Assembly: GCA_030681595.1 (NCBI GenBank)
Contig: JAUXSB010000061.1
Coordinates: 5,392-69,391 of the forward strand
DNA from: Candidatus Omnitrophota bacterium
GTDB lineage: Bacteria > Omnitrophota > Gorgyraeia > Ghiorseimicrobiales > Ghiorseimicrobiaceae
Direction: 5' to 3'
DNA length: 64,000 bases
Shown: positions 1-64,000 of the stretch, piece after piece
Layout: the number at the start of each line of letters is the position of its first letter
Position numbering within the stretch: the stretch's first letter is position 1
Program-made: the position numbers and the translations under genes
The notes under the pieces: model-generated
The model's input: the letters and a program-made list of their open reading frames with translations, nothing else
Database searches by the model: none
What the model was told of the DNA's origin: nothing

Positions 1-1898
1 TCTTCCTCACAAAGGATTGAGCATCCTTCCCCCTGCACCTGCACTGTGAACTGATTCTCTCCAATACGAATTATCTTTCGCTGAGATTCTTCCTGCTGTT
101 TTTGAGTTTTAACAGAAATATCAATTCCCTCAATAGACTCATCAACCTTAGAAGGCTTTGCCTTGCTGATAAATTCTTCACCGAAAAGCCTTGTGGCATT
201 AGTGTAGTCATATACCCTGAACATTGATTTTGAGCCTCTTGGCTCTCCTGTTCTTGTTCCTCTTCCAACCATCTGATAAAAACTTATGGGTGATTCTATG
301 TATCTGAAGAATACAACGTTATCGAGGTTAGGTATATCCACTCCTGTTGAAAGCAAATCAACAGTAGCAGCAATAAAATGGGAATTCTTTGAACCTCTGA
401 AATCAGGAATTAGCTTATCTGCCGAAGGCCTTAAATCAGGATTGCCTGTGCATTGAAAAGCATACATTTCTTTTGGTGAACGCTTATTATCCCTGCACCA
501 CTTCTCATAAACATTATTCAAGGCTATCATAACCTGATTGGCATGAGAATCCCTTGCGCAGAAAATTATTGTTTTCTGATGAGGGCCGCCTGTATCAAGA
601 AAATGCTGGAATAAATCCTCTGACATTGCCTTTACCCTGTCATCAAGCATCAGCTTCATCTCATAGTCTTTTGCAGTATATTTATCTTCAATATCATTCG
701 GATTAATCTTCTTGCCTGTAAATGGATCCGTTGCTGAACGTTTTTCAATATCTTCTTTGGTAATCTCTTTTTTGTCCAAGTCAACTAATCTTCTAACAAC
801 TTCGCAGGCAGCAAGATAACCGTCATCCTGGCCTGAGCCCATCGAGTATTCATAAACAGGCTTTCCAAAATAATCAAGATTATGTGAGGTAACCTCTTCG
901 TCTGCTTTTCTTCCCGGGGAATCTTTCTTCCCACCAACAACAATTCTTGGAGTAGCTGTTAACCCAACATGCACTGCATCGGGATTATCTCTCAGGATTA
1001 CACTCCATTTGCCCCATGCGCTTCTATGACACTCGTCTATGATGATATGGCTGAAGAAATTCTTAGGGTAATTTTCTTTCCAGAATTTTGGCTCATCGAA
1101 TTCCTCAGTAGTATTAAGGGTTTGATAAGTCGCAACGAGAACCTTGGCATTCCTTTGAGGGTCTTGGGTTGTAACTATCTGGGCATTATCGCCAAAGATG
1201 GCATGAAGCTTAGCTATACCCTGTGTCCTTAACTCATCCCTGTCACATACAAACAAAGCTCTCTTTAATTTCCCTGCCTGAGCAAGCTTATAGAGCAATT
1301 GCACTGCGATTATTGTCTTGCCTGTGCCCGTTGCAAGAGAAAGCAAAACTCTTTTATCACCTCCGGCTAATTTTTCCAAAGTAGCCCTGATAGCTGCATC
1401 CTGAAAATAATACCTTGCTGCTTCTCCACCCTTATATGGCATTAGCAATGGCTTCGCTGCTTCAGACTCGAGCTGGATATTCTTTATTTTTTCATATCTC
1501 TGCTTCAAATCATTTGGGGCGGGAAAGATGTTTAATCCCAAAGAATCCTTAATCTGCCCTGTATCTTCTGCATACTCACAATAGAGATTACCATTGGTTG
1601 AAAAAACAAAGGGAACATGAAACTTCTTCATATAGTCCCTGGCCTGTTGAATACCCAAAGAAGGCAATTTATCCTCCGCCTTCGCTTCAAGCAGAGCAAC
1701 CGGCAGGATTGATTTGCCCTCAACAAGTGGAATACAAAGGAGATAATCAGTCCTGCCTTTTCTCTTGCGAGGCCTGCCATCAATAATATCAACTCCACCG
1801 GGAGTTCTTTCTTCCCGAATTAGCGCTTCAACCCATCCTCTTTCATGCAAGGCTGGATTTATGAGCTCAATTCTTGTCTGTTTTTCATCTCTTGCCAT
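1..1898 (-). CDS. hsdR: Type I restriction enzyme R-subunit-like nuclease-helicase (HSDR_N PD-(D/E)xK domain + SF2 helicase); C-terminus runs off the left window edge
   Basis: Uninterrupted minus-strand frame from ATG at 1898 (AGGA RBS 5 nt upstream on minus strand) to position 1. It is absent from the ORF track only because it is edge-truncated. The N-terminus MARDEKQTRIELINPALHERGW carries the classic HsdR N-terminal motif, followed by D..EAK. SF2 motifs are present: ATGTGKT (I), IIIDECHRS (II), LTATP (III), QMVGRGTR (VI). The track ORF 71..268 is out of frame inside it. Confidence 0.6.
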   Translation of the reverse strand, partial: MARDEKQTRIELINPALHERGWVEALIREERTPGGVDIIDGRPRKRKGRTDYLLCIPLVEGKSILPVALLEAKAEDKLPSLGIQQARDYMKKFHVPFVFSTNGNLYCEYAEDTGQIKDSLGLNIFPAPNDLKQRYEKIKNIQLESEAAKPLLMPYKGGEAARYYFQDAAIRATLEKLAGGDKRVLLSLATGTGKTIIAVQLLYKLAQAGKLKRALFVCDRDELRTQGIAKLHAIFGDNAQIVTTQDPQRNAKVLVATYQTLNTTEEFDEPKFWKENYPKNFFSHIIIDECHRSAWGKWSVILRDNPDAVHVGLTATPRIVVGGKKDSPGRKADEEVTSHNLDYFGKPVYEYSMGSGQDDGYLAACEVVRRLVDLDKKEITKEDIEKRSATDPFTGKKINPNDIEDKYTAKDYEMKLMLDDRVKAMSEDLFQHFLDTGGPHQKTIIFCARDSHANQVMIALNNVYEKWCRDNKRSPKEMYAFQCTGNPDLRPSADKLIPDFRGSKNSHFIAATVDLLSTGVDIPNLDNVVFFRYIESPISFYQMVGRGTRTGEPRGSKSMFRVYDYTNATRLFGEEFISKAKPSKVDESIEGIDISVKTQKQQEESQRKIIRIGENQFTVQVQGEGCSILCEE

Positions 1899-1968
1899 GT
1901 TAGGAATCCTTATTTAGCTAAGAATTAGAGGACTTAATAATTTTTCTATATCTTTTCCAGCGGTTCGC

Positions 1969-3000
1969 TTAGAAAGAATCTTTTATCTCAAAATTTACTT
2001 TATAAAACTTCAATTTTATTAGACCATTAAGGGGTTCGACTGCATAAGACAAGCGCTCATCTGGCTCATTCACAATTATTATTCCTCTTACCTTTGTATT
2101 GAAATTCCTCTTAACCCATCCTACATATCTTAAGGTCTGACCGACAACCTTATCATTTTCTCTGCCTTTCTTTAACTCTACCACAACATGATTGCCTTGT
2201 TTATCTTTACACAACAAATCTATCTTTCCAACTTCTCTCGTATCATACTCTTTTCCAACCAAAGAAAATCCCTTTTCTAAAATAAAGATGTTCTCAGTAA
2301 GATAATCTCTTAAATCATTCTCGATTGATATTGAACCATAAGATTTCATGGCTTCTTCTGGACCTTCTTCTCCCTGAGCAAAAGCAAACCACAACAGATT
2401 ATTTACTAAATTATACTTCTCTAAGCCTAAAAGTTCTTTTATGGCTTGAAAAATAACACAATCTCTTAAATAATCTAATGTCCTTTCTAGTAATTCCTCT
2501 TTATCAGTAATATTAAAAATTTGTGTTGCATCTTTTAACGCGGCTTGATCCTGTTCAGAATTGATTTGGATTGCCTCTTTAGTCTGAGAGGTAACAAAGG
2601 GATATTTGCTGGGATCAGAAGAAACCAGAAATTGCGAGAGCGTCTGAATTCCGATTCCTTTGAGTCTAAAGAAATTATTTACTCTGCTTGGGAATGAATC
2701 AGTTCCATGAATTAAGTTTCTTAGTTCTTTGTTGAATTCTTCTATAGAGTTATTTTTATAAAGGAGATTTGTCAGATTTCTGTTTGCAGAGAAATGCTTC
2801 ATATAACCGAATAAGTCATCCAGCTTTTCAGGCGTTAAATCCTTTCCTTGCTTAAAATCCTCGCTATTCAAAATTGCTCTAGTCTGGATTTCCGCCTTCG
2901 CCTCTTCTTCATACCAATTTTTCGCTTCTTCTGAAGATAAGCTATTTTTCCACAATCTCAAATTCTCAATTTGTTCAGGGGTAAATTTAAATTCAGCCAT
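1969..3000 (-). CDS. NucS/DUF4263-like PD-(D/E)xK nuclease-domain protein with an unrecognised ~230-aa N-terminal region
   Basis: The C-terminal segment GKIDLLCKDKQGNHVVVELKKGRENDKVVGQTLRYVGWV matches the NucS/EndoMS-type and DUF4263 (Shedu-like) nuclease core (D..ELK..Q..Y). It is co-directional with hsdR-like, 70 nt apart. Confidence 0.5.
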   Translation of the reverse strand: MAEFKFTPEQIENLRLWKNSLSSEEAKNWYEEEAKAEIQTRAILNSEDFKQGKDLTPEKLDDLFGYMKHFSANRNLTNLLYKNNSIEEFNKELRNLIHGTDSFPSRVNNFFRLKGIGIQTLSQFLVSSDPSKYPFVTSQTKEAIQINSEQDQAALKDATQIFNITDKEELLERTLDYLRDCVIFQAIKELLGLEKYNLVNNLLWFAFAQGEEGPEEAMKSYGSISIENDLRDYLTENIFILEKGFSLVGKEYDTREVGKIDLLCKDKQGNHVVVELKKGRENDKVVGQTLRYVGWVKRNFNTKVRGIIIVNEPDERLSYAVEPLNGLIKLKFYKVNFEIKDSF

Positions 3001-3045
3001 GTTTTTTCCTCTTTTGTTTATGTGCAGATTGCCTTAATAATTTTT

Positions 3046-3186
3046 CTACTTGCCTAATATCCTCATCATAACAGTTCCGCAATCAGGGCATTTGCCTTTC
3101 ATTGCTTTCCTGCCATTTTTCAGGGTTACCTGTTCTTCATCCTTCATTTCTTTCTTTAATTTACATTTCAAACAGTATGCTTGCAT
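3046..3186 (-). CDS. Small zinc-ribbon protein (DUF5679-like), 46 aa, below the ORF-track size cut-off
   Basis: Minus-strand ORF MQAYCLKCKLKKEMKDEEQVTLKNGRKAMKGKCPDCGTVMMRILGK, with an AGGAG RBS 7 nt upstream of the ATG. It has two CxxC pairs. It lies between the NucS-like and Mrr-like genes on the same strand. Confidence 0.5.
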   Translation of the reverse strand: MQAYCLKCKLKKEMKDEEQVTLKNGRKAMKGKCPDCGTVMMRILGK

Positions 3187-3229
3187 TTTTTACTCCTTGC
3201 TAAGATTTAATAAAAATATTTACCTTATA

Positions 3230-4099
3230 TTATCTTTTTCCAAAGAATTTCATAAATAATCTTTCATTAAATATTTGTTTTCCATTCTTTTGAGAAAACC
3301 ATTCCCTAGTGTCTGAAGATTTGATTAAATCTTCAACGATTTGCTCACCAGTTTTTAAAATTATCCATTCTTGTTCAGCATAATTAACAGCGCGGCGAGT
3401 ATAACCAGAGGTCGTCATAAATATACATAAAATAGGACTCTTTACAGAAACAAACCAACTAGGCAACTTCTCAACTAAATTTTGATCGCCACGTTGCACG
3501 CTCAAATAATAGGTATGAAATGATCTTATTAAGATAGGAGAAATTTTACTTGAAAAATGTTTAACTTGACCAATAACCCTTATTTTAAAGTTGTCAGGTA
3601 AAATCCTAGTAGTAAGATACTTCCCAATATCAAAAAGTCCACAAAAATCAATACCTTCCTGATTTTTGGCTGTAAGCTGTATAGGATAGATACCACTTTG
3701 TTCTAATATATACTTACATAAAAACTCAAATTTTTGCCAAGATATTTTGTTGATCGCTTGGATTAATTCTTTTTTTTGTTTTCTTAACTCAGAAATCCGC
3801 AGATCTTCTTTGTGCTTTATGCTATAACTAATAAGCAAGTATTCGGGAAATTCATTAAACTCATAAGCAGGAGAAATCCCCTCTTTTTTACAGTCCTCTA
3901 TCCATTTACATATATAAAATTTGGTTTTTTTAAGAAGGACCTGATTTTCATCTATAAGTTGGAACTCACTTAGATTTGGAAAATGTTTTTTTAATTTATC
4001 ATAACTGTACTTTTCTAAGTCTATCTTATCGAACTTTGAATCTTTAATTTCCTTAAGAATTATCTTAGCGATTTTTGTTATCTCAGAATTAGAAAGCAT
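3230..4099 (-). CDS. Mrr-like (type IV restriction endonuclease catalytic domain) protein
   Basis: The C-terminal half WQKFEFLCKYILEQSGI..QEGIDFCGLFD..RVIGQVKHF fits the Mrr_cat pattern (GxDGGIDG ... QCKRY). Its start abuts the stop of the upstream ParB-like gene (4099/4102). Confidence 0.5.
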   Translation of the reverse strand: MLSNSEITKIAKIILKEIKDSKFDKIDLEKYSYDKLKKHFPNLSEFQLIDENQVLLKKTKFYICKWIEDCKKEGISPAYEFNEFPEYLLISYSIKHKEDLRISELRKQKKELIQAINKISWQKFEFLCKYILEQSGIYPIQLTAKNQEGIDFCGLFDIGKYLTTRILPDNFKIRVIGQVKHFSSKISPILIRSFHTYYLSVQRGDQNLVEKLPSWFVSVKSPILCIFMTTSGYTRRAVNYAEQEWIILKTGEQIVEDLIKSSDTREWFSQKNGKQIFNERLFMKFFGKR

Positions 4100-4101
4100 T
4101 T

Positions 4102-5250
4102 TTATTTAATATTTTTTAGTTGAACATTAAGAATTGTTATTAAATTTTCTATTAGTTTGATTATTTCTTCTTTCTGCTTTTTTCCCAGTTGAGTGTTTGC
4201 CAGTTTAATCTGTGGTATAGGTAAGGTGTTTATAACTTTTCCAGTCGACTTTAGGTATTCAATTAACTCAACAATATCTATTGGTTCTTTTCTTTCCTTC
4301 TCTCTAAAAATCTTTTCATGAAATTGCTCGATATCAAAATCTTCTTTTTCGATTTCTTTTTCAAAATCATCTAAAAGTTTCTTATTTTCTTGTATAACAA
4401 GATCGGCCAACAAATCACGAGTATTTTTAGAAACGGTTAATTTCGGTTCTTTTCCTTCTATAGTTGTTGTCCACGAAAGAAACTTTTTAAGATTTTTTTC
4501 ATTCTTGAATTTTCTCTTCTTATCATTCCATCCTAGCCATATCTGTAAGGTGGGTTTTTTAAAGATAATCTCATCGAAAAGCCCGAATTTTTCAGGATCT
4601 AATCTATCACCATAGTCCTCATCACTTCTCGATTGTTCGAATGCATAAAAAGAACGAAGAGATAGAGTAACCTCTGATCGTCCCATTCCACTGAATATAG
4701 CAGCAATCTCACGAACATCTTTTTTACTCTCTTTTTCAAAGTCCGCAAGGAATCTTGCGGTAGGGTATTTCTCCCAAGACTTAATACCTGGAGTGTGTCT
4801 AAAGCCTTGTATAATCCAAGCTATTTCTGGATTCTTTCCGTGGTAAACCAAAGCTTCTATTTTAATAATTCCATCGTATATATCTTTTGGGATATTAATT
4901 CTACCTTTTGTATGTGCTGATTGTAATGTTCTGAGTGCCGCGACTCTTCTATTGCCTTCTACAACGACAAATTGGTCAGTTCCAAAAGGCCTTAAAACTA
5001 TTCTGTCAACAACCCAAAAACCAGAAGTTTTCATGCTTTCCATTAAATCATTAATTCCCTGTTTTTGTAATTGTTGCAAACAATCCTGCTGTATAGCCAG
5101 CTCGGATATCCTAACATCTGGAATCTTTTCTTTTCCTGGCTTGTCAATTCTTGGATTATTGGGATCAAGAAAAATCTGGTCTAGTTTCACTTTTTGGGAG
5201 CCCATATTAGACATTTCAGCCCAAGCTTCTAGTTTTTTATACTTTGGCAT
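4102..5250 (-). CDS. ParB/Srx N-terminal nuclease-like domain protein with a coiled-coil C-terminus
   Basis: IVLRPFGTDQFVVVEGNRRVAALRTL resembles the ParB N-terminal (ParBc) arginine-finger motif GxRRxxA. The C-terminal 150 aa are Lys/Glu-rich. It sits in an operon with the neighbouring nuclease genes. Confidence 0.5.
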   Translation of the reverse strand: MPKYKKLEAWAEMSNMGSQKVKLDQIFLDPNNPRIDKPGKEKIPDVRISELAIQQDCLQQLQKQGINDLMESMKTSGFWVVDRIVLRPFGTDQFVVVEGNRRVAALRTLQSAHTKGRINIPKDIYDGIIKIEALVYHGKNPEIAWIIQGFRHTPGIKSWEKYPTARFLADFEKESKKDVREIAAIFSGMGRSEVTLSLRSFYAFEQSRSDEDYGDRLDPEKFGLFDEIIFKKPTLQIWLGWNDKKRKFKNEKNLKKFLSWTTTIEGKEPKLTVSKNTRDLLADLVIQENKKLLDDFEKEIEKEDFDIEQFHEKIFREKERKEPIDIVELIEYLKSTGKVINTLPIPQIKLANTQLGKKQKEEIIKLIENLITILNVQLKNIK

Positions 5251-5299
5251 GTTCTTCCTCCTTAGAAATTAGCGTTCTACCAACAAAATGAAAATCTCT

Positions 5300-6469
5300 T
5301 TATAAACTTGCTGTTGACTTCTTATTATTTAATTTTTTGTCATATTTATAAACTTTATGCATTCCCCTTTTAAATTCATCGGCATTTTTTCCAAACATTT
5401 TAAGAAAGACTTTTCTATTTTTCCTGATTACACCTCTTGAATAATAAAATGTTGTAATTAATTTAATACCTCGCAATAATATGCTATTCCATTGGGGAGA
5501 GATAATATGTTTTTGGATACTATTTATAGGGCGATATCTCATAGGGAAAATATCAACTCCAAGTTTATTTAATTCATTAATTCGATGATAAAAGAATTCT
5601 GGAGTGTCATATGCCTCTTCTGAATTAAAAATAACATAAACCATTATATCTTTCCCACTATATTTTTTTGCAAGTTTTATCGCATTTTGAATATATCCCT
5701 CTTGTGATGGATTATCAAAAGCAAATCTTAATGGGTCAATTTTCGTTTGGGAAAGAATTTTAGCCTTTTCTTCATCAAAAAGTCTACAATCTATACCTTG
5801 ATTAAAATCAAATGGTTTTCCTATCTTCTTTAATTTTTCAATATCTTTATAAAAATTTGGAGAAGCCAACCAATTATTATCCCAAAAAATAATTTTTTTA
5901 GAATTTGGATTTATATCTTTTTCCCAATTTTTTCTCACAAAGAATTTTGGTTCAAGTAATCGAACAACACAAAATTTACATTTTCTTATACACCCCCTTG
6001 TTGTATATGTTATTGAAAAGGGGAAAGATGGTAGAAAAGAGTAATCAGGACTACATCCTTCAACTTTATCAAAAAGACCAACATGTGGAATTATCCCCGT
6101 TTCTCTTTTTATTAAGTCTGGTAAAAGTGTTGCTAATATACCCCCTACTTTAACTTCAGCATTTGGATATCTACTTTGATAATCTTTTATAGATTTTATT
6201 GCTGCTTGAAAATGATAAGTAAATAGAGTTGTTATATAAATTATATCATATTGCTCTTTAAGTTTTGGTGGTTGATAACCAAAATAATCTTGAGGTGCAT
6301 TATCTTTTATATAATCAACTTCATCTCCTTTATTTTTATGCCAGGTTGAAATTTTCATTAATGCCAATGAAGGATATGGATTCTCATAACCGGGTTCAAC
6401 AAGCAATATTTGTTTATTCATAATTAATCTATAGACCCCATAATATTTAAAGATTCCGCTTTTAACCAA
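5300..6469 (-). CDS. Class B (B12-binding domain) radical SAM protein
   Basis: The N-terminal KQILLVEPGYENPYPSLALMKI is typical of a B12-binding Rossmann domain, followed by TTRGCIRKCKFCVV (CxxxCxxC). The likely true start is the internal Met at about 6421 (MNKQILL). Confidence 0.6.
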   Translation of the reverse strand: MVKSGIFKYYGVYRLIMNKQILLVEPGYENPYPSLALMKISTWHKNKGDEVDYIKDNAPQDYFGYQPPKLKEQYDIIYITTLFTYHFQAAIKSIKDYQSRYPNAEVKVGGILATLLPDLIKRETGIIPHVGLFDKVEGCSPDYSFLPSFPFSITYTTRGCIRKCKFCVVRLLEPKFFVRKNWEKDINPNSKKIIFWDNNWLASPNFYKDIEKLKKIGKPFDFNQGIDCRLFDEEKAKILSQTKIDPLRFAFDNPSQEGYIQNAIKLAKKYSGKDIMVYVIFNSEEAYDTPEFFYHRINELNKLGVDIFPMRYRPINSIQKHIISPQWNSILLRGIKLITTFYYSRGVIRKNRKVFLKMFGKNADEFKRGMHKVYKYDKKLNNKKSTASL

Positions 6470-6623
6470 GGAGATTTTTTAGTTAGTTTGGACTTTTTAT
6501 ACAAGAGCTATTTTATACACAAAGCCTATATTTCCCTCTTCTCCAATACAACCTTTTGAGTTTTATTAAATTTTCTATCTATTTGTCCTCGCCCTGACAA
6601 ACTCCTCCAAATCCTCTATCTAT

Positions 6624-7931
6624 CTACAACTTCTTGCCTCTCCTATCTTCCGTAAGCACGCTTATCCTTACAACCCTGCTGTCCTTGAAATATACAAAAA
6701 TTCCCGCTTCCGGAAGCTTATACCACCAGTATTCTAAAATTTTCTTATTTCCCCCGCTAGGTTTTTTAACTGCCGGCTCGCCTAAAACTTCAGCCACTTC
6801 TTCCTTGCCTTTGCCTTTTAGCTTTTGGCTTAACGCTTCTTCATTATAGATTAAGCCTTGATCTAACTCACTTTTCTCTAAATAAATGTTGCTTCGAAAA
6901 TTATCTGTATCCCTATCAGGCCAGAGCAAAACCATTACAGGCAGATGATCAGAAGCATATTTTCCGTAAAGCCATATCTGCCTATTATCGCCCTTTAATA
7001 TCCTTGGAATTTTAATGTCTTGCTGAAAGCTTAAGTCTTCTTTCCATGCCTGATGAACTTGTGCTGACTCCGGAATAATATCTTCACCGCTATACTCTAC
7101 CTGATACCATATTGTATCATACTGGCTATTGGATAACCTACCTTTTGGCTTATTAAGAGTTGTTACATCACTTGAGGTCAATAGATGTTTCATGCCCAGC
7201 AGACCCTTTAAATCATCCCATTCCTTCTTATCAACATTTGTATTAAAATCACCCATAAGGAAAATATCATTCTGATTTGGATCTAAATCCTGAACAGTCT
7301 TATAAACGATGGCAAGCCTCTTTATTTCATCTTTCCGCCATTTTGCAGCAGGAGCAGCCGCATGAATTGTAATAAGCGTAAAATCCAAATTTCCATTTCT
7401 TACCTTGAATGAAGCAATAAATGGCTCTCTGTCAAACTGCCTTTCCTGATCTTTTAAATCTTGCATGGAATTTTTGACCTCATCCCATAAATTGGCTGAA
7501 TCTGTAATCAAATCAATCTTTGACTTCCTGAAGATAAAAGCGTAATACTCAAAGGTATTGAGTGCCTTGCTTTTCTCTGCGTTTGCTGTTCCATTTGGTT
7601 CTCGGCTTATAACATAATCCCAATCATCGCCAAGATAAAAAACTATTTTCTTTAATGCCTCTATGCCGACATTCCCAAGAGGATCAGTCTTACTCGCGCC
7701 TGTATTCATCACCTCTTGAATCGCCACGATGTCATAATTCTTAAGAATCTCCGCGGCATTTTTTGATTGGTATTCATTGGCTTTGCCCAATTTTTCTATG
7801 TTGAATGTGCCCAAGCGGATTTGATTGGCATGAGAGGGCTCTACAATACCGGCAAAGGCATACTGAACGTAGAATATAAAGGTTAAAACTAGTAAAAATA
7901 CTATATTATTAAGTTTTCTTTTGGCTGTCAT
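6624..7931 (-). CDS. Secreted endonuclease/exonuclease/phosphatase (EEP, DNase I-like) family protein
   Basis: An N-terminal signal peptide is followed by RLGTFNIEKLG...YDIVAIQEV, the EEP hallmark. It overlaps the upstream gene by 23 nt, indicating translational coupling. Confidence 0.6.
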   Translation of the reverse strand: MTAKRKLNNIVFLLVLTFIFYVQYAFAGIVEPSHANQIRLGTFNIEKLGKANEYQSKNAAEILKNYDIVAIQEVMNTGASKTDPLGNVGIEALKKIVFYLGDDWDYVISREPNGTANAEKSKALNTFEYYAFIFRKSKIDLITDSANLWDEVKNSMQDLKDQERQFDREPFIASFKVRNGNLDFTLITIHAAAPAAKWRKDEIKRLAIVYKTVQDLDPNQNDIFLMGDFNTNVDKKEWDDLKGLLGMKHLLTSSDVTTLNKPKGRLSNSQYDTIWYQVEYSGEDIIPESAQVHQAWKEDLSFQQDIKIPRILKGDNRQIWLYGKYASDHLPVMVLLWPDRDTDNFRSNIYLEKSELDQGLIYNEEALSQKLKGKGKEEVAEVLGEPAVKKPSGGNKKILEYWWYKLPEAGIFVYFKDSRVVRISVLTEDRRGKKL

Positions 7932-8733
7932 CTTCTTTCTTTTTTATGGTTAGGGGTATGCTTTTAAATAATCCGATAAAGAACAATATAATCCCCCCTA
8001 CTCCCGCCACGAATAAAATAAAAAGAGCAATTAACAATATCGCGACTACCAGGAGAATTAAAAAGAATAACATTGCAGTAACAAAGTATAAAAACTGAAA
8101 GAAAGCTACCTTAATAGAATGAATAAACCTATTTTCTTTGTAAGGCAATTCAACTGTTGTTACTGTATCAAATAAAAGCTTATTGTTAAAATCTACCGGC
8201 ATAACTTTATATGGCTCTCTTTCAAAGCAATACACTCCGGCTACAAGCAAGCCCGTGCATACCAACTCAGAACAAAAGTAAGCATCTCTCAAATTAAAAC
8301 ACCTGCCGAGAAAAGCATCGCCCCAGATGAAATGAATTTGTGGAGGGGTAAGATTATAGAACAAAAAATATAAAAGCGCCCTGAAATCATATCCCTTACT
8401 AACTGAATTCTTGCAGAAGTCTATGGTTTTTTGAAGGATTAATTGAGATGCATTCTTATGCCGTAATATAAGCAACTCAAAATCACCCTTAAGATAAGAT
8501 TCTTTAAAATCTCTTTTTACTATGCCACCGGGGAAAGCCTCGACAACTTGGCCATCGCCAATATAAAGAGCAGCATGCGTCCAATGCCTTTCCTTATAAC
8601 CTCTCTTAAAAAAATTGGCTAACTTTATTGGCAATGATCCCCATCTAATCCCTCTGCCATTAGTAAGAATAATATCGCCTGGAATTAATTTACTAATGAC
8701 TAGATTATTCACTGCAACCTCCTGATTAAACAA
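7909..8733 (-). CDS. YiiX/DUF830-like permuted papain-fold (NlpC/P60 superfamily) hydrolase with a C-terminal TM helix
   Basis: HWTHAALYIGDGQVVEA and a downstream CSELV Cys motif; the C-terminus has a hydrophobic helix. Confidence 0.45.
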   Translation of the reverse strand: MFNQEVAVNNLVISKLIPGDIILTNGRGIRWGSLPIKLANFFKRGYKERHWTHAALYIGDGQVVEAFPGGIVKRDFKESYLKGDFELLILRHKNASQLILQKTIDFCKNSVSKGYDFRALLYFLFYNLTPPQIHFIWGDAFLGRCFNLRDAYFCSELVCTGLLVAGVYCFEREPYKVMPVDFNNKLLFDTVTTVELPYKENRFIHSIKVAFFQFLYFVTAMLFFLILLVVAILLIALFILFVAGVGGIILFFIGLFKSIPLTIKKKEDDSQKKT

Positions 8734-8851
8734 AAAACCCTCGCCTTGTGAGCGAAGGTTTTAATTATTTTAACGTGGCAGTTCCCCCTTCGAAACGTAC
8801 CATAACTGGATTATTAACTCGCTTATACATCCAAAAGAGGAAATATCATAA

Positions 8852-9502
8852 CTAAAACAGCCATTTATTTTCTCGCTCATCAAAATAATAAACTACTTGT
8901 TTTTCATTATAACGCAGTTCAGAATAACTCTCTATTTTGTGCTCTTTATTATTAATATCCTGCCATGTAACTGTTAACCATAACTTAAAAGGGTTTTCTC
9001 TGCTTTTAGCAATTGCTTCAATACCATTAGGAATATCTGGAGACCATTTAACAATCGCAGTTTCGGGATAGAACATATTAAAAATTAAACCGCGTTGCTT
9101 AGCTATTACATCCCATGCTTGAGAATCTACGTGTCTTCCAGCACCATCATCTATTTCGAATTTAACATGGATATTCTTCGATAATTTCTTATTTTTTATT
9201 TTGACCAAAGCAACTATCAATGCTTTTCTTTGTCCTTCTACTTGCGGAGGATTAGGTATATAGGGCACAAAAGCGAGAGGTTTAATAGAGAGAATGGAAG
9301 TTTTGTCTGAGAGAACTTTCAGTATATTATTATACTTCTCTCCAACTTTCAAATACGATTTATTTTTGACAAAGTTATATAAGTCTGTAACAAGTAAAGT
9401 AAAAATAGTTAAACCAGCCAAAGATAATAAAAAAATAAATCTTTTTTTGAATCTCTTTTTTCTCGTAAGACTCTCTTTGGCCTTGGATGGGGCTTTAGAC
9501 AT
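8852..9502 (-). CDS. Hypothetical membrane-anchored protein
   Basis: A complete ORF with one N-terminal TM segment, in the same operon orientation as the neighbours; no recognisable motif. Confidence 0.35.
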   Translation of the reverse strand: MSKAPSKAKESLTRKKRFKKRFIFLLSLAGLTIFTLLVTDLYNFVKNKSYLKVGEKYNNILKVLSDKTSILSIKPLAFVPYIPNPPQVEGQRKALIVALVKIKNKKLSKNIHVKFEIDDGAGRHVDSQAWDVIAKQRGLIFNMFYPETAIVKWSPDIPNGIEAIAKSRENPFKLWLTVTWQDINNKEHKIESYSELRYNEKQVVYYFDERENKWLF

Positions 9503-9507
9503 TTAAG

Positions 9508-10617
9508 TTATTTTAGCTTATTGATAATCTTTTGATTTGCTGAACTCTGTTGATACTCTTTCATCCTTGCATAGCAAATCGACCAGTCAAAAGTATTGTA
9601 TAGGTCATTAAATAAATTATTAGCCCAATTCTTATATCTAACAGAAGAGGGGTTCCAAGCTGTCCATCTGCTGAAGGTTGCCTTGCAATTTGTTACTAAA
9701 GCAAGATTGCCATAGTCATTTCCCCAAAAATATAACTCATTAAAATCTTTTTCTTCAGTATTTAATCCGAGAAAATATGCTACCTGCCCCAAACCTACAG
9801 TGTATGATTGGTAGTTTATTTTAATTCTAATGTCAAAGAAAAATCTCTTATAAAATCTGTATTCGGCGCTGTTGTTATACGTAGAATAATAAATCTTTGT
9901 ACCTTTAGGCATAGCAAGAGCCCTAAATATATTTAAATCATTAAAAAACATATTCTGTTTAAGAGAAATTGGCAATTTATCTTTCTCATATCTTGAAATA
10001 TCATTTTTAACGTTCTCTATTTCTATAAGATGATATTCGCCCATCGTTCCTGAGGGAACCTCTTTTTGAGTTCCGGTTACATGCCAAATATGTCCATAAA
10101 ACATAGAGAGATGACCAAGAATAGCAATAGCTTGAATATCTAAAAGTGGTTTTACTTCTTGAGGCATATTAAAAATAACATCTGTTTTTGAATCCAGAGA
10201 TCTTCTTAAGTAATTGCCAAACACTCCACTCTGTAATCGATAATACTGCCCCAACCCCGGTTTGTCAGGAAAGAACAAAAAGCCATCCTTTACTCTAATC
10301 TTTTTATCTTCATTATTTTTATTATCATTAAAATCTGATTCTTTATGTTCTATAAAATATACTGAAGTTATAGCTCTTTCTAATGTTTCTTCTTTAGTTA
10401 CATAAAATAACGCTCCGATTATAACTCCCGCAATAATTATCGTGGCCTCTTGTATTTTTGTTGAACTTCTATTTATGTACAGAAGCCATAATAAAAAATA
10501 TCCAAGTACTAACAAGCAAATCGGCATTATCTTTGACATAAAACAGCTCCTTTTCTTTGCCCATATTATACCCCTTTTAGTGGCAAATTCTAACCTTTTT
10601 CTTGCCCCGCAAAACAC
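9508..10617 (-). CDS. Hypothetical membrane protein
   Basis: A complete ORF with N-terminal TM helices. The likely start is the internal Met (MSKIMPICLL, about 10539). No recognisable catalytic motif. Confidence 0.35.
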   Translation of the reverse strand: MFCGARKRLEFATKRGIIWAKKRSCFMSKIMPICLLVLGYFLLWLLYINRSSTKIQEATIIIAGVIIGALFYVTKEETLERAITSVYFIEHKESDFNDNKNNEDKKIRVKDGFLFFPDKPGLGQYYRLQSGVFGNYLRRSLDSKTDVIFNMPQEVKPLLDIQAIAILGHLSMFYGHIWHVTGTQKEVPSGTMGEYHLIEIENVKNDISRYEKDKLPISLKQNMFFNDLNIFRALAMPKGTKIYYSTYNNSAEYRFYKRFFFDIRIKINYQSYTVGLGQVAYFLGLNTEEKDFNELYFWGNDYGNLALVTNCKATFSRWTAWNPSSVRYKNWANNLFNDLYNTFDWSICYARMKEYQQSSANQKIINKLK

Positions 10618-10880
10618 CTTAACAATCTCTTCAATTCCTGCGCGCTCAGCCTATCTGCCTCTCTTAGCCCGCACTCATGCCTCAGCAACAGATAAAACCT
10701 TATTATTGCCTTCGTCTCTTCAATCAACTTCCTATGCCTTCTATTCCGGAACCATGTAATTAGGCTAATCATCTTGCCACCTCCTACTATAATTGACGTA
10801 AGAAGTGGCAAAATCTAACAAATATTTTTATGGACATGACATTTTAGAAGCTTATAATATAAGATATTATGAGGTGAAAA

Positions 10881-11801
10881 ATGAGCGCTAAAAAAGCAAG
10901 AGACCTAAAAATACAAGTAGCGGAAGGTATTAAGGTATTAGAAGCATCTGTGACTGTCGTAAAGGCAGCGGATAATGTTGCAGAAATAAAAGCAGGGGAT
11001 TCTTTGGATCAAAAAATCAACACAGCCATGCCACTAACACCAGAGTTAATTGAGAACATGGCTAAAAAAGTCAAAGATTTATTAAACAAACAGTCCTCTG
11101 CTGTAGAAGCTTCTGGAGACTCACAGTTTGAAGGCTTCATCGCCCAAGGAATAGAAGCAGGACTTATTATTAGCGCAACAACAGGTAGCGCTATATCGCT
11201 AAATAAAAGCTTTTTAGTTGGACAGCAGAGTAAAGCGATAATTATAAATAACTTTAAGGATATTAATATTTATCAAGGAAACAAAAGCTATAAAGATCAA
11301 CCTGTAATCACTGAAGAAAGTATAAGAAAAATTACTCTTGCTCAACTTTTTAAACAAATAGAAAATTTAACATTAGGAGCATTGGGGTCAATCATTGTTA
11401 TTTTAGTTGTAATTATTACACTATCATTTAAAGCTGGCTATCATTATAGAGAGATTACTCAATCTTCAACAATAATTAAACAAACACCATCTCTTGAACA
11501 GCTAAACAGCTATCAAATATCACTTCTCAAAGAAATTTACAAATATCAGAAAATAACCGAGGTTAATAAAGTCATTATAGATAGAGTGGGATTTATTTTT
11601 GATGAGTCAACAAAGAAAAACACATCGATCAATGTTGCTGTTAATGTATTGGGTAATCGTGCAGATCAAACTCGATTTGAAGAGCTGATAATATCTATCC
11701 CTGAAGTTTTTCTAAAAAGCTTAACAGAAACAAGATGGGGTAGCCCATATGTTTTAACTATTACAGAAGAAACGCGTAAGCTTTTAGATAAGAATCTCTG
11801 A
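10881..11801 (+). CDS. Hypothetical protein with a central TM helix
   Basis: A complete ORF with a GAGGTG RBS before the ATG at 10881. It has a single hydrophobic segment LGALGSIIVILVVIITL. Confidence 0.35.
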   Translation: MSAKKARDLKIQVAEGIKVLEASVTVVKAADNVAEIKAGDSLDQKINTAMPLTPELIENMAKKVKDLLNKQSSAVEASGDSQFEGFIAQGIEAGLIISATTGSAISLNKSFLVGQQSKAIIINNFKDINIYQGNKSYKDQPVITEESIRKITLAQLFKQIENLTLGALGSIIVILVVIITLSFKAGYHYREITQSSTIIKQTPSLEQLNSYQISLLKEIYKYQKITEVNKVIIDRVGFIFDESTKKNTSINVAVNVLGNRADQTRFEELIISIPEVFLKSLTETRWGSPYVLTITEETRKLLDKNL

Positions 11802-12040
11802 AATCATTTTAACTATTTTTAAGAAATTCCCTTAACCCTTGTAAATCCTTCTTTAAAGCCGTATCTAATACCTCGCTTAAAATCTGCCTTATAAATATAT
11901 TTCAGAATAAATTTGACCATATTGCCTCAATTATACCACTTCCATTTCGAAATTGTAAGGATTTAGGGAGTGGCGAACTCTAACGGAAATATTTTAAGAA
12001 ATCGAAAGAAAGGAACATACCTAACTTCAACGACTAATGA

Positions 12041-13201
12041 TCAATTATGTTCGGTGTTCCCCATTTCACTAAGAACGCGCGGTAGCTGGCGGTATGACCC
12101 TACCTTGAGCATGGAAGTTATAAGCAATGGGAGGTGAGGATTTCGTTTTTTTGCTTGCCTCAGGTATTCATGGGTACGCTTGTCGACAACAACGGCATCC
12201 AGATACGGCATCAATGATGTGATATATTCGTCATTGAGATCGCTCCCGCTTGCTCTAATTGCTTTTCTGCGAGACCTGCGAATCTCATATATGATTTCCT
12301 CTGAAGGTAATCTATGACTCTTAAGTCTCGGCCATATAGATTCAATTTCAAGACCAAGTTGTCTTGTAGAAATAGCCACTTGTTGACGCCGAGCCGCCAT
12401 ATCTCTAAACTCACCTAAAGTAATACCCTCAGGAAGATCCTTAAGCGTATATCCGAATTGCTTAGCGAAGGCTTCATAGGTATTCAGACTGCTTTTTGAT
12501 ATTTCTGTAATATTTGAAAATATATCGTTACAAAAATCACGTGCAACTGCTTGATGATCTAACAACCTCTTGTCACCTCGTGTGACAAGTTCATTCTTAA
12601 GCGTTGATACTTCTCTCTGATATGCCAGCTTCTCTTCTCCCGATGAGAGGGAAAGTTTATCTTTAAGGACAGACAGCGGCGCATTATCGTTAACATCATG
12701 GCGCGCATGTAAAATTGATGCTACCTCCTGTTGCTTTTTGCCTAAACCTAAAGCTGTCATGTCTTGCCGAAGTTCACGCCACATTTTTAATGTCGGGATG
12801 TCAGAAGGAGCTCCAAAACGCAACAAGCAGACCCTTGTAGCTGAAAATAAATTCTCAACAGTGGCATCGCATTCTGCTGAAAGATAAACCTTTATTTCCG
12901 CTGCTAGCACGTCAACCACTGAACCGATGTGATTCGAACCATCAGCTTTCCATATCCACGCAACATGCGGGAGATTCAAAATAAACCGCATTCGACTCTC
13001 GGCAATGGTTTCTTCGGGATGTCTTATCAACTCCTCAAAATGATACCAGCTAATAACTAGAATCCAATTCTCTGATAGAATTTGATTTAATACTCTACTG
13101 GCTATCTCTCGGCGAGCTGCAACCTGGGAATAAGCATCTTCTGCCCACTTACCAAGAATTGAAGAGTCAATTGCTATAAACTTAGGTTTACTAAGAGACA
13201 T
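12041..13201 (-). CDS. Hypothetical protein (possible PIN-like N-terminus), noticeably more GC-rich than the adjacent island genes
   Basis: A 386-aa complete ORF. The N-terminal KFIAIDSSILGKW resembles a PIN first-Asp motif, but the call is weak. An RHH gene lies upstream on the same strand. Confidence 0.35.
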   Translation of the reverse strand: MSLSKPKFIAIDSSILGKWAEDAYSQVAARREIASRVLNQILSENWILVISWYHFEELIRHPEETIAESRMRFILNLPHVAWIWKADGSNHIGSVVDVLAAEIKVYLSAECDATVENLFSATRVCLLRFGAPSDIPTLKMWRELRQDMTALGLGKKQQEVASILHARHDVNDNAPLSVLKDKLSLSSGEEKLAYQREVSTLKNELVTRGDKRLLDHQAVARDFCNDIFSNITEISKSSLNTYEAFAKQFGYTLKDLPEGITLGEFRDMAARRQQVAISTRQLGLEIESIWPRLKSHRLPSEEIIYEIRRSRRKAIRASGSDLNDEYITSLMPYLDAVVVDKRTHEYLRQAKKRNPHLPLLITSMLKVGSYRQLPRVLSEMGNTEHN

Positions 13202-13332
13202 GTAAGTTAATTATTGTAATTTTGGCTTTATTTTACCACTTGTAACATCAAACTCAAGGATTTCATTACCTCACAACAAACTCCAGGTATGGACAGTCAA
13301 GGGTCGCATCTCTTCCATGAGCCGTTACCAAA

Positions 13333-13758
13333 CTAAACTTCAAGATACCCCTCAGCCGCCTCCCTCGCCAATTCACTTATCTTCCTGCCAGTCTTCTCTG
13401 CTAGCTCCCTTAATTTTCTGTCCTGTTCTTTCGTAATCGTTCTAGAGAATAATTTAAGTCCTATAGGGGAAATCTTCCTCAGCGGCTCGTAAGGCAGCCC
13501 TTTCTTTTCTATATCCTTGAAATAGGCATCAATGATCTTTCTTAATGCCGCGGATTCTGTTGTATTCAGTTTCTTAGCCAAATTATTGAGTTTCTTGGCT
13601 AAATCAGGGGTTAAGCCGACGTAAACAGTTGTGTAATTTCTTCTGTTGAAGTTTGTCTTAACCAGTTGTTTTTCATGGGGTAACGAAGTTTGGAAATGAA
13701 GCTGAAGGCATTTTCGTGTATTGACAAGGTAAGATATGGGCGGTGCCGGTCCTGACAA
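13333..13758 (-). CDS. Ribbon-helix-helix (CopG/Arc-like) DNA-binding protein with tandem RHH-like segments
   Basis: TTVYVGLTPDLAKKLNNLAKKLNTTESAALRKIIDAYF and ITKEQDRKLRELAEKTGRKISELAREAAEGYLE both look like RHH beta-strand-helix-helix units. The annotated N-terminus overlaps the comEC remnant frame, so the true start is uncertain. Confidence 0.45.
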   Translation of the reverse strand: MSGPAPPISYLVNTRKCLQLHFQTSLPHEKQLVKTNFNRRNYTTVYVGLTPDLAKKLNNLAKKLNTTESAALRKIIDAYFKDIEKKGLPYEPLRKISPIGLKLFSRTITKEQDRKLRELAEKTGRKISELAREAAEGYLEV

Positions 13759-14527
13759 ATACTTCTAAAATCCCTTTAGGCAAACTCGACCTATCCCCTA
13801 ATAACATTGTTGATAAAACCGCCGCGTAGCTTTTAGGCATATTAGCGTAAAAACCCGCCTGTATCTTTTGCTTAAACCTTAAGGCAATTTCTTTAATAGG
13901 GCTTGCTTTATGCCGGGCGATTACTTCAAAGCGGTTGTCCTTTTTTACATTTAACACGCCATATATGCCTTGGCGCGCTAAATAGCGGCGATAATTAAAG
14001 TTGCCTTTCCCGCTAAAATTATACGGGCTAAAAAAATTCCCTTCTAAGATTAATTCATCTCCGTAAGATACTGGATGCCCGCTTGCCTCGCCAGCGCTTT
14101 GTGGCGGGTCAAAAAGCTGAACTAAAATTTTTCCCCTCGCTGTTGCTTTTTGCTCCCCAAACCCTATCTCCGACAAACGTAATATGAACCTAACTCTTTC
14201 CCCTTTAAGTTGCGGCTCATTCTCAATTATTCCTGTCGCTAAAACTTTATCCTGCCAAAAAAGTGATTTGTAATTGCTGATGTGGTTTTTCGGCAAAGCC
14301 TGACAGCACGATAAATATGCGGCGCCTAAAAAGAAAACCAACCCCAGTAAATTTATGTCAAAGGCTTCGTCATTTTTTAAAAACAGGCAAACGAAAAATA
14401 AAAATACGCTGAGGCAATAACAAATAAAAAACGGGATACTGCCAAATTGCGCCGCCAATATCCCTAAAATAAAACTGATTACAGCCGCCGGAAGGACAAA
14501 GATTATTTTTTTATTTTGATTACTCAA
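13673..14527 (-). pseudogene. comEC: comEC N-terminal fragment (DUF4131 region) truncated within the competence-domain motif
   Basis: AAVLSTMLLGDRSSLPKGILEVFVRTGTAHIL matches the ComEC LGDRSGL...RTGTAHLLAISGLH region. The frame ends 18 codons later without the competence TM domain or the metallo-beta-lactamase domain. It overlaps the comEA start by 8 nt. Confidence 0.5.
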
Positions 14528-14891
14528 GAATAAGAAATGCTTTTATTTTTTCTATTTTCTTCTCGCTTATGCCTTTGATATTTTTTAACTGGTTTATCTC
14601 GGTGAATTTACCGTTTTTTATACGGTAATCGATAATCGCCTGCGCGGTTTTTGGCCCGATAAGCGGCAATTCAGCCAACTGTTCTTTATCCGCGGTATTA
14701 ATATTGACTTTGAGGGGTTTATTAAATGATGGGGTAGCGTAAATTTCGCCTGCCTTGGGCATTACCTTAAACAAATAACTTATGCCGATGCCGACAAGTG
14801 CCGCAAAGGTAACCGCCAAAATGACATTCTTTTCCTGACGGGTGAGGTTAAGCTGGAGCATATATTTAAATAACCAATGGCCAATTACCAA
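14520..14891 (-). CDS. comEA: ComEA-like helix-hairpin-helix DNA-binding competence protein
   Basis: An N-terminal TM helix is followed by INTADKEQLAELPLIGPKTAQAIIDYRIKNGKF..INQLKNIKGISEKKIEKI (tandem HhH). Confidence 0.7.
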   Translation of the reverse strand: MVIGHWLFKYMLQLNLTRQEKNVILAVTFAALVGIGISYLFKVMPKAGEIYATPSFNKPLKVNINTADKEQLAELPLIGPKTAQAIIDYRIKNGKFTEINQLKNIKGISEKKIEKIKAFLILE

Positions 14892-14927
14892 ATCCCAATG
14901 AATAGGAAATTACGAAATTTATTAAGA

Positions 14928-17339
14928 TTATATTACTATATTCACCAGCTTATTCGGCACAACTACAAAATTTTTGATTGGCTTGCCTTCAAGCCATTTT
15001 TTGACTATTTCGCGGGAAAGAACCAAATCTTTGAGGAGTTCTTTACCTATATCGACTTCGACTTCAATTTTATCTCTCACTTTACCGTTAATTTGTATAA
15101 CCAAGGCGGCCTTGTCTAACTTTAAGAATTCCGGATTAAACTCAGGCCATGAGGCGCAAGTAACGCTCTCTTTCTCTCCGAGCGAGTGCCACATTTCTTC
15201 GGCAATATGCGGCACAAACGGCGAAAGCAAAATTACCAGCGCCTTTAATACGTCTTTATTTGCCGCATCAGCCTTATAAATTTCATTTACCAATTCCATT
15301 ATTGAACTTATCGCTGTATTGAATTTAAACCCGCCTTCCATGTCTTCGGTTACTTTTTTAATCGTGCTATGCAGGCGGCGCAGAAGTTCTAGGCTCGGCG
15401 CTTTATCATCGGCTTTCTCCAATAAGCGCCAGACACGCATTAAAAATTTAAAAGAACCGTCTATTGCCGTATCATTCCATTCAAGCTCTGTCTCAGGGGG
15501 GGCAGCAAAAAGAATAAATAATCGCAGAGTATCAGCGCCATATTTCTTGATAATCCCATCAGGGTCAACAATATTGCCCTTTGACTTAGACATTACTTCG
15601 CCGTCTTTTAAAACCATCCCTTGCGTAAGCAGCTTATTAAACGGCTCATCTACCGAAGCTAAGCCTAAGTCTTTAAGAAATTTGGTATAAAAACGCGAAT
15701 AAAGCAAGTGCAAAATAGCATGTTCAATACCCCCGATATACTGGTCTACCGGCATCCAGTAAGCCGCTTCATTTTTGTCAAAAGGCGCTTCGCTAAACCT
15801 TGGTGAGCAAAAACGCAGGAAATACCACGACGAATCAATAAAAGTTGCCATGGTATCGGTCTCACGGCGCGCATGGCCTTTACATTTCGGGCATTTAACA
15901 TTGGTAAATTCTTCCACCTTAGAAAGCGGGCTGCCGCCTTCACCTGTAATCTTTATCTTTTCGGGTAGTTTTACCGGTAAATCTTCGTATGGCACACCGA
16001 CAACGCCGCACTTTAAGCAGTATATTACCGGGATAGGTGTACCCCAGTAACGCTGGCGCGAAATCAACCAGTCCTTAAGCCGCCAATTAGTAGTAATTTT
16101 ACCAATGCTTTTTTTCTCCATCCACTGGGCAATTTTTTCCTTGGCCGGATAATTTCTCGACCCGTCAAACTGCCCAGAATTTACCAAATAGCCTATCCCC
16201 TCATGCGCTTCAGTCATACTATCAACTGAAAGAATAGATTCATCGTCCAATCCCGGCTGAATTACTATGCGCATTGGCAGGTTGTGTTCTTTGGCAAAGA
16301 TAAAATCGCGCTGGTCATGTGTAGGGACCGCCATAATTGCCCCTGTCCCATATTCCATCAATACGTAATCCGCGATAAAAACCGGAATAATTTCATTATT
16401 TACGGGATTTACAGATTTTATTCCCTTGAGTTCAATACCGGACTTGTCTTTTTCTATGCGTTCCAGCCTGGTCTTTTTTTTCGCATTTTCAATATAGCCT
16501 GATACCTCTTTTATATTTAATATTTTATCTTTTATCTTTTCTATTATTTTATGTTCCGGAGCTAACACAATATAAGTTGCCCCAAAAATAGTATCAGCGC
16601 GGGTGGTAAATACCGGAATTATAGTATCGCTGTTTTCTAAGCGAAAATAAATTTCCACCCCACTACTTCTGCCAATCCAATTGTATTGCATGGCAATTAC
16701 GCGGTCCGACCAATGTTTTAATTGGGCCAAATCTTCTAAAAGCGCATCCTGATACTGGGTAATCTTTAGATACCACTGCTCCAAATCCTTTTGCAAAACC
16801 GGCGTATGGCACCTCCAGCATCCACCGTAAATTACTTCTTCATTTGCTAAAGTTGTTTCACAGCTGGGGCACCAGTTTACGCTGGATGCTTTTTTATAAG
16901 CAAGGCCGCGCTCCATCATCTTTAAGAATATCCACTGGTTAAAACGGTAATATTCAGGGTCACAGGTTGCTAATTCCCGTTCCCAATCATAAGAAAAACC
17001 CATCCGTTTAAGCTCAACCTTCATCCAGTCCATGCATTTATATGTCCAATCTTTAGGATCAGAGTTATTTTTTATGGCGGCATTTTCCGCAGGCTGGCCG
17101 AAAGCGTCAAACCCCATAGGATGAAGCACATTAAATCCGCATATCCTCTTATAACGCGCTACGACATCCCCGATAGTGTAATTGCGCACATGGCCCATAT
17201 GTATCCTGCCTGAAGGGTAGGGAAACATTTCCAGGCAATAGAATTTTTTACGCGTGTAGTCCATTTTGGCGCGGAAAATTCCCTTCTCCTGCCAGAACTT
17301 CTGCCATTTAGGTTCAATTTGTGAAAAATCGTAAATCAT
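14928..17339 (-). CDS. leuS: Leucyl-tRNA synthetase
   Basis: 803 aa with the HMGH motif ([12 protein letters not shown]), the KMSKS motif (VMSKSKGN) and a CP1 editing domain. Confidence 0.95.
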
Positions 17340-17344
17340 AAGTT

Positions 17345-17839
17345 TTAACGATAATTGCAGAAAGAAAGCGGAAGGGGGAAATCTATGCCTCTTAGATGCG
17401 CAATCACAGCTTGTAAATCGTCTTTCTTCGGCGAGGAAACCTTAATTTTTTCTCCTTCAATCTGAGTCTGTACTTTTAACCCCAGATCCTTGATAATTTT
17501 ATTTAACTCTTTAGCCTTTTCTTTGTCAATGCCGCTTGAAATTTCTACCGCCTGCCGTAAAGTCCCTTCAAAAGCTTTCTCGGGTTCTTTAAAATTAAAG
17601 AATTTTACCGACACCCCTCTTTTGGCTAATCTTGTCGCCAGCATATCCCTTAAAGCGCAGAGCTTAAAATCGTCATCTCCAATAAGAGTCAACTTCTTCT
17701 CAACGCGCTCAAATTCAATAGAAGACTTACTACCCTTAAAATCATACCGCTGGGCAAGCTCCTTCTTCGCCTGATTTACGGCATTATCTACTTCCTGCAT
17801 ATCTATTTCTGAGACAATATCAAAAGAAAAATTAGCCAT
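17345..17839 (-). CDS. yajQ: YajQ family nucleotide (c-di-GMP)-binding protein
   Basis: 164 aa starting [27 protein letters not shown], typical of the YajQ/UPF0234 N-terminus. Confidence 0.75.
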
Positions 17840-17892
17840 ATTCTTCCCCTTTTTGCATATTTTTATTATTGTAACATAAAAACGGCTATTTT

Positions 17893-17930
17893 CAAGCCAA
17901 CAAAAAATCCCAACGTATTGTTGGGATTAA
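17893..17930. terminator. Bidirectional rho-independent terminator hairpin
   Basis: aaaaaatcccaacgtattgttgggattaaaaaaaa is a perfect 9-bp stem flanked by A-runs and T-runs on both strands. Confidence 0.5.
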
Positions 17931-18280
17931 AAAAAACGCCGACAAAGGCGACATTATTTACTATCACCCTTATCTAACTTCCGGCCCTCTCTTTCAAGGC
18001 ATGTTAAGGAATTACCTCATCGCCTCCTCGCATCCTTACCTTACTAGGGCCTACCTTTATCGGCTACTTATAGTATAACACAGATTTTACCCTTTTTCAA
18101 GGGGAGGCACCCGACGAGAAATTTAGCGTAAGGTAAATATGGTACACGGGAAACAGTCAACGCCCTATAATGGTGAATGCCGAATTACACTAATTCGGCA
18201 TTCATAAAACCTTTCATTGTGGTGGCGCCGAAATACATTGTTTCGACATCCACTTCTAATTTCATTAAAGAAATTAGAAG

Positions 18281-18353
18281 TGGAGCTGGAGGGAGTTGAA
18301 CCCTCGACCTATTGCATGCCATGCAAGCGCTCTCCCAACTGAGCTACAGCCCC
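18281..18353 (-). tRNA. tRNA-Ala (anticodon GGC), no encoded CCA
   Basis: Reverse complement GGGGCTGTAGCTCAGTTGGGAGAGCGCTTGCATGGCATGCAATAGGTCGAGGGTTCAACTCCCTCCAGCTCCA. It folds as a cloverleaf with anticodon loop ATGGCAT. One C-T mismatch lies at the base of the anticodon stem. Confidence 0.75.
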
Positions 18354-18480
18354 ATATTTTAAATGACAAAATAAACTAAATTAAGTCCTTGACCTTTGAT
18401 ATGTTAGAATATAAAATAGTGGACATCAACTCGCCTTAATATTATATCAATAAAAGAGGCTGGGTCAACTAAATCTTGCG

Positions 18481-18909
18481 GTGGCCGCTAAGCCAAGCCT
18501 AATGAAAAATACTATCCACTTAAAGCATAATTGGGATATAATATTATTCGGGATTATAGAAATTCTTATTGGCGGAATAACTTTAACGGCTGTATTGTTA
18601 AGCCTTATTGAGAGTAAATCTACAAAACCGCTAAATATACTGCTATTTGTCTTATTTACCGCCTCGACTTCATTAGGTATAGGCATAGGGATAATAAAAC
18701 GCAACCTGGTTTGCTGCCGTTTATTGCTTTATTTCTCCAGTATAATTGTTTTAAGTAAATTTTTGATCTTTGCTAAAATTATCAGTATTAACGGCGCGCT
18801 GGAAACAACCATTCCCAGCCCGGTAAAAAACATAACTTCTATAATCTATCACGGCATCATTCTGCTTTATTTCACGCGCCGTAACATAAAAGCTAAATTT
18901 AGAGAGTAA
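18481..18909 (+). CDS. Small hypothetical multi-pass membrane protein
   Basis: 142 aa with four hydrophobic segments; it ends 5 nt before tRNA-Leu. Confidence 0.4.
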   Translation: MAAKPSLMKNTIHLKHNWDIILFGIIEILIGGITLTAVLLSLIESKSTKPLNILLFVLFTASTSLGIGIGIIKRNLVCCRLLLYFSSIIVLSKFLIFAKIISINGALETTIPSPVKNITSIIYHGIILLYFTRRNIKAKFRE

Positions 18910-18914
18910 ATATT

Positions 18915-19000
18915 GCCGAAGTGGTGGAATGGCATACACGTCGGTCTCAAAAACCGATGAGCGTAAGCTCGTAAGGGTTCAACTCCCTTCTTCGGCACCA
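18915..19000 (+). tRNA. tRNA-Leu (anticodon CAA) with encoded CCA and a long variable arm
   Basis: GCCGAAGTGGTGGAATGGCATACACGTCGGTCTCAAAAACCGATGAGCGTAAGCTCGTAAGGGTTCAACTCCCTTCTTCGGCACCA. Anticodon stem TCGGT/ACCGA, loop CTCAAAA. Confidence 0.8.
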
Positions 19001-19064
19001 TTTGTTCATAATTAACCGCCCACAACCCACGGAAAGAAGAACCCGGAAAGCTTAACAGAAGAAA

Positions 19065-19093
19065 TTGACAAAATTGATATAATCACATATAAT
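19065..19093 (+). promoter_or_regulatory. Near-consensus sigma70-type promoter upstream of rpmA
   Basis: TTGACA (19065-19070), a 17-nt spacer, then TATAAT (19088-19093). AGGAGG RBS at 19147-19152. Confidence 0.45.
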
Positions 19094-19159
19094 AGGGGTC
19101 TTCTATTTAGGTATCGAATTAAGGAATGGACTTATGTGTTTATTTAGGAGGTTTTAAAA

Positions 19160-19447
19160 ATGGCTCAACGTGGTGGTTTATCGCACATACATTACAAAGA
19201 AACCCGGGGATTAAAAGTAGCTGCCGGCCAGTTCGTTACGACCGGATCAGTTTTAACCCGCCAGGGGAATAAGTGGAAGGCGGGTTTAAATGTGGCAGAT
19301 TCTGGCACGCTTTTTGCCAAGATAGACGGGACAGTTTATTTTACCAAGAAAAGAAGCGCCTACAGGAAAACCAACATACATACCATTATCAATATAAAGC
19401 CGGGAAAACCTGCTGTGGCTTCAGCCGGCATGAAAAAAGCAAAATAG
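19160..19447 (+). CDS. rpmA: Ribosomal protein L27-like, with a divergent N-terminus
   Basis: VAAGQFVTTGSVLTRQGNKWKAGLNVADSGTLFAKIDGTVYF matches the L27 core (FGGE.V.AG.I.VRQRG..FH.G.NVG.G.DHTLFA..DG.V.F). The N-terminus MAQRGGLSH lacks the canonical AHKKG. Confidence 0.65.
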   Translation: MAQRGGLSHIHYKETRGLKVAAGQFVTTGSVLTRQGNKWKAGLNVADSGTLFAKIDGTVYFTKKRSAYRKTNIHTIINIKPGKPAVASAGMKKAK

Positions 19448-19449
19448 CC

Positions 19450-20352
19450 CTAAGGCTGCTTTAAAAGGCTGCCTGCTGCCTTTATGGTATTAGAGTGGAT
19501 AACCACGGTATCTTTTATGTCAAAAGCATACCCGCCGCCTAAAACAATCGCGGCGGGTATTTTATTTTTACAAAAATACCCCAAGCTAAATTCATCCCTT
19601 TCTTTTAACCCATCTAGAGAAATATCTAAATTACCTAATTGGTCATTTTTATAAGGGTCGGCTCCGGCAAGGTATACCGCAAAATCAGGATTAAATTCTT
19701 CAGTTATCCTCATAAACGCTTCTTTTAAGCACCCTAAATACTCCTCATCGCCTGAGCCATCCGAAAGGCCGATATTCAAACTACCCTTATCTTTGGGATA
19801 CGGATATAAATTTTCCTGATGTATGGAAAAGGTAAAAACATTTTTATCGCCACGGAAAATTGCGGCGGTTCCGTTTCCCTGATGCAGGTCTACGTCAACA
19901 ACCAGCGCTTTCTTAATCAAACACTCCTTTTGTAAAACCCTTACGGCAATGGCTATATCGTTAAAAACACAAAATCCTTCTCCGTGATCGGCGTAGGCAT
20001 GATGAAAACCTCCGCCTAAATGCACAGATAGCTTTTCCTTTAACGCGTAGCGCGAAGTTAAAATTGTGCCTCCGGCGCAAAGATATGACGCGCCAACCAA
20101 TTTTTCCGAATAAGGCAATTCCAGCTTTAATATTTCGGCATAGCTTAAGCTTGCGTTTTTCAATTTTTCTATATAAGCTGCCGTATGTACTAAGCCCACT
20201 TCCTCAATAGAAGCTTTCTGCGGCAGGATAAAATCGTTTTCGCTAGCTGCCTTTTCTTTAAGCAGGCTTTCTTTTATTAAGCGGTATTTTGCGGTCGGGA
20301 AAACATGAGCGCCGATATCTACTTCGTATTCAGGAGAATAAATGATATGCAT
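19450..20352 (-). CDS. Histone deacetylase superfamily (acetoin-utilization AcuC/HDAC-like) protein
   Basis: VVDVDLHQGNGTAAIF and GGGFHHAYADHGEGFC are HDAC zinc-site motifs. Confidence 0.7.
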   Translation of the reverse strand: MHIIYSPEYEVDIGAHVFPTAKYRLIKESLLKEKAASENDFILPQKASIEEVGLVHTAAYIEKLKNASLSYAEILKLELPYSEKLVGASYLCAGGTILTSRYALKEKLSVHLGGGFHHAYADHGEGFCVFNDIAIAVRVLQKECLIKKALVVDVDLHQGNGTAAIFRGDKNVFTFSIHQENLYPYPKDKGSLNIGLSDGSGDEEYLGCLKEAFMRITEEFNPDFAVYLAGADPYKNDQLGNLDISLDGLKERDEFSLGYFCKNKIPAAIVLGGGYAFDIKDTVVIHSNTIKAAGSLLKQP

Positions 20353-20416
20353 ATTTTGGCAGCGTTTTCCGCCAAAGGCGGATCCGCCTCCGGCGGAAGC
20401 GGATAGGCGAGCTTTT

Positions 20417-21442
20417 CTACCCGCTATGCGCTGTCCTTAACTGGCCACAGGCGGCAGAAATATCCTCTCCGCGCGCCTGCCTTAATGTAACAAACGTTCC
20501 ATTTTTTATCAACCGTCCCTTAAAAGCCGAAACCGTCTCTTTATCCGGCGGCTGACAAGAAAAATTATCCTGTGCGTTAAAAACAATGAGGTTAACCTTA
20601 CTGTTAAGAGTAGACGAGAGTTTAGACAACTTATCTGCGTCATTTAAACCGTCATTTACTCCTTTTATCAATACGTATTCAAACGTAATCTGACGGTCTG
20701 TCTTCTCTATATAACGCGCGAGGCTAGGTATCAATTTATCTAAGGGGTATTTTTTATTCACCGGCATAAGGCGGCAGCGGAGTTCGTTATCAACGGCATG
20801 CAAAGAAATGGATAATTCAACCTGGAGGCCTTCATCGCTCAAACGCTCAATCTGCGGGATTATGCCACAGCTAGATATTGTAATGCGCCGTGCCCCGATA
20901 TTAAAACCTCCGGATGAATTTAAAATACGTATTGCTTTAAGCACATTGTCATAATTATCCAACGGCTCGCCTATACCCATAAAAACAACATTGGTTACGG
21001 CTTTTCCGGTTATGTTAGTTATCTCTGATAGCTGCGAAGTAATCTCCGATACCGTTAAATTCCGCACAAAATTTTTCCCGCTTGCGCAAAAGCTGCATTT
21101 AAATTTACAACCCGCCTGTGAAGATAAACAAAGCGTATTTCTGCCTTTAGCCGGTATAAAAACAGCCTCTATTGTTTCCCTGTCCGCTAATTCAAAAAGG
21201 AATTTTTCTGTGCCGTCTTTAGACTTTAATCTTTTAACCAAGCTCAAGCCGCCGACATAAAACTTCTCTTCTAACCTAGAAATGTTTTTGCGGGAAATAT
21301 CCGACATAACCTCAAAGCTATTTGCCCCTTTCTTATAAAGCCAGGAAAAAATCTGGGTTGCCAGATAAGGAGCAAAACCTAAGGTGGATAAATCCATCTT
21401 TAGCTCTGTAAAAGACAGATTTTTTATGTCCTGTTTTTCCAT
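20417..21442 (-). CDS. rlmN: 23S rRNA/tRNA adenine C2-methyltransferase RlmN (radical SAM)
   Basis: CLSSQAGCKFKCSFCASG radical SAM cluster, GEPL motif and C-terminal Cys; length 341 aa. Confidence 0.85.
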   Translation of the reverse strand: MEKQDIKNLSFTELKMDLSTLGFAPYLATQIFSWLYKKGANSFEVMSDISRKNISRLEEKFYVGGLSLVKRLKSKDGTEKFLFELADRETIEAVFIPAKGRNTLCLSSQAGCKFKCSFCASGKNFVRNLTVSEITSQLSEITNITGKAVTNVVFMGIGEPLDNYDNVLKAIRILNSSGGFNIGARRITISSCGIIPQIERLSDEGLQVELSISLHAVDNELRCRLMPVNKKYPLDKLIPSLARYIEKTDRQITFEYVLIKGVNDGLNDADKLSKLSSTLNSKVNLIVFNAQDNFSCQPPDKETVSAFKGRLIKNGTFVTLRQARGEDISAACGQLRTAHSG

Positions 21443-21465
21443 TTTATTAAAATTAAAATTGGCCT

Positions 21466-22428
21466 TTAGGAGGGGAGGTCAGTATCTATTCTGCCTACTT
21501 TTCTGAATTTTTCGTATCTTAAATCAAGCAGTTTATCTTTAGGCACAGAACTTAACTCTTTTAAATATTTAAGGATGGTTTGCTTGATATTCTGGGCGGT
21601 CTCTTCAGGATTATTGTGCGCTCCTCCTAACGGCTCGGGTATAACCTCATCAACTAAACCGGCGTTTAATAGATCCATGGAAGTAAGCTTAAGCGCTTCT
21701 GCCGCCTGAGGGGCACGGGCGCTGTCTTTCCATAATATTGCGGCGCATCCTTCAGGAGAGATGACCGAATAGTAAGCATTTTCCAGAATAGAGACCCTGT
21801 CTCCTACGCCTATGCCTAAAGCGCCGCCTGAGCCACCTTCGCCGATAACAACTACCACTATAGGCACATCTATTTTCGCCATATCACGCAGGTTTTCCGC
21901 GATAGCCTGCGCCTGTCCGCGTTCTTCCGCGCCGATTCCCGGATACGCTCCCGGAGTATCAATAAAGGTTACTACCGGCAGGTTAAACCGCGCAGCGAGC
22001 CTCATCAGGCGCATACTTTTTCTAAAGCCTTCCGGGTGGGCACAGCCGAAATTACGCATAATATTTTCTTTTAAATCGCGCCCCTTTTGCTGGCCAATAA
22101 CCATAACCTTATACGGCTCTATCCTGGCGAATCCGCCGATAATAGCCTTATCGTCCCCAAAGAGGCGGTCGCCGTGCAATTCAATAAAATCCACGGCAAT
22201 AAGCCTGATGTAATCTAAAGAATACGGCCTCTGGGGATGGCGGGCAATCTGCACCTTCTGCCAAGCGGTCAATTTTCGATAGGTCTCCTTGCGTAAGCCT
22301 GCCAGCTTCTCCTCTAACGTCTTAATCTCAGCGGATAAATCTACCTTGCGCTCAGAAGAAAAATGCTTCAACTCTTCAATCTTCTTCTCTAATTCTTTTA
22401 TTGGACGTTCAAAATCCAAATTAGCCAT
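21466..22428 (-). CDS. accA: Acetyl-CoA carboxylase carboxyltransferase alpha subunit
   Basis: ARHPQRPYSLDYI..VTFIDTPGAYPG..EERGQAQAIA, canonical AccA; 320 aa. Confidence 0.9.
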   Translation of the reverse strand: MANLDFERPIKELEKKIEELKHFSSERKVDLSAEIKTLEEKLAGLRKETYRKLTAWQKVQIARHPQRPYSLDYIRLIAVDFIELHGDRLFGDDKAIIGGFARIEPYKVMVIGQQKGRDLKENIMRNFGCAHPEGFRKSMRLMRLAARFNLPVVTFIDTPGAYPGIGAEERGQAQAIAENLRDMAKIDVPIVVVVIGEGGSGGALGIGVGDRVSILENAYYSVISPEGCAAILWKDSARAPQAAEALKLTSMDLLNAGLVDEVIPEPLGGAHNNPEETAQNIKQTILKYLKELSSVPKDKLLDLRYEKFRKVGRIDTDLPS

Positions 22429-22429
22429 C

Positions 22430-23272
22430 TTAATCTATAATTACTGCTTCTGTATCAGGCGGGAGAAGCGAAAATAATTCCTCTACTTCTTCGTTTTTCA
22501 TACGCACGCATCCGTCTGTAATCTGCTGCCCCAGCGTCTGCGGCTCGGTAGTGCCGTGAATTCCGTAGCTCGGCAAATCAAAACCCATCCAACGCGTGCC
22601 TAAAATATTTTCCGGATTTCCCGCTGGTATAGGCTCTAGATGACCCGGCTTAAACCACGGCGGGTTAATAATTTTATCCTTAATCTTAAATGTCCCAACC
22701 GGAGTAGAATTATTTTTCCCGGTTGAAACCGTATAGGTCTTGATTATTTCTCCATCAGATTTAAGCATTAAAATATTCTGTGATTTATCCACCAACACAC
22801 TGAATTTACCAGTCCAGACCTTAAGCTTCATCTTCGGCCGAATCATCCCGGACTTAAGCATATTTATTTTAGTTATCAGTTCGACCGTCGTGTTAAACTC
22901 TTTGGCTATCTTAATTAAGCTGTCGCCGGGCTTTACTTCGTATAAACTGCTGTTCGGCGTGATCAAAGTCGGTGAAAGAATAATTTTCATATTTAAATCT
23001 TCTATTTTTTTCTGCACATCTTGTACCTGAGGATAATTTGGATAATTATTTATGATATCCCGATAGGTAGCCTTTGCAAGAAGCAATTCGTTATCCGTTT
23101 CCTGAACCCTGGCTAAATCAAACAACTGGCGGGCCGATGCTACGTTAGGCGCCGCCTTGCTGGTTTTATGCGGAATATTTTTTATAATTAAATAAATGCC
23201 TATTATACCGGCCAGCGAAATAGGAATAATAAAAATCAATTTTTTATTCATATGCTCCCCTGTTTTGCTCAT
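22430..23272 (-). CDS. LysM domain plus L,D-transpeptidase (YkuD) protein
   Basis: LysM segment YEVKPGDSLIKIAKEFNTTVELITKINML. YkuD catalytic segment YGIHGTTEPQTLGQQITDGCVRM. N-terminal TM anchor. Confidence 0.75.
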   Translation of the reverse strand: MSKTGEHMNKKLIFIIPISLAGIIGIYLIIKNIPHKTSKAAPNVASARQLFDLARVQETDNELLLAKATYRDIINNYPNYPQVQDVQKKIEDLNMKIILSPTLITPNSSLYEVKPGDSLIKIAKEFNTTVELITKINMLKSGMIRPKMKLKVWTGKFSVLVDKSQNILMLKSDGEIIKTYTVSTGKNNSTPVGTFKIKDKIINPPWFKPGHLEPIPAGNPENILGTRWMGFDLPSYGIHGTTEPQTLGQQITDGCVRMKNEEVEELFSLLPPDTEAVIID

Positions 23273-23718
23273 CGGCTCATAAAAAGCGCAATGATTATCC
23301 CTAAAATAGATCCGGTGATTACCTGCAGCGGCGTATGCCCGATAAGCTCCTTCAGCCTGTCTTCGTGTATTTTACCTGCCCAATAAATATCATCCATTAC
23401 CTTATTTAAAATCTCTGCCTGTTTGCCTGTTGAACGCCGCACTCCCTGCGCGTCAAACATTGTAACGAACGCAAACATCACTGCCAATGCAAATAACGGT
23501 GAATCAAATCCGAAATGCATCCCGGTAGCAACGGCTAAAGCGCTGGCCCCTGATGCGTGGGCAGAAGGCATCCCTCCTGTTCCTACAAACCAACGGAAAT
23601 CAAATTTCTTCTTTGTGATGACACCGATAAAAACTTTAATACTCTGGGCAATAAACCAGCCCCAGACAGTTGTAATAAGGACTTTATTACTAATAATGGC
23701 TGTAACGAATTCCTGCAT
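23269..23718 (-). CDS. DUF212/YuiD-like acid-phosphatase/vanadium-haloperoxidase-related membrane protein
   Basis: GGMPSAHASGASALA motif; 149 aa; it overlaps the ldt stop. Confidence 0.6.
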   Translation of the reverse strand: MQEFVTAIISNKVLITTVWGWFIAQSIKVFIGVITKKKFDFRWFVGTGGMPSAHASGASALAVATGMHFGFDSPLFALAVMFAFVTMFDAQGVRRSTGKQAEILNKVMDDIYWAGKIHEDRLKELIGHTPLQVITGSILGIIIALFMSR

Positions 23719-23743
23719 TTAAGGCTCCATTTTTATATTTTTA

Positions 23744-24382
23744 TTAATAACTGCTCTGATTAACGGGTAGCACCTGTATAGAAATCTTGGGCTTGTGGGT
23801 GGGCTTTCCCTGATAAATGATATAGCCGTGATTATTTTCTTCGGCTTCTTTTACTGTTTTTCTTCTTTCTGCCTTTGTTTGGTTCTGCTTGCGGCGCGAA
23901 GCTTTCTTTGCTTTCACCAAATTCTTCAACATTTGCTTAAGTTCATCTATCGAGCCTATTTTAGCTTCTAAAACGCCTTTTTCGGATGAAAGCGCGTCAA
24001 TTTTTGCCCTTAAAGTGCTTTCTTTTTGGCTTAAGGCATGGTTTTCCACGGTTAACTCTTCGATTGCCCGCTCTAAACCTGCTATCTCCTGGCGGCCGCC
24101 GGCTAATTCCACCTTCAACTGTTCTAAATTCTGCTTCCCAAGGGCTACTTTTTGCTCAAGATTCTGTTTTTCCTGAGAAACCTGCATTAAGCGCGTTTTC
24201 TCTTCTTCTAGTTGCCTAGTTATCGCGGCATTTCTTTGTTCCAGCTCTGCCAATTGCTTCTTGCGAAGGTTTAAATCCATATTCACCCCCGCATATTTAT
24301 ATACAGAAAAAGCTGCCAGCCCCGCGAGAAAAACTATAATTAATACAAATACCTGCGTATTTGCCCTAATTTTGCTTTTCAT
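23744..24382 (-). CDS. Membrane-anchored coiled-coil protein (function unknown)
   Basis: An N-terminal TM helix is followed by ~150 aa of heptad-like Q/E/L-rich sequence and a basic C-terminal tail. Confidence 0.4.
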   Translation of the reverse strand: MKSKIRANTQVFVLIIVFLAGLAAFSVYKYAGVNMDLNLRKKQLAELEQRNAAITRQLEEEKTRLMQVSQEKQNLEQKVALGKQNLEQLKVELAGGRQEIAGLERAIEELTVENHALSQKESTLRAKIDALSSEKGVLEAKIGSIDELKQMLKNLVKAKKASRRKQNQTKAERRKTVKEAEENNHGYIIYQGKPTHKPKISIQVLPVNQSSY

Positions 24383-24485
24383 AGCATGCCTCTTATTTTT
24401 TAACCTATTACTGTTATTTAAGTTAATTTTCTCCTAAAAATATACACACAAAAGTATTATATTATAAAATCGTAAAAAAGCAAGC

Positions 24486-24716
24486 AAATTACGCCCATAA
24501 CTCCCTGTCTAGGCTGCGGTACTGTACCGCTTCAGAAATATGCTCCGTACGGATATTGGCTGAACCTGCCAAATCCGCAATAGTGCGCGCTACCTTTAAA
24601 ATCTTATCATAGGCGCGAGCACTGAATTTTAACTCGTTTATTGCCGCTTTCAGTAATTCTTCCGCCTCTTTTTCTAAAACACAATGTTTTTTAATCTGCT
24701 TATGATTCGTTAAGGA
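24486..24716 (-). pseudogene. Decayed, startless copy of the yifB/comM 3' end (last ~75 codons)
   Basis: Minus-strand translation HSLTNHKQIKKHCVLEKEAEELLKAAINELKFSARAYDKILKVARTIADLAGSANIRTEHISEAVQYRSLDRELWA. It aligns residue-for-residue with the intact YifB C-terminus (…MSHKQVRKFCVLGKEEGELLKMAMSELNLSARAYDKILKISRTIADLSGSENIKIEHLSETIQYRSLDRNLFF). Nucleotide identity is roughly 70 percent, with shared strings ctgtctaggct, atcttatcata and tttagtaattc. A TAG sits immediately upstream and there is no start codon. Confidence 0.6.
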
Positions 24717-24850
24717 GTGCTAACCTTCGGATATTCGGCCTTATTAAACGCATAAACCTAAGGTCAATTCAACAACCTAAGAGGATGCTTCAATGCAAAA
24801 GTGCGAAATAATCCTTGAACTACCGATGGCGAATCGCGTATAATACATTT

Positions 24851-25957
24851 ATGAGAATTCCCAGGACAAAAGGCGGGTTAGCCGTCATTAATATTACTTC
24901 TTATTGCAACTCGAATTGCATTTTTTGCAAGGAAGGCAAGCATGATCATCCCTTCAACGTCCCCTTGGAAACCATAAAAAAGACTCTTTTGAAACTTAAA
25001 ACTCTGGGGGTCAATGAGGTTAATTTCATGGGGGGCGAAACAGCGTTAAGAAGCGACCTGGAAGAAATCTTTCAATATACGAAAAAACAGGGCATGACGA
25101 TTGGTTTGGTGACGAACGGCCTGAGGTTCTCAGACCCTGTTTTTGCGAAAAGAATTTTAAAGTTCGTAACCTTTATGGAAATTTCAATCCATGCCGCTGA
25201 CAAGAAGATGTATCATGCTATCAGCGGCAGGGATTGTTTCGAAAAATTACTGCGGGGGATAGAAAATATAAACGCCTACAACCAATGTTCAGCTGTTTTT
25301 TTTAACTTTGTCCCCAATTCAATCAACGCTTCAAAAATGACGGATGTTTTCCGGCTCGTTAAGAAAATATGGCCGAAGAATAACGCATTTTTCCATATTA
25401 AAAAATTAGCCATTAAAGGAAAGGTTAAAACAGCCCCGCAGTTGTTACCGAACGACGCCGAATTGCGCAAGCTGTTAAGAACAGCGCTTAGATACGCCGC
25501 TGAAAATAAAATCGGCGTCTGCGTCAGCGGGTTCCCTTTGTGCGCCTACGATGGATTTGAGCACCTCAGCCTCGAACTTCTGCACGAATTAAAGAAAAAT
25601 AAGAATTTCTTCACGAATAGCTACCTTTTGACGGAGAATACGGATTTTTCGTGTCCCAAGACATCCATCCGGAAAGACACCCACTTTCCCGCCAGATGCC
25701 ATCCCTGCGGCCTTAAACGGATATGCCCCGGGCTCGACCAGCAATATTTTGAGATCAAAAATTCAATAAACTACTTGACACCCCAGAAGAAAAATATCAG
25801 GTCCGTGGTCAAAGAATTTTTACTAAAGAACACGCTTTTTCAAGGTGATTACTTTTATCATTACTATCCCTTTAAAGGCCTATTTAAGAAACACGTCATT
25901 GACATGAAACGCGCCGAGAAGATTTCCCGTCATATGGAGAAATTGCTGCTTACCTAA
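24851..25957 (+). CDS. Radical SAM protein with a C-terminal SPASM/twitch-like Cys cluster
   Basis: ITSYCNSNCIFC (CxxxCxxC) near the N-terminus. The C-terminal Cys-rich segment is CVSGFPLCAYDG...CPKTSI...CHPCGLKRICPG. The track start at 24815 is TTG; the ATG at 24851 is preferred, with TATAAT 10 nt upstream. Confidence 0.7.
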   Translation: MRIPRTKGGLAVINITSYCNSNCIFCKEGKHDHPFNVPLETIKKTLLKLKTLGVNEVNFMGGETALRSDLEEIFQYTKKQGMTIGLVTNGLRFSDPVFAKRILKFVTFMEISIHAADKKMYHAISGRDCFEKLLRGIENINAYNQCSAVFFNFVPNSINASKMTDVFRLVKKIWPKNNAFFHIKKLAIKGKVKTAPQLLPNDAELRKLLRTALRYAAENKIGVCVSGFPLCAYDGFEHLSLELLHELKKNKNFFTNSYLLTENTDFSCPKTSIRKDTHFPARCHPCGLKRICPGLDQQYFEIKNSINYLTPQKKNIRSVVKEFLLKNTLFQGDYFYHYYPFKGLFKKHVIDMKRAEKISRHMEKLLLT

Positions 25958-25992
25958 GAAGTTAAACGGCAGACGTTTTCGGGAGGGTGGTT

Positions 25993-27531
25993 TTAAAAGA
26001 AGAGGTTTCTGTCTAGGCTCCTGTACTGTATCGTTTCGCTAAGATGCTCTATTTTGATATTTTCACTCCCGGACAAATCGGCAATTGTCCTTGATATTTT
26101 TAATATCTTATCATAAGCCCTGGCGCTAAGATTAAGCTCACTCATAGCCATTTTTAGTAATTCGCCTTCCTCTTTGCCTAATACACAGAATTTGCGCACT
26201 TGTTTATGGCTCATAAGAGCATTACATAAAATTCCCTCATCCTTGAATCTTTCTCTTTGAGTCGCGCGTGCTTTATTCACTCTTTCCTTAATTTGAGCGG
26301 AGCTCTCAGCAGGTATATTGCCGCTTAATTCCTGATAACGCGCCGGTGAAACCTCAATATGAATATCAATTCTGTCTAAGAGCGGACCAGAAATTTTAAG
26401 CCTATAGTTCTGAATTTTAGCGGGGCTGCAATGGCACGTCCGGGAATGCGAGCTATCGCCAAAATAACCACACGGGCAGGGATTCATTGCCGCAATCAAC
26501 AAAAAACGGCTGGGGTAAGAGGCTGACCTGGAAATACGCGAAACATTGATGTACCCATCTTCTAACGGCTGCCTTAAAACCTCTAATACATCGCGGTGAA
26601 ATTCTGGAAACTCATCCAGAAACAATACGCCGCCATGCGCAAGGCTTATTTCTCCCGGTTTTGCCGCTGCCCCTCCGCCTACAAGGGCGATATCGCTGGC
26701 TGTGTGGTGGGGGCTGCGAAAAGGGCGCGTTACCAGCAATGGTTGATTGGCTGAGAGCAGGCCGCTGATACTATAAAGCTTAGTGGCTTCCAATATTTCT
26801 TCAAATGTCATATCCGGCATTATAGTAGGAAATCTTTTAGCCAACATAGTCTTACCGGCGCCCGGGGGGCCGATCATAAGAATGTTGTGGTTGCCGCTTG
26901 CGGCAATTTCCAACGCCCTTTTTACTAAAATCTGCCCCTTGACATCGGAAAAATCCACATCGTATTTCGCTGTCTCCTTTAATAATTCATTTAAATCTAT
27001 TTTATAAGCGGCTATATTAACGTCGCCGCTTATTATGCCGACTGCCTGGGTTAAATTCTCTACAGGGTAAACTTCGATATCCCCAACGACTGCCGCCTCC
27101 GGGGCATTTTCCAGAGGCAGAAGAAGTTTTTTTCTTCTGCCTTTTTTAACGCTTAAAGCGACAGCCAAAGCCCCTTTTACCGGCCTCACCTTTCCCTCTA
27201 AAGCAAGTTCGCCCAAAATAACATATTCATTTAATTTTTCACTGCTTAATTGTTTAGAGGCGGCTAATACTCCTAAAGCGATAGGTAAATCAAAGGAGGG
27301 GCCTTCTTTTCTTTTATCCGCGGGGGCAAGATTAACCGTAATCCGTTCGGCGGGATAATGGTAGGCGGAATTCTTTATGGCAGATTTAACGCGGTCTTTG
27401 CTTTCTTTTACCGCGGTATCAGGCAAGCCTACAACCACTACGGCAGGCAGGCCTTGGCTGACATCTACTTCTATTTCCACCGGATATACATCTAAACCTA
27501 ATACTACAGCCGAGAATACCTTTGCCAGCAT
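25993..27531 (-). CDS. yifB: YifB/ComM family Mg-chelatase-like AAA+ ATPase
   Basis: Lon-like N-terminal domain, Walker A GPPGAGKT, Walker B VLFLDE, and the C-terminal domain; 512 aa. Confidence 0.85.
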   Translation of the reverse strand: MLAKVFSAVVLGLDVYPVEIEVDVSQGLPAVVVVGLPDTAVKESKDRVKSAIKNSAYHYPAERITVNLAPADKRKEGPSFDLPIALGVLAASKQLSSEKLNEYVILGELALEGKVRPVKGALAVALSVKKGRRKKLLLPLENAPEAAVVGDIEVYPVENLTQAVGIISGDVNIAAYKIDLNELLKETAKYDVDFSDVKGQILVKRALEIAASGNHNILMIGPPGAGKTMLAKRFPTIMPDMTFEEILEATKLYSISGLLSANQPLLVTRPFRSPHHTASDIALVGGGAAAKPGEISLAHGGVLFLDEFPEFHRDVLEVLRQPLEDGYINVSRISRSASYPSRFLLIAAMNPCPCGYFGDSSHSRTCHCSPAKIQNYRLKISGPLLDRIDIHIEVSPARYQELSGNIPAESSAQIKERVNKARATQRERFKDEGILCNALMSHKQVRKFCVLGKEEGELLKMAMSELNLSARAYDKILKISRTIADLSGSENIKIEHLSETIQYRSLDRNLFF

Positions 27532-28026
27532 CTATTGTTTATTTTTTTCTGCCACTTCTATATTAATAAAACCGGAGCTTAAACTCCCGGAAAAGGCATC
27601 TAAACCAAATTCCTTACCGTCATAGCCGGCAAAATCTATCTCTACAGCAACCTGCCATTTACCTGCCTTGTTAATCCAGCCGGCAAGGTCGCCGTTCAAG
27701 AGAAGGCTTTTTTCCTTTGGCAAAATAGTTAAAAAGTGTTCTTTTGCCAGAGGCTCCGGGAAACTTGGATGATATTCGAACTTTTCAGTTTTACCGTTAT
27801 ATGTTCTTACTAGTTTCCATAAATTTTTGTGAGGATAGAAAGATATTACCTGAGCCTCTGAATCAGATAAATTTTCCACTATAGCATCCACGGAAATCTT
27901 CTCTCCTAAAGTATAATTGTTTTTTTCGCTTTTAATCGTAAGGCTAACGGTTTGGTTTTTTTCTTCACAGCACCCAAAAGAAAATATCAAGGACGCAAAA
28001 ATAACCATTAATATTATTTTCTTCAT
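27532..28026 (-). CDS. Hypothetical lipoprotein
   Basis: Signal peptide ending with the lipobox-like LIFSFGCCEEK; 164 aa. Confidence 0.4.
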   Translation of the reverse strand: MKKIILMVIFASLIFSFGCCEEKNQTVSLTIKSEKNNYTLGEKISVDAIVENLSDSEAQVISFYPHKNLWKLVRTYNGKTEKFEYHPSFPEPLAKEHFLTILPKEKSLLLNGDLAGWINKAGKWQVAVEIDFAGYDGKEFGLDAFSGSLSSGFINIEVAEKNKQ

Positions 28027-28110
28027 TGCCGTCTCCTTTTTAAGCTTTATTTTTCGCCTACGCCACCTACTATACTATCATATTACTGCTGAATAAAAAA
28101 CAAAAGCATT

Positions 28111-30144
28111 TTATTCCGCTTCTGTATCGCCATTTCCCAAAGCGATAGCCTCTATCGCTTCCTCAACTTTGCGCTCAATGCTTCTCTCGATGAAACCGGG
28201 TATAGCATCTTGGATTTTTCTCTTAAAATCCGACTTTAGCCATTTAAAATTCATGGCGCTTGATAAACCGGAAAGCTGAAAATCAAAATCTAAAAACGAA
28301 AAATCATCCCTCAAAAGCCTAAGCAGGGGCTTAAATTTAGCCGAATCTTTAATTATATTTTTTGATAGCCGCAATAAGAGTATACTGCTTGCCAAATCGC
28401 TGGTAGAAATCCCGAAATAGCCTTCTAAGCCGACGTCTAAAGACTCTAAATTAATATTATCCAATTTAGCTATCGTATCATCTACTAAAAAATCTGCGGA
28501 AAGCCTATTAAAACCTATGCGGGATAATGACGGCATCCCAAAAAAATCTGCCAGCCATTTAAAAAATTCAAAATTATTTAAACGGCCGTTAGCTATGTTC
28601 ATTACCCCGCTTAGGCTAGGCTGGGGATAATTCTGATAATGAAGCCGGCTGTCCAGCATCCCTTCTACTTTGGAAAAATATACCGATAAAAATTTAAGCT
28701 CATCGGCGCTTACTTTTTTAACATCGAGGTTAAATTCGCATTGAGGCACGGGGCCGTCAATATTAATCTTGCCTTCACCGCTTAAGCGCCCGTCATAAAT
28801 TAATGAATTTAACCCTACCATCCTGATTATTCTTTCCTTAATATTAAATAAGGCGTTAAAATCCCTAAAAAATAAACCATGCATATTGTTTCCCGAGAAA
28901 TACTTGAAATCCGCCTCATCAAAATATATATCCAGATTTTCCCCCGAGCGAAATTTAAAAGCCGCGTTTTTAAACGCCGACTCTATTTTCTGAGGAACGG
29001 TTTTATTTTTAACATTCCTTGCAAAACCCAAAGTTATTTTCCCGTTAAATTTATCTGCGCCTAAATCCCCCAGAATATTAAGGTCAAATGCTAAAGGATT
29101 CTTTCCCCTCTCTTCTGGCGGCTGATAATAATATGTGTAACTGCTTATATTTATAGAGGGCGTGGCAGAAAAGGAAATATTGCCTTTTAGATAAAAAGGT
29201 ATGTCTTTCAGGGAAAACTTTAAACTTTCTATCTCTATATTCTGGGAAGTAAAGACCGCTACCCCGGACATATCAAAAAGATTCAATCCCGGCATGGGCT
29301 TTCTGACAACCTGAACCGCGGCCTGATGCCTGGCAGCCAATGACTTAAACCTATCAATCAGCGGTAGCGTTTTCTCACTAAGGGCGTTGGTGGATAGGCC
29401 GCTGCTTAAAGATAAAAAGCCGTTAAAACGCAAGGCGCTCTTCTCAAAGATACCCCAGAGCTTGGCATAAAAATACTTTCTGCTTACTTCAAGGCTATCC
29501 AAGGCAAATCCTTCGCTGGTTAAATAGCCCTTAAGATCATATTGTAAGGTTTCGGGTTTAATACCCGATAAAACATTCGTTAAATTGATTGATCCGGAGC
29601 TAAGGAAATACCCATGGCCCGCCTTTAGGAAAGCCGTAATTCCGACATGCCTATCCAAATTGCCTTTCTGGGGTAATTTCAAATATGCATTTTTTATACC
29701 TAAATTAAAAAATTTATCCTGCGGGAGGTTTTTTAACAGGTCGGCTAATTTCTGGATATTCTTTTTTAAAAAAGAAATGCAGTCGAGATAATCGCCAGAA
29801 GCTCCATCTATATTTACAGCGCTTACCAAAAAAACCCTTTGGGTTATAAACGCGGGAATAGAAAATGCCAGTTTTACTTTTTTTATAGAAAAAAACGCCG
29901 TTTCTTCAAGAGGTGAATCCCTAAAAACACGGATATCTTCCACGGAAGCCGTGGCCGGAAAATAATACTTTATATTTCCTACGGATACTTTCTGGTTAAT
30001 TTGCCCTGAGATTTCTTTTTCGGCCCTGTGCTTTGAGCCTGTAAGAAAATTATTTATTGCGTTTAAGGAAGCGGAAACTACCCAGAATAAAATAGCGGCA
30101 ACAAGAAGGGACCTAATAATATACTTTCGCAAAAAATAGATCAT
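28111..30144 (-). CDS. AsmA-like large membrane-anchored periplasmic protein
   Basis: 677 aa with a single N-terminal TM helix and a long beta-rich body, similar in architecture to the AsmA family. The family call is tentative. Confidence 0.35.
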   Translation of the reverse strand: MIYFLRKYIIRSLLVAAILFWVVSASLNAINNFLTGSKHRAEKEISGQINQKVSVGNIKYYFPATASVEDIRVFRDSPLEETAFFSIKKVKLAFSIPAFITQRVFLVSAVNIDGASGDYLDCISFLKKNIQKLADLLKNLPQDKFFNLGIKNAYLKLPQKGNLDRHVGITAFLKAGHGYFLSSGSINLTNVLSGIKPETLQYDLKGYLTSEGFALDSLEVSRKYFYAKLWGIFEKSALRFNGFLSLSSGLSTNALSEKTLPLIDRFKSLAARHQAAVQVVRKPMPGLNLFDMSGVAVFTSQNIEIESLKFSLKDIPFYLKGNISFSATPSINISSYTYYYQPPEERGKNPLAFDLNILGDLGADKFNGKITLGFARNVKNKTVPQKIESAFKNAAFKFRSGENLDIYFDEADFKYFSGNNMHGLFFRDFNALFNIKERIIRMVGLNSLIYDGRLSGEGKINIDGPVPQCEFNLDVKKVSADELKFLSVYFSKVEGMLDSRLHYQNYPQPSLSGVMNIANGRLNNFEFFKWLADFFGMPSLSRIGFNRLSADFLVDDTIAKLDNINLESLDVGLEGYFGISTSDLASSILLLRLSKNIIKDSAKFKPLLRLLRDDFSFLDFDFQLSGLSSAMNFKWLKSDFKRKIQDAIPGFIERSIERKVEEAIEAIALGNGDTEAE

Positions 30145-30649
30145 CTATATAAAACTCCACCTTATCAATGGAGTAAATTGCTTTATGGCTCCTCAAAAAA
30201 GCTGATAAGTATTTATACTCCTTGGACTCGGCAAACAAAAGTACTACTTGCCTTGACGATATTATCTCTTTTTCTAAATTTTCCACCAATTCCGCGTTTT
30301 TTTGCCGTTTCGCTATCTCCAAAAGATAAACAAGCGCAAAAACCCGCGCTTTAGATTTCGGATACTTTTTAACAAAGCGGTTAAACGCAGCGAAGGCATC
30401 GTAATAATTAGAGGTCAAGAAATAATATTCTCCAACAGCAAAAAGGGCATTTTCGGCTAACTTAGATTCTCCGAAATCATCTAGAAACATTTTAAAATTC
30501 ATAAAGGCAGAATCTAATTCACCGTTCTTCGCGGCTCTAATGCCTTGAAAGTATAAACTTTTATCCATCTGCGCATAGACAAGAGGGCAAATTGAAAGAA
30601 TAATAAACATCGCAATAAAAAAAACTGTAACCGTTCTTATCTTTATCAT
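30113..30649 (-). CDS. TPR-like repeat protein with an N-terminal signal/TM segment
   Basis: Helical repeats NALFAVGEYYFLTSNYYDAFAAFNRFVKKYPKS are typical of TPR. Confidence 0.35.
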   Translation of the reverse strand: MIKIRTVTVFFIAMFIILSICPLVYAQMDKSLYFQGIRAAKNGELDSAFMNFKMFLDDFGESKLAENALFAVGEYYFLTSNYYDAFAAFNRFVKKYPKSKARVFALVYLLEIAKRQKNAELVENLEKEIISSRQVVLLFAESKEYKYLSAFLRSHKAIYSIDKVEFYIDDLFFAKVYY

Positions 30650-30951
30650 AGTTTAGCCAGCGCTTCAGAAGCTTGCATATCTACCTTGATACCAACTGCT
30701 TGCGCTGAATTATTCGCCTCTTTTATCAGCCCTGCCAAAAGATCATCCAAGCTGACTATCGGTTTGCCATCGCGTAAACGCACTATCGCGGCAGGATAGT
30801 TAAATTTATCCAACGCTGCCACATTAAAAGCACTACAGCCCAACATCCCTTTATCCGTAATCATAAAAACTAAATTAACCGGCCCTATCCCTAAAGGAAT
30901 AACAAAGCCATCAACTTGCCTATTAGCTACTTGTATCTTCTTTGCTTCCAT
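30646..30951 (-). CDS. DUF1805 (YunC-like) family protein
   Basis: 101 aa: VIPLGIGPVNLVFMITDKGMLGCSAFNVAALDKFNYPAAIV matches the YunC/DUF1805 core. Confidence 0.5.
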   Translation of the reverse strand: MEAKKIQVANRQVDGFVIPLGIGPVNLVFMITDKGMLGCSAFNVAALDKFNYPAAIVRLRDGKPIVSLDDLLAGLIKEANNSAQAVGIKVDMQASEALAKL

Positions 30952-30975
30952 TTAATTTGGCAGGCTTAAAAACAA

Positions 30976-32091
30976 TCAAAATCTTGCCGATATACCTATC
31001 TGATTAATTATATTCTTATATTCAGAAAGAGGATTGTTGCTATCCAGGCTCCAGTAGTCAAACCTATAGGATAGAGTGTAATTTTTTGTAAGTGTGTAGT
31101 ACATAGACAGGCGATAATTATACCTATCATCATATTCTGCCATAAATATAGCTTGGCGCTCTTTATAATTTTTTCTCTCAAAATTAGGGGTAAAAGCAAT
31201 ATAAAGACGGTTGTCTTCCAGGAATAGGCCGGCAATAGTCAGAGAACTTTCAAAGGCATAATAATCATTTAAATCCTGAAGCAGGTCATTAGAGGAATTT
31301 CTGGAGGCTTTGCCTTCTAGGGTAATAATATACCTTCCGATATTACGGCTTAAGCCTGCCTCTAGCGCGTAGCGCTCGTCTTGACGCACAAACTCCTGCT
31401 TTACACCGCTGGGGTTTCTGGCTTTTTTGGCATCGTATTCTTTGACGCTATATTCAAAATTTAAATCGCTGTTCCATTCCGACGAGAAAAATGTTTTTGT
31501 GTTAAGAAAATACTTTAGATTATTATAGCTGGAATCTGAGGAAAGGGGATACCAAAGCGTCTCGTAGCCTATCCCCGGCTCAAGGCGTATTCTGCCTTGG
31601 TAGAAAGGATAAAGCCTCGCCGCTGTGCTTACGCTGCTAAAAAGATAATTGCTGTCAGTAAAATCGGAATATAGCTGGTTAAAAGACAATACGTTGGTGT
31701 TTAAGCCGAACCACCTGGTAAATGTCGGCTTCCAGCTAATCATTGCAAATTGAGTATTAAATATATCCCCTTTGTTAGATGAGTCGTTATTAACATTTGT
31801 CTCGTATCCGCTGGAAGCAGAAGCAAATATTTCAAGCCTAAGAAGGCGCTCCTTCTTTCTCTTTTTGATCTTCAGGAACGCTCTTTGCTTAAGCAGCTCG
31901 ATTAACTCGGATGTGGTCTTAGTTTCGGCTATAGCGCTCTGTTTTATGCTGGAAATCTTATCTTCTAACTGAACAGACCTATTTTCGTTCTCATCTGCGC
32001 AAAGGCCTTTTGGGGTATCTAAAAAAATGGTGCTTAGGCAAAGTATAAAAAAAACAAACTGGGCTAATATTTTTTTTAGGCTTATATTCAA
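30976..32091 (-). CDS. Putative outer-membrane beta-barrel protein
   Basis: Signal peptide, alternating hydrophobic beta-strand pattern, and a C-terminal aromatic residue (…GISARF). Confidence 0.35.
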   Translation of the reverse strand: MNISLKKILAQFVFFILCLSTIFLDTPKGLCADENENRSVQLEDKISSIKQSAIAETKTTSELIELLKQRAFLKIKKRKKERLLRLEIFASASSGYETNVNNDSSNKGDIFNTQFAMISWKPTFTRWFGLNTNVLSFNQLYSDFTDSNYLFSSVSTAARLYPFYQGRIRLEPGIGYETLWYPLSSDSSYNNLKYFLNTKTFFSSEWNSDLNFEYSVKEYDAKKARNPSGVKQEFVRQDERYALEAGLSRNIGRYIITLEGKASRNSSNDLLQDLNDYYAFESSLTIAGLFLEDNRLYIAFTPNFERKNYKERQAIFMAEYDDRYNYRLSMYYTLTKNYTLSYRFDYWSLDSNNPLSEYKNIINQIGISARF

Positions 32092-32463
32092 TTATGCCTC
32101 TTATTATTATTCTTGATAAAATCCTATTTTTCGGGGCTCTAAAGAAATATCCCCCGGCTCTGATTTATTGTAGTAGCTAGAGGTATTTTTGTCAACCCCG
32201 TTAGAAATTCCCTGCCATGGCTAATCTTTCTTTGCAAATAAACTCTCTTGAAGCAGTTTCCAATATCCGGTTTTAACCTTTACAATAGTATATAAGAATT
32301 TTCTAACGGGGTCAATATATATTCGCTATTTGCATTTTTGAAGCTATTTTGCTTAACTCTATACCGAACAATGAGTTATATAAAAAAATGCTTTTGGTAT
32401 ACCTCTTGAAAAAACATGCTTTATAGGGTATACTTATAATGTAAAAGGTAAAATATAACTGTA

Positions 32464-32562
32464 AAGGGCAAACTGCGGGAAACCGCAGGACGCAAAGCCT
32501 TGAGCCTAAAGCTCGCCAAAGAATTATGGCGGCAAAGGCAGTCGGTTGCCGGTTAACGCAAA
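32464..32562 (+). promoter_or_regulatory. c-di-GMP-I (GEMM) riboswitch aptamer
   Basis: AGGGCAAAC-UGCGG-GAAA-CCGCAG-GACGCAAAGCC-UUGAGCCUAAAGCUC matches the GEMM consensus: GGCAAAC, a GNRA-tetraloop P1 hairpin, the invariant GACGCAAAGCC, and GCCUAAA in P2. Confidence 0.65.
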
Positions 32563-32564
32563 GA

Positions 32565-32603
32565 AACCCTCAAACCGACTAATGGCTTTGAGGGTTTTTG
32601 AGT
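32565..32603 (+). terminator. Intrinsic terminator (riboswitch expression platform) directly upstream of the RBS
   Basis: aaccctcaaa-ccgactaatggc-tttgagggtt followed by TTTTG; then an AGGAG RBS and the ATG at 32617. Confidence 0.5.
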
Positions 32604-32616
32604 TTAGGAGTAAGAA

Positions 32617-33060
32617 ATGAGAAAAATAACAAAACTAACAATGATAACCGTAAGCCTAATCTGCCTTTTATCTTTACTGGCGCTTCCTGCTTATGCCTTT
32701 GACAAAGCTGAAATGGACCAGGCATTAAGAGAAGAGCTTGCCAAGATACCGGACATGGAAACAAAACAAGCTATCCTTGATGAATACAAAGAGGTTATCC
32801 GCGAAAGGATGCCGGATTTAAACTTAGATGAAGCCACCTGTCAGAGTTGTGAAGAGGATATTAAGGTATTAGAAAATGAATTAGTTATAAACTCTGTCAA
32901 TGGCGTATTAGACGAAGACAAAATACGAAAAGATAGGGAAGTGCTGCCGGAAACCAATACACCTACGCCTGCTCCAACAGTAGTTACCCCGGTCGTGGAG
33001 GTTCCTCCTCCGCCGCCGCCAGTCGCGCCTAAGCCGCCTAAACCACCGTGTGGCTGTTAA
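32617..33060 (+). CDS. Small secreted protein, paralog A (Pro-rich tail ending in CGC)
   Basis: Signal peptide ...ALPAYA, then the conserved module FDKAEMDQALREELAKIPDMETKQAILDEYKEVIRERMPDLNLDEATCQSCEEDIKVLENEL, then PPPPPPVAPKPPKPPCGC. Confidence 0.55.
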   Translation: MRKITKLTMITVSLICLLSLLALPAYAFDKAEMDQALREELAKIPDMETKQAILDEYKEVIRERMPDLNLDEATCQSCEEDIKVLENELVINSVNGVLDEDKIRKDREVLPETNTPTPAPTVVTPVVEVPPPPPPVAPKPPKPPCGC

Positions 33061-33077
33061 TAATCCTGGGGGTTAAA

Positions 33078-33635
33078 ATGAGAAAAATAATCTTTTTATG
33101 TTCTGTGCTCATGCTAGCAGGGATGTTTTGCTGTTTTAAACAAATTTACGCCTTTGACAAAGCTGAAATGGACCAGACATTAAGAGAAGAGCTTGCCAAG
33201 ATACCGGACCTGGAAACAAAACAAGCTATCCTTGATGAGTATAAAGAAGTTATCAGAGAAAAAATGCCGGAGTTAAATATAGATGAGGCAACCTGTCAAA
33301 GCTGTGAAGAGGATATTAAGGTGCTGGAAAAAGAGCTGTTAGCAAGCTTGGACAAAGGAAATATTGATCCTGGGGAATTCTCCGGAGGGAAAGAAAAATT
33401 GCTTGAGAAACAAAAAGTGTACAAAACTATAACTACAAGCAATACTGTAATGCAAGACCAAACCTCATTGAAGACGAGAACTAGGTATTTCGATGCAGAC
33501 GGCAACCCGGCTTGTGGCTGCGACTCTACCGCCACGGCGGTTACAGATCAAGTTGCGGTAACAACACAGGTACCGGTTACAGTAACCACAACATCGACAG
33601 TTGAAGCCGGTGAAACAGTAGCGGCAGCACAATAA
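33078..33635 (+). CDS. Small secreted protein, paralog B (Thr/Val-rich tail, CGC motif)
   Basis: Start at the ATG at 33078 (GGGGG RBS); the track ORF starts earlier. It carries the same conserved module as paralog A, with about 90 percent nucleotide identity over ~190 nt, then ...PACGCDSTATAVTDQVAVTTQVPVTVTTTST. Confidence 0.55.
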   Translation: MRKIIFLCSVLMLAGMFCCFKQIYAFDKAEMDQTLREELAKIPDLETKQAILDEYKEVIREKMPELNIDEATCQSCEEDIKVLEKELLASLDKGNIDPGEFSGGKEKLLEKQKVYKTITTSNTVMQDQTSLKTRTRYFDADGNPACGCDSTATAVTDQVAVTTQVPVTVTTTSTVEAGETVAAAQ

Positions 33636-33664
33636 CCATGCCTTGTTGAGGAATTTATTATTTC

Positions 33665-33697
33665 AAAAACCCGCTTTAGAAAGGCGGGTTTTTTATT
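33665..33697. terminator. Bidirectional rho-independent terminator between the secreted-protein genes and folE
   Basis: aaaaacccgctttagaaaggcgggtttttt. Confidence 0.55.
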
Positions 33698-34257
33698 TAC
33701 CTGGAATTAATTAAGGCTAAAGTTTCCGCCCGCGTCTTCTGGTTTTTCTTAAATACTCCCCTGACCGCGGAAGTAACCGTTAAGATACCGGGCTTTTTTA
33801 CTCCACGAAATGTCATACAAAGATGTTCTGCCTCAATTACTACCATACACCCTTGAGGCTTTAGTTTCGACATAATGATGTCGGCGATTTGTGTTGTTAA
33901 GCGTTCCTGTACCTGCGGGCGCTTAGATAAGACATCTACCACGCGCGCTAGCTTACTTAATCCGGTAACCCTGCCCTGTTTAGGAATATATGCCACGTGC
34001 GCCTTTCCGATAAACGGCAGGAGATGATGTTCGCAGCAGCTATAAAGCGGTATACCTTTAAGTAAAATTATCTCTTCGTGCTTCTGGTCTAAGACAACTT
34101 CTAATTCCTTTTCGGCGCTTTCTTTAATCCCGGAAAATATCTCTTCGTACATTTCAGCTACCCTACGGGGAGTCTCCAACAGGTCTTTTCTTTTCGGATT
34201 TTCCCCTATCGCTTCTAAAATTTCCCTTACTGCTTTCTCGATTTTCTTTTTATCCAC
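33697..34257 (-). CDS. folE: GTP cyclohydrolase I
   Basis: 186 aa with ...[10 protein letters not shown]...GK.HVAYIP..., the canonical FolE active-site region. Confidence 0.85.
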
Positions 34258-34351
34258 GTCATCCTCGCTTCTTACCAGCCATAGTGACGATACCCGCTAC
34301 GTAACCGTAGCCATAAAACGATACGGGCTTCGTTACCATAACCATTACCGA

Positions 34352-35764
34352 TTACTTACCAATACAGAATTCTGAAAATATCTTTTCCAGTAAATCCTCG
34401 GAAAAATTTTTTCCGGAAACGGTATCGAAAGAGCCTAAAGCGCCTTTGATGTCCTGAGCAACAAACTCCACCGATACCTTATTATCCAGTGATTTTAAAG
34501 CGCTGTCTATAAAATTCTCTGCCTCTTTTAAAAGTTCAATATGCCGAAGATTACTTACCAGCGCGGATTCCGATTTTATGACCTTGCCGCCAAATACCAA
34601 ATCCGCAATCGCCTCTTCCAATAAACCTATATTTTGTAGTTTTTTAGCTGAAAGCCCAATCACGTGCTTAAATATTTCTTCAATTTTTATTTTGTCGATT
34701 TTTTGCCGAAGATCTATTTTATTTATAATCGCGATAATTTGCTTTTTCCTTAATTTTTTAATTAGCGCTTCGTCATCTTTGGTTAATTTTTGGCTGCCAT
34801 CAAAGAGCAAGATCACTAAATCCGCAAACCCAATGTGCCGTTTTGACCGCGACACCGCCTTTTTCTCTACTAAATCCCGCGGCTCAATAATTCCGGCGGT
34901 ATCCACAATCCTTACCGGTATTCCTTTTATATCAATAATTTCCTCTATAGTATCGCGGGTCGTGCCGGAAATGGATGAGACAATTGAGCGCTCTTGTTTT
35001 AAGAGCGCGTTTAGAAGAGAAGACTTGCCTACATTTGGTTTTCCACAGATAACCGCCTGAATACCGTCGCGCAATACCTTACCATGCTTAGATGATACCA
35101 AAATGCCTTTTAAAGCGCCATTGACTGCGTTAAGTTTTTTAAAGGCTTCTTTTAAATTCAGCACGCCAATTTCTTCCTCAGGAAAATCAATATTTGCTTC
35201 TAATATAGCAAGCGCATCTAATAAGCCTTTACGCAGCCTATTTATTTGGTTGGATAAAGTACCCCTTAGCTGTTCTGTCCCGATTTTTAAGGCCGAATCG
35301 GTCTTTGCGCGGATAATATCCAGAACCGCCTCGGCCTGCGCTAAATCAATCCTGCCGTTTAAAAAAGCTCTTTTGGTAAACTCTCCTGGCTCGGCAAGCC
35401 GTGCCCCATTTTCTAAAACTAAATCCGATACGGCGCGCATAGCCATAATCCCACCGTGGCAATTTATCTCCACAACATCTTCTTTGGTATAGCTCTTAGG
35501 CTTCCGCATTACGGTAAGCAAAACTTCATCGATTATTTTTAATTTCTGGTTTCTGGCAACTGGTTTCTGGTTTCTCTCGACAATCCATCCATAATGCACA
35601 GTATACGCCTTAAAGCCAGATGGTTTCTTGCCGCCTTTAGCAACAAAAACCCTATCGGCAATTTTTAGGGCGTCTTTTCCGCTGATACGCACAATCCCGA
35701 TGCCCGCCTCGCCCAACCCCGTCCCCATCGCCGCAATTGTGTCGGTTAAACCTAAATTACGCAT
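34352..35764 (-). CDS. mnmE: tRNA modification GTPase MnmE
   Basis: N-terminal MRNLGLTDTIAAMGTG..GIGIVRISG, G-domain GKPNVGKSSLLN, and the C-terminal CIGK motif; 470 aa. Confidence 0.9.
   Translation of the reverse strand: MRNLGLTDTIAAMGTGLGEAGIGIVRISGKDALKIADRVFVAKGGKKPSGFKAYTVHYGWIVERNQKPVARNQKLKIIDEVLLTVMRKPKSYTKEDVVEINCHGGIMAMRAVSDLVLENGARLAEPGEFTKRAFLNGRIDLAQAEAVLDIIRAKTDSALKIGTEQLRGTLSNQINRLRKGLLDALAILEANIDFPEEEIGVLNLKEAFKKLNAVNGALKGILVSSKHGKVLRDGIQAVICGKPNVGKSSLLNALLKQERSIVSSISGTTRDTIEEIIDIKGIPVRIVDTAGIIEPRDLVEKKAVSRSKRHIGFADLVILLFDGSQKLTKDDEALIKKLRKKQIIAIINKIDLRQKIDKIKIEEIFKHVIGLSAKKLQNIGLLEEAIADLVFGGKVIKSESALVSNLRHIELLKEAENFIDSALKSLDNKVSVEFVAQDIKGALGSFDTVSGKNFSEDLLEKIFSEFCIGK
35543..35577 (-). 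repeat. Heptamer tract (tttctgg units) inside mnmE
   Basis: tttctggtttctggcaactggtttctggtttctc; it encodes VARNQKPVARNQK. Confidence 0.7.
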
Positions 35765-35848
35765 AACAATTTAAACCATCATGGATTTTTATGTTTAAAA
35801 TATTTCTGAGAGTTTTTAAAATTAGGGGGGTATTTCTTCGAAAATATC

Positions 35849-36199
35849 TTATTGCTTGCCTATGCCTTTTAAAACTTCTTTAATTGAATGCGCCAGTATG
35901 GGTATTTCTTCCTTTACCGTTTTCCATAAAATCTCTACATCAACGCCGAAATATTCATGAATCAACTTATTCCTCATCCCGGACATTTTTTTCCAGGGGA
36001 TATCGGGATATCTATGCCTTAGTGCTACAGGGATATTTTTGGCCGCCTCGCCTATTACCTCAATACTTCTTACTACCGCATTTATGGTTTTCTTATCTTT
36101 TGCAAAATCATTAAAATCCATACCTTCGATAAAACTATTTATCTCATTGGTAGAAACAAGGATGTCTTTTATATAATCTCTATAATCCCGCTTTTTCAT
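35849..36199 (-). CDS. hepT: HepT-like (DUF86) toxin, nucleotidyltransferase substrate-binding family
   Basis: 116 aa with the R(x4)HxY-like motif RNKLIHEYFGVD. It overlaps the upstream MNT gene by 4 nt. Confidence 0.75.
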   Translation of the reverse strand: MKKRDYRDYIKDILVSTNEINSFIEGMDFNDFAKDKKTINAVVRSIEVIGEAAKNIPVALRHRYPDIPWKKMSGMRNKLIHEYFGVDVEILWKTVKEEIPILAHSIKEVLKGIGKQ

Positions 36200-36489
36200 A
36201 TATATACGGTTTCTTTCAGGATATATCTGCCGATTACCGGCTTTAAAGCCTTTTTGGATACCAAATCAACCTTTACGCCAAGCAAACGCCTAAGAAACCC
36301 CTCTAAATCCATAAACTCAAACATTCCTATGGGTTCCTTAAATTCCACAAGGACATCAATATCGCTTTTTGCCTTTTGCTCGTTTCTTACATAAGAACCA
36401 AATACGCCTATTTTCTTAACCTGATACTTTTCTGCCAATAAACTTTTATTCTTGCCTAGAGTTTCTTTTATGGTCTTTAAAGTTATCAT
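36196..36489 (-). CDS. mntA: MNT-like minimal nucleotidyltransferase antitoxin
   Basis: GVFGSYVRNEQKAKSDIDVLVEF, the GSx9-13DxD nucleotidyltransferase motif; 97 aa. Confidence 0.8.
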   Translation of the reverse strand: MITLKTIKETLGKNKSLLAEKYQVKKIGVFGSYVRNEQKAKSDIDVLVEFKEPIGMFEFMDLEGFLRRLLGVKVDLVSKKALKPVIGRYILKETVYI

Positions 36490-36570
36490 TGCTTTATCCC
36501 CGGACTTTGATTACAAGCAAATATTAGCACAAAATCGTTGATTACTCAAGATGATAGATTCAGCCGCGTT

Positions 36571-36641
36571 TAATCGACTTTCCTCCAATTCCCACCCGCC
36601 CCCATCGCCGCAATTGTATCGGTTAAATTTATCTTTTGCAT
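36571..36641 (-). pseudogene. Duplicated remnant of the mnmE 5' end (23 codons)
   Basis: Minus-strand MQKINLTDTIAAMGAGGNWRKVD* compared with the MnmE N-terminus MRNLGLTDTIAAMGTG. The core cccatcgccgcaattgtatcggttaaa (36601-36627) is nearly identical to 35724-35750. Confidence 0.5.
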
Positions 36642-36693
36642 AATAAACTCTATTTTCCCACCTATCAATTTTAATAGGAAGCGGGATCCCGCT

Positions 36694-37089
36694 CTAGCGG
36701 GAAAACTGCTCCTTTACCTTGGGGCGGGTGAAATAGATAATTGAACTTATCAAGATGATTACCGGCAATAAATCTCCAAATTCATAATAAATACCCCTGT
36801 ATGGATACACGATTATTGGTAGCCAAGCAATTATTAAATAAATTTTACGACCCCATTCTTTTAATAACAAAATACCTACAGCTCCTATTGTAGATATTAT
36901 GCTTGCACCTAAAATTATAATAGAAAATATACATATATATTTCATATAAGAGGTATCAAAAAATCCTCCCTGAAACCCAAATAAGATTTTCCGAAAGAAA
37001 AAGTATGTCATAAATAACATAACCAGTATATTCCCAATTGCAAATATCTTTATTGTTTGAAGCCTCTTCTTATCCATCATCCCCTCCAT
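36694..37089 (-). CDS. Hypothetical small membrane protein
   Basis: 131 aa with 3-4 hydrophobic helices. Confidence 0.35.
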   Translation of the reverse strand: MEGMMDKKRLQTIKIFAIGNILVMLFMTYFFFRKILFGFQGGFFDTSYMKYICIFSIIILGASIISTIGAVGILLLKEWGRKIYLIIAWLPIIVYPYRGIYYEFGDLLPVIILISSIIYFTRPKVKEQFSR

Positions 37090-37276
37090 TTCTATATTAA
37101 CAAATAAACAGCAGAAGTTTTATTCGTAAGCACATTAGAAATCTTTTGGCAAATTACCTGTGAGAGTTTGCGGAGAGCAAATGCTGAAACTGACCGAGCA
37201 TAACCTGCCTGCTTTTCTTACGAGGGAATTTCGGCAAATTTGCGAACCGCTAAATTCCACAGGTCGGCAAAAGATT

Positions 37277-38737
37277 TCAGTGCGGAGAATAGAAACTTCC
37301 GTTGTTTATCGCTTGTCTTGCCTCCCCCACCACAAACAACGAACCCGTTACCAAAATTAAATCTTTTCTATCGGCAATTTCTTTTGCTTTCTCTATTGCC
37401 TCTCTAACATCTTTAGTTAAATATATTTCAGCTTGCAGCTTGCAGCTTGCAGCTTGCAGCTTGATATGTTCCGCCTCCGCCGCCCGCGGGCTATTCGCCT
37501 TAGTCAAGATAACTTCATCCGCCATCGGAAAAAACTCGCTACATATTCCCTCAATATCCTTATCTTGGCAAACCCCTAAAACTAAGATTAACCTTTTATA
37601 TTGTCCTCCGGAGGCGGATCCGCCTTCGGCGGAAAAATTATGCTTAATCGTTTCTTTTAACGCCTTTGCCGATGCCGCATTCTGCGCCCCGTCTAATATA
37701 ATCCAAGGATTTTTACTAACAACTTCACATCTCCCCGGCCAAACCGTATTATAAATCCCTTTTCTGATGGAATCGACACTAATATTGACGCCATTAAATC
37801 GCAATGCCTCAACCACCCCCACTGCCGTAGCCGCATTCACCAATTGATGTTTGCCTAAAAGTTTTATTCTTAAATTCTTATACTCACTAAAAATCCCTCG
37901 TATCTCAAACTTACTTATTTTGTATTTATTTTTGACTTTTGACTTTTGACTTTTGACTTTATAAATTATATCTTTCCCCACCTCATATAATTTTGCCCCC
38001 ACCTGCCTGCACCTATTCCTAATTACCTCGGCTGCCCCTTCCTCCTGCGGCGCACTGATTACTACCGAGGGACGAGGGACGAAAGACGAGAGACGAAAAT
38101 TCTTAATAATTCCGGCTTTTTCTCTGGCAATTTTCTCAATAGTATTGCCCAAAAGTTGAGTATGCTCTAAACTTATCGGGGTAATTGCACAAACTAAAGG
38201 ATTGACTACATTGGTAGCATCCAACCTTCCGCCTAAGCCGGTTTCCAAAACCACAAAATCTGCCTTTTTTTCTTTAAAATAAACAAAGGAAAGCGCGGTA
38301 TAAACCTCAAAGAAAGTAAGCGAACCGTATTTTGAATTTTTATTAAATTTATCTGTCTTTGGCTTTAATTCAGAAACTAACCGGCAAAGTGCCCGCCTTG
38401 GAATCATCCCTTCAAACTCGGGGCTCGGGGCTCGGGGCTCGGGGCTCGGTAACAAAATTCGTATTCGTTCACGAAAATCCGATAGATGCGGCGAGGTATA
38501 CAAACCGGTTTTATATCCCGCCTCACGTAAAATATAAGCACAAAAGGCACAGGTTGAACCTTTGCCTTTTGTGCCGGCAACATGAATACATTTAAACGCG
38601 CCTTGAGGATTGCCTAAAATTTCTAGCAGCTCTTTTATGCGCTCTAATTTAATTAAACGTTTATAATGATATTGGGATTTTTTTTCGTAGTTAACGAAAG
38701 ATTCTAAATAGCGGATTGCTTCGGGGAAAGATAACAT
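37277..38737 (-). CDS. folC: Folylpolyglutamate synthase/dihydrofolate synthase with several low-complexity in-frame inserts
   Basis: P-loop GTKGKGST and the Mur-ligase fold; 486 aa. The inserts are encoded by heptamer repeat tracts (see repeats). Confidence 0.85.
   Translation of the reverse strand: MLSFPEAIRYLESFVNYEKKSQYHYKRLIKLERIKELLEILGNPQGAFKCIHVAGTKGKGSTCAFCAYILREAGYKTGLYTSPHLSDFRERIRILLPSPEPRAPSPEFEGMIPRRALCRLVSELKPKTDKFNKNSKYGSLTFFEVYTALSFVYFKEKKADFVVLETGLGGRLDATNVVNPLVCAITPISLEHTQLLGNTIEKIAREKAGIIKNFRLSSFVPRPSVVISAPQEEGAAEVIRNRCRQVGAKLYEVGKDIIYKVKSQKSKVKNKYKISKFEIRGIFSEYKNLRIKLLGKHQLVNAATAVGVVEALRFNGVNISVDSIRKGIYNTVWPGRCEVVSKNPWIILDGAQNAASAKALKETIKHNFSAEGGSASGGQYKRLILVLGVCQDKDIEGICSEFFPMADEVILTKANSPRAAEAEHIKLQAASCKLQAEIYLTKDVREAIEKAKEIADRKDLILVTGSLFVVGEARQAINNGSFYSPH
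37437..37473 (-). repeat. Tandem heptanucleotide tract (cttgcag x ~5) inside folC
   Basis: cagcttgcagcttgcagcttgcagcttgcagcttga; it encodes KLQAASCKLQAE in frame. Confidence 0.8.
37930..37960 (-). repeat. Tandem heptanucleotide tract (ttttgac x 4) inside folC
   Basis: ttttgacttttgacttttgacttttgacttt; it encodes KVKSQKSKVKNKYK. Confidence 0.8.
38062..38098 (-). repeat. Degenerate heptamer tract (gagggac gagggac gaaagac gagagac) inside folC
   Basis: It encodes RLSSFVPRPSVV. Confidence 0.6.
38418..38449 (-). repeat. Tandem heptanucleotide tract (ggggctc x 4) inside folC
   Basis: cggggctcggggctcggggctcggggctcgg; it encodes PSPEPRAPSPE. Confidence 0.8.
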
Positions 38738-38741
38738 GTAT

Positions 38742-38766
38742 CATGTAACAGGTTACATGTAACAGG
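38742..38766. promoter_or_regulatory. Direct repeat catgtaacagg x 2 containing the perfect palindrome GTTACATGTAAC, immediately upstream of the folC start codon
   Basis: tcatgtaacaggttacatgtaacagg, 5-30 nt upstream of the ATG at 38737; a candidate operator. Confidence 0.25.
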
Positions 38767-38834
38767 ATATAAACTGCAAACAACAAAAATAAATTTTTAC
38801 ATGAAACGGGGCCTGATACGCGTAACGCACAAAT

Positions 38835-40394
38835 TTAGTGCTTAAAATGCCGCATCCCGCAGAAAGCCATAGCAACCCCCTTTTTATCGGCAGTCTTGAT
38901 GATTTGTTCATCAGCAATTGAGCCGCCGGGTTGAATTATGGCTTTTATGCCGCCCTTTGCCAGCTGGATAATCGCGTCTTCTTTAGGAAAAAATGCATCA
39001 GAAGCGCAAGTAGCACCCTTGGCCAATTTACCGGCTTTTTTTATGGCGATATAAGCGCTATCCACGCGCGACATTTGGCCCGCGCCGATACCCACAGTTT
39101 TAGTGCCTTTAACCAAAATAATGCTATTAGATTTAACATGTTTTGCCACCTTAAAAGCAAAGAGCAAAGATTCTATCTCTTTTTTGGCAGGTTTCTTTTT
39201 TGTAACTATTTTAAAACTGTTAGGCTCGTAAACCTTTAAATCTTTATCCTGAAGGAGAAGGCCTCCAGAAACTTTCTTAAAATCAAAATTATCGCTTTGG
39301 GGAGTTTTTAATTCCAAAATCCTCACATTTTTCTTCTTCTTTAAAATTTCAAGCGCCGCGCTATTAAAAGAAGGCGCGATTACACATTCAATAAATCCGC
39401 TCTTATCTACCGCGGCGGCGACTTTTTCATCTATAGCGCGGTTAAAAGCGATGATCCCGCCGAAAGCAGAAAACGGGTCACACTTGTAGGCATTCTGATA
39501 TGCCTTAAGCAGGCTTTTGTCTTCGGATACACCGCAGGGATTATTGTGTTTAACAATTACTGCGGCAGGCTTTTCAAATTCGCTTACTAATTCCCACGCG
39601 GAATTTAAATCCAAGATATTATTAAAAGATAACTCTTTACCTCCTAACTGCTTTACCGAAGCAATGCCCTCCAGCTCTTTTCCTTTAACACGGTAAAAAG
39701 CAGCCTTTTGATGAGAATTCTCACCATATCTTAAATCTTGTATTTTTTCAAAACTAAAATCTATTTCCTGAGGAAAATTCATCTTCTCAAGGGGCCCGAG
39801 CGAAAAAGAACCTTTCAGATAATTAAAAATTGCCCTGTCGTAAGAAGAAGTAAGGTTAAATACGTCTAAGGCAAGCCTGGTTAAAACCGCATCCGACAGG
39901 ACAGCGTTATTATTTTTCAGTTCGCGTAATACCTCATCATATCTTGCCGGATTAGAAACTACCGCTACCGAACGGTAATTCTTTGCAGCAGACCTTAACA
40001 TTGACGGGCCGCCGATATCGATATTCTCAATCGCAGTGCTAAGCGTTACATTCTTTTTCTGTATAGTTTTTTCAAAAGGGTATAAGTTTACCACCACCAT
40101 ATCAATTAAGCCGATTTTATACTGTTGGAGCTGTTTTATATGGCCGGGGTTATCCCGCAACGCTAGAAGCCCGCCATGTATCTTAGGATGCAGTGTTTTT
40201 ACCCGTCCGTCGAGCATTTCAGGAAAACCCGTGTAATCAGAGACTTCGATAACGCCTACCCCGCCTTCGGATAAAAGTTTCGCTGTTCCGCCGGTAGAAA
40301 TTATTTCCACGCCTAAATTTTTCAGGCCCCGGGCGAATTCTAATATTCCCTGTTTATCTGATACGCTTATCAACGCGCGTTTTACTTTAATCAT
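38835..40394 (-). CDS. purH: Bifunctional AICAR transformylase/IMP cyclohydrolase
   Basis: MIKVKRALISVSDKQGILEFARGL..GVEIISTGGTAK, the MGS-like domain plus the AICARFT domain. The start is taken at the ATG at 40394 rather than the track start at 40418. Confidence 0.9.
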   Translation of the reverse strand: MIKVKRALISVSDKQGILEFARGLKNLGVEIISTGGTAKLLSEGGVGVIEVSDYTGFPEMLDGRVKTLHPKIHGGLLALRDNPGHIKQLQQYKIGLIDMVVVNLYPFEKTIQKKNVTLSTAIENIDIGGPSMLRSAAKNYRSVAVVSNPARYDEVLRELKNNNAVLSDAVLTRLALDVFNLTSSYDRAIFNYLKGSFSLGPLEKMNFPQEIDFSFEKIQDLRYGENSHQKAAFYRVKGKELEGIASVKQLGGKELSFNNILDLNSAWELVSEFEKPAAVIVKHNNPCGVSEDKSLLKAYQNAYKCDPFSAFGGIIAFNRAIDEKVAAAVDKSGFIECVIAPSFNSAALEILKKKKNVRILELKTPQSDNFDFKKVSGGLLLQDKDLKVYEPNSFKIVTKKKPAKKEIESLLFAFKVAKHVKSNSIILVKGTKTVGIGAGQMSRVDSAYIAIKKAGKLAKGATCASDAFFPKEDAIIQLAKGGIKAIIQPGGSIADEQIIKTADKKGVAMAFCGMRHFKH

Positions 40395-40526
40395 TATTTG
40401 TCCCCTCAATGAGCACATAAGTTACGGGGGCGAGGCCGACGTAACTTATAAGTGCGAATTGATACCGCCGAATGATGGAAAATTATCGCAAGAAAATTTT
40501 CCATCATCCTATGAGGCGGGAATCAT

Positions 40527-41237
40527 TTACTTGCTACACCTAATCAGCATCCAATCACCATCTTGGACAATATAATCTTTATTTTCTAATTTTAAGAGCC
40601 CGCTGTTACGCGCTTCGTTCAAATGGCCGGACTTTATCAAGTCATCATAATGCACAACTTCGGCGCGGATAAAACCCCGCTGGATATCCGAATGTATCGC
40701 GCCTGCCGCATCCCATGCGGTTTGCCCTTTCTTAAGCGGCCAGGCATGGGAATCTTTATCTCCGACGGTAAAAAATGATATATAGCCGAATTCATTATAA
40801 GCCTTTAATAAAAAATCATCTTTATCCGGCGGATTTTCTTTATCTATTAAATATACCGGCCTTAAGGTAACCAACTGAAAACCGGCGATGATCTTCTTTT
40901 CGGCATCGCTTAACGTCTCGCAAAATAGGAGATCTTCCTTCTCCAGCCTTGCCTTAAATTTATTAAGTAATTCTTTTTCTTTTGCGTCTTCTGCGCGGGA
41001 TAATCTTGTTTCCACAAATTCCAGATCGGATAAAATTAAGTCCACTTTCGCGTTTTTATCCGCGATTATACCGTCTGCTTCGGATAATTTAGCCTGCTCA
41101 TAAATTAATTCCGCCTCTATGTATACCTTTTTGGCAGACTTAAATAAATCCTTCAATTTATCTACGCGCCTGTCAACGACTGTAATCTTGGAGCCGGAAA
41201 AAATATTATCTAAACCGTAAATTCCAAATTTTGCCAT
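40527..41237 (-). CDS. YchF-like protein lacking a functional G domain (coiled-coil plus TGS/DUF933 C-terminus only)
   Basis: The C-terminus FFTVGDKDSHAWPLKKGQTAWDAAGAIHSDIQRGFIRAEVVHYDDL...LENKDYIVQDGD matches the YchF TGS domain. The N-terminal MAKFGIYGLDNIFSGSKIT is a degenerate remnant of the G1 motif (GIVGLPNVGKST). 236 aa against about 360 for YchF. Confidence 0.6.
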   Translation of the reverse strand: MAKFGIYGLDNIFSGSKITVVDRRVDKLKDLFKSAKKVYIEAELIYEQAKLSEADGIIADKNAKVDLILSDLEFVETRLSRAEDAKEKELLNKFKARLEKEDLLFCETLSDAEKKIIAGFQLVTLRPVYLIDKENPPDKDDFLLKAYNEFGYISFFTVGDKDSHAWPLKKGQTAWDAAGAIHSDIQRGFIRAEVVHYDDLIKSGHLNEARNSGLLKLENKDYIVQDGDWMLIRCSK

Positions 41238-41473
41238 GAGATTTACCCCGTTAGAAATAATCCGCCGCGGGCGGATGTCTAGCTAATATAAACTTAAACA
41301 TAATTTATAGCTTCTCTAAAAATCTATTGCCCCAAAATGCTTCTGTTGCTATCTCTAACGGGGTTAATTAAAAGGCGTGCCTTACTTTGTTATTTTAAAC
41401 CGAAAATACGAATTGCGGTTATATTATAAAGGAAAACGGGGTAGGCGTCAACAAATAGTTAAAGGGCAGACGA

Positions 41474-42523
41474 TTAAAACCTATATTTTAATTCTGACCA
41501 GAACAACACCTGCGTAAGTTTTGTAAATTGGTCTTTATCCCATGCTGGATTACGAGTCTCATCCCAGGTTATTCCGTCAATCCTGGCAAATGTGCCGTCT
41601 AAGCCCAATCCAAAATTCCAATTATGCATAAGGCCCCAAATGCCTTCGATGCCAAACATAAAAGCATATTTAGGCTTATCGTAATCGCCATAGAAAGTTA
41701 AAGACCGCAATAAATGATTATCCACATCTTTGGCAGTCGGTAATGGAGAATATTTAAGATTCATGCTGAATTTAAACTCTTTGCGCAATATATCGGCGGC
41801 CAGGCCAACATACGGAAAGTAGTATTGAATTTTATATGTTCCGATGTGTTCATCTTGATACGACATAACTCCTAAGATTCTATCGTATAAATCGTATAAA
41901 TCGTAATCAAACCTCTCGTATTTATAACCTATCAACGCGCCCAACTTTATTCCGTCGGAGGCCAATAACGCCAACGGCTCTATGTTTCTGGGCGCAATGC
42001 CTTCATAAAAATCATACCGCACATACCCCTCGGCAATAACAGCATCCATGTCTGCCCTTGATTCGGTAGAAGATATTAATGTTGCGCTAAACCAATCTTT
42101 ATCCGTCATCTTAGAGTTGGCTTCTTTGTCTATAGGGGCCCAGAAGTCAATATTTAAAGAAAATTTTTTAAAACCGGCGTTAACATTCGCCCCGCCCATC
42201 CAGTTATCAAAGGGAAACATTAATTCGCTTACATGGTTATCAAAATCATAAGTGGTGTCTCCGGCGATATAGCCTATTTTAAGCGTAACCTCTAATTCAA
42301 TCTCGTCTAACGTCTCGCCGATAATTTTATGCCTTTTAAAAAACGGGCTGGAAACCGATTCCTCTTCCGCTCGAACCGTCCTGGCAAGCGCTGGTTCGCC
42401 TTTGAGTACGTCTAACGCATCCTGAATTGCTGTTTCTCTTGAATCAGAATAAGAAAAAACAAAAGGGGGAATAAGTAAGCCTAAAATCAAAAATGCAGAT
42501 ACTAGAGTATTTGATTTATTCAA
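41474..42523 (-). CDS. Putative outer-membrane beta-barrel protein
   Basis: Probable TTG start at 42523, overlapping the kamA stop; the track ORF extends further through kamA. It has a signal peptide and a C-terminal …SELKYRF with a terminal Phe. Confidence 0.4.
   Translation of the reverse strand: MNKSNTLVSAFLILGLLIPPFVFSYSDSRETAIQDALDVLKGEPALARTVRAEEESVSSPFFKRHKIIGETLDEIELEVTLKIGYIAGDTTYDFDNHVSELMFPFDNWMGGANVNAGFKKFSLNIDFWAPIDKEANSKMTDKDWFSATLISSTESRADMDAVIAEGYVRYDFYEGIAPRNIEPLALLASDGIKLGALIGYKYERFDYDLYDLYDRILGVMSYQDEHIGTYKIQYYFPYVGLAADILRKEFKFSMNLKYSPLPTAKDVDNHLLRSLTFYGDYDKPKYAFMFGIEGIWGLMHNWNFGLGLDGTFARIDGITWDETRNPAWDKDQFTKLTQVLFWSELKYRF
41883..41909 (-). repeat. 9-nt tandem repeat (atcgtataa x 3) inside an OMP gene
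   Basis: It encodes YDLYDLYDR. Confidence 0.6.
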
Positions 42524-43694
42524 TGTAGGTATATATTTTTCCCTTATAGTTCCTAAGGGTATAGCGCCCCTTGTCCTGAGAAAGGAGATAATTCGGGCCA
42601 ACGGGAATTTTACCTCCGCCGCCGGGGGCATCAACTACGTAAGTGGGAACGGCATAACCCGAAGTGTATCCACGCATCTTTTCAATAATGTTTATACCGA
42701 CGGCAACGGGTGTCCGGAAATGCGCGGTACCTTTTACCGGGTCACACTGATAGATATAATACGGCCGCACTCTCACTTTGAGCAGCTCATGCATGAGTTT
42801 GCGCATAATATATGGCTTATCGTTAATCCCGTTTAATAATACAGTCTGCGAACCTAAAGGAAAACCCGAATCAGCAAACATTCCCATTGCCTGCCTCACC
42901 CTTTTTGTAATCTCGCGTGGATGGTTAAAATGCAGGCTTATCCAAATGGGCGAGTACTTTTTTAGCATGGTAACTAATTTTTCGGTAATCCGCTGCGGAA
43001 GCGTTACCGGCACGCGGCTGCCAATACGCAAAAATTCTACATGCGAAATACCGCGAATAGCCTGAATAATTTTTTCTAACTCGTCGTCTTCCAGCATAAG
43101 CGGGTCTCCGCCGGAAATGAGTACGTCGCGGATTTTATGGTTAGACTTAATGTAATCTACCGCCTTAGATAAATCAAACGGCTTATGCTCTTTTTCGCCG
43201 ACAATTCTGCGCCGCGTGCAATGACGGCAATACATCGCGCACTGCTCTGTCGCCAGGAGTAAAACCCTATCCGGATAACGGTGCACCAACCCCGGCACGG
43301 GAGAATCCCTGTCTTCGGCGCAAGGGTCCACCATTTCATGAGGAGCTATATTAAATTCTTCCGCCAGAGGAACAGCTTGGCGCCTTATGGGGCACTGTGG
43401 ATCTTCGGTATCCATTAATGTCGCCCAATAAGGGGTAACGGAAACTGCGAGGCGTCCGCGGCTGCGGCGGATGCCTTCCTCTTCTTGCGGAGTAAGCTGA
43501 ATAACCTGGGCTAACTGCTCTTTAGTGTGAATGCTGTTTTTTACCTGCCAATGCCAGTCTTCCCACTCTAAAGGAGAAATATCTTTAAAAAGGCTTATCT
43601 CGCTGTAATCAACGGGAAAAGTTTTGCGCCGCGCCGGAGCCGCAGAAACATTCTCTGCTTGTGGCTTCTCCAAAACCTGGGGGTTATTGGCCAA
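42516..43694 (-). CDS. kamA: Lysine 2,3-aminomutase family radical SAM protein
   Basis: CAMYCRHCTRRR radical SAM cluster in the typical KamA context; 392 aa. Confidence 0.8.
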   Translation of the reverse strand: MANNPQVLEKPQAENVSAAPARRKTFPVDYSEISLFKDISPLEWEDWHWQVKNSIHTKEQLAQVIQLTPQEEEGIRRSRGRLAVSVTPYWATLMDTEDPQCPIRRQAVPLAEEFNIAPHEMVDPCAEDRDSPVPGLVHRYPDRVLLLATEQCAMYCRHCTRRRIVGEKEHKPFDLSKAVDYIKSNHKIRDVLISGGDPLMLEDDELEKIIQAIRGISHVEFLRIGSRVPVTLPQRITEKLVTMLKKYSPIWISLHFNHPREITKRVRQAMGMFADSGFPLGSQTVLLNGINDKPYIMRKLMHELLKVRVRPYYIYQCDPVKGTAHFRTPVAVGINIIEKMRGYTSGYAVPTYVVDAPGGGGKIPVGPNYLLSQDKGRYTLRNYKGKIYTYIE

Positions 43695-43711
43695 TTTATC
43701 CTCCTCTGTTA

Positions 43712-44713
43712 TTATTTATTAAGTTTATATCTTTTTATTCCCGCATCCAAGATACGGTTAATTATCTTATGGAAATGGACTCCTTTATAATCCGCTACCA
43801 GCTTAAAAATATCTTTTACGGCCAATGAAGGCAAAGGGTTTATCTCTAAAACATAGAGATTACCTTTATCATCCACGCGAAAATCAACCCTGCCGAAATC
43901 ACGGCAGTCCACCGCCCTATAGGTAGAAAGGGCTAAATCACATATTTTTTTCTCAAGCGCTTTGTTTATCTTAGCCGGGTAAATATAACCTAATCTGTCT
44001 GAAGCAATAAAATCAAAGGTATAAAACTGATCCCCTAAATGCACATTATTATCAATATGCACCTGTGCCGGCGGAAAAACTTCGGGGCTGTCATTACCGA
44101 TAATCGGCACGGTAAACTCCGAACCCCTGATAAATTCTTCCACTAATACTGACTGCTTATAGTTAGAAATAAGCTGCCCTATCTGGGCTTTTAATTCCTT
44201 AGGATTATCTACGCGTGATTTTTCTGTCAAGCCTTTCGATGTGCCCTCATATCTGAGTTTTGCAATCAAGGGAAATCTTAAATGGTCTAAATTATAGGTT
44301 TTATTACCGGCATTCACCACAAAATATTTAGGCGTAGGGATCTTCTCCGAAATAAGCACTTTTTTGGTCATTACTTTATCGAGCGTTAAGCTTAAGGTCA
44401 GTCCGTCGGAGCCTACAAAAGGGACATTAAGCGTTTCTAAAATTACCGGCACCTGCGCTTCCCTGTTTCTACCCAGATAACCTTCACAAATATTAAAAAC
44501 TATATCTACTCTCCCTCGAATGTTATCCCCGATGCTTAAAAGATTTTTTACGCCGCCGATTCGGACAACTTTATGGCCACCGGACTCAAGTGCTAAAGCA
44601 ATATTGTTTACAGTTTCTTCCGAGTCAAATTCAGCGTTAATATCTACCGGCTCACCTTCTTTAACCGGCCGTTTACTTTTTAAATCATATGTAAAACCTA
44701 CTCTTAACCCCAT
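43712..44713 (-). CDS. ATP-grasp enzyme of the D-alanine--D-alanine ligase family
   Basis: …FGRVDFRVDDKGNLYVLEINPLPSL at the C-terminus matches the Ddl-family ATP-grasp. Confidence 0.65.
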   Translation of the reverse strand: MGLRVGFTYDLKSKRPVKEGEPVDINAEFDSEETVNNIALALESGGHKVVRIGGVKNLLSIGDNIRGRVDIVFNICEGYLGRNREAQVPVILETLNVPFVGSDGLTLSLTLDKVMTKKVLISEKIPTPKYFVVNAGNKTYNLDHLRFPLIAKLRYEGTSKGLTEKSRVDNPKELKAQIGQLISNYKQSVLVEEFIRGSEFTVPIIGNDSPEVFPPAQVHIDNNVHLGDQFYTFDFIASDRLGYIYPAKINKALEKKICDLALSTYRAVDCRDFGRVDFRVDDKGNLYVLEINPLPSLAVKDIFKLVADYKGVHFHKIINRILDAGIKRYKLNK

Positions 44714-44945
44714 AATCGCAACATAAAAAAAGAGCCCTTACTCTTGAGCCCCCCTTATTATCTCCCTATTTTTTCCAATTTTGTCTTCTTCCCTCGTTTA
44801 TTTTAGTTTTCCACAACTATTTCTTGCGCCATTATCTAAAAATTAACACAAGATGTAGTAATTGTCAATAAAAATTTGCAAACTTGCGTTTAAATTTTTA
44901 TTGATGCCGTAAAGACTTTTACGGTGGAGAGAATAAAAAAGTTAC

Positions 44946-45584
44946 TTAAGAAATCCCTACGCCTAAATTGCTTAAACTTGCTAAAAGGGCAAGGTAATTT
45001 TTAAAACAAATGCTCTTTATCCCCAGCGCCTTTCCCTCTTTAACCAAGTCCTCCCTGTCGTCGATATAGATCGCCTCTTTAATACCCGCCCCCGCCTCTT
45101 TAAGCGCTTTTCTATAAATTAACGGGCCGGGTTTACGCGAGCCAACTTCATAAGAGAGCACATGTTTATCGAATTCTTCAAATATGGCATATTCCTTTAT
45201 CAAATAATCATAATGCAATTTATTAATATTGGAAATTAAAACAACCGTAAACTTCTCTTTGAGCTTTTTAATTAAATTATGCACTTTTAGGTTATCGTCG
45301 GTAAGGAAAAAAATCTCGTTCCAGATAGCTACAAATTCTTCATACCCAATCTCCATGCTCAACAATTCCTTTACCTTGCGGTAAAACTCAACAGGGGTAA
45401 GCTTGCCTTCTTCGAATAAACCCGTAAGATTTGAATCAAAAAATAATTGGTAGATTTCGCCCGTATTTTTATCAGTGAAATTTTTTATCCTCTCAACTGC
45501 CAGATAATGGTCGAAGTTAACCGTAACGTTTCCCAAGTCAAACAATATTGCCTTAATATTTGCGGCTATTTTTTGCGTTATCAT
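44946..45584 (-). CDS. HAD-superfamily hydrolase
   Basis: N-terminal ILFDLGNV (DxG motif I) and C-terminal IDDRED (motif IV). Confidence 0.55.
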   Translation of the reverse strand: MITQKIAANIKAILFDLGNVTVNFDHYLAVERIKNFTDKNTGEIYQLFFDSNLTGLFEEGKLTPVEFYRKVKELLSMEIGYEEFVAIWNEIFFLTDDNLKVHNLIKKLKEKFTVVLISNINKLHYDYLIKEYAIFEEFDKHVLSYEVGSRKPGPLIYRKALKEAGAGIKEAIYIDDREDLVKEGKALGIKSICFKNYLALLASLSNLGVGIS

Positions 45585-46204
45585 TTCTTCTTTAGGCTGA
45601 ATTTTCCATCAGTAACGTATAAATAAAATTCGGTTTTTTCATCTCCGGAATCATAACTCGCTTTCGCTGGGCGTATATCCAAAAAGGCAAATTTATGCTT
45701 ATTTAAAAAACCTAATAATTTATCCGGGCGCCCGGATAAATTATAAGACAATTCCGGAAACTGCCCCTCGCTAACCGGATTCGTAAATCTGCTTCTTACG
45801 CGGCTAAGCCTGAATAGATTAATCTGCTTTTTATTTAATCCCACCTTAATAATATCGCCGTCAATTATCCATTGATTGCCCACAAGCAGGAATTTTTCCG
45901 GACGAAAACTCCGGGGGAAAGTAAGATGCTTTATACTTAATACCGTATCATAAATTTCGGCCTCAACCGGAGTAGATTCAATTACGGCTAACGGTTTATC
46001 CTCATCGAACATGCGGTACGGGCTTATATAATAACCGACAAAGGTCAGAATCGCGCCTAAGAATAAAACACAAACAAAAGAAACCCCTATCCACAGAGCG
46101 CGCTTTGACACCAGCCCGACTGCGTCATTCTGGCGGGTCAATAGTTTCAATAAAGCGAAGCTTAACAACACCAGAAGTATACCTAAAATTAATATTGCCT
46201 GCAT
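45581..46204 (-). CDS. Hypothetical membrane protein
   Basis: Two N-terminal TM helices; 207 aa; overlaps the HAD gene by 4 nt. Confidence 0.35.
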   Translation of the reverse strand: MQAILILGILLVLLSFALLKLLTRQNDAVGLVSKRALWIGVSFVCVLFLGAILTFVGYYISPYRMFDEDKPLAVIESTPVEAEIYDTVLSIKHLTFPRSFRPEKFLLVGNQWIIDGDIIKVGLNKKQINLFRLSRVRSRFTNPVSEGQFPELSYNLSGRPDKLLGFLNKHKFAFLDIRPAKASYDSGDEKTEFYLYVTDGKFSLKKK

Positions 46205-46206
46205 GG

Positions 46207-46884
46207 CTAAAACATATACGTAATACTCGATGTTAACGCGTATTCATCTACGAAACGGCTCTCAAAATTAAACCGTACTTTTTCTTTTAAGAGATAATCG
46301 AAACCTAAGGCAAATCCATAATTTCCTTCCGAGCGCAGTGTCCCGCGCTGGCCGTCTACCCTCCGGATGAGGCGGGTATACCCGAGCTTCGCCCCAACAT
46401 AAGGGCTGAATTTTTCGCCTTTTAAGCTTAGGGAGGCGTCAAACTGTGTTTCATCCAGTATCGCCTTATGCGTAAGGTTATCTGTATTCTTATTCGGATC
46501 GGGGTGGATGCTAATATGATGCCAGCCTAAAATAAATTTTACCTTGTCGTCTTCAAACGCCTTCATTCTTAAACCGTATCCACCACCCCAATTATAATTA
46601 TAATAAAATTTTTGATCGTTGTACTGGTCGTTTTTAATATCGCCGGAACCGAATTTAGCTTCAATATCCAGCCAATCAAAAATGCCATAAACCATACAGT
46701 AAAAAAACTGGGAACTTTGTATATTAGTAGTAATATCTTCAATATCGCGCCGAAAGACGTAATTTGCCTCTGCCCCTACTTCAAATTCCCCTTGCTTAAG
46801 GAAATACGGCCCCTTAAACGGTACGGCAGAAGCGGAACCCGCATAAAAAATAATACCGCATGCGATCAATATTATTTTTTTCAT
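46207..46884 (-). CDS. Putative outer-membrane beta-barrel protein (OmpW/OmpA-like size)
   Basis: Signal peptide …GSASA, alternating beta pattern, and a terminal Phe. Confidence 0.4.
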   Translation of the reverse strand: MKKIILIACGIIFYAGSASAVPFKGPYFLKQGEFEVGAEANYVFRRDIEDITTNIQSSQFFYCMVYGIFDWLDIEAKFGSGDIKNDQYNDQKFYYNYNWGGGYGLRMKAFEDDKVKFILGWHHISIHPDPNKNTDNLTHKAILDETQFDASLSLKGEKFSPYVGAKLGYTRLIRRVDGQRGTLRSEGNYGFALGFDYLLKEKVRFNFESRFVDEYALTSSITYMF

Positions 46885-46887
46885 TCT

Positions 46888-48012
46888 TCACTTCGCAAAA
46901 TTTTTCTTTAAGAAACCCTCTAATATTTTTGCACCGCGGTACAGATTATCAATCTTTACGTACTCATCGTTTGTGTGCGCGCATCCAGAGCTTCCGCAGC
47001 CAAAACTAATCGCGGGAATATCCCGCTCCTGAAAAAAAGTAATTACGGTTGCGCCCTCTGAACCTTTTACCTTTGGCTTAACCTTAACTTCTCCTGCCGC
47101 TTCAAGCAACGAATGTATAAGTAAATGATTTCTATCTATCAGGTACGGCTTCTGGATATCATTAAACTCTATTTTAAATTTTTTGGCGTATGTACGGATA
47201 ATTTTCTTAACCGCCGCTATAATTTTATTTTTATCCATTCCGGGCAGATACCTTAAATCTACTTCAAATTCACAATAATCCGCGACGATATTCACTTTTT
47301 CTCCGCCGCTAATTTTACCGATATTTACCGTCGGGTGCTTAAGCAACGGGTGTGCTTTATAGTTAAACCTGTGTTCCTTTAAAGCGCAAATAATGCGGCT
47401 GGAAAGCTCAATGGCATTTATGCCCCTCTCGGGGTATGCGCCGTGCGCGGCTTTACCGAACACCTTCACCTTAAAATGCATCAGGCCTTTTTGGGCGATA
47501 ACGATATTAAATTCATCGGAGTCTAAAACTAAAGCGTAATCAGCTTTGATAATTCCCTTTTCTAAAAGCGGTATAAGCCCGTATTTGCTGCCTGTTTCCT
47601 CATCGGCTGATGCCACAAAAAGGATATTATATTGCGGCTTGATTTTCTCTTCACAAATACTCCTTATTGCCTCAAGGGAAATAGCCAAATTACACTTGCA
47701 ATCTGTCGAGCCGCGGCCGTAAATCCTCCCCTTTTCAATTTTCGCGGCAAAGGGGTTATGTTTGGCGCCTTTTGCCGCCGGGACAGTATCTAAATGCGGG
47801 GAAACAAGCAATGTTTTATTTATCCTGCCTTCTAAGAAAGCCAGTACGTTAAGCCTTTTTTCTTTAAATTCATAAATCTTGGGTTTTAATCCGGACTTTT
47901 TTAAGTGGCTTTTTACAAACCCGGCGATCCTTGATTCATCGCCCGGAGGGTTCTCTGAATTTATGCGGATTAAATCCTGAGTAAGTTTAATTAATCTTTG
48001 TTTTGATATCAT
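46888..48012 (-). CDS. M20 family metallopeptidase (ArgE/DapE-like)
   Basis: …VSPHLDTV…GRGSTDCK…ADEETGS, the M20 metal-binding motifs. Confidence 0.7.
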   Translation of the reverse strand: MISKQRLIKLTQDLIRINSENPPGDESRIAGFVKSHLKKSGLKPKIYEFKEKRLNVLAFLEGRINKTLLVSPHLDTVPAAKGAKHNPFAAKIEKGRIYGRGSTDCKCNLAISLEAIRSICEEKIKPQYNILFVASADEETGSKYGLIPLLEKGIIKADYALVLDSDEFNIVIAQKGLMHFKVKVFGKAAHGAYPERGINAIELSSRIICALKEHRFNYKAHPLLKHPTVNIGKISGGEKVNIVADYCEFEVDLRYLPGMDKNKIIAAVKKIIRTYAKKFKIEFNDIQKPYLIDRNHLLIHSLLEAAGEVKVKPKVKGSEGATVITFFQERDIPAISFGCGSSGCAHTNDEYVKIDNLYRGAKILEGFLKKNFAK

Positions 48013-48029
48013 TTCTGGGGTAGCCTTAT

Positions 48030-48482
48030 TTATTTTTTCTGCAGTGCCTCCCTTACCAAGTTGCTCACCAATTTTCCGTCGGCAGCACTCCCTGCTTTAG
48101 CCATTACCTCTTTCATTACTTTCCCCATCTCGGCTATTGATAAGACAGTCCCCGGAGAGGCAATTACCTCGTTTATGATTACGCGTATTTGTTCTTCGGA
48201 TAGCTGCACTGGAAGGTATGACTCAAGGACTTCTTTTTCCTTTATTTCTTTCTCATATAAATCAAGGCGGCCACCCTGCTTAAACTGCTCAATTGAATCT
48301 TGCCGCTGTTTGACCTGCTTTTTGATTACCGCGATGACTTCTTCATCGGAAAGGATGTCCTTTCTTTTATCTATGGCTGCGTTCTTTAAGCTTGCGCGCA
48401 AAAAACTTAGAACCGATACCTTAAGCGCGTCCTTATCTTTCATTGCCTGCTTATAATCCCCTAAAATTTTTTCTTCTAACAT
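48030..48482 (-). CDS. GatB/YqeY domain protein
   Basis: 150 aa: MLEEKILGDYKQAMKDKDALKVSVLSFLRASLKNAAIDKRK, the YqeY signature. Confidence 0.7.
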   Translation of the reverse strand: MLEEKILGDYKQAMKDKDALKVSVLSFLRASLKNAAIDKRKDILSDEEVIAVIKKQVKQRQDSIEQFKQGGRLDLYEKEIKEKEVLESYLPVQLSEEQIRVIINEVIASPGTVLSIAEMGKVMKEVMAKAGSAADGKLVSNLVREALQKK

Positions 48483-48501
48483 ATACGGCTCCTTTATTTA
48501 A

Positions 48502-49332
48502 TCACCTTTTGCTTTTATATAATCCATAGTTTACCAGAATGCTCAAATCTTGCCATAGTTTTCTGGAGGAAAGCACGGCAAAGATTATTTTTCTTCTTCC
48601 GCCTGAAAATGCCGCGCCGGTAAAACAATGCCTTGATTTCATGGTATAGCCGGTCTTTCCGATTACAGCTTTGGGTTTCTTCCAGAGCATTTTATTATGG
48701 TTTCTTAAACGTATTTTCTTTCCGTTTGCCCCGGTTATAACCTTTTCTTTGGTGTTCATCAACTCAACGATTTTCGGCTCACTCAAGGCATGGCGCATCA
48801 TTTGTGCCAGATCAAAAACCGTAGAATACTGCTTTATTTTTTTAGAAGGAAGCCCTGTAGCATTGACAAAACAGGTATTTTTCATTCCGCTTTTTTCTGC
48901 CTTCTCATTCATTAATTTTACGAATTCGCTTTCTGAACCGGCAACCTCTTCGGCAAGAGCAATAGAAGCATCATTAGAGGAAGCCATAAGGCAAGCGGCT
49001 AACAAATCCCCGGCGCGATACTGCACACCCCGCTTAAGCCCTGCCTTACTCGGTTCAACATCCGCCGCTTTTTTAGAAACGGTAATCATTTTATCGAGGT
49101 TAATTTTTTCCAGGACAAGCAAGGCGGTCATTACCTTCGCGGTCGATGCCGGCGGTATACGCAGGTTGGTATTTTTTGCGTATAAAATCTTTTTCGTGCG
49201 GGCATCAATGATAATAGCTGATTTAGCACTTATGTAGATGCTTCCTGAACCCTTGGATACCGCATTGCTGGCTGCAGCTATCAATAACAATGCCGATATA
49301 GCAGCCATTTTCAAGTAGGTAAATTTCCGCAT
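48502..49332 (-). CDS. D-alanyl-D-alanine carboxypeptidase (S11 family, PBP5-like)
   Basis: Signal peptide; SxxK (PASTAKVM), SxN (ASSNDA) and KTG (GKTGYT) motifs. Confidence 0.7.
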   Translation of the reverse strand: MRKFTYLKMAAISALLLIAAASNAVSKGSGSIYISAKSAIIIDARTKKILYAKNTNLRIPPASTAKVMTALLVLEKINLDKMITVSKKAADVEPSKAGLKRGVQYRAGDLLAACLMASSNDASIALAEEVAGSESEFVKLMNEKAEKSGMKNTCFVNATGLPSKKIKQYSTVFDLAQMMRHALSEPKIVELMNTKEKVITGANGKKIRLRNHNKMLWKKPKAVIGKTGYTMKSRHCFTGAAFSGGRRKIIFAVLSSRKLWQDLSILVNYGLYKSKR

Positions 49333-49368
49333 AGATTTTTAAATTTCGGAAGGGTATTTCTAGAAATA

Positions 49369-49743
49369 CTAATCCAAGATGGGATCTGTGTCAAATCTTG
49401 CCTTAAAGGCTTCTTCAAAATCATAGACGCCCTTAAAGTCTTCTTTGGAATCTTTTTCTGTTTTATAAAGCAGGTTCTCGGAAATCATATTAAACACTAT
49501 TTCTCCGAAGTCTTCCGTTGATTTTACTCCCCAGTGCTCAAACACCGTTTTACTCAAGCCTCCGAATTGCTCCAGCGCGTATTCCTTTATCCCTAGGAGC
49601 AATTCCTGCCCTGTGATGTGGCCTTTATTTTTACTTTTCTTTTGGACATAAGAAAGCGCTTCCAGCACGAATTCATAAGCGTCTATCTTATAGCGCCTGT
49701 CTTTCTTAACTAGCCTATCCATCCTTATAATAAAGTCATCCAT
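49369..49743 (-). CDS. Hypothetical protein
   Basis: 124 aa, acidic, no recognised motif. Recalled from memory only: it vaguely resembles a small family found in the PVC-group bacteria. Confidence 0.3.
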   Translation of the reverse strand: MDDFIIRMDRLVKKDRRYKIDAYEFVLEALSYVQKKSKNKGHITGQELLLGIKEYALEQFGGLSKTVFEHWGVKSTEDFGEIVFNMISENLLYKTEKDSKEDFKGVYDFEEAFKARFDTDPILD

Positions 49744-49745
49744 AA

Positions 49746-49958
49746 TTAAATTTCAGCATCCTTTACCAGCTTGCGGTAATAGGTAATGCAGCCATCACAG
49801 GTATCCGACTCATTCTGCCAACGCGGATGGTCTTTTTTAATAAGTCCGATTAAATATTCTTCAGCTTTGATATGCATAAGCGCGGCCTTCGTATCAATAT
49901 TCCTCCCGCAAATTTGGCATTTATATAATTTATTTTTCTTTTCTTTTTTCTTTATCAT
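49746..49958 (-). CDS. Small zinc-ribbon protein
   Basis: CQICGRN…CDGC, two CxxC pairs; 70 aa. Confidence 0.35.
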   Translation of the reverse strand: MIKKKEKKNKLYKCQICGRNIDTKAALMHIKAEEYLIGLIKKDHPRWQNESDTCDGCITYYRKLVKDAEI

Positions 49959-49971
49959 TTATGCTCCTTGG

Positions 49972-50691
49972 CTATTCCGCTGCGCTCTCTAAAGACAGGT
50001 TGCGCTCTACAAATTGCACTACCTGCTCCTGTAATTTTGGACTGATATTATAAAACTCGATTCCCATGCCGGGATATAGTTGAGGCATAAGCTCTTTCTG
50101 GGCAAGCCAGATTACCTTCCCTTCTAACGTAATGTACCCTGGTTTAGGCATAAGCTTTATCTGCAATGTCAGGATATCCCCTAAGGCATAAATTTTTTTG
50201 CAGAGAATATAAGCGCCTATCGCGCTGAGATTATAAACTTTGCCTTCATGAAAAGCGTCTTGAGAATGCCTTAATTTAAACTGTAGCGGAATAAATATAG
50301 GCAGGCGCTTAAAACGGCGGCGCAGTTGCTTCTTTTTTATCCGTTCGATAACTTTGTCTTCCTTGAAACTATGCAGCGCCAATTCTTCGCTTTCATAAAT
50401 CTCAAAAACTTTATCCAGGCAAACTGCCGAAAATATATTCTTTACATGTAAAGGCACATTTATAAACTTCATCCTTCCCTGATGGTTACTCGCGTTTTTA
50501 TAGGCAATAGCCAAAACCGAAAGCCCGGAGTAATCCACAAGATTAACATTGGTAAAATCGCACATTATATCGGTTATTCCGTTTTCCAGGTAATACCCCA
50601 CGGCTTCAATAAAATTTGAAGCGTCAATGTTTATATCGCCGCTTAAGTATAAAATTATTATATTATCTTTCTGGCGCGGTACAATATCCAT
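49972..50691 (-). CDS. STAS (anti-sigma-factor-antagonist-like) domain fused to a C-terminal PilZ domain
   Basis: The N-terminal STAS-like fold is IIILYLSGDINIDASNF…DYSGLSVL. The C-terminal PilZ motifs are RRRFKR (RxxxR) and NLSAIGA (D/NxSxxG). Confidence 0.55.
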   Translation of the reverse strand: MDIVPRQKDNIIILYLSGDINIDASNFIEAVGYYLENGITDIMCDFTNVNLVDYSGLSVLAIAYKNASNHQGRMKFINVPLHVKNIFSAVCLDKVFEIYESEELALHSFKEDKVIERIKKKQLRRRFKRLPIFIPLQFKLRHSQDAFHEGKVYNLSAIGAYILCKKIYALGDILTLQIKLMPKPGYITLEGKVIWLAQKELMPQLYPGMGIEFYNISPKLQEQVVQFVERNLSLESAAE

Positions 50692-50716
50692 AGTTCTTTT
50701 TTACTTCACCTTATAT

Positions 50717-51370
50717 CTAAGATATCTTCGCAATAAAAGCACGGTAATTTTCTTTAACATCCCCCTTAAAAATACCGCTGCCTACACAGGCAAGTTCTAC
50801 GCCCGCATCTTTTATATCCAAGATGTTATCTATCTTTACGCCGCCGTCTAAAGCGATGATGAAATTATGTTTGGCACTCGAAAGCTCTCTTGCTTTATCC
50901 AGGACTTCAGTCTTAAACGGGCTGCCGTAATAACCCGGGTTAACCGAAAGTAAAAGGAGTACGTCGATCTGATTAAATAAATGCTTTATCTGGCTTAGCC
51001 CTGTTTCAGGGTTAACGGCCAAACCCGCCTGCATTCCTTTCGACCGGATTTGGCGGATTATTTTTTCAGGAGCAATACTCTTTGTTTCATAGTGGAAAAT
51101 CACCCTTTTTACTTTGGATTTTTCTGCCGCCTCCAAATAACTTAGGGGGTCTTCCACCATCAAATGAAACTCGAGGCCGATACTGGCGTCAATAGAAGAC
51201 AATGCCTCCACTCCCACACTTTTGGAAGGGACAAACCTGCCGTCCATAACATCAATCTGGGCAAAATCACAGATGCTCTCTGACTGTTTTATTTTATTCT
51301 GAAAATCTTCGTTATTATCGGTTAATATTGCCGGGATAATTTTCATCCCGCCCTTCCTTTCATTCTCCAT
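50717..51370 (-). CDS. rpe: Ribulose-phosphate 3-epimerase
   Basis: IIPAILTDN…HLMVEDP…DGGV, the canonical Rpe. Confidence 0.85.
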   Translation of the reverse strand: MENERKGGMKIIPAILTDNNEDFQNKIKQSESICDFAQIDVMDGRFVPSKSVGVEALSSIDASIGLEFHLMVEDPLSYLEAAEKSKVKRVIFHYETKSIAPEKIIRQIRSKGMQAGLAVNPETGLSQIKHLFNQIDVLLLLSVNPGYYGSPFKTEVLDKARELSSAKHNFIIALDGGVKIDNILDIKDAGVELACVGSGIFKGDVKENYRAFIAKIS

Positions 51371-51412
51371 ACCCGCCCGCTTCCTAAAAATCTACTTCCG
51401 GAATGGCTGGGT

Positions 51413-52048
51413 TTACCCAATAGGGCAAAGCTTACACCTCTGATTACTCTTTAAGCAAAACTCTTTACCTAATTTAACAATCAAAGCATGAAATTCATTA
51501 AACATTTTAACATCTTTATTTAGATTTTCCATAAAAAATTTTTGTACTTCGCTGTAATCAGCATCGTGCCGGATAAAATTATGCCGGGAAAATATCCGCT
51601 TGGTATAGGCGTCTACAACGAATATAGGTAGATTTGCCGCATAAAGGATTATGGAGTCAGCGGTTTCTTCGCCTATTCCATTTACGCTTAACAGCTCTTT
51701 ACGTAAACTTTCAATGCCTTGATTAAATAATTTCTTTAGGCTGCCGCCGTATTTATTAAAGAGAAAATTAGTAAAATTTTTAAGCCGCCGCGCCTTGACA
51801 TTAAAATATCCCGCCGGCCGGATTAACTGGGCAAGTTTATCGTGGCTCATTTCGTGCAATTTTTTCGGGCTTAAAGCGCGCGCGGCTTTTAGGTTATTAA
51901 TCGCCTTTTCTACGTTCTGCCAGTTGGTATTTTGCGTAAGAATCGCCCCTGCCGTTACCTCAAACGGCCCATCCCCCGGCCACCAGTATTGCGGGCCGAA
52001 AGAAGTGTAAAGTTTTTTATAAATTGAATTTAATTTCTTAGTCCCCAT
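51413..52048 (-). CDS. HhH-GPD (endonuclease III-like) base-excision DNA glycosylase domain protein
   Basis: LLSVNGIGEETADSIILYA helix-hairpin-helix, GPD-like loop, and a C-terminal Cys cluster CLKSNQRCKLC. Confidence 0.6.
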   Translation of the reverse strand: MGTKKLNSIYKKLYTSFGPQYWWPGDGPFEVTAGAILTQNTNWQNVEKAINNLKAARALSPKKLHEMSHDKLAQLIRPAGYFNVKARRLKNFTNFLFNKYGGSLKKLFNQGIESLRKELLSVNGIGEETADSIILYAANLPIFVVDAYTKRIFSRHNFIRHDADYSEVQKFFMENLNKDVKMFNEFHALIVKLGKEFCLKSNQRCKLCPIG

Positions 52049-52053
52049 AGGCG

Positions 52054-53547
52054 TTAACCACGGATGAGCCTACGCCAGCGCGCGAACCTTATAAGCGCAA
52101 GCCTATCCTGGCTGCGTATACTTTCAAAACTTAATCCTAACATATAACTGCCTTCTGCCTCGGGCAAACTTTTTATCCAGATAAGTTGCGCTTGAGCGGA
52201 AACCGGCTGTTTACTTCTCGGTAAATGAATCCTTAGGAATACCTTTATCTTACCTATGCCTAATCCGCTTATATCCTGCTTTAAAAAATTAACCCTTAAA
52301 GCTACCCCGCCGTATGAAATATCCTGCGTAAATCCCTGCTGCCAAGGAAAGATAATTTCAGCGCCTAATGCGCTTATTCTATTTATCTGGAGCTCAACCG
52401 GAAGGACTGTATCCATGCGCGCGTACTTCCTTCTTTCTTCTCCTTTATAAAACCTTTCCGCCTGCCGGATACGTTTTTCTATCGGCGGATGAGCATATAA
52501 TAAAAATTCTATTATTCTATTCGGGGAAAAATCGGCTAAATTCTTCTCGCCAAGCTTTTTCATCATTGAGATGAAACTTAAAGGGTCGTTAGTTAATTCC
52601 AAAGCAAAGAGGTCGGCGAAACTCTCCCTTCTGCGGCTATAGCCATTTTGAAAAGGCAGGATAAATAAACTAACGATAGAAAGGCCAAACGCCAAGAGCG
52701 GGAAGGCGGCAATATCATAAATCTCTTTAAAGCCAAAACGCGCTAAGGCTGCCCTTAAAAATACGTCGCAGGCAAAGAAAGAAAAAAATGAAAATATGCT
52801 TCCGGCAATTAAGAGCCTTAACGTATCCTTATATACTTCATGGCCTAATTCGTGCGCAACCACTGAACAAACCTGCTCTGTATCAAATTCGTTTACCAGG
52901 TTATCCGCCAGGAGAATCCTGCGGTTTTTGCCTAAACCGCAGACCATTGCGTTAGATTTCTTGGTTTTCTTAGAAAAATCAATAATGAAAATATTTTTTA
53001 TTTTAGAGCCGGATTTATCTACCAGAGAACGAATCCCGGCTTTAAGATTTTCATCTTGGACCGGTGAAGATTTAAAAAAAAGCGGGATAAGTAAAATCGG
53101 GGTAAGTTTTGCAAAAACTACGCTTAAAAATATCCAGAAAAGCGCGGCATATATCCACCAATTATCCTGCGTTTTTCTTAAAAATAAATACAGTACTTCG
53201 GCGGTAACCAAAAATACCAGCAATTCAATTAACTGTTTTTTAAATGTATCTTTTAACCAGGCAGGAAATTTTTGGCTCGACAGGTTAAACTTATGTTCCA
53301 AGATAAAACCTTCATAAAAGCACAAAGGAAAACTCAATAAAAAAGAGGCGCCGTCAAGGATAAAAACATAAATTGCCACCAGCCAGAAACTATTCCGGGT
53401 AAGCAAGATTATCTTTTCTTTCGCATAAACGGACAGGCCGAAGGACAAAAGAAACAATAGCCCTGCCAAAGATAAAACAATATGCGCTAAAAACAGCCAA
53501 TTTTTAATAAGGTGGTATTTTTTTGCGCGGGCTTTGATTTCCTGCAT
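52054..53547 (-). CDS. M48 (HtpX-like) zinc metalloprotease with a C-terminal PilZ domain
   Basis: Multiple TM helices; HELGHE zinc motif; C-terminal RRKYARMD (RxxxR) plus DISYGGVAL (DxSxGG), the PilZ motifs. Confidence 0.6.
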   Translation of the reverse strand: MQEIKARAKKYHLIKNWLFLAHIVLSLAGLLFLLSFGLSVYAKEKIILLTRNSFWLVAIYVFILDGASFLLSFPLCFYEGFILEHKFNLSSQKFPAWLKDTFKKQLIELLVFLVTAEVLYLFLRKTQDNWWIYAALFWIFLSVVFAKLTPILLIPLFFKSSPVQDENLKAGIRSLVDKSGSKIKNIFIIDFSKKTKKSNAMVCGLGKNRRILLADNLVNEFDTEQVCSVVAHELGHEVYKDTLRLLIAGSIFSFFSFFACDVFLRAALARFGFKEIYDIAAFPLLAFGLSIVSLFILPFQNGYSRRRESFADLFALELTNDPLSFISMMKKLGEKNLADFSPNRIIEFLLYAHPPIEKRIRQAERFYKGEERRKYARMDTVLPVELQINRISALGAEIIFPWQQGFTQDISYGGVALRVNFLKQDISGLGIGKIKVFLRIHLPRSKQPVSAQAQLIWIKSLPEAEGSYMLGLSFESIRSQDRLALIRFARWRRLIRG

Positions 53548-53553
53548 ATTACC

Positions 53554-55896
53554 CTATCTTGCTTCCTCTAAAATTATCGCCTGATTTAGGCTGCGCGCTA
53601 AACCTTCCAGAAAAATTTTAAATTGCTTATATTCGGAAACGAGAATATATTTCTTTTTAAACGCCTGCCGGCTTTTATATTCTAGCGTGCTGCCTTTCAA
53701 AACGTACTTGGAAGAAAAACTTAGCCATTCATTATCAATATCTACGGAATCCGGGAGGTATTTAAAACGTAAACTCTGCGGTATATTTATTTTTAAGTCC
53801 GCCTCTGTCTGGCTCAGGCTGCCGAAATACAACGGATAATTACGCTCATCTTTTACAACGCTAGAGACACCAACGCCCCCGGAAAGTTCCGATAGAATCC
53901 GCGCTCTTCCTGCCTTAATCAAGAAATCATCGCCGCTGAATTTATAATTAAAAATTACCTTTTTATTCAAGTCGCGCGCGTTTTCAATTTTGTAGTCAAG
54001 CAGGCGGCCGTTGGGAGAAAATTCCTGCACTTTATTCTTAATCCCCTCTTCAATTAAGGAGGGCGGCGTATAAATCAGCCAATACCTCTGCGCCTGTTCA
54101 TAGGCGCCGGAAGCAAAGACAGAGCGAGCCGCTTCTATTGATTCATCTTTGTTTATTTTAATCTGGGTTTGGGTTTCTATAGAATTACGCGTTACGCCAA
54201 AATCAGGCGTCGTCATAATCTTAAAAGTATTTTCAAAAAATACCAAAACCTTCCTTGCCTGATCGCCCGAAGGCAAATCACCGAAAGAAACCGTCTCGGC
54301 TGTAGGGTCAAGGAAAATATAATCGCCGCCTAATTCCAGGACACAAATCGCGTGGTTAAAGACGGACATGGGAAATTCTTCCTGAAGGGCAATTGTCCCT
54401 TCGGTGCCGATTAAAACCGGATATGCCGCAAGCCCTGCCTCTTTCAACATCGTAATCAAAAGTATAGCCTGATCTTTACAGTCGCCATATTTATTTAAGA
54501 ATATCTCCGCTGCTCGATGCGGCTCGTATCCGGCATCGCCGTATTCTACCGCCACATACCTTATCTCCTGCGCGCAGAAGTGATAAATTGCCTGCGCCTT
54601 ATCTTTATCCGAAGTTAATCCTTTGGTTAATTCTTGCACTTTTTTCTTGATGCTTTCGTCGGCGGTAATTTTATCTTTGTACAATTTATCCCACCAGTTA
54701 AATATCTCATCCCACGAAGAAAAGCTGGACATTAAAAGGATTGTGTCTATTTCCGCCCTTGGCGGCATATTCGGCTCAGGAATAATCTGAGGGATATTTT
54801 TCAGTTCTAAAAGATACATGGTTTTATCTTTTTCTTCTGTGATCTTTGGCGTAAGATTAGCCGCAATTTTATTATATTCGCTGTTTAAAATTTTTGTATT
54901 AACTTTCCTGCCTTTCGGGACAATCAACTTAAAAGCAGAATAAAGTACCGGCTCGGATTCCTGCAAAAAATAGGGAAGCGAAAAATGCTTATCCGCCATT
55001 AATTTACTATTGTAGGTACGCGCCTTATATTCGATTAAGGCGCCGGGGGTAACCTCAGGCATCGAGATAATCTTAGCGCGGGCATTACTGTAAAGCGGGA
55101 AATTCAAATACACGGAAACATCCCGGATATTCTTATCACCTACCGATACCGCTGTCCCGTCCGGCTTAATAGTCCGGGCGAATTCCAGCTCTACTTTTTC
55201 ATAAGTGGAGTCATAGCCTAAAACCACTTCCGAAAAATCCTCCTTTCCTCGGTCATTTAAAATTTTAACCAAGATATGCGCGCTGGATACAGAAGTATTA
55301 TCCGGCAATATCTCCAGTTCTTCTTTTACGGATAATATTAATGCTCCGGCCTCAGGATAGTCTTCTTGCGCCGGAGAATTTATAAGCAGCGGCAAAATAT
55401 CCGCGCTAACTTCTTTGCCTATCAAATGTGAAAGCGCCGCAAGGCGCTCATCGGCTTTTGCCCTATATTCTTTATTGCTGGGGCTAATTTTTTGATAAAT
55501 CTTCTCCGCTTCATCATAGAGGTTACTTTTTTCACAAGTCAGGCCGTAATAATAAAGATACTCCCCGTCATTTAATTTACCTAATTTATTAAATACTGCT
55601 AATGCTTCAGTAAATTTATTCAAATGATACAAAGCTAATGCAGAAATTTTCTGCGCGCCGGCATTATCTAAACCGGAAAAGGCATCTATTGTTTTATCAA
55701 ACCTGCCTAAATCAAAATATAAGTTTCCCAACTTAAGTTTAGCCGCATCCGTATTCTCTTTTTTATATTTCTCTATAGCTAACCCGTAAAAACCTCTACC
55801 CAATTTTACATAATAATCTGCGGGTGTAGCAATAAAAACAGCCGCGCATGAAATTAAAAGAACAGATAATCCGAAAATTAATTTTTTGCTTTTCAT
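53554..55896 (-). CDS. TPR repeat plus DUF3857-like plus transglutaminase-like cysteine protease domain protein
   Basis: Signal peptide; N-terminal TPR-like repeats; the transglutaminase core YGDCKDQAILLITMLKEAG. Confidence 0.55.
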   Translation of the reverse strand: MKSKKLIFGLSVLLISCAAVFIATPADYYVKLGRGFYGLAIEKYKKENTDAAKLKLGNLYFDLGRFDKTIDAFSGLDNAGAQKISALALYHLNKFTEALAVFNKLGKLNDGEYLYYYGLTCEKSNLYDEAEKIYQKISPSNKEYRAKADERLAALSHLIGKEVSADILPLLINSPAQEDYPEAGALILSVKEELEILPDNTSVSSAHILVKILNDRGKEDFSEVVLGYDSTYEKVELEFARTIKPDGTAVSVGDKNIRDVSVYLNFPLYSNARAKIISMPEVTPGALIEYKARTYNSKLMADKHFSLPYFLQESEPVLYSAFKLIVPKGRKVNTKILNSEYNKIAANLTPKITEEKDKTMYLLELKNIPQIIPEPNMPPRAEIDTILLMSSFSSWDEIFNWWDKLYKDKITADESIKKKVQELTKGLTSDKDKAQAIYHFCAQEIRYVAVEYGDAGYEPHRAAEIFLNKYGDCKDQAILLITMLKEAGLAAYPVLIGTEGTIALQEEFPMSVFNHAICVLELGGDYIFLDPTAETVSFGDLPSGDQARKVLVFFENTFKIMTTPDFGVTRNSIETQTQIKINKDESIEAARSVFASGAYEQAQRYWLIYTPPSLIEEGIKNKVQEFSPNGRLLDYKIENARDLNKKVIFNYKFSGDDFLIKAGRARILSELSGGVGVSSVVKDERNYPLYFGSLSQTEADLKINIPQSLRFKYLPDSVDIDNEWLSFSSKYVLKGSTLEYKSRQAFKKKYILVSEYKQFKIFLEGLARSLNQAIILEEAR

Positions 55897-55903
55897 ATAT
55901 TTT

Positions 55904-56722
55904 TTATCCTTTCAACTCTTGGTATTTTTTAAGGAACCCCTCCGTTAGGCCGCCGGTTTTTCCTTGGCTGATTTTCTTGTTATCCACTAAAGTAAGCGGC
56001 ATAATTCCGCTTAATGAATTAGTCAAAAAAGCCTCATCCGCATCAAATAATTCTCCGGGAGCAATTTCTTTTTCATACGCCCTTATCTTTTCTTTCCTGG
56101 CGATATCCAAAACCATAACCCGGGTTAAGCCTAAGAGGCAGCCGGATTCTTTATGCGAGGTAAAGATAACGTTATCCTTCACGATAAATATGTTCGCGCG
56201 GCTTGCTTCAGAAATCATGCCTTTCGTATTCAGAAGGATTGCCTCATCGGCATTTTTATCCCTTGCCTCAAGCTCTGCCAGTAAAAAATGCAGGCGGGCT
56301 GAAACTTTAAGATTAGAAAGAAAAGAGGTTTCATTCTGGCGCATATTGCTGATGATTGCCGAAAAGCCTGAAATATATTTTTCTTTGGAATTGTATAATT
56401 CGTGCCGGCGGGCAATCACGGATATATGGACCTTAACAACCCCCTGCCAAACAGTTAAGCGTAGGTAAGTACTGGGATAATTATTAAAACTAAGCGCCTC
56501 GCTTATTATATCTTTTAGTTTTTCCTTTGAATAGGTTAAATTAAGCCTTATTAGAGGCGCGGATTTAATGAGGCGCTCTAAATGCGCCTCTAAACCGAAT
56601 ATCTTGTTATTGTCCGCGCGCATAGTCTCAAATAAGCCCTGAGAGTAGATAAACCCCGGCTCATAGATAGGCGTAAGCGCCTCTTTCTCATTCACAAATT
56701 TACCGTCTAAAAATACTTTCAC
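55904..56722 (-). CDS. pabC: Class IV aminotransferase (aminodeoxychorismate lyase-like)
   Basis: Fold-type IV PLP enzyme pattern, adjacent to pabB; 272 aa. Confidence 0.6.
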   Translation of the reverse strand: MKVFLDGKFVNEKEALTPIYEPGFIYSQGLFETMRADNNKIFGLEAHLERLIKSAPLIRLNLTYSKEKLKDIISEALSFNNYPSTYLRLTVWQGVVKVHISVIARRHELYNSKEKYISGFSAIISNMRQNETSFLSNLKVSARLHFLLAELEARDKNADEAILLNTKGMISEASRANIFIVKDNVIFTSHKESGCLLGLTRVMVLDIARKEKIRAYEKEIAPGELFDADEAFLTNSLSGIMPLTLVDNKKISQGKTGGLTEGFLKKYQELKG

Positions 56723-56767
56723 ACCGCCGTTCCTTACAAATTATCGCCCCCTCCTCCTAACATAGAC

Positions 56768-58144
56768 TCAGGAAAAGCGGGGCTCATTTTCTATCCCTAA
56801 AGCTTTAAAAATAGCTTTGGCTTTTATTAGCGTCTCTTCGTATTCGGCCTGAGGGATAGAATCAGCTACAATCCCGCCGCCAGTATTAAAATATATTTTA
56901 TCATTTTTTAAAAGCAGCGTGCGGATTAAAATATTTAAATCCATATTACCGGCTAAATCCAGATACCCTAAGGCTCCGGTATAAATATTGCGCCGGGCCG
57001 GTTCCAGCTCTTCTATTATTTCCATTGCCCGGATTTTAGGGCATCCGGTAATTGAACCTCCGGGGAAACAGGCTTTGATTAAATCCAGCCTATCTTTATT
57101 TTTATGAAGCATGCCTTTAATTTCGCTGGTTGTCTGAAACACGGTAGTGTATGTTTCTAATATGCGCGGCCTTGTTACTTTTATGCTTTTATACTCGCAT
57201 ACCCTGCCTAAATCGTTTCTTTCCAAATCCACAATCATTAAAAGCTCAGCCCTATCCTTCTCGGAATTAAGCAATTCTTCTCTCAGGGAATTATCTTCGT
57301 CTTCCACGCTGCCGCGCGCCCTTGTGCCCTTCATCGGGCGGGTTATCACCCGGCTTCCGTTAACCTGCAAAAACCTTTCCGGGGAAGAGCTTAAAATCTT
57401 AAAGTCGCCCGCGTCAAAATAACTGCAAAAGGCGGCAGGAAAAATACCGCGCAGCCTGCGATAGAGAGAAAAAGCATCTGCCTTACAATCCGCTGTAAAA
57501 CGCTGGGATAAATTTAACTGATAAATATCGCCCGCACTTATATACCGCTTTGCTTTATTAACAGCGCGGATATACTCACTTTGGCTGAAATTTGATTTTA
57601 AATTCCTGGCTTTGAATACAGATTCGCGGCTTCCCGCTTCCTCTATTTTTGCCAATAGGCCCGCAATCTCTTTAAAGCGCTCTTTCGCCTTTAGCCTAGC
57701 TAATCTGGTACTTTTTTCAGGCAGGCCGGAGGAAAAAACGGTCAGGCTTTTCTTAATATGGTCTATAGTGATAACCGCGCCGTAAAAACCCAGATAAACG
57801 CTGGGCAATTTTAAATCATCGCTTATCCGGCGCTTAATTTTTTCTAAAATAAAACCTAAATCATAGGAAAAATACCCTAAGAACCCGCACAAAAAAGGCG
57901 AAAGCCTGCGCAAATTCTTTGGTAAGCTAAATTTGTTAAGATAATTCCGTAATAGAGGGAAGGGGTTTTCATTCCTTGCGCCCTTTAAGGTAAATTCCGG
58001 GTTAAAACCTAAAAAAGAATACCTGCCTAAGCCGTCAAAATTTAAGGCGCTGTCTAAGAAAAATACGCCGCGCTTATCCCTTAAGGCGTTAAAAACCGCA
58101 AAAGCATCTTTATCATATTTATAAGTCTTATATATATAGCTCAT
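56768..58144 (-). CDS. pabB: Aminodeoxychorismate synthase component I (chorismate-binding enzyme)
   Basis: …[10 protein letters not shown]…, the chorismate-binding domain signature; 458 aa. Confidence 0.8.
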
Positions 58145-58220
58145 TAGATTAAACCCGAATCGTGCGTTAGAAATGGATGAAGATTAGTTATGTTCACCAT
58201 GATCTAATGCACAATTTGGG

Positions 58221-59042
58221 TTAAACTATTTCCAAATGCAAAATCCCGTCTATCATAAACGTGCGCTCTTCAGCCCTTAAATGGCAATAGCCCACTAAAC
58301 AATACTTTCCTTCCTGTTTTATTATTTCCAGCGGCATAACTTCGCGCTCGGTAAACTCTCCCCGAAAAACAGAAAAATACCTTATCTTCAGCTTTACGCC
58401 TAAGCTTATTGCCTCTTCTATCTCGGCAATCCGTTCGGAAATTGCTTTATCGGTTACTTGCTTATCTATGCAGAATAAATTACAAATATAAGAAAATTCG
58501 TCGTAACCCTGCGCCTTAAATATAGAAAATAGTTTCTGTAAAATTTCAAAGCTCATCTCTACATCATCGGCGGCGCGGTGCTTCTGCGGCTTAGCTATTT
58601 CAAAATGCTTGGCAACTCCGCTTAGTTTATAACTTAATAAATTAGGTATAAGCGCCCGAGCCATCGCTAAGATATCAATGGTCAAGAGCTCACTAGGGAA
58701 TACTTCATTTATTAACTTTAACTCATTTTTCATAAAACTTTCATCAAAATTAGCGTTATAGGCAAAGAGGGCATTCTCCCCTTTTATAAAATCCATAAAT
58801 CTGGGGATAACCTCCAAAGGGGGCGGCGCATTTTCAAGCATCTCACTGGTTATGCCGTTTACGGCAAAAGCACCCCTAGAAACAGAAACTCCGGGGTTAA
58901 TCAAAGAATGAAACCTCTCTATTATATTCGTACCCTCGGCCTTTACGGCGCCGATCTCCACAACCCTGTCTCCCGATTCAGGCTCCAAGCCGGTAGTCTC
59001 CACATCAAAAATGACAAATTTAATTTCAGATAATTTTGCCAT
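58221..59042 (-). CDS. DnaQ-like DEDDh 3'-5' exonuclease with a C-terminal WYL-like domain
   Basis: FVIFDVETTGLEP (Exo I), YNANFDESF (Exo II), HRAADDVE (Exo III). The C-terminal KYCLVGYCHLRAEERTFMIDGI resembles a WYL motif. Confidence 0.65.
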   Translation of the reverse strand: MAKLSEIKFVIFDVETTGLEPESGDRVVEIGAVKAEGTNIIERFHSLINPGVSVSRGAFAVNGITSEMLENAPPPLEVIPRFMDFIKGENALFAYNANFDESFMKNELKLINEVFPSELLTIDILAMARALIPNLLSYKLSGVAKHFEIAKPQKHRAADDVEMSFEILQKLFSIFKAQGYDEFSYICNLFCIDKQVTDKAISERIAEIEEAISLGVKLKIRYFSVFRGEFTEREVMPLEIIKQEGKYCLVGYCHLRAEERTFMIDGILHLEIV

Positions 59043-60387
59043 AGGCTTTCTCCAGAATATAGGCGCTTATTTTCCTTTCCGGGCGGTAAGACAACTTTAC
59101 CTTCCTGATATTTTCCAGCCCGGAATCATCCATCACATTGATATATTTATATTTTTTTAAATCAAGGCAGAATTCTCTAAATAAAAATTGGGCAATACCC
59201 TTAAATTTTAAATCCGCTGTCTCAGCCATTATACAGAAGGTATCATCATTTAGTTCAAAGCCGAAGGTATAGGCCTTAATCTCTGCACCTATCCTGATTA
59301 CCTTTCCCAAAAGCCCAAGCCGGGAAAGATTAAGCAAGGCTTCTTCCTGCGCCAAGCAATTATCATCCAATATGGCATGGTAAAATTCTTTATCGCCTGC
59401 ATCAATCCTTTGCCCCTCTTTATGCAGGCGTTCCTTGCGCCACTCTGCCAAAACGCTTAAACATTCAAACGTATAACCCGGCGTCAGCACCTGGCAGCTA
59501 TATTTATAATTCTTGACAAAATAATTGCAATTTGCGCGCTTCGCCTTAAATTTATCGCCGCAAAGCCCTGCCAAATCATCCCTTAAGTACACATACTCTT
59601 TTTCCTTCGGGATAATCACAAAACCGTTATTTTGACAAGGATCTAATATGCTTTCTTCAATATTCTCTATACGTGAGATGGCCCGGTTAGTATTGCGCGC
59701 GTCCATAATACGGAAACACTCATTAAGCAACTCCTTATCTATCCTTTTACCTAAAGGAGGAAGATACATAAAACACCCGGCCTTATCCTGAAAAAAAACA
59801 CAGAGGCAATCGCCAATAATTTTATAGCGGATATCAAATAACGAACGCCAACTGTAAATATTGGCAAAAGAATATGCAGAGATTTCATGCCCCCTAATTT
59901 TCAGGTATTTTTCAAAAAGCGGCTTATCTTCAATCTTAATGTGGCTGCCTAAAATTTCTCCGTTTAAATTTATTTCTGAGACAATTTTAAGTTCTTCGTT
60001 GTACCGGCAGATCAGGCCCGAATTATCCCGCAAAAATTTTTTTGCCTCGTCGCCGTTTAAAAAATCATTTAAGTAGGAGGCGTAACCCCTGAACTCTTCT
60101 GTATTTATTTTTTGGGACGCATAAAGGCAGTTTAAATCAACGGCAAGGTAAACTTTCCCGCCTTGTCCGTGCAGAATGAACGGATAAATGCGACAGTCAA
60201 GGAAACGCGCCTCATAATTACGGCATTTACGCATAGAGGCTTCAAAAGAGGAACAAATAAAATAATCATTGCAGGAAACAACCTCGCGCTTATACGGCGT
60301 CCACGGCGTATCTTTTTCGCTAAACCTGCAGCAGCCGTCGCATTCAAGGCATATTTCCTGCGGGATAAACTGTTTCACCTGCATCAT
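59026..60387 (-). CDS. Fusion of a YkgJ-type CxxCxxCC Cys-cluster domain and a DUF2156 (MprF C-terminal-like, aminoacyl-tRNA-dependent transferase fold) domain
   Basis: The N-terminal CLECDGCC…C cluster is followed by SAYSFANIYSWR…EYVYLRDDLAGLCGDKFKAKRANCNYF, the DUF2156 hallmark strings. It overlaps both neighbours by 4-17 nt. Confidence 0.55.
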   Translation of the reverse strand: MMQVKQFIPQEICLECDGCCRFSEKDTPWTPYKREVVSCNDYFICSSFEASMRKCRNYEARFLDCRIYPFILHGQGGKVYLAVDLNCLYASQKINTEEFRGYASYLNDFLNGDEAKKFLRDNSGLICRYNEELKIVSEINLNGEILGSHIKIEDKPLFEKYLKIRGHEISAYSFANIYSWRSLFDIRYKIIGDCLCVFFQDKAGCFMYLPPLGKRIDKELLNECFRIMDARNTNRAISRIENIEESILDPCQNNGFVIIPKEKEYVYLRDDLAGLCGDKFKAKRANCNYFVKNYKYSCQVLTPGYTFECLSVLAEWRKERLHKEGQRIDAGDKEFYHAILDDNCLAQEEALLNLSRLGLLGKVIRIGAEIKAYTFGFELNDDTFCIMAETADLKFKGIAQFLFREFCLDLKKYKYINVMDDSGLENIRKVKLSYRPERKISAYILEKAYGKII

Positions 60388-60704
60388 TTTACAATACTCC
60401 CGGGCTTACGCGGCTTATCTACGATAAGGATACTTAAGCCTTCGTCATCAGAGGCGGCTAAAAGCATACCCTGGCTTTCCACTCCGCGCACGGCCTTTGG
60501 CTCTAAGTTATCCACGATAATAACCTGCCTGCCGATTAATTCTTCCGGCAGATAATATGGCCGTATGCCTGCCACCAATTGTTTCTCTGCTCCTCCGGTA
60601 TCAATTTTTAAAACATATAATTTATCGGCATCGGGATGCACGGTAACTTCTTTAATCACCGCCACCTTTAACTCTGTTTTTCTAAATTCATCGTATGTAA
60701 CCAT
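60384..60704 (-). CDS. CsaA/Myf-type tRNA-binding domain protein
   Basis: FRKTELKVAVIKEVTVHPDADKLYVLKIDTG…GIRPYY, the EMAP/CsaA OB-fold signature. Confidence 0.7.
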   Translation of the reverse strand: MVTYDEFRKTELKVAVIKEVTVHPDADKLYVLKIDTGGAEKQLVAGIRPYYLPEELIGRQVIIVDNLEPKAVRGVESQGMLLAASDDEGLSILIVDKPRKPGSIVK

Positions 60705-61114
60705 TATTCCATCCCCCTTATTCTTACGCGCATTTTTTTCTTTTCAGAATGCAGGCGCTTATTTTGCAGTATTTTTTCTTTGGCGCGCCTTGAGCGCCGC
60801 TTTTTTTGCCTACGGATTTTTTCAATCAGCTTTCTTTGAGCGGCAATAAACCCATTTTTCCTTTCCTCAATTAAATCCAGAAGCCGCCTGCGGCCCAAGT
60901 ATCGGTTAAGGCTCTGTGCGCGTTCCTGCTGGCATTTTACTTCTATTCCCGTAGAAATATGCCTTAAATATACGCAGGTAGAGGTTTTATTGACATTCTG
61001 GCCGCCCGGCCCTGAGGAACGGATAAATTTCTCCTCAATGTCTTCCTCGCGCACGCCTAAACTCCGCATCCGCGCGAAAAGTTCCTTTTCCTTCTCTATC
61101 GATACGCTGAACAT
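60704..61114 (-). CDS. arfB: Peptidyl-tRNA hydrolase ArfB (alternative ribosome-rescue factor, GGQ motif)
   Basis: SSGPGGQNVNKTSTCV plus a basic C-terminal tail KKRRSRRAKE. Confidence 0.75.
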   Translation of the reverse strand: MFSVSIEKEKELFARMRSLGVREEDIEEKFIRSSGPGGQNVNKTSTCVYLRHISTGIEVKCQQERAQSLNRYLGRRRLLDLIEERKNGFIAAQRKLIEKIRRQKKRRSRRAKEKILQNKRLHSEKKKMRVRIRGME

Positions 61115-61122
61115 CGCTTATT

Positions 61123-61725
61123 TTAAAAAACGTACTTTAACAACAGGAACCCTACTATCAAAAGCGCAACAAAGATTATAGAAAGGATGTCAAAATATTT
61201 CTCAATAGATTTCTCGATTCTTTCGCCGAATAGGCGCAAAGCTCCGGCAACCAAAAAGAACCTTCCGGCGCGCCCGATGACAGAAGCCGCGATAAAGACG
61301 GTTAGCGAAATTTTAAATAAACCTGCCGTGATTGTTATCGCCTTATAAGGTATCGGGGTAAAAGCAGCGGTAAATATTGTAAAAAAGGCATTTTCAGCGT
61401 ATTTTTTCCCGATCAGTTCCACTATCGCCTCTAATTTATAAGTGCTAACGATGAATTTTCCGGCACTTTCATATAGGCCCCAGCCGATTAAATATCCGAA
61501 GAGCGCGCCGCAAACCGAACCGATGGTGCATATCGCTGCATAGCGTAGCCATTTTTTCTTCTCTGCCACAACCATTGCGATTAAAAGCACATCCGGAGGA
61601 ATAGGGAAAAAAGAGCTCTCAATAAAAGCCACTCCGAAAAGGGCATAAGGGGCATTCTTTGTCCTTGACCACTGAATAGTCCAATCGTACATTTTTCTTA
61701 AATAGTTAAACATATTCCCTTTCAA
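61123..61725 (-). CDS. DedA/YqaA family membrane protein
   Basis: FIESSFFPIPPDVLLI motif and 4-5 TM helices. Confidence 0.6.
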   Translation of the reverse strand: MKGNMFNYLRKMYDWTIQWSRTKNAPYALFGVAFIESSFFPIPPDVLLIAMVVAEKKKWLRYAAICTIGSVCGALFGYLIGWGLYESAGKFIVSTYKLEAIVELIGKKYAENAFFTIFTAAFTPIPYKAITITAGLFKISLTVFIAASVIGRAGRFFLVAGALRLFGERIEKSIEKYFDILSIIFVALLIVGFLLLKYVF

Positions 61726-61765
61726 TCAAGTTTAGTAAACAAAGAATCCGCCCGTAATAAATTAA

Positions 61766-63829
61766 TTATTCCTTAAGAAGATTTTTAATATCGGGAAGGG
61801 CCCTGTTTGTTTCTTCTTCGCCTTTTTCAATCAGTGCTTCTATTTTATAAAACTCAAACCAATCCGTGCCTAAGGCAAACGGGCGAATCACAACATCTGC
61901 CATCTGGCAATTTGATTCGGAGACAGCCGACTCTAAAGTTTGGATGCTGTTAACAATCACGTCGAATATATTAGGGAAAAACGTATTCTTCATGCGGACT
62001 TTTAAACGATAGGCTATTTTAGCAAAAAACCCTTTTGCCTTTGCCTGTTTCATTGACGCTTCTAATTGTTTTTGGTTAAACTCGTAATTCTGCAGTATAT
62101 GTTCCGGCCGCGGCAGAGTATCCACCGCGATTATCTTTTTTATCCCCATCTTAACTAATGTAGCTATCGGCACAGGCTCAATAATTCCGCCGTCGACAAG
62201 CAGGTCGCCGTTTACTTTTACAGGCGCAAAAAGCCCCGGAATAGCAATGCTTGCCATCACCGCGTCCACCAAGCTGCCTGAGTCAAAAATGAATTTGCTT
62301 CTCTTGCTGATATTGCATGCCACTATTCTAAGCGGAAGATGGCTGTCCTGAAATGTCTTTTTACCGATAACTTTATGCAAAAATTTCTTTATCCTTTTTC
62401 CTTTGGCAAAGGACAATTTAGGAAAGCAAAAATCCAGTAAAAGATGAAATACTTTCCGGGGGCTGTTAAATTCCATGAGAACTTTCTCCAGCTCGCTGCT
62501 ATTTAAGCCTACCGCCCAAAAAGCCGCGATCAAAGCACCCATACTTGAGCCCACCACTACATCAATCGGAATATTCTCCCGCTCAAGTACCTTGATTACC
62601 CCGACATGCGCTAAACCAAAAGCCGCCCCTCCGCTTAACGCCAGCCCCACACGCACATCGCCAATTTCGCGGACAATCCGGCGCAGGATTTTCTTGTATT
62701 CATCTTCAAGGCGCTGCCGCGCGGCTTTATCTTCATGGCTATCACTCCAAAACATCGGCAAGGCGGCATATATTTTATTTCCCAAAGCACCGGAAGCCTC
62801 TTTAACAGAAAGGCAATCCTGCCCGTTTTTCTCATTAATAACTATCTTGAGCTTATCCTGGGGTAAATTTATCTTCGTGCGTAAATCGTCTATTAAAACC
62901 TTGGTCTTGGCTAAATTCTCAATATGGTTATCCGTGACTATGTTGACAATATCCGACTGCCGCAGCGCCTGATAGACCACTTCATCCGGCTCTGCCAGAA
63001 GATCAACTACAACGTAGTGATATTCTCCGGCAAGCTGGGTTAAAAGCGCACTTAAGTTAGCGGTATATCTTCCGTCGGTATGCTCGTGCGCTACATTTAA
63101 GATATCCAAACCGCTAGGCTCATCTTTTATGATGGCGCTTTGAATAACCTTACTTGTAAAGAAAGGCGTATCCAGCTTTATTACCGGCAAATCACTGTTA
63201 TCTGCTTTACTGATATCCATGGCACGGCATACTTCATTCGCTTTTTTGCTTATATCTAAAAGAAGGACGTTCCGCTCGGTTTCCTTCTTTAAATTTAAGG
63301 CGAGATTAACCGCGTATCTGGTGCGGCCGATGCCCCTTACGGCGCTGAAAATCGAAATGATATTGCTTTCAAAGATCCTTTTTTCCTCGGTGTCTTTTTT
63401 TCTCAGGCGCCGGGATAAAGTCTTGCTTAAATCAATAGCTAAATGCGGAATATGGCTTAAAATTATCTGAAAATCATCTTTCTCAATCTTTAAAATTTTA
63501 GAGTCATTGGCGGCAATGGCATTTACCGAATGAGAATCCCCCGTAAGCAAAGAAATAATCCCGAAGTAATTCCCGCAATGCAGGTATTCCAAGGTTTCAT
63601 TTTTTCGCTTCCCGCTTACAATACGCACCCTGCCCGTGATTACGCAGTAGAAAGCATCCGGAGGGTCAAATTCTTTATAAATTAAATCGTCTTTTTTATA
63701 CTCAACTACTTTGCTTCTCTCGATGATTAAATTTTTTTCAAACAGGTTAAGGTTAGAAAAAATCGGCGCGTAATCAACGATAAACGATTTATCCAGGTCT
63801 TTCTTAAAAATACCAAAAGGCAGATTCAT
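61766..63829 (-). CDS. NTE-like protein: cyclic-nucleotide-binding domain, a degenerate P-loop-like middle region, and a patatin-like phospholipase domain
   Basis: N-terminal cNMP-binding beta-barrel (…GNYFG…RSATV-type region). Patatin motifs GLALSGGAAFG and GSSMG (GxSxG), with an Asp in DGG. The ATG at 63829 is preferred over the track's GTG at 63838. Confidence 0.7.
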   Translation of the reverse strand: MNLPFGIFKKDLDKSFIVDYAPIFSNLNLFEKNLIIERSKVVEYKKDDLIYKEFDPPDAFYCVITGRVRIVSGKRKNETLEYLHCGNYFGIISLLTGDSHSVNAIAANDSKILKIEKDDFQIILSHIPHLAIDLSKTLSRRLRKKDTEEKRIFESNIISIFSAVRGIGRTRYAVNLALNLKKETERNVLLLDISKKANEVCRAMDISKADNSDLPVIKLDTPFFTSKVIQSAIIKDEPSGLDILNVAHEHTDGRYTANLSALLTQLAGEYHYVVVDLLAEPDEVVYQALRQSDIVNIVTDNHIENLAKTKVLIDDLRTKINLPQDKLKIVINEKNGQDCLSVKEASGALGNKIYAALPMFWSDSHEDKAARQRLEDEYKKILRRIVREIGDVRVGLALSGGAAFGLAHVGVIKVLERENIPIDVVVGSSMGALIAAFWAVGLNSSELEKVLMEFNSPRKVFHLLLDFCFPKLSFAKGKRIKKFLHKVIGKKTFQDSHLPLRIVACNISKRSKFIFDSGSLVDAVMASIAIPGLFAPVKVNGDLLVDGGIIEPVPIATLVKMGIKKIIAVDTLPRPEHILQNYEFNQKQLEASMKQAKAKGFFAKIAYRLKVRMKNTFFPNIFDVIVNSIQTLESAVSESNCQMADVVIRPFALGTDWFEFYKIEALIEKGEEETNRALPDIKNLLKE

Positions 63830-63838
63830 AGCTATCAC

Positions 63839-64000
63839 CTATTTGATGATTTCATTCTCCAGCCACTCATATTCTCCCGCAAGGAGCTTCTTGGCAATTT
63901 TATCGCTTAATTTATCCTGATTAAAACAGGTATCCTGAAAATTGCGCTTAATGCGTACCCTTGCCTCTTTGCAGAACAAATCTGCCAATTCTACAGGCGA
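63839..64000 (-). CDS. 3' end of an unidentified gene (partial)
   Basis: An open minus-strand frame ending …AGEYEWLENEIIK* at 63839; only 53 codons are visible. Confidence 0.3.
   Translation of the reverse strand, partial: SPVELADLFCKEARVRIKRNFQDTCFNQDKLSDKIAKKLLAGEYEWLENEIIK

Follow-up and report, generated by a model that had tools for sequence, protein, structure and literature searches.

ParB-dependent phage thymine dioxygenases require their ParB partner to act on double-stranded DNA (PMC13229309), and ParB-methyltransferase fusions are also known, PD-lambda-5 among them (PMC9519451; PMC12704722). GmrSD and SspE combine a ParB-superfamily sensor with a nuclease (PMC12065111), and a phage DNA modification is installed by a radical SAM enzyme that resembles SPL (PMC8989533). 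The locus described here contains a conserved mobile cassette of radical SAM, ParB and Mrr_cat genes, which we compare with these systems below. The window, a stretch of 64,000 nucleotides from a Candidatus Omnitrophota bacterium, carries, as the initial annotation had described, six co-directional ORFs at positions 1–6469; all are on the minus strand. These genes, and the two that follow them beyond the window edge on the source contig (L001), are in gene order:

5300–6421, minus strand: radical SAM enzyme, 373 amino acids from the ATG at 6421 (389 from an upstream TTG at 6469)
4102–5250, minus strand: ParB/Srx-fold protein, 382 amino acids
3230–4099, minus strand: Mrr_cat PD-(D/E)xK nuclease, 289 amino acids (Pfam Mrr_cat 1.2e-7, 32 bits, cut-off 21)
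3046–3186, minus strand: DUF5679 zinc-ribbon protein, 46 amino acids with two CxxC pairs (Pfam DUF5679 8e-17)
1969–3000, minus strand: NucS_C-type PD-(D/E)xK nuclease, 343 amino acids (Pfam NucS_C 8e-18)
1–1898, minus strand: hsdR, first 632 of 797 codons (cut by the window edge), type I restriction subunit of the EcoAI/FtnUII family
off-window, directly after hsdR: hsdS, 409 amino acids (Pfam Methylase_S)
off-window, after hsdS: hsdM, 529 amino acids with an NPPF motif (Pfam HsdM_N and N6_Mtase)

The six ORFs are separated by 49, 2, 43, 45 and 70 bp, and no convincing terminator was predicted in the spaces between them; the initial annotation was right about the tight spacing (2–70 bp), but none of the genes overlap. 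Its radical SAM and ParB/Srx calls stand, and profile matches bear out those of Mrr_cat (E = 1e-7, which passes the cut-off), HsdR (EcoAI/FtnUII family, E = 5e-117) and DUF5679 (E = 8e-17); its "NucS/DUF4263-like" fifth gene matches NucS_C (E = 8e-18) but not DUF4263/Shedu. The AT-richness it noted is a property of the five upstream genes, whose GC content is 27.9–37.6% where the remaining window has 40.9%, and not of hsdR (41.4%); the low-GC tract reaches further upstream, to about 11.8 kb.

This region divides into at least three separate units, which together make up a predicted defense island rather than one operon-encoded machine. The division follows from the position of hsdS and hsdM directly after hsdR, from the recurrence of the NucS-hsdRSM block with other upstream cargo elsewhere (L163), from the absence of NucS-like, DUF5679 and HsdR homologues from other radical SAM/ParB loci, and from the difference in GC between the radical SAM-ParB-Mrr_cat cassette (28–34%) and hsdR and the remaining window (41%). 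HsdR matches NCBIfam restrict_EcoAI (5e-117), PADLOC REase_I (5e-81) and Pfam ResIII and Helicase_C. The initial annotation saw no methyltransferase or specificity subunit, which is true inside the window but not on the source contig, where hsdR, hsdS and hsdM follow one another with overlapping stops and starts. HsdR is therefore a subunit of a classical type I restriction-modification system that is complete and has a NucS_C-type nuclease in front of it; a type I system with off-window hsdM and hsdS had been anticipated, and had been named beforehand as an arrangement that would speak against a single six-gene system.

The NucS_C-type protein has an N-terminal domain of about 220 amino acids with no domain assignment, and it also matches the PADLOC single-gene candidates PDC-S02 and PDC-S11. 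Its 235 homologues are conserved in length. In L163, the closest relative, an 80% identical NucS-like gene lies directly upstream of an hsdR that shares 95% identity with that of the window, and the genes before this block are different; in L164, L166 and L168 the NucS-like gene stands alone, and it was never found beside radical SAM or ParB homologues in their surveyed loci. It is a widespread, usually solitary nuclease that here accompanies the type I block, outside the radical SAM cassette. Of about 160 related loci, L104 alone has a DUF5679 gene, which lies there on the upstream side of a ParB-Mrr pair, and none of the NucS-like homologues examined has one beside it; the gene is not a constant part of the cassette, and we regard it as a putative accessory gene between units.

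The radical SAM, ParB and Mrr_cat genes, on the other hand, travel together. About 18 independent loci, bacterial and archaeal, carry all three, and the genes around them are unrelated from locus to locus: L172, for example, has restriction-modification genes there, L173 and L174 housekeeping genes. When ParB alone was used for the search, the triplet was present in the same order at essentially every locus that had a ParB of 41% identity or more and a long enough contig (L081–L096 and L098). The genome loci L005, L011 and L014 have it too, and order and close spacing are maintained over ParB identities of 41–81%. A natural 757-amino-acid radical SAM-ParB fusion (P0361) is present on two independent contigs, with the Mrr_cat gene next to it. 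The Mrr_cat gene, which in the window starts 2 bp past the ParB stop, directly follows a ParB homologue in 57 loci, and there are about 40 ParB-Mrr pairs with no adjacent radical SAM gene. Beside the cassette in L172–L174, L176 and L177 there are no ParA, replication or integration genes. The three genes are thus a conserved mobile cassette, acquired horizontally, in which ParB is linked both to the radical SAM enzyme and to the nuclease. The initial annotation's idea of one multi-gene defense system does not hold for all six genes, since hsdR comes with hsdS and hsdM of its own and the DUF5679, NucS-like and hsdR genes are absent from triplet loci elsewhere, but its core stands for these three. 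As it also noted, the gene combination does not resemble Dnd, Dpd, DISARM or BREX; none of the models of these systems was matched. We found no published description of the cassette's function, although our coverage of the literature was incomplete and one may exist.

Signature or catalytic motifs are invariant in the alignments of all three protein families. ParB combines a nucleotide-binding domain, whose P-motif E98-G-N-R-R102 is invariant, with an HTH-like middle domain and a helical C-terminus; its GxxR motif (EGNRR) is of the partition/KorB type and not the DGQHR or DUF262 type, and it matches the PADLOC PD-Lambda-5_A (down to 3e-12) and PDC-M38A (1e-46) models. The Mrr_cat protein keeps catalytic residues E148, D151, Q178 and K180 behind an N-terminal domain of about 110 amino acids with no domain assignment. 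In the radical SAM protein, a B12-binding-like Rossmann domain at the N-terminus is joined to a radical SAM barrel that carries C144-x3-C148-x2-C151 (both Pfam matches are below the curated cut-offs). This is the architecture of the cobalamin-dependent (class B) enzymes, from which cobalamin binding itself cannot be told; its best structural match, AprD4, shares the architecture yet is a dehydratase rather than a methylase, and none of the nearest structures is an enzyme that acts on nucleotides.

The radical SAM enzyme belongs to an unnamed family of at least 2,500 proteins, 55–79% identical across phyla, which has no model in NCBIfam or PADLOC and whose profile gave no sequence-level match in the PDB. 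No auxiliary-cluster cysteines are conserved in the family alignment, so the enzyme is not a methylthiotransferase. Its relatives keep the company of DNA enzymes. A GHKL ATPase is the partner in 37 of 79 loci, and ParB, DndB/DGQHR proteins, SNF2 helicase and HerA-NurA are other conserved partners; in some cassettes its partner is a nucleotide-cyclase-like protein, and copies with no recognized partner also exist. Phage homologues, which retain the signature motifs, are located in replication/DNA-methylase modules, and several family members are interrupted by inteins. At least four architectures join the enzyme to C5-cytosine DNA methyltransferases: P0362 has a full-length PF00145 domain (E = 5e-57), P0435 and P0445 have C-terminal methyltransferase motifs, and P0455 has an N-terminal methyltransferase half (FxGxG, PCQ and ENP motifs). 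The window cassette itself has no C5 methyltransferase. Such fusions show a functional coupling of the radical SAM enzyme to DNA methylation and are not proof of its substrate. The gene is not the housekeeping lipid or cofactor gene that the initial annotation had considered as an alternative.

We infer that the cassette encodes a ParB-assisted radical SAM DNA modifier coupled to a nuclease. DNA is the likely target because of the fusions to C5-cytosine methyltransferases, the DNA-acting NTPases and nucleases among the partners, the phage replication/DNA-methylase modules and the inteins. The radical SAM enzyme probably places a chemical mark on DNA through 5'-deoxyadenosyl radical chemistry, most plausibly at pyrimidine C5 or the C5-methyl group and perhaps with cobalamin; ParB would bind DNA and recruit or activate the enzyme on double-stranded DNA; the mark would then be read by the cassette, and Mrr_cat would be the effector that cuts DNA recognized as foreign, be it unmarked or differently marked, in a presumed defense against phages. 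The roughly 40 ParB-Mrr pairs that lack the radical SAM gene imply that the nuclease arm does not need this modification, and they fit poorly with the classical restriction-modification logic of cutting the unmodified. Read as a whole, the division of the island together with a modification-linked restriction role for the cassette has in our judgement about an even chance of being correct.

Other readings start from the same genes. The substrate might be a free nucleotide, made into a chain-terminating or signalling analogue that the NTP-switch ParB senses or uses to license Mrr; viperin, which makes ddhCTP, and OxsB, which makes oxetanocin, are models for this. Partnerless radical SAM copies and cyclase-like partners would suit such a role, and the high identity across phyla suggests a universal small or invariant substrate; CTP, ATP or GTP is bound by ParB-fold proteins (PMC12704722). 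We nevertheless consider it unlikely, since the methyltransferase fusions would be hard to explain, the phage copies have DNA methylases and replication genes for neighbours and are not placed in defense morons, and the nearest structures do not act on nucleotides. An abortive-infection effector or an RNA or protein modifier (an rRNA or tRNA methylase or a SAM-consuming toxin, for example), triggered by ParB, GHKL or HerA sensors with Mrr as a second effector, would account for one conserved module being swapped among many NTPase sensors, much as Sir2 and TIR effectors are shared. It is quite unlikely in our view: slow turnover and a need for reducing systems make radical SAM enzymes ill suited to the task of an emergency effector, the missing auxiliary-cluster cysteines exclude a methylthiotransferase, and the fusions and phage replication modules indicate DNA.

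There might also be no functional system here, but independent genes piling up in an island or serving to maintain a mobile element by partition or addiction. Unrelated genes do stand side by side in defense islands, ParB is classically a partition protein, and the cassette is clearly mobile, but the order and spacing kept over such a range of ParB identities, the natural radical SAM-ParB fusion and the lack of ParA, replication and integration genes in the five loci named above make this very improbable. Least credible is a single co-transcribed multi-nuclease machine of all six genes, which we hardly believe. Their common direction, short gaps and lack of predicted terminators would allow co-transcription in the source genome, but the combination was found in that genome only, none of the other three accompanies the triplet where it recurs, NucS-hsdRSM recurs behind different genes, hsdR has its own partners, and the blocks differ in GC.

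Among known systems, the type I block is closest to the EcoAI/FtnUII (type IB-like) family. Like those systems it has an HsdR with an N-terminal nuclease region and SF2 helicase, two target-recognition halves in HsdS and an N6-adenine methyltransferase HsdM with an NPPF motif, encoded by contiguous, overlapping genes, and nothing in it is unusual; canonical systems lack the NucS_C-type gene that both this locus and a close relative have immediately before hsdR. The proposed modifier role of the cassette has a close parallel in the phage gene sets of 5-methylpyrimidine (thymine) dioxygenases of the 5mYOX/TET-JBP family, where an orphan ParB-fold gene likewise adjoins a base modifier and is needed for double-stranded DNA, and where enzyme relatives are likewise paired with C5-cytosine methyltransferases and carried by mobile elements and phages (PMC13229309). 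However, 5mYOX is an O2- and 2-oxoglutarate-dependent jelly-roll dioxygenase, whereas the window enzyme is oxygen-independent, a radical SAM barrel joined to a B12-binding-like domain; the window ParB has an HTH-like domain; and the 5mYOX sets serve phage hypermodification with no nuclease, whereas the window cassette has Mrr_cat.

With Dnd (DndB), SspABCD-SspE, Dpd (DpdB) and GmrSD the cassette would share the logic of a modification writer, a ParB-superfamily NTPase and a nuclease, and some radical SAM relatives adjoin genuine DndB/DGQHR/DpdB-like proteins and SNF2 helicases; in GmrSD and SspE the ParB-type domain senses the modification and drives the nuclease (PMC12065111). Profile searches of these genes found no DndACDE, SspABCD, DpdA, DpdC-K, DUF262 or DUF1524; the window ParB is of the partition/KorB type, and the putative writer is a radical SAM enzyme. 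PD-lambda-5, phage ParB-methyltransferase fusions and PDC-M38 similarly couple a ParB N-terminal domain to DNA-modifying activity, as proposed here, but the window ParB matches these models in their ParB part only, which leaves out the methyltransferase region of PD-Lambda-5_A and, in PDC-M38A, the C-terminal half at profile positions ~360–715, and neither its Mrr partner nor the radical SAM enzyme matches the PDC-M38 or PD-lambda-5 models. Class B radical SAM enzymes and look-alikes (TsrM, MgmA, CysS, TokK, AprD4 and OxsB) are only 11–16% identical to the window enzyme, and AprD4 illustrates that a class B-like architecture guarantees neither cobalamin use nor methyl transfer. To our knowledge the substrates of such enzymes are small molecules or peptides, and DNA for none. 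On the other hand, gp53 of phage M6, an SPL-like radical SAM isomerase of thymidine hypermodification, acts on a modified pyrimidine within DNA, and so provides a precedent for the installation of DNA modifications by radical SAM chemistry (PMC8989533).

The six genes at window positions 1–6469 all run on the minus strand and are tightly spaced (gaps of 2–70 bp; 49, 2, 43, 45 and 70 bp from gene 1 to gene 6), as the initial annotation had described. The genes, with their principal profile matches, are as follows.

6469 to 5300, minus strand: gene 1, radical SAM protein (B12-binding 4e-6 and Radical_SAM 1e-3, both under the Pfam cut-off; CxxxCxxC present)
5250 to 4102, minus strand: gene 2, ParB (ParB_N 2e-3; PADLOC PDC-M38A 1e-46)
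4099 to 3230, minus strand: gene 3, Mrr_cat nuclease (Pfam Mrr_cat 1.2e-7, over the cut-off)
3186 to 3046, minus strand: gene 4, DUF5679 (8e-17)
3000 to 1969, minus strand: gene 5, NucS-like (NucS_C 8e-18)
1898 to 1, where it leaves the window, minus strand: gene 6, HsdR (NCBIfam restrict_EcoAI, the EcoAI/FtnUII family, 5e-117)

Profile searches thus reproduce the domains first assigned to these genes, except that the DUF4263/Shedu part of the gene 5 assignment gives way to NucS_C. A purine-rich ribosome-binding site lies ahead of each gene and no convincing terminator was seen between any two of the six; the counts from promoter and terminator scans equal the shuffled expectation and so are uninformative. 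The longest radical SAM reading frame begins at a TTG (6469), and an ATG 16 codons downstream (6421) gives a protein of 373 aa; homologues and the public annotation start at this ATG, and the alignment supports the shorter form. A hypothetical protein encoded in a Candidatus Omnitrophota MAG is identical to it. The AT-richness that had been ascribed to the whole region holds for the five upstream genes (radical SAM 27.9% GC, Mrr 29.7%, ParB and NucS-like 33.7% each, DUF5679 37.6%) but not for hsdR, which at 41.4% is like the remainder of the window (40.9%). The low-GC tract runs on upstream, at 31–38%, to about 11.8 kb, well past position 6469. Directly upstream of the cassette (genes 1–3), positions 6624–7931 (minus strand) encode a protein of 435 aa that has a signal-like hydrophobic segment at its N-terminus, carries an Exo_endo_phos/MnuA-family membrane-nuclease domain and is weakly BamE-like at its C-terminus; it is probably a secreted or surface DNase. 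Its gene overlaps by 23 bp with one at 7909–8733 (minus strand) for a YaeF/C92-like permuted papain whose C-terminal tail is long and hydrophobic, and positions 8852–11801 hold three AT-rich genes (216, 369 and 306 aa) without any Pfam match.

The HsdR protein has both the nuclease region and the SF2 helicase motor of its family (ResIII 1e-32, Helicase_C 1e-8, PADLOC REase_I 5e-81). On L001, the public contig of the source, its gene (14524–16917, 797 aa) is followed directly by hsdS (16914–18143, Methylase_S) and hsdM (18145–19734; HsdM_N, N6_Mtase and an NPPF motif), with overlapping stops and starts along the block, so the window HsdR is part of a complete, ordinary type I restriction-modification system. 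The initial annotation had allowed for just such off-window genes; their position right after hsdR also speaks, on a ground which that annotation itself had named, against its main proposal that all six genes form a single defence system. Downstream of hsdM, off-window at L001:19859–20402, is a pair of short ORFs (83 and 79 aa), paralogues of similar sequence (…KLPKSYVIRSLLDAAMHLKIDV… and …KLSKAAIIRALISVAKELDINV…) that may encode small proteins of a DNA-binding or antitoxin-like kind.

The NucS-like protein belongs to a family of well-kept length (about 343 aa). In L163, the nearest relative examined, its gene again lies directly upstream of hsdR-hsdS-hsdM, with an hsdR that is 95% identical, and in further genomes it stands on its own in unrelated contexts. 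The cargo upstream of the L163 block (positions 1–5000) is a different one, with DUF7380/EMARD_N, HTH_17, ParB_N-HTH, HTH_ParB, DUF6602 and PAPS_reduct proteins, which suggests that the slot beside the type I system is a hotspot for variable cargo; ParB with PAPS reductase is an uncharacterised pairing that is seen in phages too. Gene 5 is not a Shedu gene: its product lacks DUF4263 (PF14082), hits NucS_C and YhcG_C, and matches none of the Shedu models of PADLOC (its matches there are PDC-S02, PDC-S11 and Cas4). Nor is it the NucS/EndoMS equivalog, which has about 225–250 aa and joins an N-terminal DNA-binding domain to the nuclease: the match is confined to the C-terminal nuclease domain (residues 223–311), the NCBIfam scores of 68 and 51 bits fall far short of the cut-offs (216 and 252), and the N-terminal 220 residues are unrelated. 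DUF5679 was likewise rejected as a member of the cassette, as it is found at one other locus among about 160 related ones. That sole other DUF5679 gene (L104:1748–1879) lies just upstream of a ParB-Mrr pair without a radical SAM gene, and DUF5679 may now and then serve such ParB-Mrr cassettes as a regulator. The region is best read as an island in which a NucS-hsdRSM block adjoins swapped-in cargo (radical SAM-ParB-Mrr with DUF5679), and the difference in GC content between the blocks agrees with this reading.

The integrity of the three-gene cassette was judged from two surveys that shared a tblastn screen and de novo clustering of neighbouring genes. The first started from the radical SAM gene and covered 79 genome loci; ParB and Mrr homologues lie beside it in three of them (L005, L011 and L014), and homologues of the NucS-like, DUF5679 and HsdR genes are absent from all 79 save for one distant, helicase-level HsdR match (L072). 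The second started from the ParB alignment alone and covered 80 metagenome loci. Every locus there with a ParB at least 41% identical to ours and a long enough contig carries radical SAM-ParB-Mrr (L081–L083, L085–L088 and L090–L094; contigs L089, L095, L096 and L098 end before Mrr), the gene order at L091 being ParB-Mrr-radical SAM. At 26–40% ParB identity the ParB-Mrr pair is kept. The Mrr cluster numbers 57 loci in all in this survey, most of them without an adjacent radical SAM gene. Where the triplet recurs, DUF5679, the NucS-like gene and HsdR do not accompany it. The genes that flank the cassette are unrelated from locus to locus. The triplet sits among several type II restriction-modification systems in L172, follows directly on a GHKL ATPase gene with housekeeping genes on the other flanks in L173 (5883–10971), and is inserted between fatty-acid synthesis and sigma-factor genes in L174. 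One archaeal genome (Candidatus Altiarchaeales, L011:3510–13229) has two different radical SAM cassettes in tandem, the order being GHKL, a gene of no known kind, a 644-aa radical SAM gene, and then radical SAM-ParB-Mrr. The L173 arrangement suggests that partner sets of the radical SAM family can combine.

An exhaustive search of representative sequences, from which alone the informative fusions came, brought to light P0361 (757 aa), which starts with a radical SAM half and ends with a ParB half; over its whole length the latter aligns with the whole of the window ParB (40% identity). The fusion is identical on two independent contigs (L176:1710–3983 and L177:3798–6071), with an Mrr_cat gene after it on each; on L176 the Mrr gene is in turn followed by another, unrelated radical SAM gene (432 aa). 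The two surveys, the annotated loci and P0361 together show that radical SAM-ParB-Mrr is a mobile cassette of three genes, complete in itself and with a Rosetta-stone fusion. Its two-gene core is ParB-Mrr. The radical SAM enzyme and ParB are functionally close enough to be fused, and ParB and Mrr are linked even where the radical SAM gene is lacking. The original observation was thus largely correct and its six-gene interpretation was not, the smaller object being this conserved cassette. The six genes should not enter catalogues as one system; HsdR, the NucS-like protein and DUF5679 are neighbours and not components.

The catalytic motifs of all three cassette proteins are invariant. The radical SAM protein has the CxxxCxxC [4Fe-4S] motif in a partial TIM barrel that follows an N-terminal B12-binding (Rossmann) domain, the architecture of class B enzymes. 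Cobalamin binding and, as in class B methyltransferases, methyl transfer to a carbon or phosphorus centre are putative; AprD4 is an example of why such a fold is no proof of cobalamin use. The only other conserved cysteine is C212, which is alanine in distant members, and the enzyme is not a methylthiotransferase of the MiaB/RimO type, as it is without the three N-terminal cysteines that bind the second, auxiliary [4Fe-4S] cluster of that type. Members from Omnitrophota, Chloroflexi, Thermotogae, and Asgard and DPANN archaea are 55–79% identical and share the signature motifs IIFWDNNWL, DFNQGLDxRL, RFAFD and YPMRYRP. The ParB has the ParB-Srx fold with the GxxR P-motif (Box II arginines; E98-G-N-R-R102 is invariant) and is of the partition/KorB type, with a nucleotide-binding domain, an HTH domain and a helical C-terminus. 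A partition (ParABS) role was rejected, since no ParA-like gene lies next to it in the window or in L172–L174, L176 and L177 and its conserved neighbour is the Mrr_cat nuclease. The latter has the PD-(D/E)xK domain (D...(Q/E)xK) with E148, D151, Q178 and K180 invariant; its N-terminal 110 residues have no Pfam hit, whether to the winged-helix Mrr_N domain of DNA recognition or to any other, and its mREase_IV matches are weak (E about 0.02). Sequence searches of the PDB gave no hits with the radical SAM family profile and marginal ones with those of ParB and Mrr.

The radical SAM family extends well beyond the cassette. It comprises at least 2,500 sequences from many bacterial and archaeal phyla, plasmids and phages; the exhaustive search returned 3,404 clusters at E ≤ 1e-3 and 406 (clustered at 50% identity) at E ≤ 1e-30. 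It matches no PADLOC or NCBIfam model and is unnamed. A GHKL/HATPase_c_3 ATPase lies beside the radical SAM gene in 37 of the 79 genome loci, often with a 315-aa unassigned protein or a nucleotide-cyclase-like protein. Other neighbourhoods are ParB-x-SNF2 helicase-ParB-(DGQHR/DndB-like)-radical SAM-GHKL, found on Rhizobium plasmids among others; in Bacillota, a large helicase, an MZB-domain protein and a NERD/UvrD helicase followed by radical SAM and GHKL; and HerA-NurA-like pairs, which occur also in Marinitoga camini virus 1. Short homologues in which the signature residues are retained occur in phage replication and DNA-methylase modules, for instance beside Dam and PAPS reductase in a LoVEphage and beside RusA and DnaD in Clostridium phage phiCT453B.

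Several members are fused to C5-methyltransferases. P0362 (L175:8001–10334) is a full-length C5-cytosine DNA methyltransferase (PF00145, 5e-57, motifs I–X) followed by the radical SAM enzyme; at its locus, on a 175-kb contig, are numerous small genes without annotation, along with an actin-like ALP_N/MreB-like gene and one for PAPS_reduct, which we read as a phage- or plasmid-like element. In P0435 and P0445 the radical SAM enzyme is followed by C5-methyltransferase motifs IX–X (at the N-terminus of P0445 no methyltransferase likeness is demonstrable, and its C-terminal motifs alone are counted), and in P0455 it is preceded by a half with FxGxG, PCQ and ENP motifs, so to judge from these motifs the radical SAM domain appears as if inserted in the methyltransferase variable region. 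Pfam scans of long variants (L011, L056, L066 and others) gave no additional known domains. Inteins (Hint with LAGLIDADG or HNH) interrupt the enzyme in P0373, P0377, P0378, P0394 and P0401, and the family-profile matches of intein-bearing members break at about 155, at 202–215 and at about 262, so there seem to be several insertion sites. Genes that inteins favour are highly conserved ones, of DNA metabolism and of mobile elements. The mobile context, the fusions to DNA enzymes and the lack of any NCBIfam equivalog exclude the housekeeping role for which the initial annotation had asked that the radical SAM gene be checked. It belongs instead to a large orphan family, tied to DNA methyltransferases, ParB proteins, inteins and phages, whose company on mobile elements and in islands is almost entirely DNA-acting NTPases, nucleases and DNA methyltransferases.

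What the cassette does we infer at every step. We put the chances at about even that the radical SAM enzyme covalently modifies DNA, that ParB loads or activates it on double-stranded DNA and reads the state of that DNA, and that the Mrr protein is the nuclease effector. There are precedents: the phage thymine dioxygenases, which need their cognate orphan ParB specifically on double-stranded DNA and have relatives that are paired with C5 methyltransferases (PMC13229309), and, as set out below, the ParB-methyltransferase fusions, the ParB-superfamily sensors of GmrSD and SspE, and phage M6 gp53. Class B enzymes are known for the methylation of unactivated carbons. The C5-methyltransferase fusions make the C5 or C5-methyl position of a pyrimidine the most attractive target, which is speculative. 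A simple logic of cutting whatever is unmodified is unlikely, since many genomes have ParB-Mrr without the radical SAM enzyme. The enzyme may, alternatively, make a nucleotide analogue, as viperin and OxsB do; the prokaryotic viperins (pVips), which are CTP/UTP/GTP dehydratases, have a radical SAM core without a B12-like domain, and the window protein is not one of them. It may also act on RNA or on protein, a reading against which the DNA-directed company of the family speaks.

In a narrower version of the DNA-modification proposal, the radical SAM family could be an oxygen-independent functional equivalent of the TET/JBP 5-methylpyrimidine dioxygenases: activated by ParB and probably dependent on cobalamin, the enzyme would act on double-stranded DNA, where it would abstract a hydrogen from the C5-methyl group of thymine or of 5-methylcytosine, and the product would be an undescribed base such as a 5-ethyl or otherwise extended pyrimidine. 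Such a base would serve mostly anaerobic bacteria and archaea as a self-label in ParB-Mrr, GHKL ATPase, DndB-SNF2 and HerA-NurA cassettes, and phages and plasmids, with the enzyme alone or C5-methyltransferase-fused, as an escape from restriction. We regard this version, in all its parts together, as improbable. If the broader proposal, that the enzyme modifies DNA, is correct, prokaryotes and phages have a new radical, oxygen-independent and possibly cobalamin-dependent route to DNA modification, and the newly recognised use of an orphan ParB as activator of base-modifying enzymes extends from aerobic phage dioxygenases to defence cassettes of largely anaerobic lineages. A sequence-targeted DNA modifier that forms C-C bonds, together with a nuclease that reads its mark, would then be of interest for epigenetic tools, and once the function of one member was established, thousands of genes could be annotated along with several candidate defence systems.

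Among known systems, the hsdRSM genes are an ordinary type I member. The five genes upstream of hsdR give no PADLOC hits to the signature genes of Dnd, Ssp, Dpd, BREX or DISARM (DndACDE, SspABCD, DpdA, PglX/PglZ/BrxC, DrmA-C), which bears out the unlikeness to Dnd, Dpd, DISARM and BREX noted at the start; HsdR alone has weak, helicase-level matches (DpdF, BrxH). The window ParB covers positions 8–279 of the 715 in the PDC-M38A profile (related ParBs reach 356) and matches the ParB part alone of PD-Lambda-5_A; the radical SAM and Mrr proteins match no PDC-M38 or PD-lambda-5 model, and the cassette belongs to neither system. The literature searched, whose coverage is incomplete so that absence is not proof, describes neither the radical SAM family nor the ParB-Mrr pair, and the word "radical" does not occur in a recent survey of ParB-CTPase fusions, where those with methyltransferase and HNH domains are listed (PMC12704722). 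The one radical SAM enzyme described in the literature searched as installing a DNA modification is phage M6 gp53, called the first known example (PMC8989533), and it is an unrelated SPL-like isomerase. ParB-methyltransferase fusions are known, as in PD-lambda-5, described as a compact restriction-modification plus Abi system that needed an mrr-deleted host (PMC9519451, PMC12704722), and in GmrSD and SspE nucleases are driven by sensor domains of the ParB superfamily (PMC12065111). We class the cassette as modification-linked restriction with a ParB-family partner, a known kind of system in which the enzyme family is an uncharacterised one.

Follow-up and report, generated by a model that had tools for sequence, protein, structure and literature searches.

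The competence gene comEC of a Candidatus Omnitrophota bacterium breaks off within a conserved region in the 64-kb stretch of DNA analysed here (the window), and the genes that follow are unrelated to it. The question is what has interrupted the gene, and by which mechanism. The original prediction was that an integrative element had inserted in comEC, with its far end beyond the left edge of the window. This reading has held up and can be made more precise: it is very probable that comEC harbours an integrative element, 32 kb long or more, which inserts site-specifically, and that its large serine recombinase (LSR) recombines two sites, attP in the 3' coding part of the LSR gene itself and attB in comEC.

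The interrupted gene and its host flank

The ComEC reading frame (13673..14527, minus strand) encodes 284 amino acids, with the N-terminal DUF4131 as its sole Pfam domain (E 2.6e-27). Its closest relatives, P0002 to P0005 and P0007, are proteins of 471-479 amino acids that have both the DUF4131 and the Competence domains. When aligned to these intact relatives, the homology ends after ...RTGTAHIL (residue 266), at nucleotides 13730-13740. The host-derived 5' part (13738..14527, minus strand) comprises codons 1 to about 263, including DUF4131 and the first membrane segments; it ends in the conserved R-T-G-T-A-H motif and is 82% identical to residues 1-269 of P0002. The remainder of the frame (13673..13733, minus strand) is an out-of-frame tail of 18 codons and a stop, coded by element DNA, and no function is expected of it. 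A gene encoding a ribbon-helix-helix (RHH) module and a gene of 386 codons had been noted to take the place of the competence and metallo-beta-lactamase domains. Both genes are indeed there and the Competence domain is missing, but the relatives do not have a metallo-beta-lactamase domain, and the lost part therefore consists of the Competence domain alone (about 215 residues).

On the other side of the truncated gene lie comEA (123 aa, HHH_3) and leuS (803 aa; together 14520..17339, minus strand), which probably form one operon with comEC. The order leuS-comEA-comEC matches that of the intact locus L003 and is also found at L004, L059, L075 and L040. Neither an intact comEC, nor the 3' part of the gene, nor a recombinase was found anywhere in the 64-kb window; the absence of an integrase had been noted correctly.

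The missing half of comEC and the recombinase

The 3' half of comEC was found on a contig (L024) from the window's own sequencing run (SRR13727519). On this contig, a 533-aa LSR is followed by comEC residues 252-472 (94% identity to P0002) and then by GerE-like, ArsR, Fer4 and DsrE genes. The latter are the genes found downstream of intact comEC in relatives, and they are absent from the window. The LSR gene (L024 8238..9839) codes for a resolvase catalytic domain (PF00239 Resolvase, 5.9e-36), a 'Recombinase' domain (PF07508, 2e-14) and a zinc-ribbon domain (PF13408 Zn_ribbon_recom, 2.5e-12), and its product carries the motif ALYARVSTEEQ. The intact locus L003 splits cleanly between the two sequences, nucleotides 1-1456 aligning to the window and nucleotides 1435-2711, in three pieces, to L024. 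Joining both halves in silico, at the predicted attB, yields an in-frame ComEC of 481 amino acids. The window's Logan contig and L024 are two separate contigs that are not physically joined, and the link between them is based on the shared sample, the matching identity to L003, the restored reading frames and the downstream genes absent from the window.

Three more comEC 3' halves (on L025, L007 and L008) each have a homologous LSR upstream, with 52-70% identity. In all four cases the LSR adjoins attR, that is, it occupies the edge of the element; its reading frame runs across the core in the same phase and meets a stop 2-4 codons later. The integrated form of the enzyme measures about 531-533 amino acids in L024, L025 and L007.

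Attachment sites

Comparison of attB, attL and attR places the crossover core of attL, CCCATAT, at 13734..13740 (minus strand), where it covers the ComEC codons for Ala, His and Ile. It is the sole stretch common to attL in the window and attR in L024. A direct repeat was thus present at the junction as anticipated, but it measures only 7 bp and no long repeat exists. A short core without a long direct repeat is usual for serine recombinases. On sequence grounds, the crossover dinucleotide would be the CA or the AT inside this core. The attB site would correspond to the codon for His in a motif conserved in ComEC, (S/T)-G-T-x-H-(I/L)-L-A-I-S-G.

The element arm of attL (13700..13733, minus strand), which forms the right arm of attP (CTTACCTTGTCAATACACG...), mirrors the motif TTGAC..GG.AAGA found on L024 in the left arm of attP. 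The whole can be written as an imperfect dyad, judged by eye, TTGAC..GG.AAGA..[CA]..TCTT.CC..GTCAA. Over codons 1-8 of the attL arm, conservation is much the same at first, second and third codon positions, which points to a constraint at the DNA level. Furthermore, the attP joined in silico closely resembles the native attP sequences of contigs L026 and L037.

Recurrence in other hosts

The same junction is found in many other genomes. Of 48 junctions in metagenome contigs that have a homologous RHH gene, 39 show a ComEC N-terminal part directly upstream, broken at one and the same nucleotide, ...C|AT(A/G)TC, within the His codon, a coincidence of position far beyond chance. The ComEC N-terminal parts of these hosts are 19-75% identical to the references. 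A further independent case is P0006 (locus L001), a ComEC of 55% identity that is broken at the same codon as in the window and followed by an RHH gene of 54% identity. Intact proteins, P0002 and P0007, are the nearest relatives of these two broken copies. Short ComEC N-terminal proteins do therefore occur in other genomes, but as junctions of the same element, which targets this competence gene repeatedly and site-specifically in independent hosts.

In at least 10 loci a full-length comEC lies directly downstream of the pair formed by the ComEC N-terminal part and the RHH gene, and in L040 and L074 it follows about 2.6 kb further on. It is possible that some sister elements bring along, behind their RHH gene, a complete comEC as a substitute, the host keeping its DNA uptake.

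A recombinase gene partitioned by integration

Immediately behind comEA and the interrupted comEC, on their strand, lies a gene that encodes a tandem RHH module of 134 amino acids (13333..13737, minus strand; ORF as called to 13758; Pfam RHH_3/RHH_1). It has no canonical in-frame start inside the element, only a TTG at 13758 that lies in comEC-derived sequence. Judged from the sequences, this gene was once the 3' part of the recombinase gene, from which it has become detached. When window and L024 are joined in silico at attP, LSR and RHH module form one reading frame of 665 codons. The native contig L037 has a single ORF of 738 amino acids with all three LSR domains, RHH_1 and RHH_3, while L026 and L076 carry attP remnants, with the RHH frame continuous with the LSR in that of L026. 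The evidence for a native fusion consists of this one contig, the two remnants and the in-silico join; among the called proteins of a library of 1.84 billion representatives no full-length fusion was found.

The linker between LSR and RHH module shows a coding signature in the RHH frame (entropy 0.82/0.49/1.13 for 29 distinct sequences). None of the 29 has a stop in this frame, versus 24 and 29 of them in the other two, and in 17, that of the window included, there is no start codon ahead of the first RHH unit. Integration thus partitions the LSR-RHH gene at an attP site inside it, and the LSR retains all its recognised domains in the attR-side ORF, only the C-terminal tandem-RHH appendage being removed. 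In an AF2 model of this appendage (pLDDT 75), a single chain folds into two beta-alpha-alpha units. Its best fold matches in the PDB are single-chain Arc, AvtR and F-plasmid relaxosome chains of 102-120 residues (TM 0.53-0.75), the last being presumably TraY. At the sequence level the module has no detectable similarity to any solved structure.

The unintegrated element, then, encodes LSR and tandem-RHH DNA-binding module as one ORF. Integration cuts this ORF and leaves an LSR of normal length at attR and the RHH module at attL, right behind comEA and what remains of comEC. The host would lose the channel domain of ComEC and hence its DNA uptake, unless another copy exists, and the blocked uptake would shield the element from removal by transformation. 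Excision by recombination of attL with attR, catalysed by the LSR, would rebuild comEC exactly.

The fused or detached state of the RHH module could plausibly control, from within the element, how the recombinase is expressed or in which direction it works. More specifically, it could tentatively be imagined that integration remodels the recombinase, from a free form with an RHH tail to a tail-less LSR accompanied by an RHH protein under comEA-comEC transcription, and that this constitutes a switch for expression or direction. If so, excision and repair of comEC might be coupled to the induction of competence.

Extent and cargo of the element

Since the comEC 3' half, the LSR and the normal downstream genes all lie on L024, all DNA to the left of about 13733 belongs to the element. 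The window contains about 13.7 kb of its interior and the left junction (attL, 13730-13740), while the integrase end, with attR, LSR and comEC 3' half, lies outside. The Logan contig L005 agrees with the window at every position over 15,250 bp; it extends 5.4 kb further left without meeting a recombinase or the C-terminal part of comEC.

The leftward genes had been described as accessory-type and compositionally different. As to their content this is right: nucleases, an EEP protein, a weakly matching YiiX-like protein and proteins without family match are all present. The composition scan, on the other hand, confines the AT-rich part to 1969-11801 (GC 0.332). The RHH and 386-aa genes (12041-13733; 0.416) and hsdR (1-1898; 0.414) form a backbone with a GC content like that of the host (0.409). 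AT-richness does not delimit the element, and the AT-rich cargo appears to be a later acquisition.

The 386-aa gene itself (12041..13201, minus strand; GC 0.424) has no Pfam, PHROG, PADLOC or NCBIfam match and is not conserved among the other elements examined. The AT-rich block (1969..11801) encodes proteins of 306 (plus strand), 369 and 216 amino acids, a YaeF/YiiX-like protein (274 aa), an EEP/MnuA-like nuclease (435 aa), a B12-binding/radical-SAM-like protein (389 aa), and ParB-N-like (382 aa), Mrr-like (289 aa), DUF5679 (46 aa) and NucS-C-like (343 aa) proteins. Matches in this block to Pfam, PADLOC and NCBIfam include PDC-M38A (1.3e-46), PDC-S02 (1e-19) and MnuA (3.6e-20). The type I restriction R subunit (3..1898, minus strand; ResIII, Helicase_C, HSDR_N) crosses the left window edge, 632 of its 797 amino acids being encoded inside; hsdS and hsdM follow beyond the edge, still within the element. 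The cargo seems to consist mostly of nucleases and restriction or defence-type genes.

Alternative explanations

An unlikely refinement of the integrative-element explanation is that of a domesticated intervening element, a regulatory switch that is kept in comEC and leaves it on a signal, so that the gene is restored; excision might be triggered by comEA-comEC transcription driving the detached RHH gene. Such behaviour has parallels in skin in sigK, SPbeta in spsM and the comK prophage of Listeria. The immediate position of that gene behind comEA and comEC on the same strand agrees with this, as do the two open comEC halves, which rejoin in frame. Their identities to P0002 fit the difference in rate between N-terminal and C-terminal halves of intact relatives, so that there is no sign of decay. 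Against a switch of this kind, no excised form (attB or attP) of the window's own element was detected in the sample, the RHH gene lacks a canonical start within the element, and scans for promoters and terminators gave nothing above chance. In other lineages, moreover, the broken ComEC N-terminal part decays (43-53% identity, versus 72-80% for leuS), which indicates that reversibility is not generally maintained.

That the insertion is a prophage with a serine integrase, like streptococcal Phi1207.3, is very improbable, even if serine-recombinase prophages in comEC are documented (PMC4260502), the LSR matches a PHROG integrase family (phrog_95, 1.8e-110), an 87-aa MerR/excisionase-like HTH gene lies near it on L024, and the central part of the element lies outside the sequence analysed. 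Matches to capsid, portal, tail or lysis families were absent among the 8 ORFs of L024 and 2 window proteins compared with PHROGs and among the 10 ORFs of L024 compared with Pfam, selected from the known approximately 32 kb. The only packaging-type matches are weak ones, of a 650-aa P-loop ATPase to phrog_2666 (large terminase, 6.8e-06) and of the HTH protein to small-terminase families. The RHH module has no relatives in IMG/VR, INPHARED or PLSDB, and the LSR shares no more than 29% identity with the phage LSRs of INPHARED. Sister elements on L037 and L008 carry, upstream of the LSR, a TraD/TrwB-like coupling ATPase and Replic_Relax (6.7e-24 and 2.8e-19), which are genes of plasmid or ICE type. 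All that the window's own element shows in this respect is the 650-aa P-loop ATPase, which has no clear family.

Least credible is the absence of any mobile element, comEC having been truncated by deletion or rearrangement or being a stand-alone paralog beside unrelated accessory genes: the recurrence of the short pairs and the full-length comEC copies behind some of them can be read in this way, but the ComEC N-terminal part keeps its leuS-comEA synteny, the C-terminal half with its host downstream synteny adjoins an LSR in the same sample, the break is nucleotide-identical across dozens of divergent hosts, and the element-side sequence is homologous across hosts and joined to the LSR tail in attP forms.

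Comparison with known systems

The integrative element in comEC shares features with several LSR elements that interrupt genes: skin/SpoIVCA in sigK and SPbeta/SprA in spsM of Bacillus subtilis, the A118-like prophage in comK of Listeria and the fdxN element/XisF of Anabaena. These have in common with it an LSR at the edge, short att sites and a target in the interior of a conserved gene. Exact restoration of the reading frame on excision, known for skin-type systems, is obtained here in silico. In those systems, a separate small RDF gene provides directionality and regulated excision has been demonstrated; to our knowledge, in none of them is the recombinase ORF split by integration.

The modelled RHH module resembles the tandem-RHH fold of the F-plasmid TraY type, single-chain Arc and AvtR, and differs from them in that one state of the element has it in translational fusion with a recombinase.

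Serine-family recombinases that inactivate the uptake channel by targeting comEC/celB are described for the streptococcal elements Phi1207.3 (= Tn1207.3), Phi10394.4, Tn1207.1 and the 'mega' island (PMC4260502; PMC12378983). Like the Omnitrophota element, they insert site-specifically inside the comEC coding sequence. They belong to another phylum, however; Phi1207.3, a prophage, carries three small/large resolvases, and neither an RHH module nor an attP-in-gene architecture is described for them.

The archaeal SSV-type 'suicidal' integrases also have their att site inside the integrase gene, which is partitioned on integration, and this has been discussed as a built-in control of directionality; they are described as exclusive to archaea (PMC8371274). 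The likeness is limited to this one respect, as these are tyrosine recombinases of which the catalytic protein itself is split, whereas the Omnitrophota enzyme is a serine recombinase with intact catalytic and DNA-binding domains, and it does not belong to that class. If integration does remodel the recombinase in the manner imagined above, the element would be a bacterial serine-recombinase counterpart of these integrases. Serine-recombinase elements in comEC are already known from streptococci, and the present one occurs in a different phylum, with a split LSR-RHH gene.

Split of comEC and location of its other half

The 284-aa product of the ORF at 13673..14527 (minus strand) has an identical entry at NCBI, named ComEC/Rec2 and located on a 133,703-bp contig; DUF4131 is the sole domain matched. 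Its closest relatives (82, 64, 65, 63 and 57% identity) range from 471 to 479 aa and contain a DUF4131 and a Competence domain. Similarity to them ceases past ...RTGTAHIL, and is followed by 18 unrelated codons and a stop; the abrupt end of the comEC frame is as originally observed. Of the two domains thought to have been replaced, the Competence domain is indeed missing; the metallo-beta-lactamase domain was wrongly counted, since the closest relatives themselves are devoid of it. With intact ComEC as query, tblastn gives no second comEC match in the window. The 3' part was not found in the window either, by the same search and a six-frame reading of 1-2100, where a type I restriction R subunit gene (hsdR) crosses the left edge. 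None of the genes flanking intact comEC in relatives is present in the window, and no comEC-C protein from the 133.7-kb NCBI contig is on record.

When proteins were searched with the C-terminal half, a 161-aa fragment emerged, 94% identical to the intact ComEC relative P0002, on a contig (L024) from the same sequencing run (SRR13727519) as a Logan copy of the window. This contig has the order cargo, a 533-aa large serine recombinase (LSR) with Resolvase, Recombinase and Zn_ribbon_recom domains, comEC codons 252-472, and then a GerE-like gene, ArsR, Fer4 and DsrE. The same four genes lie downstream of intact comEC in two other loci, L003 and L004. The intact locus L003 aligns with the window over nt 1-1456 (85%) and with L024 over nt 1435-2711, in three pieces of 82-96% identity. 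The LSR thus occupies the far junction, outside the window, and an integrase had been expected there. Together with the 3' half and its normal downstream genes, this makes the reading of an integrative element within comEC highly likely. One more right junction (attR) is found in the contig L025.

Target specificity and attachment sites

The same site has been hit more than once. Another metagenome has a 274-aa ComEC fragment (P0006) that shares 55% identity with the window copy, ends at the same codon and is followed by a ribbon-helix-helix (RHH) gene 54% identical to that of the window and by different cargo. The nearest relatives of both broken copies, P0007 and P0002 respectively, are intact, and therefore two separate break events must have occurred at one site. 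Scanning a genome collection with the ComEC C-terminal half yielded 18 loci. Both ComEC halves are present in 16, where a full-length query also matches N-terminal parts; the other two (L007 and L008) hold only aa ~251-471, and in each a same-strand LSR terminates at the junction.

Metagenomes searched with an RHH alignment yielded 56 loci, with 48 junctions that could be examined. A ComEC N-terminal part lies directly upstream in 39 of these, and all 39 are cut at ...GGCACnnnnC|AT(A/G)TC, the His codon of an S/T-G-T-x-H motif; the remainder are mostly of attP type (unintegrated element) or too short to judge. The split of comEC is clean and site-specific. The unoccupied site attB (L003) reads GGCACCGCCCATATTTTAGCTATAAGCGG, attL (window, minus strand) GGCACCGCCCATATCTTACCTTGTCAATACACG and attR (L024) CGGCAAGACCCATATTTTAGCTATAAGCGG. 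Direct repeats had been proposed as a check on the junction; comparison of attL and attR reduces them to a 7-bp core, CCCATAT (window 13740..13734), the only sequence that the att sites have in common. The arms of the reconstructed attP display partial dyad symmetry (TTGAC..GG.AAGA / TCTT.CC..GTCAA), and this attP closely resembles the native ones of the metagenome loci L026 and L037. Excision in silico restores an uninterrupted ComEC of 481 aa. Integration linked to a tRNA gene is rejected, the only tRNAs (18280 and 18915) lying beyond the element.

A recombinase gene split by integration

Of greatest interest is that the recombinase gene itself is split. At each of the four attR loci, the LSR reading frame runs through the core in one common phase and ends 2-4 codons inside comEC, and the RHH ORF at attL (13333..13737, minus strand) has that phase too. 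Joined in silico at the core, L024 and the window form one 665-aa ORF, an LSR followed by two RHH units. This fusion is not an artefact of joining, because in L037 Resolvase, Recombinase, Zn_ribbon_recom, RHH_1 and RHH_3 domains all lie in one native ORF of 738 aa, and because L026 and L076 keep the last LSR codons in frame with RHH. Recombinase and RHH share one uninterrupted ORF in the attP state only.

Codon statistics were derived from 29 distinct family members. Over codons 1-8 after the core, entropies at codon positions 1, 2 and 3 are 0.56, 0.60 and 0.66, a constraint at the DNA level, as expected for a predicted recombinase-binding arm. Over the next 28 codons, the linker, they are 0.82, 0.49 and 1.13, a coding signature. 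Across the first 36 codons, the RHH frame is free of stops in all 29 sequences, while the other two frames are interrupted in 24 and 29. Seventeen of the 29, the window included, have no ATG, GTG or TTG from the junction to the first RHH unit. On the basis of this ORF continuity and codon usage, the RHH gene of the window is most plausibly the 3' part of the LSR gene, separated from the rest.

Among predicted proteins, neither a junction-spanning query nor an exhaustive representative search gave a full-length LSR-RHH fusion. The former matched stand-alone RHH proteins, an LSR C-terminal fragment (P0151) and a ComEC-N-RHH fusion (P0152); the latter yielded only short RHH-family proteins (37-158 aa), besides two long proteins that matched marginally and in part. 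In L026 (560-1078, P0145) and L076 (~360-681), only the last ~25 recombinase codons are in frame with RHH in attP-type sequence, and no recombinase gene lies upstream. These are decayed attP forms, in which the RHH module persists without an LSR.

An AlphaFold2 model of the RHH module (pLDDT 75) consists of a disordered linker and two beta-alpha-alpha units. Its fold is matched best by 102-120-residue chains, presumably TraY, of the F-plasmid relaxosome, and by single-chain Arc and AvtR; no solved structure shows sequence-level similarity to it. The one start codon in frame with RHH is the TTG at 13758. A scan for promoters and terminators around the junction gave nothing above chance. A weak sigma-70-like match (TTGTCA-16-TATCTT, 9/12) spans attL at 13731-13758 (minus strand), and carries no weight because such sites are no commoner than in shuffled sequence.

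Element interior and relatives

Leftward from the break are the tandem RHH gene and an orphan of 386 aa, then a 306-aa gene in the opposite orientation, two further orphans, and genes for a YaeF/YiiX-like protein and an EEP/MnuA-like nuclease. A compact low-GC cluster at 1969-6469 encodes a B12-binding/radical-SAM-like protein (389 aa), a ParB-N-like protein (PADLOC PDC-M38A, 1.3e-46; PD-Lambda-5_A), an Mrr-like nuclease (289 aa), a DUF5679 mini-gene product (46 aa, ~3046-3186) and a NucS-C-like nuclease (343 aa; PDC-S02/S11); hsdR follows at the left edge. The cluster may be a defence system whose type is not yet characterised, and exact-protein look-ups for its NucS-like and Mrr-like genes returned no record. 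The AT-richness noted earlier is real but confined to 1969-11801 (GC 0.332). It does not start at the junction, since the RHH and 386-aa genes (0.416) and hsdR (0.414) are close to the host value (0.409). The AT-rich block is a cargo sub-region and not the whole element.

The ParB-like look-up led to a Logan contig (L005), identical to the window, that extends 5.4 kb further left through hsdS, hsdM and small genes. This extension is still element interior and stays short of the LSR, so that the element measures at least 19.1 + 13.3 kb. Downstream of hsdM (L005 18688-19231, ~3.4-4.0 kb beyond the window edge), two adjacent paralogues of ~80 aa with 37% mutual identity look, by eye, like ribbon-helix-helix/CopG proteins.

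The LSRs adjoining comEC-C share 52-70% identity with one another; their cargo is otherwise different. L007 and L037 carry E1/JAB-type genes: E1-like (ThiF), JAB/MPN and possible E2/ubiquitin-like genes lie at 2300-4442 in L007 and at 74-895 and 6431-9147 in L037. Judged from motifs by eye, they resemble ubiquitin-like conjugation defence cassettes. A TraD/TrwB-like ATPase and a Replic_Relax protein are encoded in L037 and L008. Identity of the LSR to phage LSRs does not exceed 29%, and the RHH module has no relatives in IMG/VR, INPHARED or PLSDB. Capsid, portal, tail and lysis genes are absent among the ORFs scanned, where the only packaging-type matches are weak ones to the terminase family. 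The RHH family also occurs in high-GC hosts (P0152, L065, L067, L070, L074). In P0152 (JGI, 394 aa), an indel joins ComEC-N in frame to the RHH module, and L074 keeps the Omnitrophota-like order comEC-bamD-lptE-holA.

Loci with an additional comEC

A full-length comEC directly follows the junction of the broken N-terminal part (N') and RHH in at least 10 loci (L027-L031, L044, L045, L050, L059, L075), and lies ~2.6 kb downstream in L040 (13010-14539) and L074 (3071-5659). Identity between N' and the adjacent full comEC is 32-39% in L059-type loci and ~70% in L040 and L074. In L059, a comEC-C' remnant (aa 377-469) is found behind the full copy, before host bamD/lptE/holA. The 152-kb contig L053 has two comEC-N + RHH junctions 8 kb apart (1198-2620 and 9853-11068), separated by trehalose-type and other housekeeping-like genes, an arrangement that points to nested or serial integration with a second comEC copy as target.

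Among four hosts with a full comEC, identities are 72-80% for leuS, 70-87% for full comEC, 76-86% for RHH and 43-53% for the broken N'. Horizontal mobility of the full-length comEC beside RHH is not supported, as its divergence among these hosts proceeds at about the rate of leuS. These loci look like old, vertically inherited remnants, possibly derived from elements carrying a replacement comEC; no such comEC is present in the known parts of the window's element.

Mechanism and comparison with known systems

From established LSR biology, the LSR would integrate the element by recombining attP with attB, whereas excision (attL x attR) as a rule depends on a directionality factor. The fused or detached state of RHH might regulate expression or direction of the LSR, and after integration the detached RHH could conceivably be transcribed from the comEA-comEC promoter. 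The attP-in-ORF architecture, with RHH fused or detached by integration state, suggests a mechanism for directionality or autoregulation that can be tested. This LSR clade is also a candidate for genome engineering, as a recombinase whose natural target is broad, because it is distant from characterised LSRs (<=29% identity) and its attB and attP are predictable, the predicted attB being the conserved comEC motif.

An earlier paper on the conflict between mobile elements and transformation reportedly regards competence-gene insertions as anti-transformation weapons. The same view is expressed elsewhere, transformation being otherwise able to delete the elements (PMC12378983). If this literature applies here, inactivation of ComEC would block transformation and thereby protect the element. 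The general kind is already known, because the streptococcal serine-recombinase elements Phi1207.3/Tn1207.1 are documented to insert site-specifically into comEC (PMC4260502), and such insertion is listed in a recent review (PMC12378983). The Phi1207.3 record has no host flanks beside the element for comparison of the comEC site. The phenomenon is now extended to Omnitrophota, an uncultured phylum of groundwater and sediment, with an element family that strikes a single conserved codon of comEC in dozens of divergent hosts.

Literature searches on LSRs with RHH domains or with attP within a gene gave nothing relevant, and no described serine recombinase with an RHH fused or detached according to integration state. 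A parallel is provided by the archaeal 'suicidal' tyrosine integrases, stated to be exclusive to archaea (PMC8371274). There, as here, the attachment site lies inside the integrase gene; theirs is a tyrosine integrase, whereas the enzyme described here is a serine recombinase.

Follow-up and report, generated by a model that had tools for sequence, protein, structure and literature searches.

The gene comM (yifB) encodes a helicase that supports natural transformation. In a 64-kb stretch of Candidatus Omnitrophota DNA, referred to here as the window, the last ~75 codons of this gene are present twice, 1504 bp apart and both on the minus strand, and a radical-SAM gene on the opposite strand separates them. 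Which of the two is the original gene end, and how did the other end and the radical-SAM gene come to be there? Read along the plus strand, the region consists of a startless but frame-intact comM 3′ end of 73 codons and a stop (24489 to 24711, minus strand), 139 bp 5′ of the radical-SAM gene (24712 to 24850, plus strand), the radical-SAM gene itself (24851 to 25957, plus strand), a 35-bp spacer between the convergent stop codons (25958 to 25992), the live comM end (25993 to 26350, minus strand; residues 395 to 512 and stop), and the 5′ part of comM (26351 to 27531, minus strand; codons 1 to 394). The radical-SAM open reading frame (ORF) is the sole plus-strand gene between 19450 and 32091, and the genes flanking the insert at 20.4 to 32.7 kb form a syntenic housekeeping set. 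An earlier note on this DNA had described a duplicated comM end on both sides of a radical-SAM gene; both copies lie where it placed them, and blastn aligns them with E = 2.7e-20. The identity of ~70% given there holds for the best 179 nt (69.8%) and falls to 64% over the full 231 nt (148 matches; 50 of 77 residues identical) in an ungapped alignment anchored on the stop codons. The best of 10,000 shuffles gave 88 matches, and the similarity sets in sharply at ~24720/26224 and extends as far as the stop codons.

The two closest relatives found, obtained from the protein database, served for an empty-site comparison. Loci L086 and L087 (comM 87% identical) and L088 (74%) share the gene order of the window to either side of a single comM, which is directly followed by a coiled-coil gene, and these three syntenic loci contain neither the radical-SAM gene nor the comM fragment. 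Collinearity by blastn is broken solely between 26351 and 24711 in the comparison with L086 and solely between 26351 and 24708 in that with L088. On one side of the break, the 5′ part of comM is 88% identical to L086 inside a 4.5-kb collinear block; on the other, the startless copy and the downstream genes are collinear with L086 11332 to 14590 (90% identity) and L088 7412 to 8850. Between them, 1639 foreign bp (24712 to 26350) stand in place of 150 native bp (~50 codons). The spacer lies within the 1639 bp absent from L086, the 139 bp 5′ of the radical-SAM gene are missing from both L086 and L088, and no homologs of either stretch were detected by blastn or tblastx in any of the fetched loci. 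This empty site bears out the earlier proposal that DNA inserted horizontally in the 3′ part of comM and supplied a substitute for the gene end. Neither GC nor GC3 told native from foreign DNA when compared between the fragment, the live end, the comM body, and the neighboring genes; the one deviation is the radical-SAM gene, with a somewhat raised GC3 of 0.53 compared with 0.36 to 0.49 elsewhere. Among 80 loci returned by a genome scan with ComM, the best was 58% identical and none had synteny or the radical-SAM gene, and a metagenome scan with the tail piece was swamped by a generic DRIDIHIE pattern, ~9 of 80 loci being of the right type.

The polarity of the duplication is the reverse of that first proposed, in which the startless copy was a decayed duplicate and 25993 to 26220 the real gene end. 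Because it is 90% identical at the nucleotide level to the gene end of the relative L086, with a dN/dS of 0.068, the startless copy is, on sequence grounds, the displaced original end of the native comM. The corresponding dN/dS values are 0.078 for comM codons 1 to 394, 0.088 for the DUF212 gene, and 0.084 for accA. The copy retains a 75-codon open frame with no frameshift and matches positions 31 to 94 of 94 of Pfam Mg_chelatase_C (E = 1.4e-24). It is preceded by an in-frame stop, and its single in-frame start-like codon would give 27 residues at most; the fragment is probably inert, with decay not yet begun.

The live end, as judged from alignments, is imported and foreign to the lineage. 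It is 67.9% identical to that of the nearest relative, P0009, compared with 96.6% for the N-terminal part, and it is 75 to 81% identical in nucleotides and 80 to 87% in protein to tails of the ...DRDFFV type from another Omnitrophota clade. That tail type is native to a clade with N-terminal parts ~60% identical to the one in the window, and the best protein matches of the live tail (68 to 87%) are stand-alone comM tail pieces. The donor would have had a tail type native to a different Omnitrophota clade; a donor with this radical-SAM gene beside a comM tail was not found. The foreign stretch of the live gene exceeds the duplicate, beginning at 26350 rather than 26220. Despite its mixed origin comM is still full length, with native codons 1 to 394 and imported codons 395 to 512, and the chimera scores 630.6 bits against the YifB/ComM model TIGR00368 over residues 5 to 504 (cutoff 362.4).

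The left crossover falls at the 3′ edge of a conserved ~45-nt block (GPLLDRIDIHIEV), where the native 5′ part ends. A three-way alignment switches from native to donor type directly after ...CATATTGA, identity to L086 collapses past 26351, and L088 shows the same breakpoint. The right junction is abrupt and without homology; the two junctions correspond to comM codon 394 and native codon ~444. Apart from that in the window, four further comM genes pair an N-terminal part with a tail of discordant affinity. In L181, which is among the four, the imported tail comes with neither cargo nor duplicate, a pattern that points to homologous replacement. When two chimeric comM genes were looked up for more occupied sites, the P0073 contig stopped at the hotspot and P0013 had an imported tail without cargo.

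We put at roughly 80% the probability that foreign DNA recently entered the 3′ part of comM by horizontal transfer in this Candidatus Omnitrophota genome and that the region is the scar it left. The foreign segment consists of a 118-codon comM tail, the 35-bp spacer, the convergent radical-SAM gene, and 139 bp 5′ of that gene, and the last 73 native codons have been pushed 1.5 kb downstream. By the likeliest route, to which we give about even odds, incoming DNA would have recombined in a single homology-facilitated illegitimate event, with one end anchored where the nucleotide sequence of comM is most conserved (GPLLDRIDIHIEV) and the other joined without homology ~150 bp further on. The radical-SAM gene would be passenger cargo. 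Homology-facilitated illegitimate recombination during natural transformation has been described in Acinetobacter and Streptococcus; we know of no demonstration of it in Omnitrophota. The window resembles the described process in having one homologous anchor and a nearby non-homologous joint, with no recombinase gene needed, and in the gain of foreign DNA with the loss of a short recipient stretch, here 150 bp. It differs in the quality of the anchor, which is ~70 to 75% identical with one ~45-nt block near 90%. Two observations speak against the illegitimate route: outside the conserved block donor and recipient comM are only ~70 to 75% identical, a poor substrate for RecA-type anchoring, and tail duplicates in other Omnitrophota lie at fixed, site-specific-looking junctions, so that a site-specific origin followed by trimming is conceivable.

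Insertions turn out to be frequent in the 3′ third of comM in Omnitrophota, in agreement with the earlier suggestion that comM is a hotspot for islands. In the clade to which they are native, tails of the DRDFFV type also occur as many stand-alone comM pieces that bound variable islands (CBASS, AbiE-like, TraG), and the island junctions in comM are fixed at codons 215, 352, and about 480. Pieces in L089, L090 (two), L094, L096, L097, L177, L178, and L179 begin at the same nucleotide, before TGCCCnTGCGG, and a conserved ~220-nt end with an Xre-type HTH gene comes directly before the piece in L089, L090, and L096. L097 has a large serine recombinase gene abutting a comM piece (codon 483), as do the IMG/VR contigs L172 (~codon 345) and L174 and L175 (codon 215); the islands in L089, L090, and L178 have no recognizable recombinase. 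The live end of L089 agrees with the piece at 100% over 390 nt and at about 80% beyond. A second clade offers a parallel to the window: the empty site in L093 is 77 to 81% identical to the stand-alone pieces and downstream DNA of L089 and L090 but only 70 to 71% identical to their live comM ends.

These loci lend themselves to another account of the route, which we consider possible though doubtful. A site-specific island would have entered at the CPCG codon 352 with ~160 replacement codons, gene conversion would have restored native codons 352 to 394, and of the cargo only the radical-SAM gene would have survived a later deletion that took out a recombinase or other genes together with the island's right end and native codons 352 to 444. 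The shared first nucleotide of the pieces, the conserved island end with its HTH gene, the abutting serine recombinases, the sequence exchange between copies evident in L089, and the existence of recombinase-less islands all favor it. Set against these, it needs three events where one is enough, neither junction in the window (codon 394; native codon ~444) is at a fixed junction, and the conserved island end is unlike anything 5′ of the radical-SAM gene. Moreover, Campbell-type integration costs no target DNA, yet 150 bp are gone. The integration of an element, as first proposed, is not supported. No recombinase Pfam family was found among the genes of the insert or its flanks from 20.4 to 32.7 kb, the gene content of the insert is the radical-SAM gene alone, neither junction falls at a fixed position, and 150 bp of native sequence are missing; homology-anchored illegitimate recombination explains this pattern no less well.

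Three further explanations were weighed. With a metagenome-assembled genome, the assembly might have fused strains that co-occur and differ in their comM tails, and hotspot regions do break assemblies elsewhere, as at the contig ends L180 and L177. We think such a chimera highly improbable: a separately assembled Logan contig (12,381 bp) matches window positions 20372 to 32752 at 100% identity, a complete unrelated gene between the tails would be unexpected, and analogous structures recur in many unrelated assemblies. The arrangement is not an assembly artefact. There is a very slight chance that the startless copy is a local duplication of the gene's own end that has since decayed, a view encouraged by copies in direct orientation that are only 64 to 70% identical. 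The matches by codon position (53, 61, and 34 of 77) place the differences between the copies mostly at third positions, which is the pattern predicted for two functional genes that diverged under selection rather than for decay. The startless copy has no frameshift or internal stop and a dN/dS equal to that of its live neighbors, and the foreign end is the live one; local duplication with decay is ruled out by the collinearity with L086, by dN/dS, and by the discordance between tail and N-terminal part. That the fragment is a relic of a second comM paralog decayed in place has a negligible chance, its one support being the mere existence of a second comM-like stretch, and is ruled out by the single comM of the relatives (an intact second yifB paralog, sought in L086 and L088, is in neither) and by the contiguity of the fragment with their native intergenic DNA and downstream genes.

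Several known systems resemble the locus in part. SCCmec and the recombinase-less pseudo-SCC at rlmH, and SGI1-type islands at trmE, are gene-end islands that spare their target. As in those islands, the conserved gene in the window is functional and direct repeats of its end flank the insert, and the related comM loci add tandem accretion, recombinase-less members, and large serine recombinases to the likeness. The repeats differ, being ~15- to 20-bp att cores in the known islands and 73 to 160 diverged codons here; the window also differs in having no recombinase and junctions off the fixed positions (for trmE islands, see PMC7449626). Of the features of an island, the window has the empty site in relatives and the flanking direct repeats with an intact target gene; it lacks a site-specific recombinase in or near the insert and junctions at the fixed positions 352 (CPCG), 215, or ~480.

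In rhs and cdiA loci, startless old 3′ ends lie downstream of toxin genes as orphan C-terminal modules. There too a conserved upstream block is where a new 3′ end recombines in together with an adjacent gene; the previous end, now startless, is left downstream as an orphan, and orphan arrays accumulate. The tail of rhs or cdiA, however, is a toxin payload with an immunity gene, whereas here the tail would be a handle and the cargo is unrelated to it. The transposons Tn6022/AbaR and Tsy target comM itself (PMC10293859; PMC11441513). Comparable to the window in their target and in the comM fragments that flank their cargo, these transposons use TnsF or tyrosine recombinases to insert at Walker B, which splits and inactivates the gene (PMC10293859). 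In the window, by contrast, comM is restored, and the breakpoints at codons 394 and 437 are far downstream of the AAA core; no tnsF, tnsABC, or YRec genes were found at the locus. In the literature searched we found only elements that disrupt comM and no description of islands that restore its tail.

Clean pairs of empty and occupied sites mark the comM hotspot in this uncultured phylum, with islands that carry defense systems (CBASS, AbiE-like) or conjugation genes. Unlike with AbaR/Tn6022 and Tsy, comM is preserved, which would matter for continued DNA uptake. We tentatively suggest, as an idea less likely than its alternatives taken together, that the comM tail may serve across Omnitrophota as a portable homology arm or landing pad that moves adjacent genes between distant lineages. 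Some moves would occur via serine recombinases at the three fixed positions and others via plain recombination in a conserved block, as in the window. The outcome would be a phylum-wide, largely recombinase-less exchange of cassettes that leaves comM intact and displaced tails stacked downstream. For annotation, comM here is a chimera, the fragment its original end, and the radical-SAM gene recent cargo, with no evidence for a peptide-maturation cluster.

The cargo gene starts at ATG 24851, giving 368 aa, or at TTG 24815, and ends at 25957. Its product belongs to the radical-SAM superfamily by its match to PF04055 (E = 1.6e-21; 77.6 bits, cutoff 29.5) and has the cluster motif CxxxCxxC as C19-x3-C23-x2-C26. 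The SPASM domain first attributed to it did not hold: PF13186 gave no match at E ≤ 10 to the C-terminal 185 residues or to the homologs P0002 and P0003, and no NCBIfam model passed its cutoff, matches to SPASM-family models being limited to the N-terminal core and far below cutoffs. We looked for the seven-cysteine SPASM motif (C-x9-15-G-x4-C ... C-x2-C-x5-C-x3-C ... C); the only C-terminal cysteines conserved in three homologs are C231 and C283-x2-C286-x5-C292-P-G. These four cysteines would probably suffice for one auxiliary Fe-S cluster, in the manner of a twitch domain. An AlphaFold model built from a 7-sequence alignment has a pLDDT of 54.8 and falls below 50, which is unreliable, over residues 227 to 321 with the C-terminal cysteines. 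Matches in the PDB profile search, NCBIfam, and PADLOC are confined to the N-terminal core. A viperin-like defense enzyme (pVip) was considered and rejected, with 54.9 bits against the NF038283 cutoff of 180; the PADLOC pVip model gave 65.7 bits over core residues 14 to 183 only.

The earlier note had offered a 16-codon ORF 5′ of the gene as a possible precursor peptide. The ORF (24793 to 24843; MQKCEIILELPMANRV) and its GAGGA motif are present, and nothing favors a precursor role. It overlaps a promoter-like site, TTGAAC-18-TATAAT (24815 to 24844; 10/12), that ends 7 nt before ATG 24851. No counterpart lies 5′ of P0002 or P0003, whose genes start 12 to 34 nt after the end of the preceding one, and blastn and tblastx detected no similarity in the fetched loci. 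With neither a PF13186 match nor support for the ORF, a SPASM maturase with its precursor was rejected, and we infer that no precursor peptide accompanies the radical-SAM gene.

Close homologs number only two in 5.8 billion proteins, and no hxsA, hxsB, or hxsD was found in the neighborhood of the window gene. Against the HxsC model TIGR03977 its product scores 60.2 bits (cutoff 267.9), a partial match over residues 24 to 245. The protein may be an HxsC-like paralog detached from multi-enzyme arrays. It shares with the His-Xaa-Ser system (HxsB/HxsC; TIGR03978/TIGR03977) a homolog, P0002, which alone sits in an HxsD/HxsB array, and differs in being encoded by a lone gene with no HxsA, HxsB, or HxsD nearby and in its score of 60 bits against a cutoff of 268. 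The gene is a lead to unusual radical-SAM arrays: both homologs lie inside arrays of 10 to 18 consecutive radical-SAM genes that open with a His-Xaa-Ser system, and that of P0002 opens with bona fide HxsD and HxsB.

The window, which comes from a metagenome-assembled genome of Candidatus Omnitrophota (39.7% GC), encodes on its minus strand a full-length comM/yifB (25993-27531; 512 aa), a comM-like stretch of open frame that lacks a usable start (24489 to about 24716) and a coiled-coil gene (23744-24382; 212 aa). Between the two comM stretches lies a radical-SAM ORF (ATG at 24851, or TTG at 24815, to 25957), the sole plus-strand gene in 19450-32091. As an earlier note had proposed, the comM end is present twice with the radical-SAM gene between the copies on the opposite strand: the two ends, spaced by exactly 1504 bp, are identical at 148 of 231 nucleotides and 50 of 77 residues in an ungapped comparison, their blastn alignment is significant (69.8% identity across 179 nt, E = 2.7e-20), and none of 10,000 shuffles came near the observed match count. 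The startless copy contains no frameshift and aligns with the C-terminal part of the Pfam model Mg_chelatase_C (E = 1.4e-24), and its sole possible start, a TTG, would leave 27 residues. Identity between the two ends is distributed by codon position as 53, 61 and 34 of 77 for first, second and third positions, which argues against decay of the startless copy.

A protein search with the window ComM identified P0009 (87% identical, encoded on a 194-kb contig) and P0010 (74% identical). On both flanks, gene order in the comparison loci L086/L087 and L088 is that of the window: 677-aa gene, 164-aa gene (in L086/L087 only), comM, coiled-coil gene, DUF212 (inside which L088 stops), LysM/YkuD, accA and rlmN. 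At the syntenic locus they carry a single comM, with neither a radical-SAM gene nor a second comM piece, and the genes flanking the window insert are likewise a syntenic housekeeping set. With blastn, window 30912-26351 aligned with L086 6625-11181 (88%) and window 24711-21464 with L086 11332-14590 (90%), and both breakpoints were the same against L088; therefore, the relatives have nothing that corresponds to 1639 bp of the window (24712-26350), and the window in turn lacks 150 bp of native comM, present as L086 11182-11331. The startless copy runs without a break into the native downstream DNA and shares 90% identity with the end of the L086 gene, and its dN/dS of 0.068 is indistinguishable from those of comM codons 1-394 (0.078), DUF212 (0.088) and accA (0.084). 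Together, these data identify it as the original gene end, recently displaced and with constraint not relaxed, rather than the decayed duplicate of the earlier note. Conversely, 25993-26220, which the note took for the real gene end, belongs to a foreign tail: the window ComM is 96.6% identical to P0009 in its N-terminal part but only 67.9% in its tail, and judged by these identities the live end (residues 395-512) is the foreign part of the protein. The chimeric comM scores 630.6 bits on TIGR00368 (cutoff 362.4). An assembly artefact is unlikely because an independent Logan contig agrees with window 20372-32752 at 100% identity. The foreign import, and which comM end is native, are thereby demonstrated.

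The imported 119 residues were used to search 5.8 billion proteins. The best 120 matches (68-87% identity) were all short, 107-196 aa, and are stand-alone comM C-terminal pieces; such pieces are widespread, many are on long contigs, and their contexts echo the window architecture on a larger scale. In three Omnitrophota loci (L089, L090 and L178), a full-length comM is followed by variable cargo, a stand-alone piece and conserved host genes. L089 carries an AbiEi-like set as cargo, L090 a methyltransferase together with a CBASS operon (cyclase, patatin, E2), and L178 genes without assigned function. A TraG-family gene adjoins a piece in L177. Locus L179 contains four pieces within 14 kb (3954-4868, 6344-6469, 9881-10354 and 17350-17697), beginning at codons 215, 470, 352 and 345 with RadC, Fic, HTH and response-regulator genes in between, which looks like stacked insertions. 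An empty site for the L089/L090 clade is L093, whose gene end and downstream DNA match the pieces at 77-81% and the live ends at only 70-71%; in these loci as well, it is the stand-alone pieces that are native and displaced, whereas the live ends came with the cargo. The comM gene is divergent from the DUF212, LysM-YkuD and accA block in L089, L090 and L178 and co-directional with it in the window, L086 and L181; therefore, the hotspot gene has at one time undergone inversion with respect to the genes around it. In L091, an IS200-like (Y1_Tnp) transposase gene (5945-6448) lies directly downstream of a full-length comM.

Tail typing of 115 full-length Omnitrophota ComM proteins distinguished two types, one ending in DRDFFV, which accompanies N-terminal parts that share about 60% identity with that of the window, and one ending in DRNLWL, the type of the window's own clade. 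Five comM genes, including the window's, join the N-terminal part of one clade to the tail of the other. One of them, L181 (179-1925), has a window-clade N-terminal part and the other clade's tail, followed by an apparent remnant of the donor clade's downstream HTH gene; with no cargo and no duplicate or displaced piece at the locus, it is a tail replacement without an island.

Ten pieces start at the identical nucleotide before TGCCCnTGCGG (codon 352, CPCG), including L089 9908-10387, L090 9908-10387 and 17105-17638, L096 515-988, L097 10001-10390, L177 1956-2429, L178 9908-10381 and L179 9881-10354, and further pieces start at either codon 215 or codon ~480. In L089, L090 and L096 the piece is preceded by a conserved end of ~220 nt with an Xre-type HTH gene, which is paralogous to the HTH gene that follows comM in that clade. 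Large serine recombinase genes adjoin comM pieces in L097 (10370-11998; piece cut at codon 483), L172 (8325-9929; ~codon 345), L174 (7779-9566) and L175 (7984-9516; both codon 215), the last three being IMG/VR viral contigs from other taxa. The recombinases have a Resolvase and a zinc-ribbon domain and, except in L175, a Recombinase domain. Given the fixed starts and abutting recombinases, there is no doubt that comM in this gene family is a target of site-specific integration. Tail duplicates of 28-34 codons, starting at codons 478 and 483, are found in L119 and L129.

The earlier note had read the duplicated ends as the footprint of an element integrated into the 3′ end of comM with a replacement gene end. 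The empty sites agree with that outcome, whereas the hallmarks of site-specific integration are missing: the insert carries no recombinase. On the left, native sequence gives way to donor sequence within codon 394, at the 3′ edge of a block that encodes GPLLDRIDIHIEV; no other nucleotide stretch in that part of comM is as well conserved among all sequences compared. The right junction (24711/24712), at native codon about 444, is abrupt and without homology. Homology-facilitated illegitimate recombination, the closest analogue for the route, characteristically leaves a homologous anchor with a non-homologous joint close by and a short deletion between the two. Unlike the import and its polarity, the route is one that we infer, and we give a single step of this kind about an even chance (roughly 0.5): incoming DNA would have been anchored by homology at the left comM junction, and its right end joined nearby without homology, with loss of the 150 bp of native comM between. 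A more tentative explanation, at perhaps one chance in three, is site-specific integration with gene conversion and deletion as later events. Conversion may indeed occur in such loci, as the L089 live end (6139-6618) and piece (9908-10387) show 100% identity over 390 nt but only ~80% over the last 90 nt, a switch near codon 482 that suggests either gene conversion between copies or a second insertion site there. However, the window does not fit fixed-site integration, because its junctions are not at the fixed positions, the conserved ~220-nt island end is not present in the insert, and the 150 bp of target DNA are missing.

SCC elements at rlmH and SGI1-type islands at trmE occupy the 3′ ends of housekeeping genes and keep the gene intact, and the window resembles them in its 3′-end insertion and intact comM. 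In rhs and cdiA genes old C-terminal modules are displaced downstream, as is the old comM end here. The comM-targeting Tn6022/AbaR and Tsy elements inactivate the gene by inserting at its Walker B motif (PMC10293859; PMC11441513), whereas comM in the window is preserved. The locus is thus a real and cleanly resolved horizontal-transfer scar of a kind already known; the wider leads are a phylum-wide hotspot in the comM tail and giant arrays of radical-SAM genes.

The window radical-SAM protein has a PF04055 core (E = 1.6e-21). The earlier note's SPASM assignment was not borne out, with no SPASM match even at E <= 10 and no NCBIfam model above its own cutoff; the best partial NCBIfam matches (archaeal MoaA, NirJ1, TrsS and HxsC) cover the core only, as do those from PDB and PADLOC (GDGT-MAS, viperins, SkfB, MoaA and pVip). 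Four conserved C-terminal cysteines (C231 and C283-x2-C286-x5-C292-PG) would be enough for one auxiliary cluster, a region across which the AlphaFold model is too poor to judge. Close homologues among 5.8 billion proteins were limited to P0002 (54%) and P0003 (47%), and among 1.84 billion representatives, searched exhaustively, no more than 23 reached E <= 1e-30; fusions with 2-4 radical-SAM domains make up many of these. Many distant relatives (P0250-P0397) are also fused, at 600-1900 aa with 2-4 radical-SAM domains of the same kind. Both P0002 and P0003 lie within arrays of 10-18 consecutive radical-SAM genes, several of them B12-binding, on other Omnitrophota contigs (L082/L083/L084 1-21074; L085 1-14033). 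The first genes of the L082 array, which continues beyond the right edge of the locus, encode genuine HxsD and HxsB, a repeat protein weakly resembling HxsA, and an HxsC4-like enzyme. Because both close homologues sit in arrays, and that of L082 opens with HxsD and HxsB, the window copy is best read as a putative HxsC-like tailoring enzyme split off from such an array.

A 16-codon ORF with a GAGGA motif is present upstream, but all further evidence counts against its proposed role as a precursor peptide: it has no counterpart upstream of the P0002 and P0003 genes, where the previous gene ends 12-34 nt away, and no similarity to any fetched sequence. A promoter-like site, TTGAAC-18-TATAAT, overlaps it, with the -10 element ending 7 nt ahead of ATG 24851; this is no more than a consensus match in AT-rich DNA, where the scan gave 10 sites against 4.6 expected, and if this promoter is real, the ORF is outside the radical-SAM transcript. 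ATG 24851 lacks a Shine-Dalgarno motif, which about half of the window's genes have, and the 24815-24851 region hints at a leaderless radical-SAM transcript. Farther along the window, the independent Logan contig terminates exactly at a 62-bp direct repeat (32691-32752 and 33146-33207; 97% identical) that sits in two adjacent ORFs, 32617-33060 and 33048-33635, perhaps paralogues.

Follow-up and report, generated by a model that had tools for sequence, protein, structure and literature searches.

Vc2 of Vibrio cholerae, the structural reference for the leader reported here, is reported as an ON-type element and is not known to have a comparable terminator platform. In Cd1, the OFF switch in the flgB operon leader of Clostridioides difficile, aptamer and terminator coexist and an antiterminator competes, whereas in the ON switch of pilM the formation of either aptamer or terminator excludes the other (Landgraf et al., PMC9262584). 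The RNA described here, found in a 64-kb stretch of Omnitrophota DNA (the whole of which is called the window below), carries an aptamer of the same class as Cd1, followed likewise by a separate, coexisting intrinsic terminator, which sets it apart from pilM. An antiterminator like that of Cd1 may be built from the 3' strand of the aptamer and the 5' strand of the terminator, and the predicted logic is that of Cd1, transcriptional OFF (PMC9262584). The two differ in host (Bacillota for Cd1) and in the genes regulated, which are flagellar in Cd1 and encode orphan secreted CxxC/CxC proteins here. With Vc2 the window RNA has in common GGGCAAAC, GACGCAAAGCC, CCUAAA and the GAAA tetraloop of P2, as well as the AG bulge and the GGUU-x-CC 3' junction, and equivalents of G20, A47 and C92 are therefore retained. 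It differs from Vc2 in the longer distal hairpin of P3, and from the consensus in the 3' half of the tetraloop receptor, which reads AAAGG and not uAuGg.

The GEMM-I class is already known, knowledge of the class itself is unchanged, and the site would be flagged by any Rfam-based annotation pipeline. The novelty is limited to the host, an Omnitrophota metagenome-assembled genome (MAG), an orphan secreted-protein regulon always paired with the riboswitch, and an odd insertion within the aptamer of one ortholog. Omnitrophota are uncultured, and the majority of the proteins specific to their lineage lack annotation; the riboswitch may be the sole functional clue to this secreted-protein family. 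A conserved riboswitch ahead of an orphan operon yields a testable prediction, namely that the proteins are made at low c-di-GMP, and would place RNA-based sensing of c-di-GMP in Omnitrophota alongside PilZ receptors.

The Rfam search that an earlier note on this DNA had proposed for its suspected GEMM riboswitch returned a match to RF01051 (c-di-GMP-I/GEMM-I) at 32457-32553 on the plus strand, scoring 70.3 bits, twice the gathering score of 35 (cmscan, E 9.6e-12). The alignment spans model positions 1-87 of 87, i.e. the whole model, and every GEMM motif quoted in that note is present where it had been placed (Table 1). No other riboswitch was found in the 64-kb window (Rfam 15, both strands), the two remaining Rfam matches both being tRNAs. 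P1, P2 and P3 are reproduced exactly by the unconstrained minimum free energy (MFE) fold of transcripts cut at 32556 or 32566. The hallmark GEMM-I architecture of adjacent P2 (with a GNRA cap) and P3 (with a CUAA internal loop resembling a tetraloop receptor and an AG bulge) is found with high posterior probability, and the distal hairpin of P3 exceeds the consensus length. Judged by these features, the RNA is almost certainly a genuine GEMM-I class aptamer.

Table 1. Positions of the features discussed, numbered as in the window, and Rfam scores of the orthologous aptamers
Feature	Position	Strand	Evidence or remarks
-35-like hexamer TTGAAA	32406..32411	+	promoter scan, 10/12 matches, 17-nt spacer
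-10-like hexamer TATACT	32429..32434	+	promoter scan; conserved in five loci with upstream sequence
c-di-GMP-I (GEMM-I) aptamer	32456..32555	+	RF01051 score, MFE, ortholog covariation
P1	UAACUG 32456-61 / CGGUUA 32550-55	+	aptamer helix
GGGCAAAC motif	32466-32473	+	sequence read directly
Two closing G-C pairs	32468-69 / 32492-93	+	aptamer
CUGCGG-GAAA-CCGCAG motif	32473-32488	+	sequence read directly
P2	32473-78 / 32483-88	+	aptamer helix, CUGCGG/CCGCAG, GAAA tetraloop
GACGCAAAGCC motif	32489-32499	+	sequence read directly
P3	32496-32547	+	CCUAAA/AAAGG internal loop, AG bulge 32540-41
GCCUAAA motif	32504-32510	+	sequence read directly
Predicted switching strands	32540..32554	+	AGUCGGUU (AG bulge and P3 basal 3' strand), GGUU (P1 3' strand)
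Intrinsic terminator	32564..32599	+	11-bp stem AAACCCUCAAA/UUUGAGGGUUU and 2 inner pairs, then U-tract
Predicted antiterminator partner	32565..32580	+	AACC...AACCGACU, terminator 5' arm and loop
RBS AGGAG	32606..32610	+	6 nt ahead of ATG 32617; sequence read directly
Gene 1, 147 aa	32617..33060	+	'short' form ending PPCGC; ORF list
Gene 2, 185 aa (P0003)	33078..33635	+	paralog, 'long' form; Thr/Val-rich tail past CGC motif
Bidirectional terminator	33665..33694	both	ends operon and convergent folE
371-aa gene	30976-32091	-	without family match; C-terminal Phe
YajQ/DUF520	17345-17839		ORF domain scan
STAS-PilZ protein	49972-50691	-	ORF domain scan
M48/Ste24-like membrane peptidase with C-terminal PilZ	52054-53547	-	Peptidase_M48_N and Peptidase_M48
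L001 aptamer			68.2 bits
L002 aptamer			75.1 bits
L003 aptamer			43.6 bits; 5' end cut, locus sequence begins within aptamer
L004 aptamer			42.2 bits; 77-nt insertion in aptamer
L005 aptamer			66.6 bits

In order to read the ligand from the binding site, Vc2 residue numbers were placed on the model columns by way of the Vc2 sequence. Read in this way, both candidate equivalents of G20 (32467 and 32468) are G in the window. The nucleotides ahead of CAAA are GGGC in the window and AGGC in the orthologs, with G in the last two places before the closing C at 6/6 loci. The contexts of A47 and C92 also match the consensus, the letters GGCAAA, GACGCAAA and UGCC all being present, and the GACGCAAAG and GGUUGCC contexts agree with it. 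Considering the ligand-contact roles of G20, A47 and C92 in Vc2 (PMC6140456, PMC5888326), these binding-site nucleotides point to c-di-GMP as the ligand. GEMM-Ib RNAs (Geobacter Gs1761, pilM) were first annotated as c-di-GMP-I and match the same Rfam model (PMC9262584, PMC6140456), and the window RNA shares their overall fold, raising the possibility that the aptamer is a 3'3'-cGAMP sensor of the GEMM-Ib type, or bispecific, and not specific for c-di-GMP. We consider this very unlikely. The cGAMP-sensing members have A at the equivalent of Vc2 G20 (PMC6140456), whereas G occupies both candidate positions in the window RNA and in its five orthologs, adenine being found there in none of them. 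In addition, the window encodes PilZ-domain proteins, a sign of c-di-GMP signalling.

Orthologous leaders were collected from every locus of the protein family with usable DNA, giving L001, L002, L003, L004 and L005, which with the window make six loci but represent only about four to five lineages of one small clade. Rfam detected c-di-GMP-I in the leader of each family locus examined (6/6). The order of a gene resembling one for an outer-membrane (OM) protein on the minus strand, an intergenic region and the family gene or genes on the plus strand is kept in L001, L002, L004 and L005, and folE (minus strand) comes next after the family genes in L001, L002 and L005. From the -10 hexamer through P3, L001 is 100% identical to the window, the protein being only 74% identical; since its aptamer is the same as that of the window, L001 is uninformative for covariation.

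P2 reads CUGCGG/CCGCAG in the window, UUCGUC/GACGAA in L002, UUCGCC/GGCGAA in L005 and CUACCU/GGGUAG in L004. When the five distinct ortholog rows were scored on an Rfam-type structure plus P1, 94% of cells were paired. The earlier note had let its proposal stand or fall with covarying P1/P2 pairing in orthologous leaders, and compensatory changes are indeed there, in P1 as well as in P2 and P3: both sides have changed in 10 of the 27 pairs, and in five of six within P2. None of 500 shuffles matched the observed pairing values, and registers slid by 1-3 columns left 13-42% of cells paired with at most two double-changed pairs. RNAalifold, run without a supplied structure, recovered P2 and P3 with 8 compensatory pairs. 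P1 is weak in some orthologs (2-6 bp).

The aptamer of L004 (1322-1485) contains an insertion of ∼77 nt at 1355-1431, for which two stable hairpins are predicted. It lies between the G and the C of the conserved GACG/CAAAG junction and adjoins the CAAAG adenines. The L004 RNA with its insertion keeps the terminator and the antiterminator, and could be an unusual four- or five-way-junction variant of GEMM-I.

Upstream of the aptamer, TTGAAA-17-TATACT is the sole conserved promoter-like site on the plus strand. The window, L001, L002, L004 and L005 share both hexamers and the 17-nt distance between them without a change, while the letters of the spacer vary, a pattern expected of a real promoter. 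Transcription would start near 32441, ∼15 nt before P1, and since the start is placed there by the conserved promoter-like hexamers, a leader of ∼176 nt is implied. What had been described as a 500-nt leader is in fact a 525-nt divergent intergenic region. In the promoter scan the upstream gene has its own divergent promoter, TTGACA-17-TACAAT, at 32195..32167 on the minus strand. The product of this 371-aa gene looks like an outer-membrane protein, and no relatives of it were found among GTDB species genomes. At the other end of the operon, the hairpin at 33665-33694 has a folding energy of -16.0 kcal/mol on the plus strand and -13.4 kcal/mol on the minus strand (z -5.1 and -4.1) in a window with a G+C content of 39.7%.

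The intrinsic terminator that the earlier note had seen after the aptamer, close to the RBS of gene 1, is confirmed: the hairpin at 32562-32599 has an energy of -18.3 kcal/mol (z = -6.5), was equalled by 0 of 200 shuffles and is followed by U5. The terminator platform and its tie to the two secreted-protein genes are likewise real and are conserved in 6/6 loci. Since the terminator core CCCUCAA/UUGAGGGUUUU is invariant at all six loci, its pairing is without covariation support. The stem CCCUCAA/UUGAGGGUUUU (window 32567-32598 and equivalents) is 100% invariant among leaders whose P2 has changed at 5/6 pairs and whose linker is unalignable, and this conservation exceeds what terminator function alone would need.

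The earlier note gave no direction of regulation; the anatomy of the leader points to an OFF switch. Aptamer and terminator are separated by 8 nt without overlap, and both are present in the full-length MFE structure (-54.4 kcal/mol in the window), as they are in the orthologs. Within the aptamer, AGUCGGUU (32540-47) is perfectly complementary to AACCGACU (32573-80), and when transcripts ending ahead of the terminator's 3' arm are folded, GGUU (32551-54) pairs with AACC (32565-68) in the MFE. For such transcripts the two-part helix is the MFE, at -46.6 vs -34.3 kcal/mol for the ligand-free aptamer. Helix A, of 7-8 bp, in which (A)GUCGGUU(G) pairs with (C)AACCGA(CU/U), appears in the truncated-transcript MFE at 6/6 loci. 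Helix B, of 3-4 bp, in which a GG(G) run pairs with CC(C) in the arm of the terminator, likewise occurs at 6/6 loci, its linker positions differing by lineage. The CCGA core of the terminator loop is conserved at all six loci and the rest of the loop varies. AGUCGGUUGCC in the switching strand is invariant at the same six loci, as expected anyway of a segment that belongs to the GEMM-I core.

Truncated-transcript MFE as a stand-alone test for an antiterminator was dropped for its poor specificity in a shuffle control. With the downstream 30-55 nt in shuffled order, pairing of 6 nt or more of the aptamer strand with downstream sequence persisted in 11-48% of cases at the individual loci, and the native antiterminator energies lie only ∼1-1.8 sd below the shuffled ones. 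In addition, helix A reaches no more than the final 2-4 pairs of the stem, so that blocking the terminator would hinge on helix B, the weaker of the two, or on steric or kinetic effects.

We propose that the sigma-70-type promoter at 32406-32434 starts a leader whose first 100 nt would fold as a class I c-di-GMP aptamer. With c-di-GMP bound, P1 and P3 would be locked, and AGUCGGUU and GGUU would be kept within the aptamer; with these strands sequestered, the terminator would form and transcription would end ahead of both secreted-protein genes. At low c-di-GMP, AGUCGGUU and GGUU would instead pair with the emerging AACC...AACCGACU to give the antiterminator, and the polymerase would read through into both genes. 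The OFF assignment, in which high c-di-GMP leads to premature termination, is one we hold with reasonable though not strong confidence, because aptamer and terminator do not overlap, the complementarity is conserved and Cd1 offers a precedent, folding alone being weak. Taken as a whole, an aptamer, a coexisting terminator and antiterminator-based OFF control of the operon make up the probable explanation of the locus.

A genuine aptamer could also act in the opposite sense, as an ON switch in which c-di-GMP binding blocks termination and induces the secreted proteins. The predicted antiterminator only marginally beats the shuffled controls, and in the full-length MFE the terminator forms with or without an enforced aptamer, so that thermodynamics alone leaves the direction unfixed. 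However, an ON switch requires the bound aptamer and the terminator to be mutually exclusive, and here they are spaced apart and coexist in the MFE. Moreover, the sole conserved complementarity to the terminator is that of the strands that ligand binding would sequester. We therefore regard an ON switch as improbable.

Besides OFF control of transcription, a leader with a terminator 6 nt from the RBS, as in the window, might exert its main effect on translation, or might serve as a small RNA that is terminated and stable, e.g. a c-di-GMP sponge, with downstream control secondary. Terminated riboswitch leaders can build up in cells. However, the distance from terminator to RBS ranges from ∼6 to ∼40 nt among the orthologs and the RBS is unpaired in the predicted folds, and the strict 6/6 tie to one gene family favours control in cis. 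We hold such a role to be highly unlikely as the main one and retain OFF control of transcription as the preferred reading.

A scan of metagenome and genome collections with a DNA pattern for the switching strand and terminator gave 15 matches, among which GEMM-I was present in L016 only. L016 and L002 have equal GEMM-I scores and stem from one sequencing run (DRR093005). The other matches were set aside as chance hits, consistent with a rough back-of-envelope expectation.

The protein encoded by gene 1 is 100% identical to Q8L26_08820, annotated at NCBI as hypothetical on a 133.7-kb contig of a Candidatus Omnitrophota MAG. It consists of a signal peptide with an AYA/FDK site, a conserved, CxxC-containing helical domain and a tail rich in Pro. 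A word-indexed search found 4 family members among 5.8 billion proteins and a profile search 9; one more in L002 brings the family to 10. A HMMER scan of 1.84 billion representatives gave 5 matches only, all of them family members. All ten proteins begin with a signal-peptide-like segment ending A/V/I-Y-A/S, followed by F/W/V, and continue with a 65-aa domain whose invariant residues include T-C-x-x-C-E-x-D, a variable linker rich in Pro, Thr or Glu, and an invariant C-x-C motif (CGC, CRC or CDC). In the short forms C-x-C stands at the C-terminus or one residue from it, and in the long forms 13-40 further residues follow; the window, L001 and L002 each encode one short and one long form. From these features the family proteins are probably exported.

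No family match for the downstream proteins was found in Pfam or NCBIfam, and Foldseek found nothing for them in the PDB at E below 1. Their AlphaFold2 models are helical and of low confidence (pLDDT 51 and 58). ComFB of B. subtilis, from a c-di-NMP receptor family, gave a weak profile match around TCQxCEeDi/CxxC (E 0.15) and was rejected: there is no Pfam ComFB match and no structural support, and the proteins are predicted to be exported. In L003 (606-1777) a gene of AhpC/TSA-thioredoxin type and one for a DsbD-type membrane thiol reductase run towards the family gene. These neighbours are suggestive because the family has invariant CxxC and CxC motifs.

As a tentative and rather doubtful suggestion, these small, very rare and previously undescribed proteins, all from a single small clade related to Omnitrophota and with a predicted GEMM-I OFF switch in each recovered leader beside the same OM-like gene, might represent dedicated extracellular effectors that these nanobacteria make at low c-di-GMP. 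If so, the effectors could serve a dispersal, host-seeking or surface-remodelling phase, and might bind metal or form disulfide cross-links.

The earlier note had also drawn support from a YajQ gene and an unusual number of PilZ-domain proteins in the window. YajQ is present; the number of PilZ proteins was overstated, two being found among the 40 window ORFs scanned, where neither a third PilZ nor any GGDEF or EAL domain turned up. The STAS-PilZ protein and the nearby M48-PilZ protein are candidate protein-level effectors of c-di-GMP. Since there are two PilZ proteins, c-di-GMP signalling exists in the organism; as context for the riboswitch, the PilZ and YajQ genes are circumstantial. A 690-aa protein encoded at 61766-63838 (minus strand) combines cyclic-nucleotide-binding, AAA_31 and patatin-like phospholipase domains. 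Near the left end of the window, adjacent ORFs at 1969-4099 (minus strand) carry NucS_C/PDDEXK and Mrr_cat restriction-endonuclease domains and may mark a small island of defence or restriction genes.

Between the two divergent promoters of the riboswitch locus lies a segment of ∼118 nt (32195-32312) whose ends form a perfect 13-nt inverted repeat, ACCCCGTTAGAAA / TTTCTAACGGGGT. The segment is missing from L001 and L005, which are otherwise collinear. In L002, an element with an unrelated interior occupies the same site (3757-3851, after TTTTGTCAA, with TCAA flanks). A second intergenic pair with the same termini and spacing, again with an unrelated interior, is found in the window at 41246-41363. 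It is directly upstream of the start of a 236-aa ORF (40527-41237, minus strand) that corresponds to only the YchF-GTPase_C/TGS C-terminal part of YchF, with no Pfam match to the G domain. These inverted-repeat segments look like a small site-specific mobile or excisable element of which only the ends are conserved.
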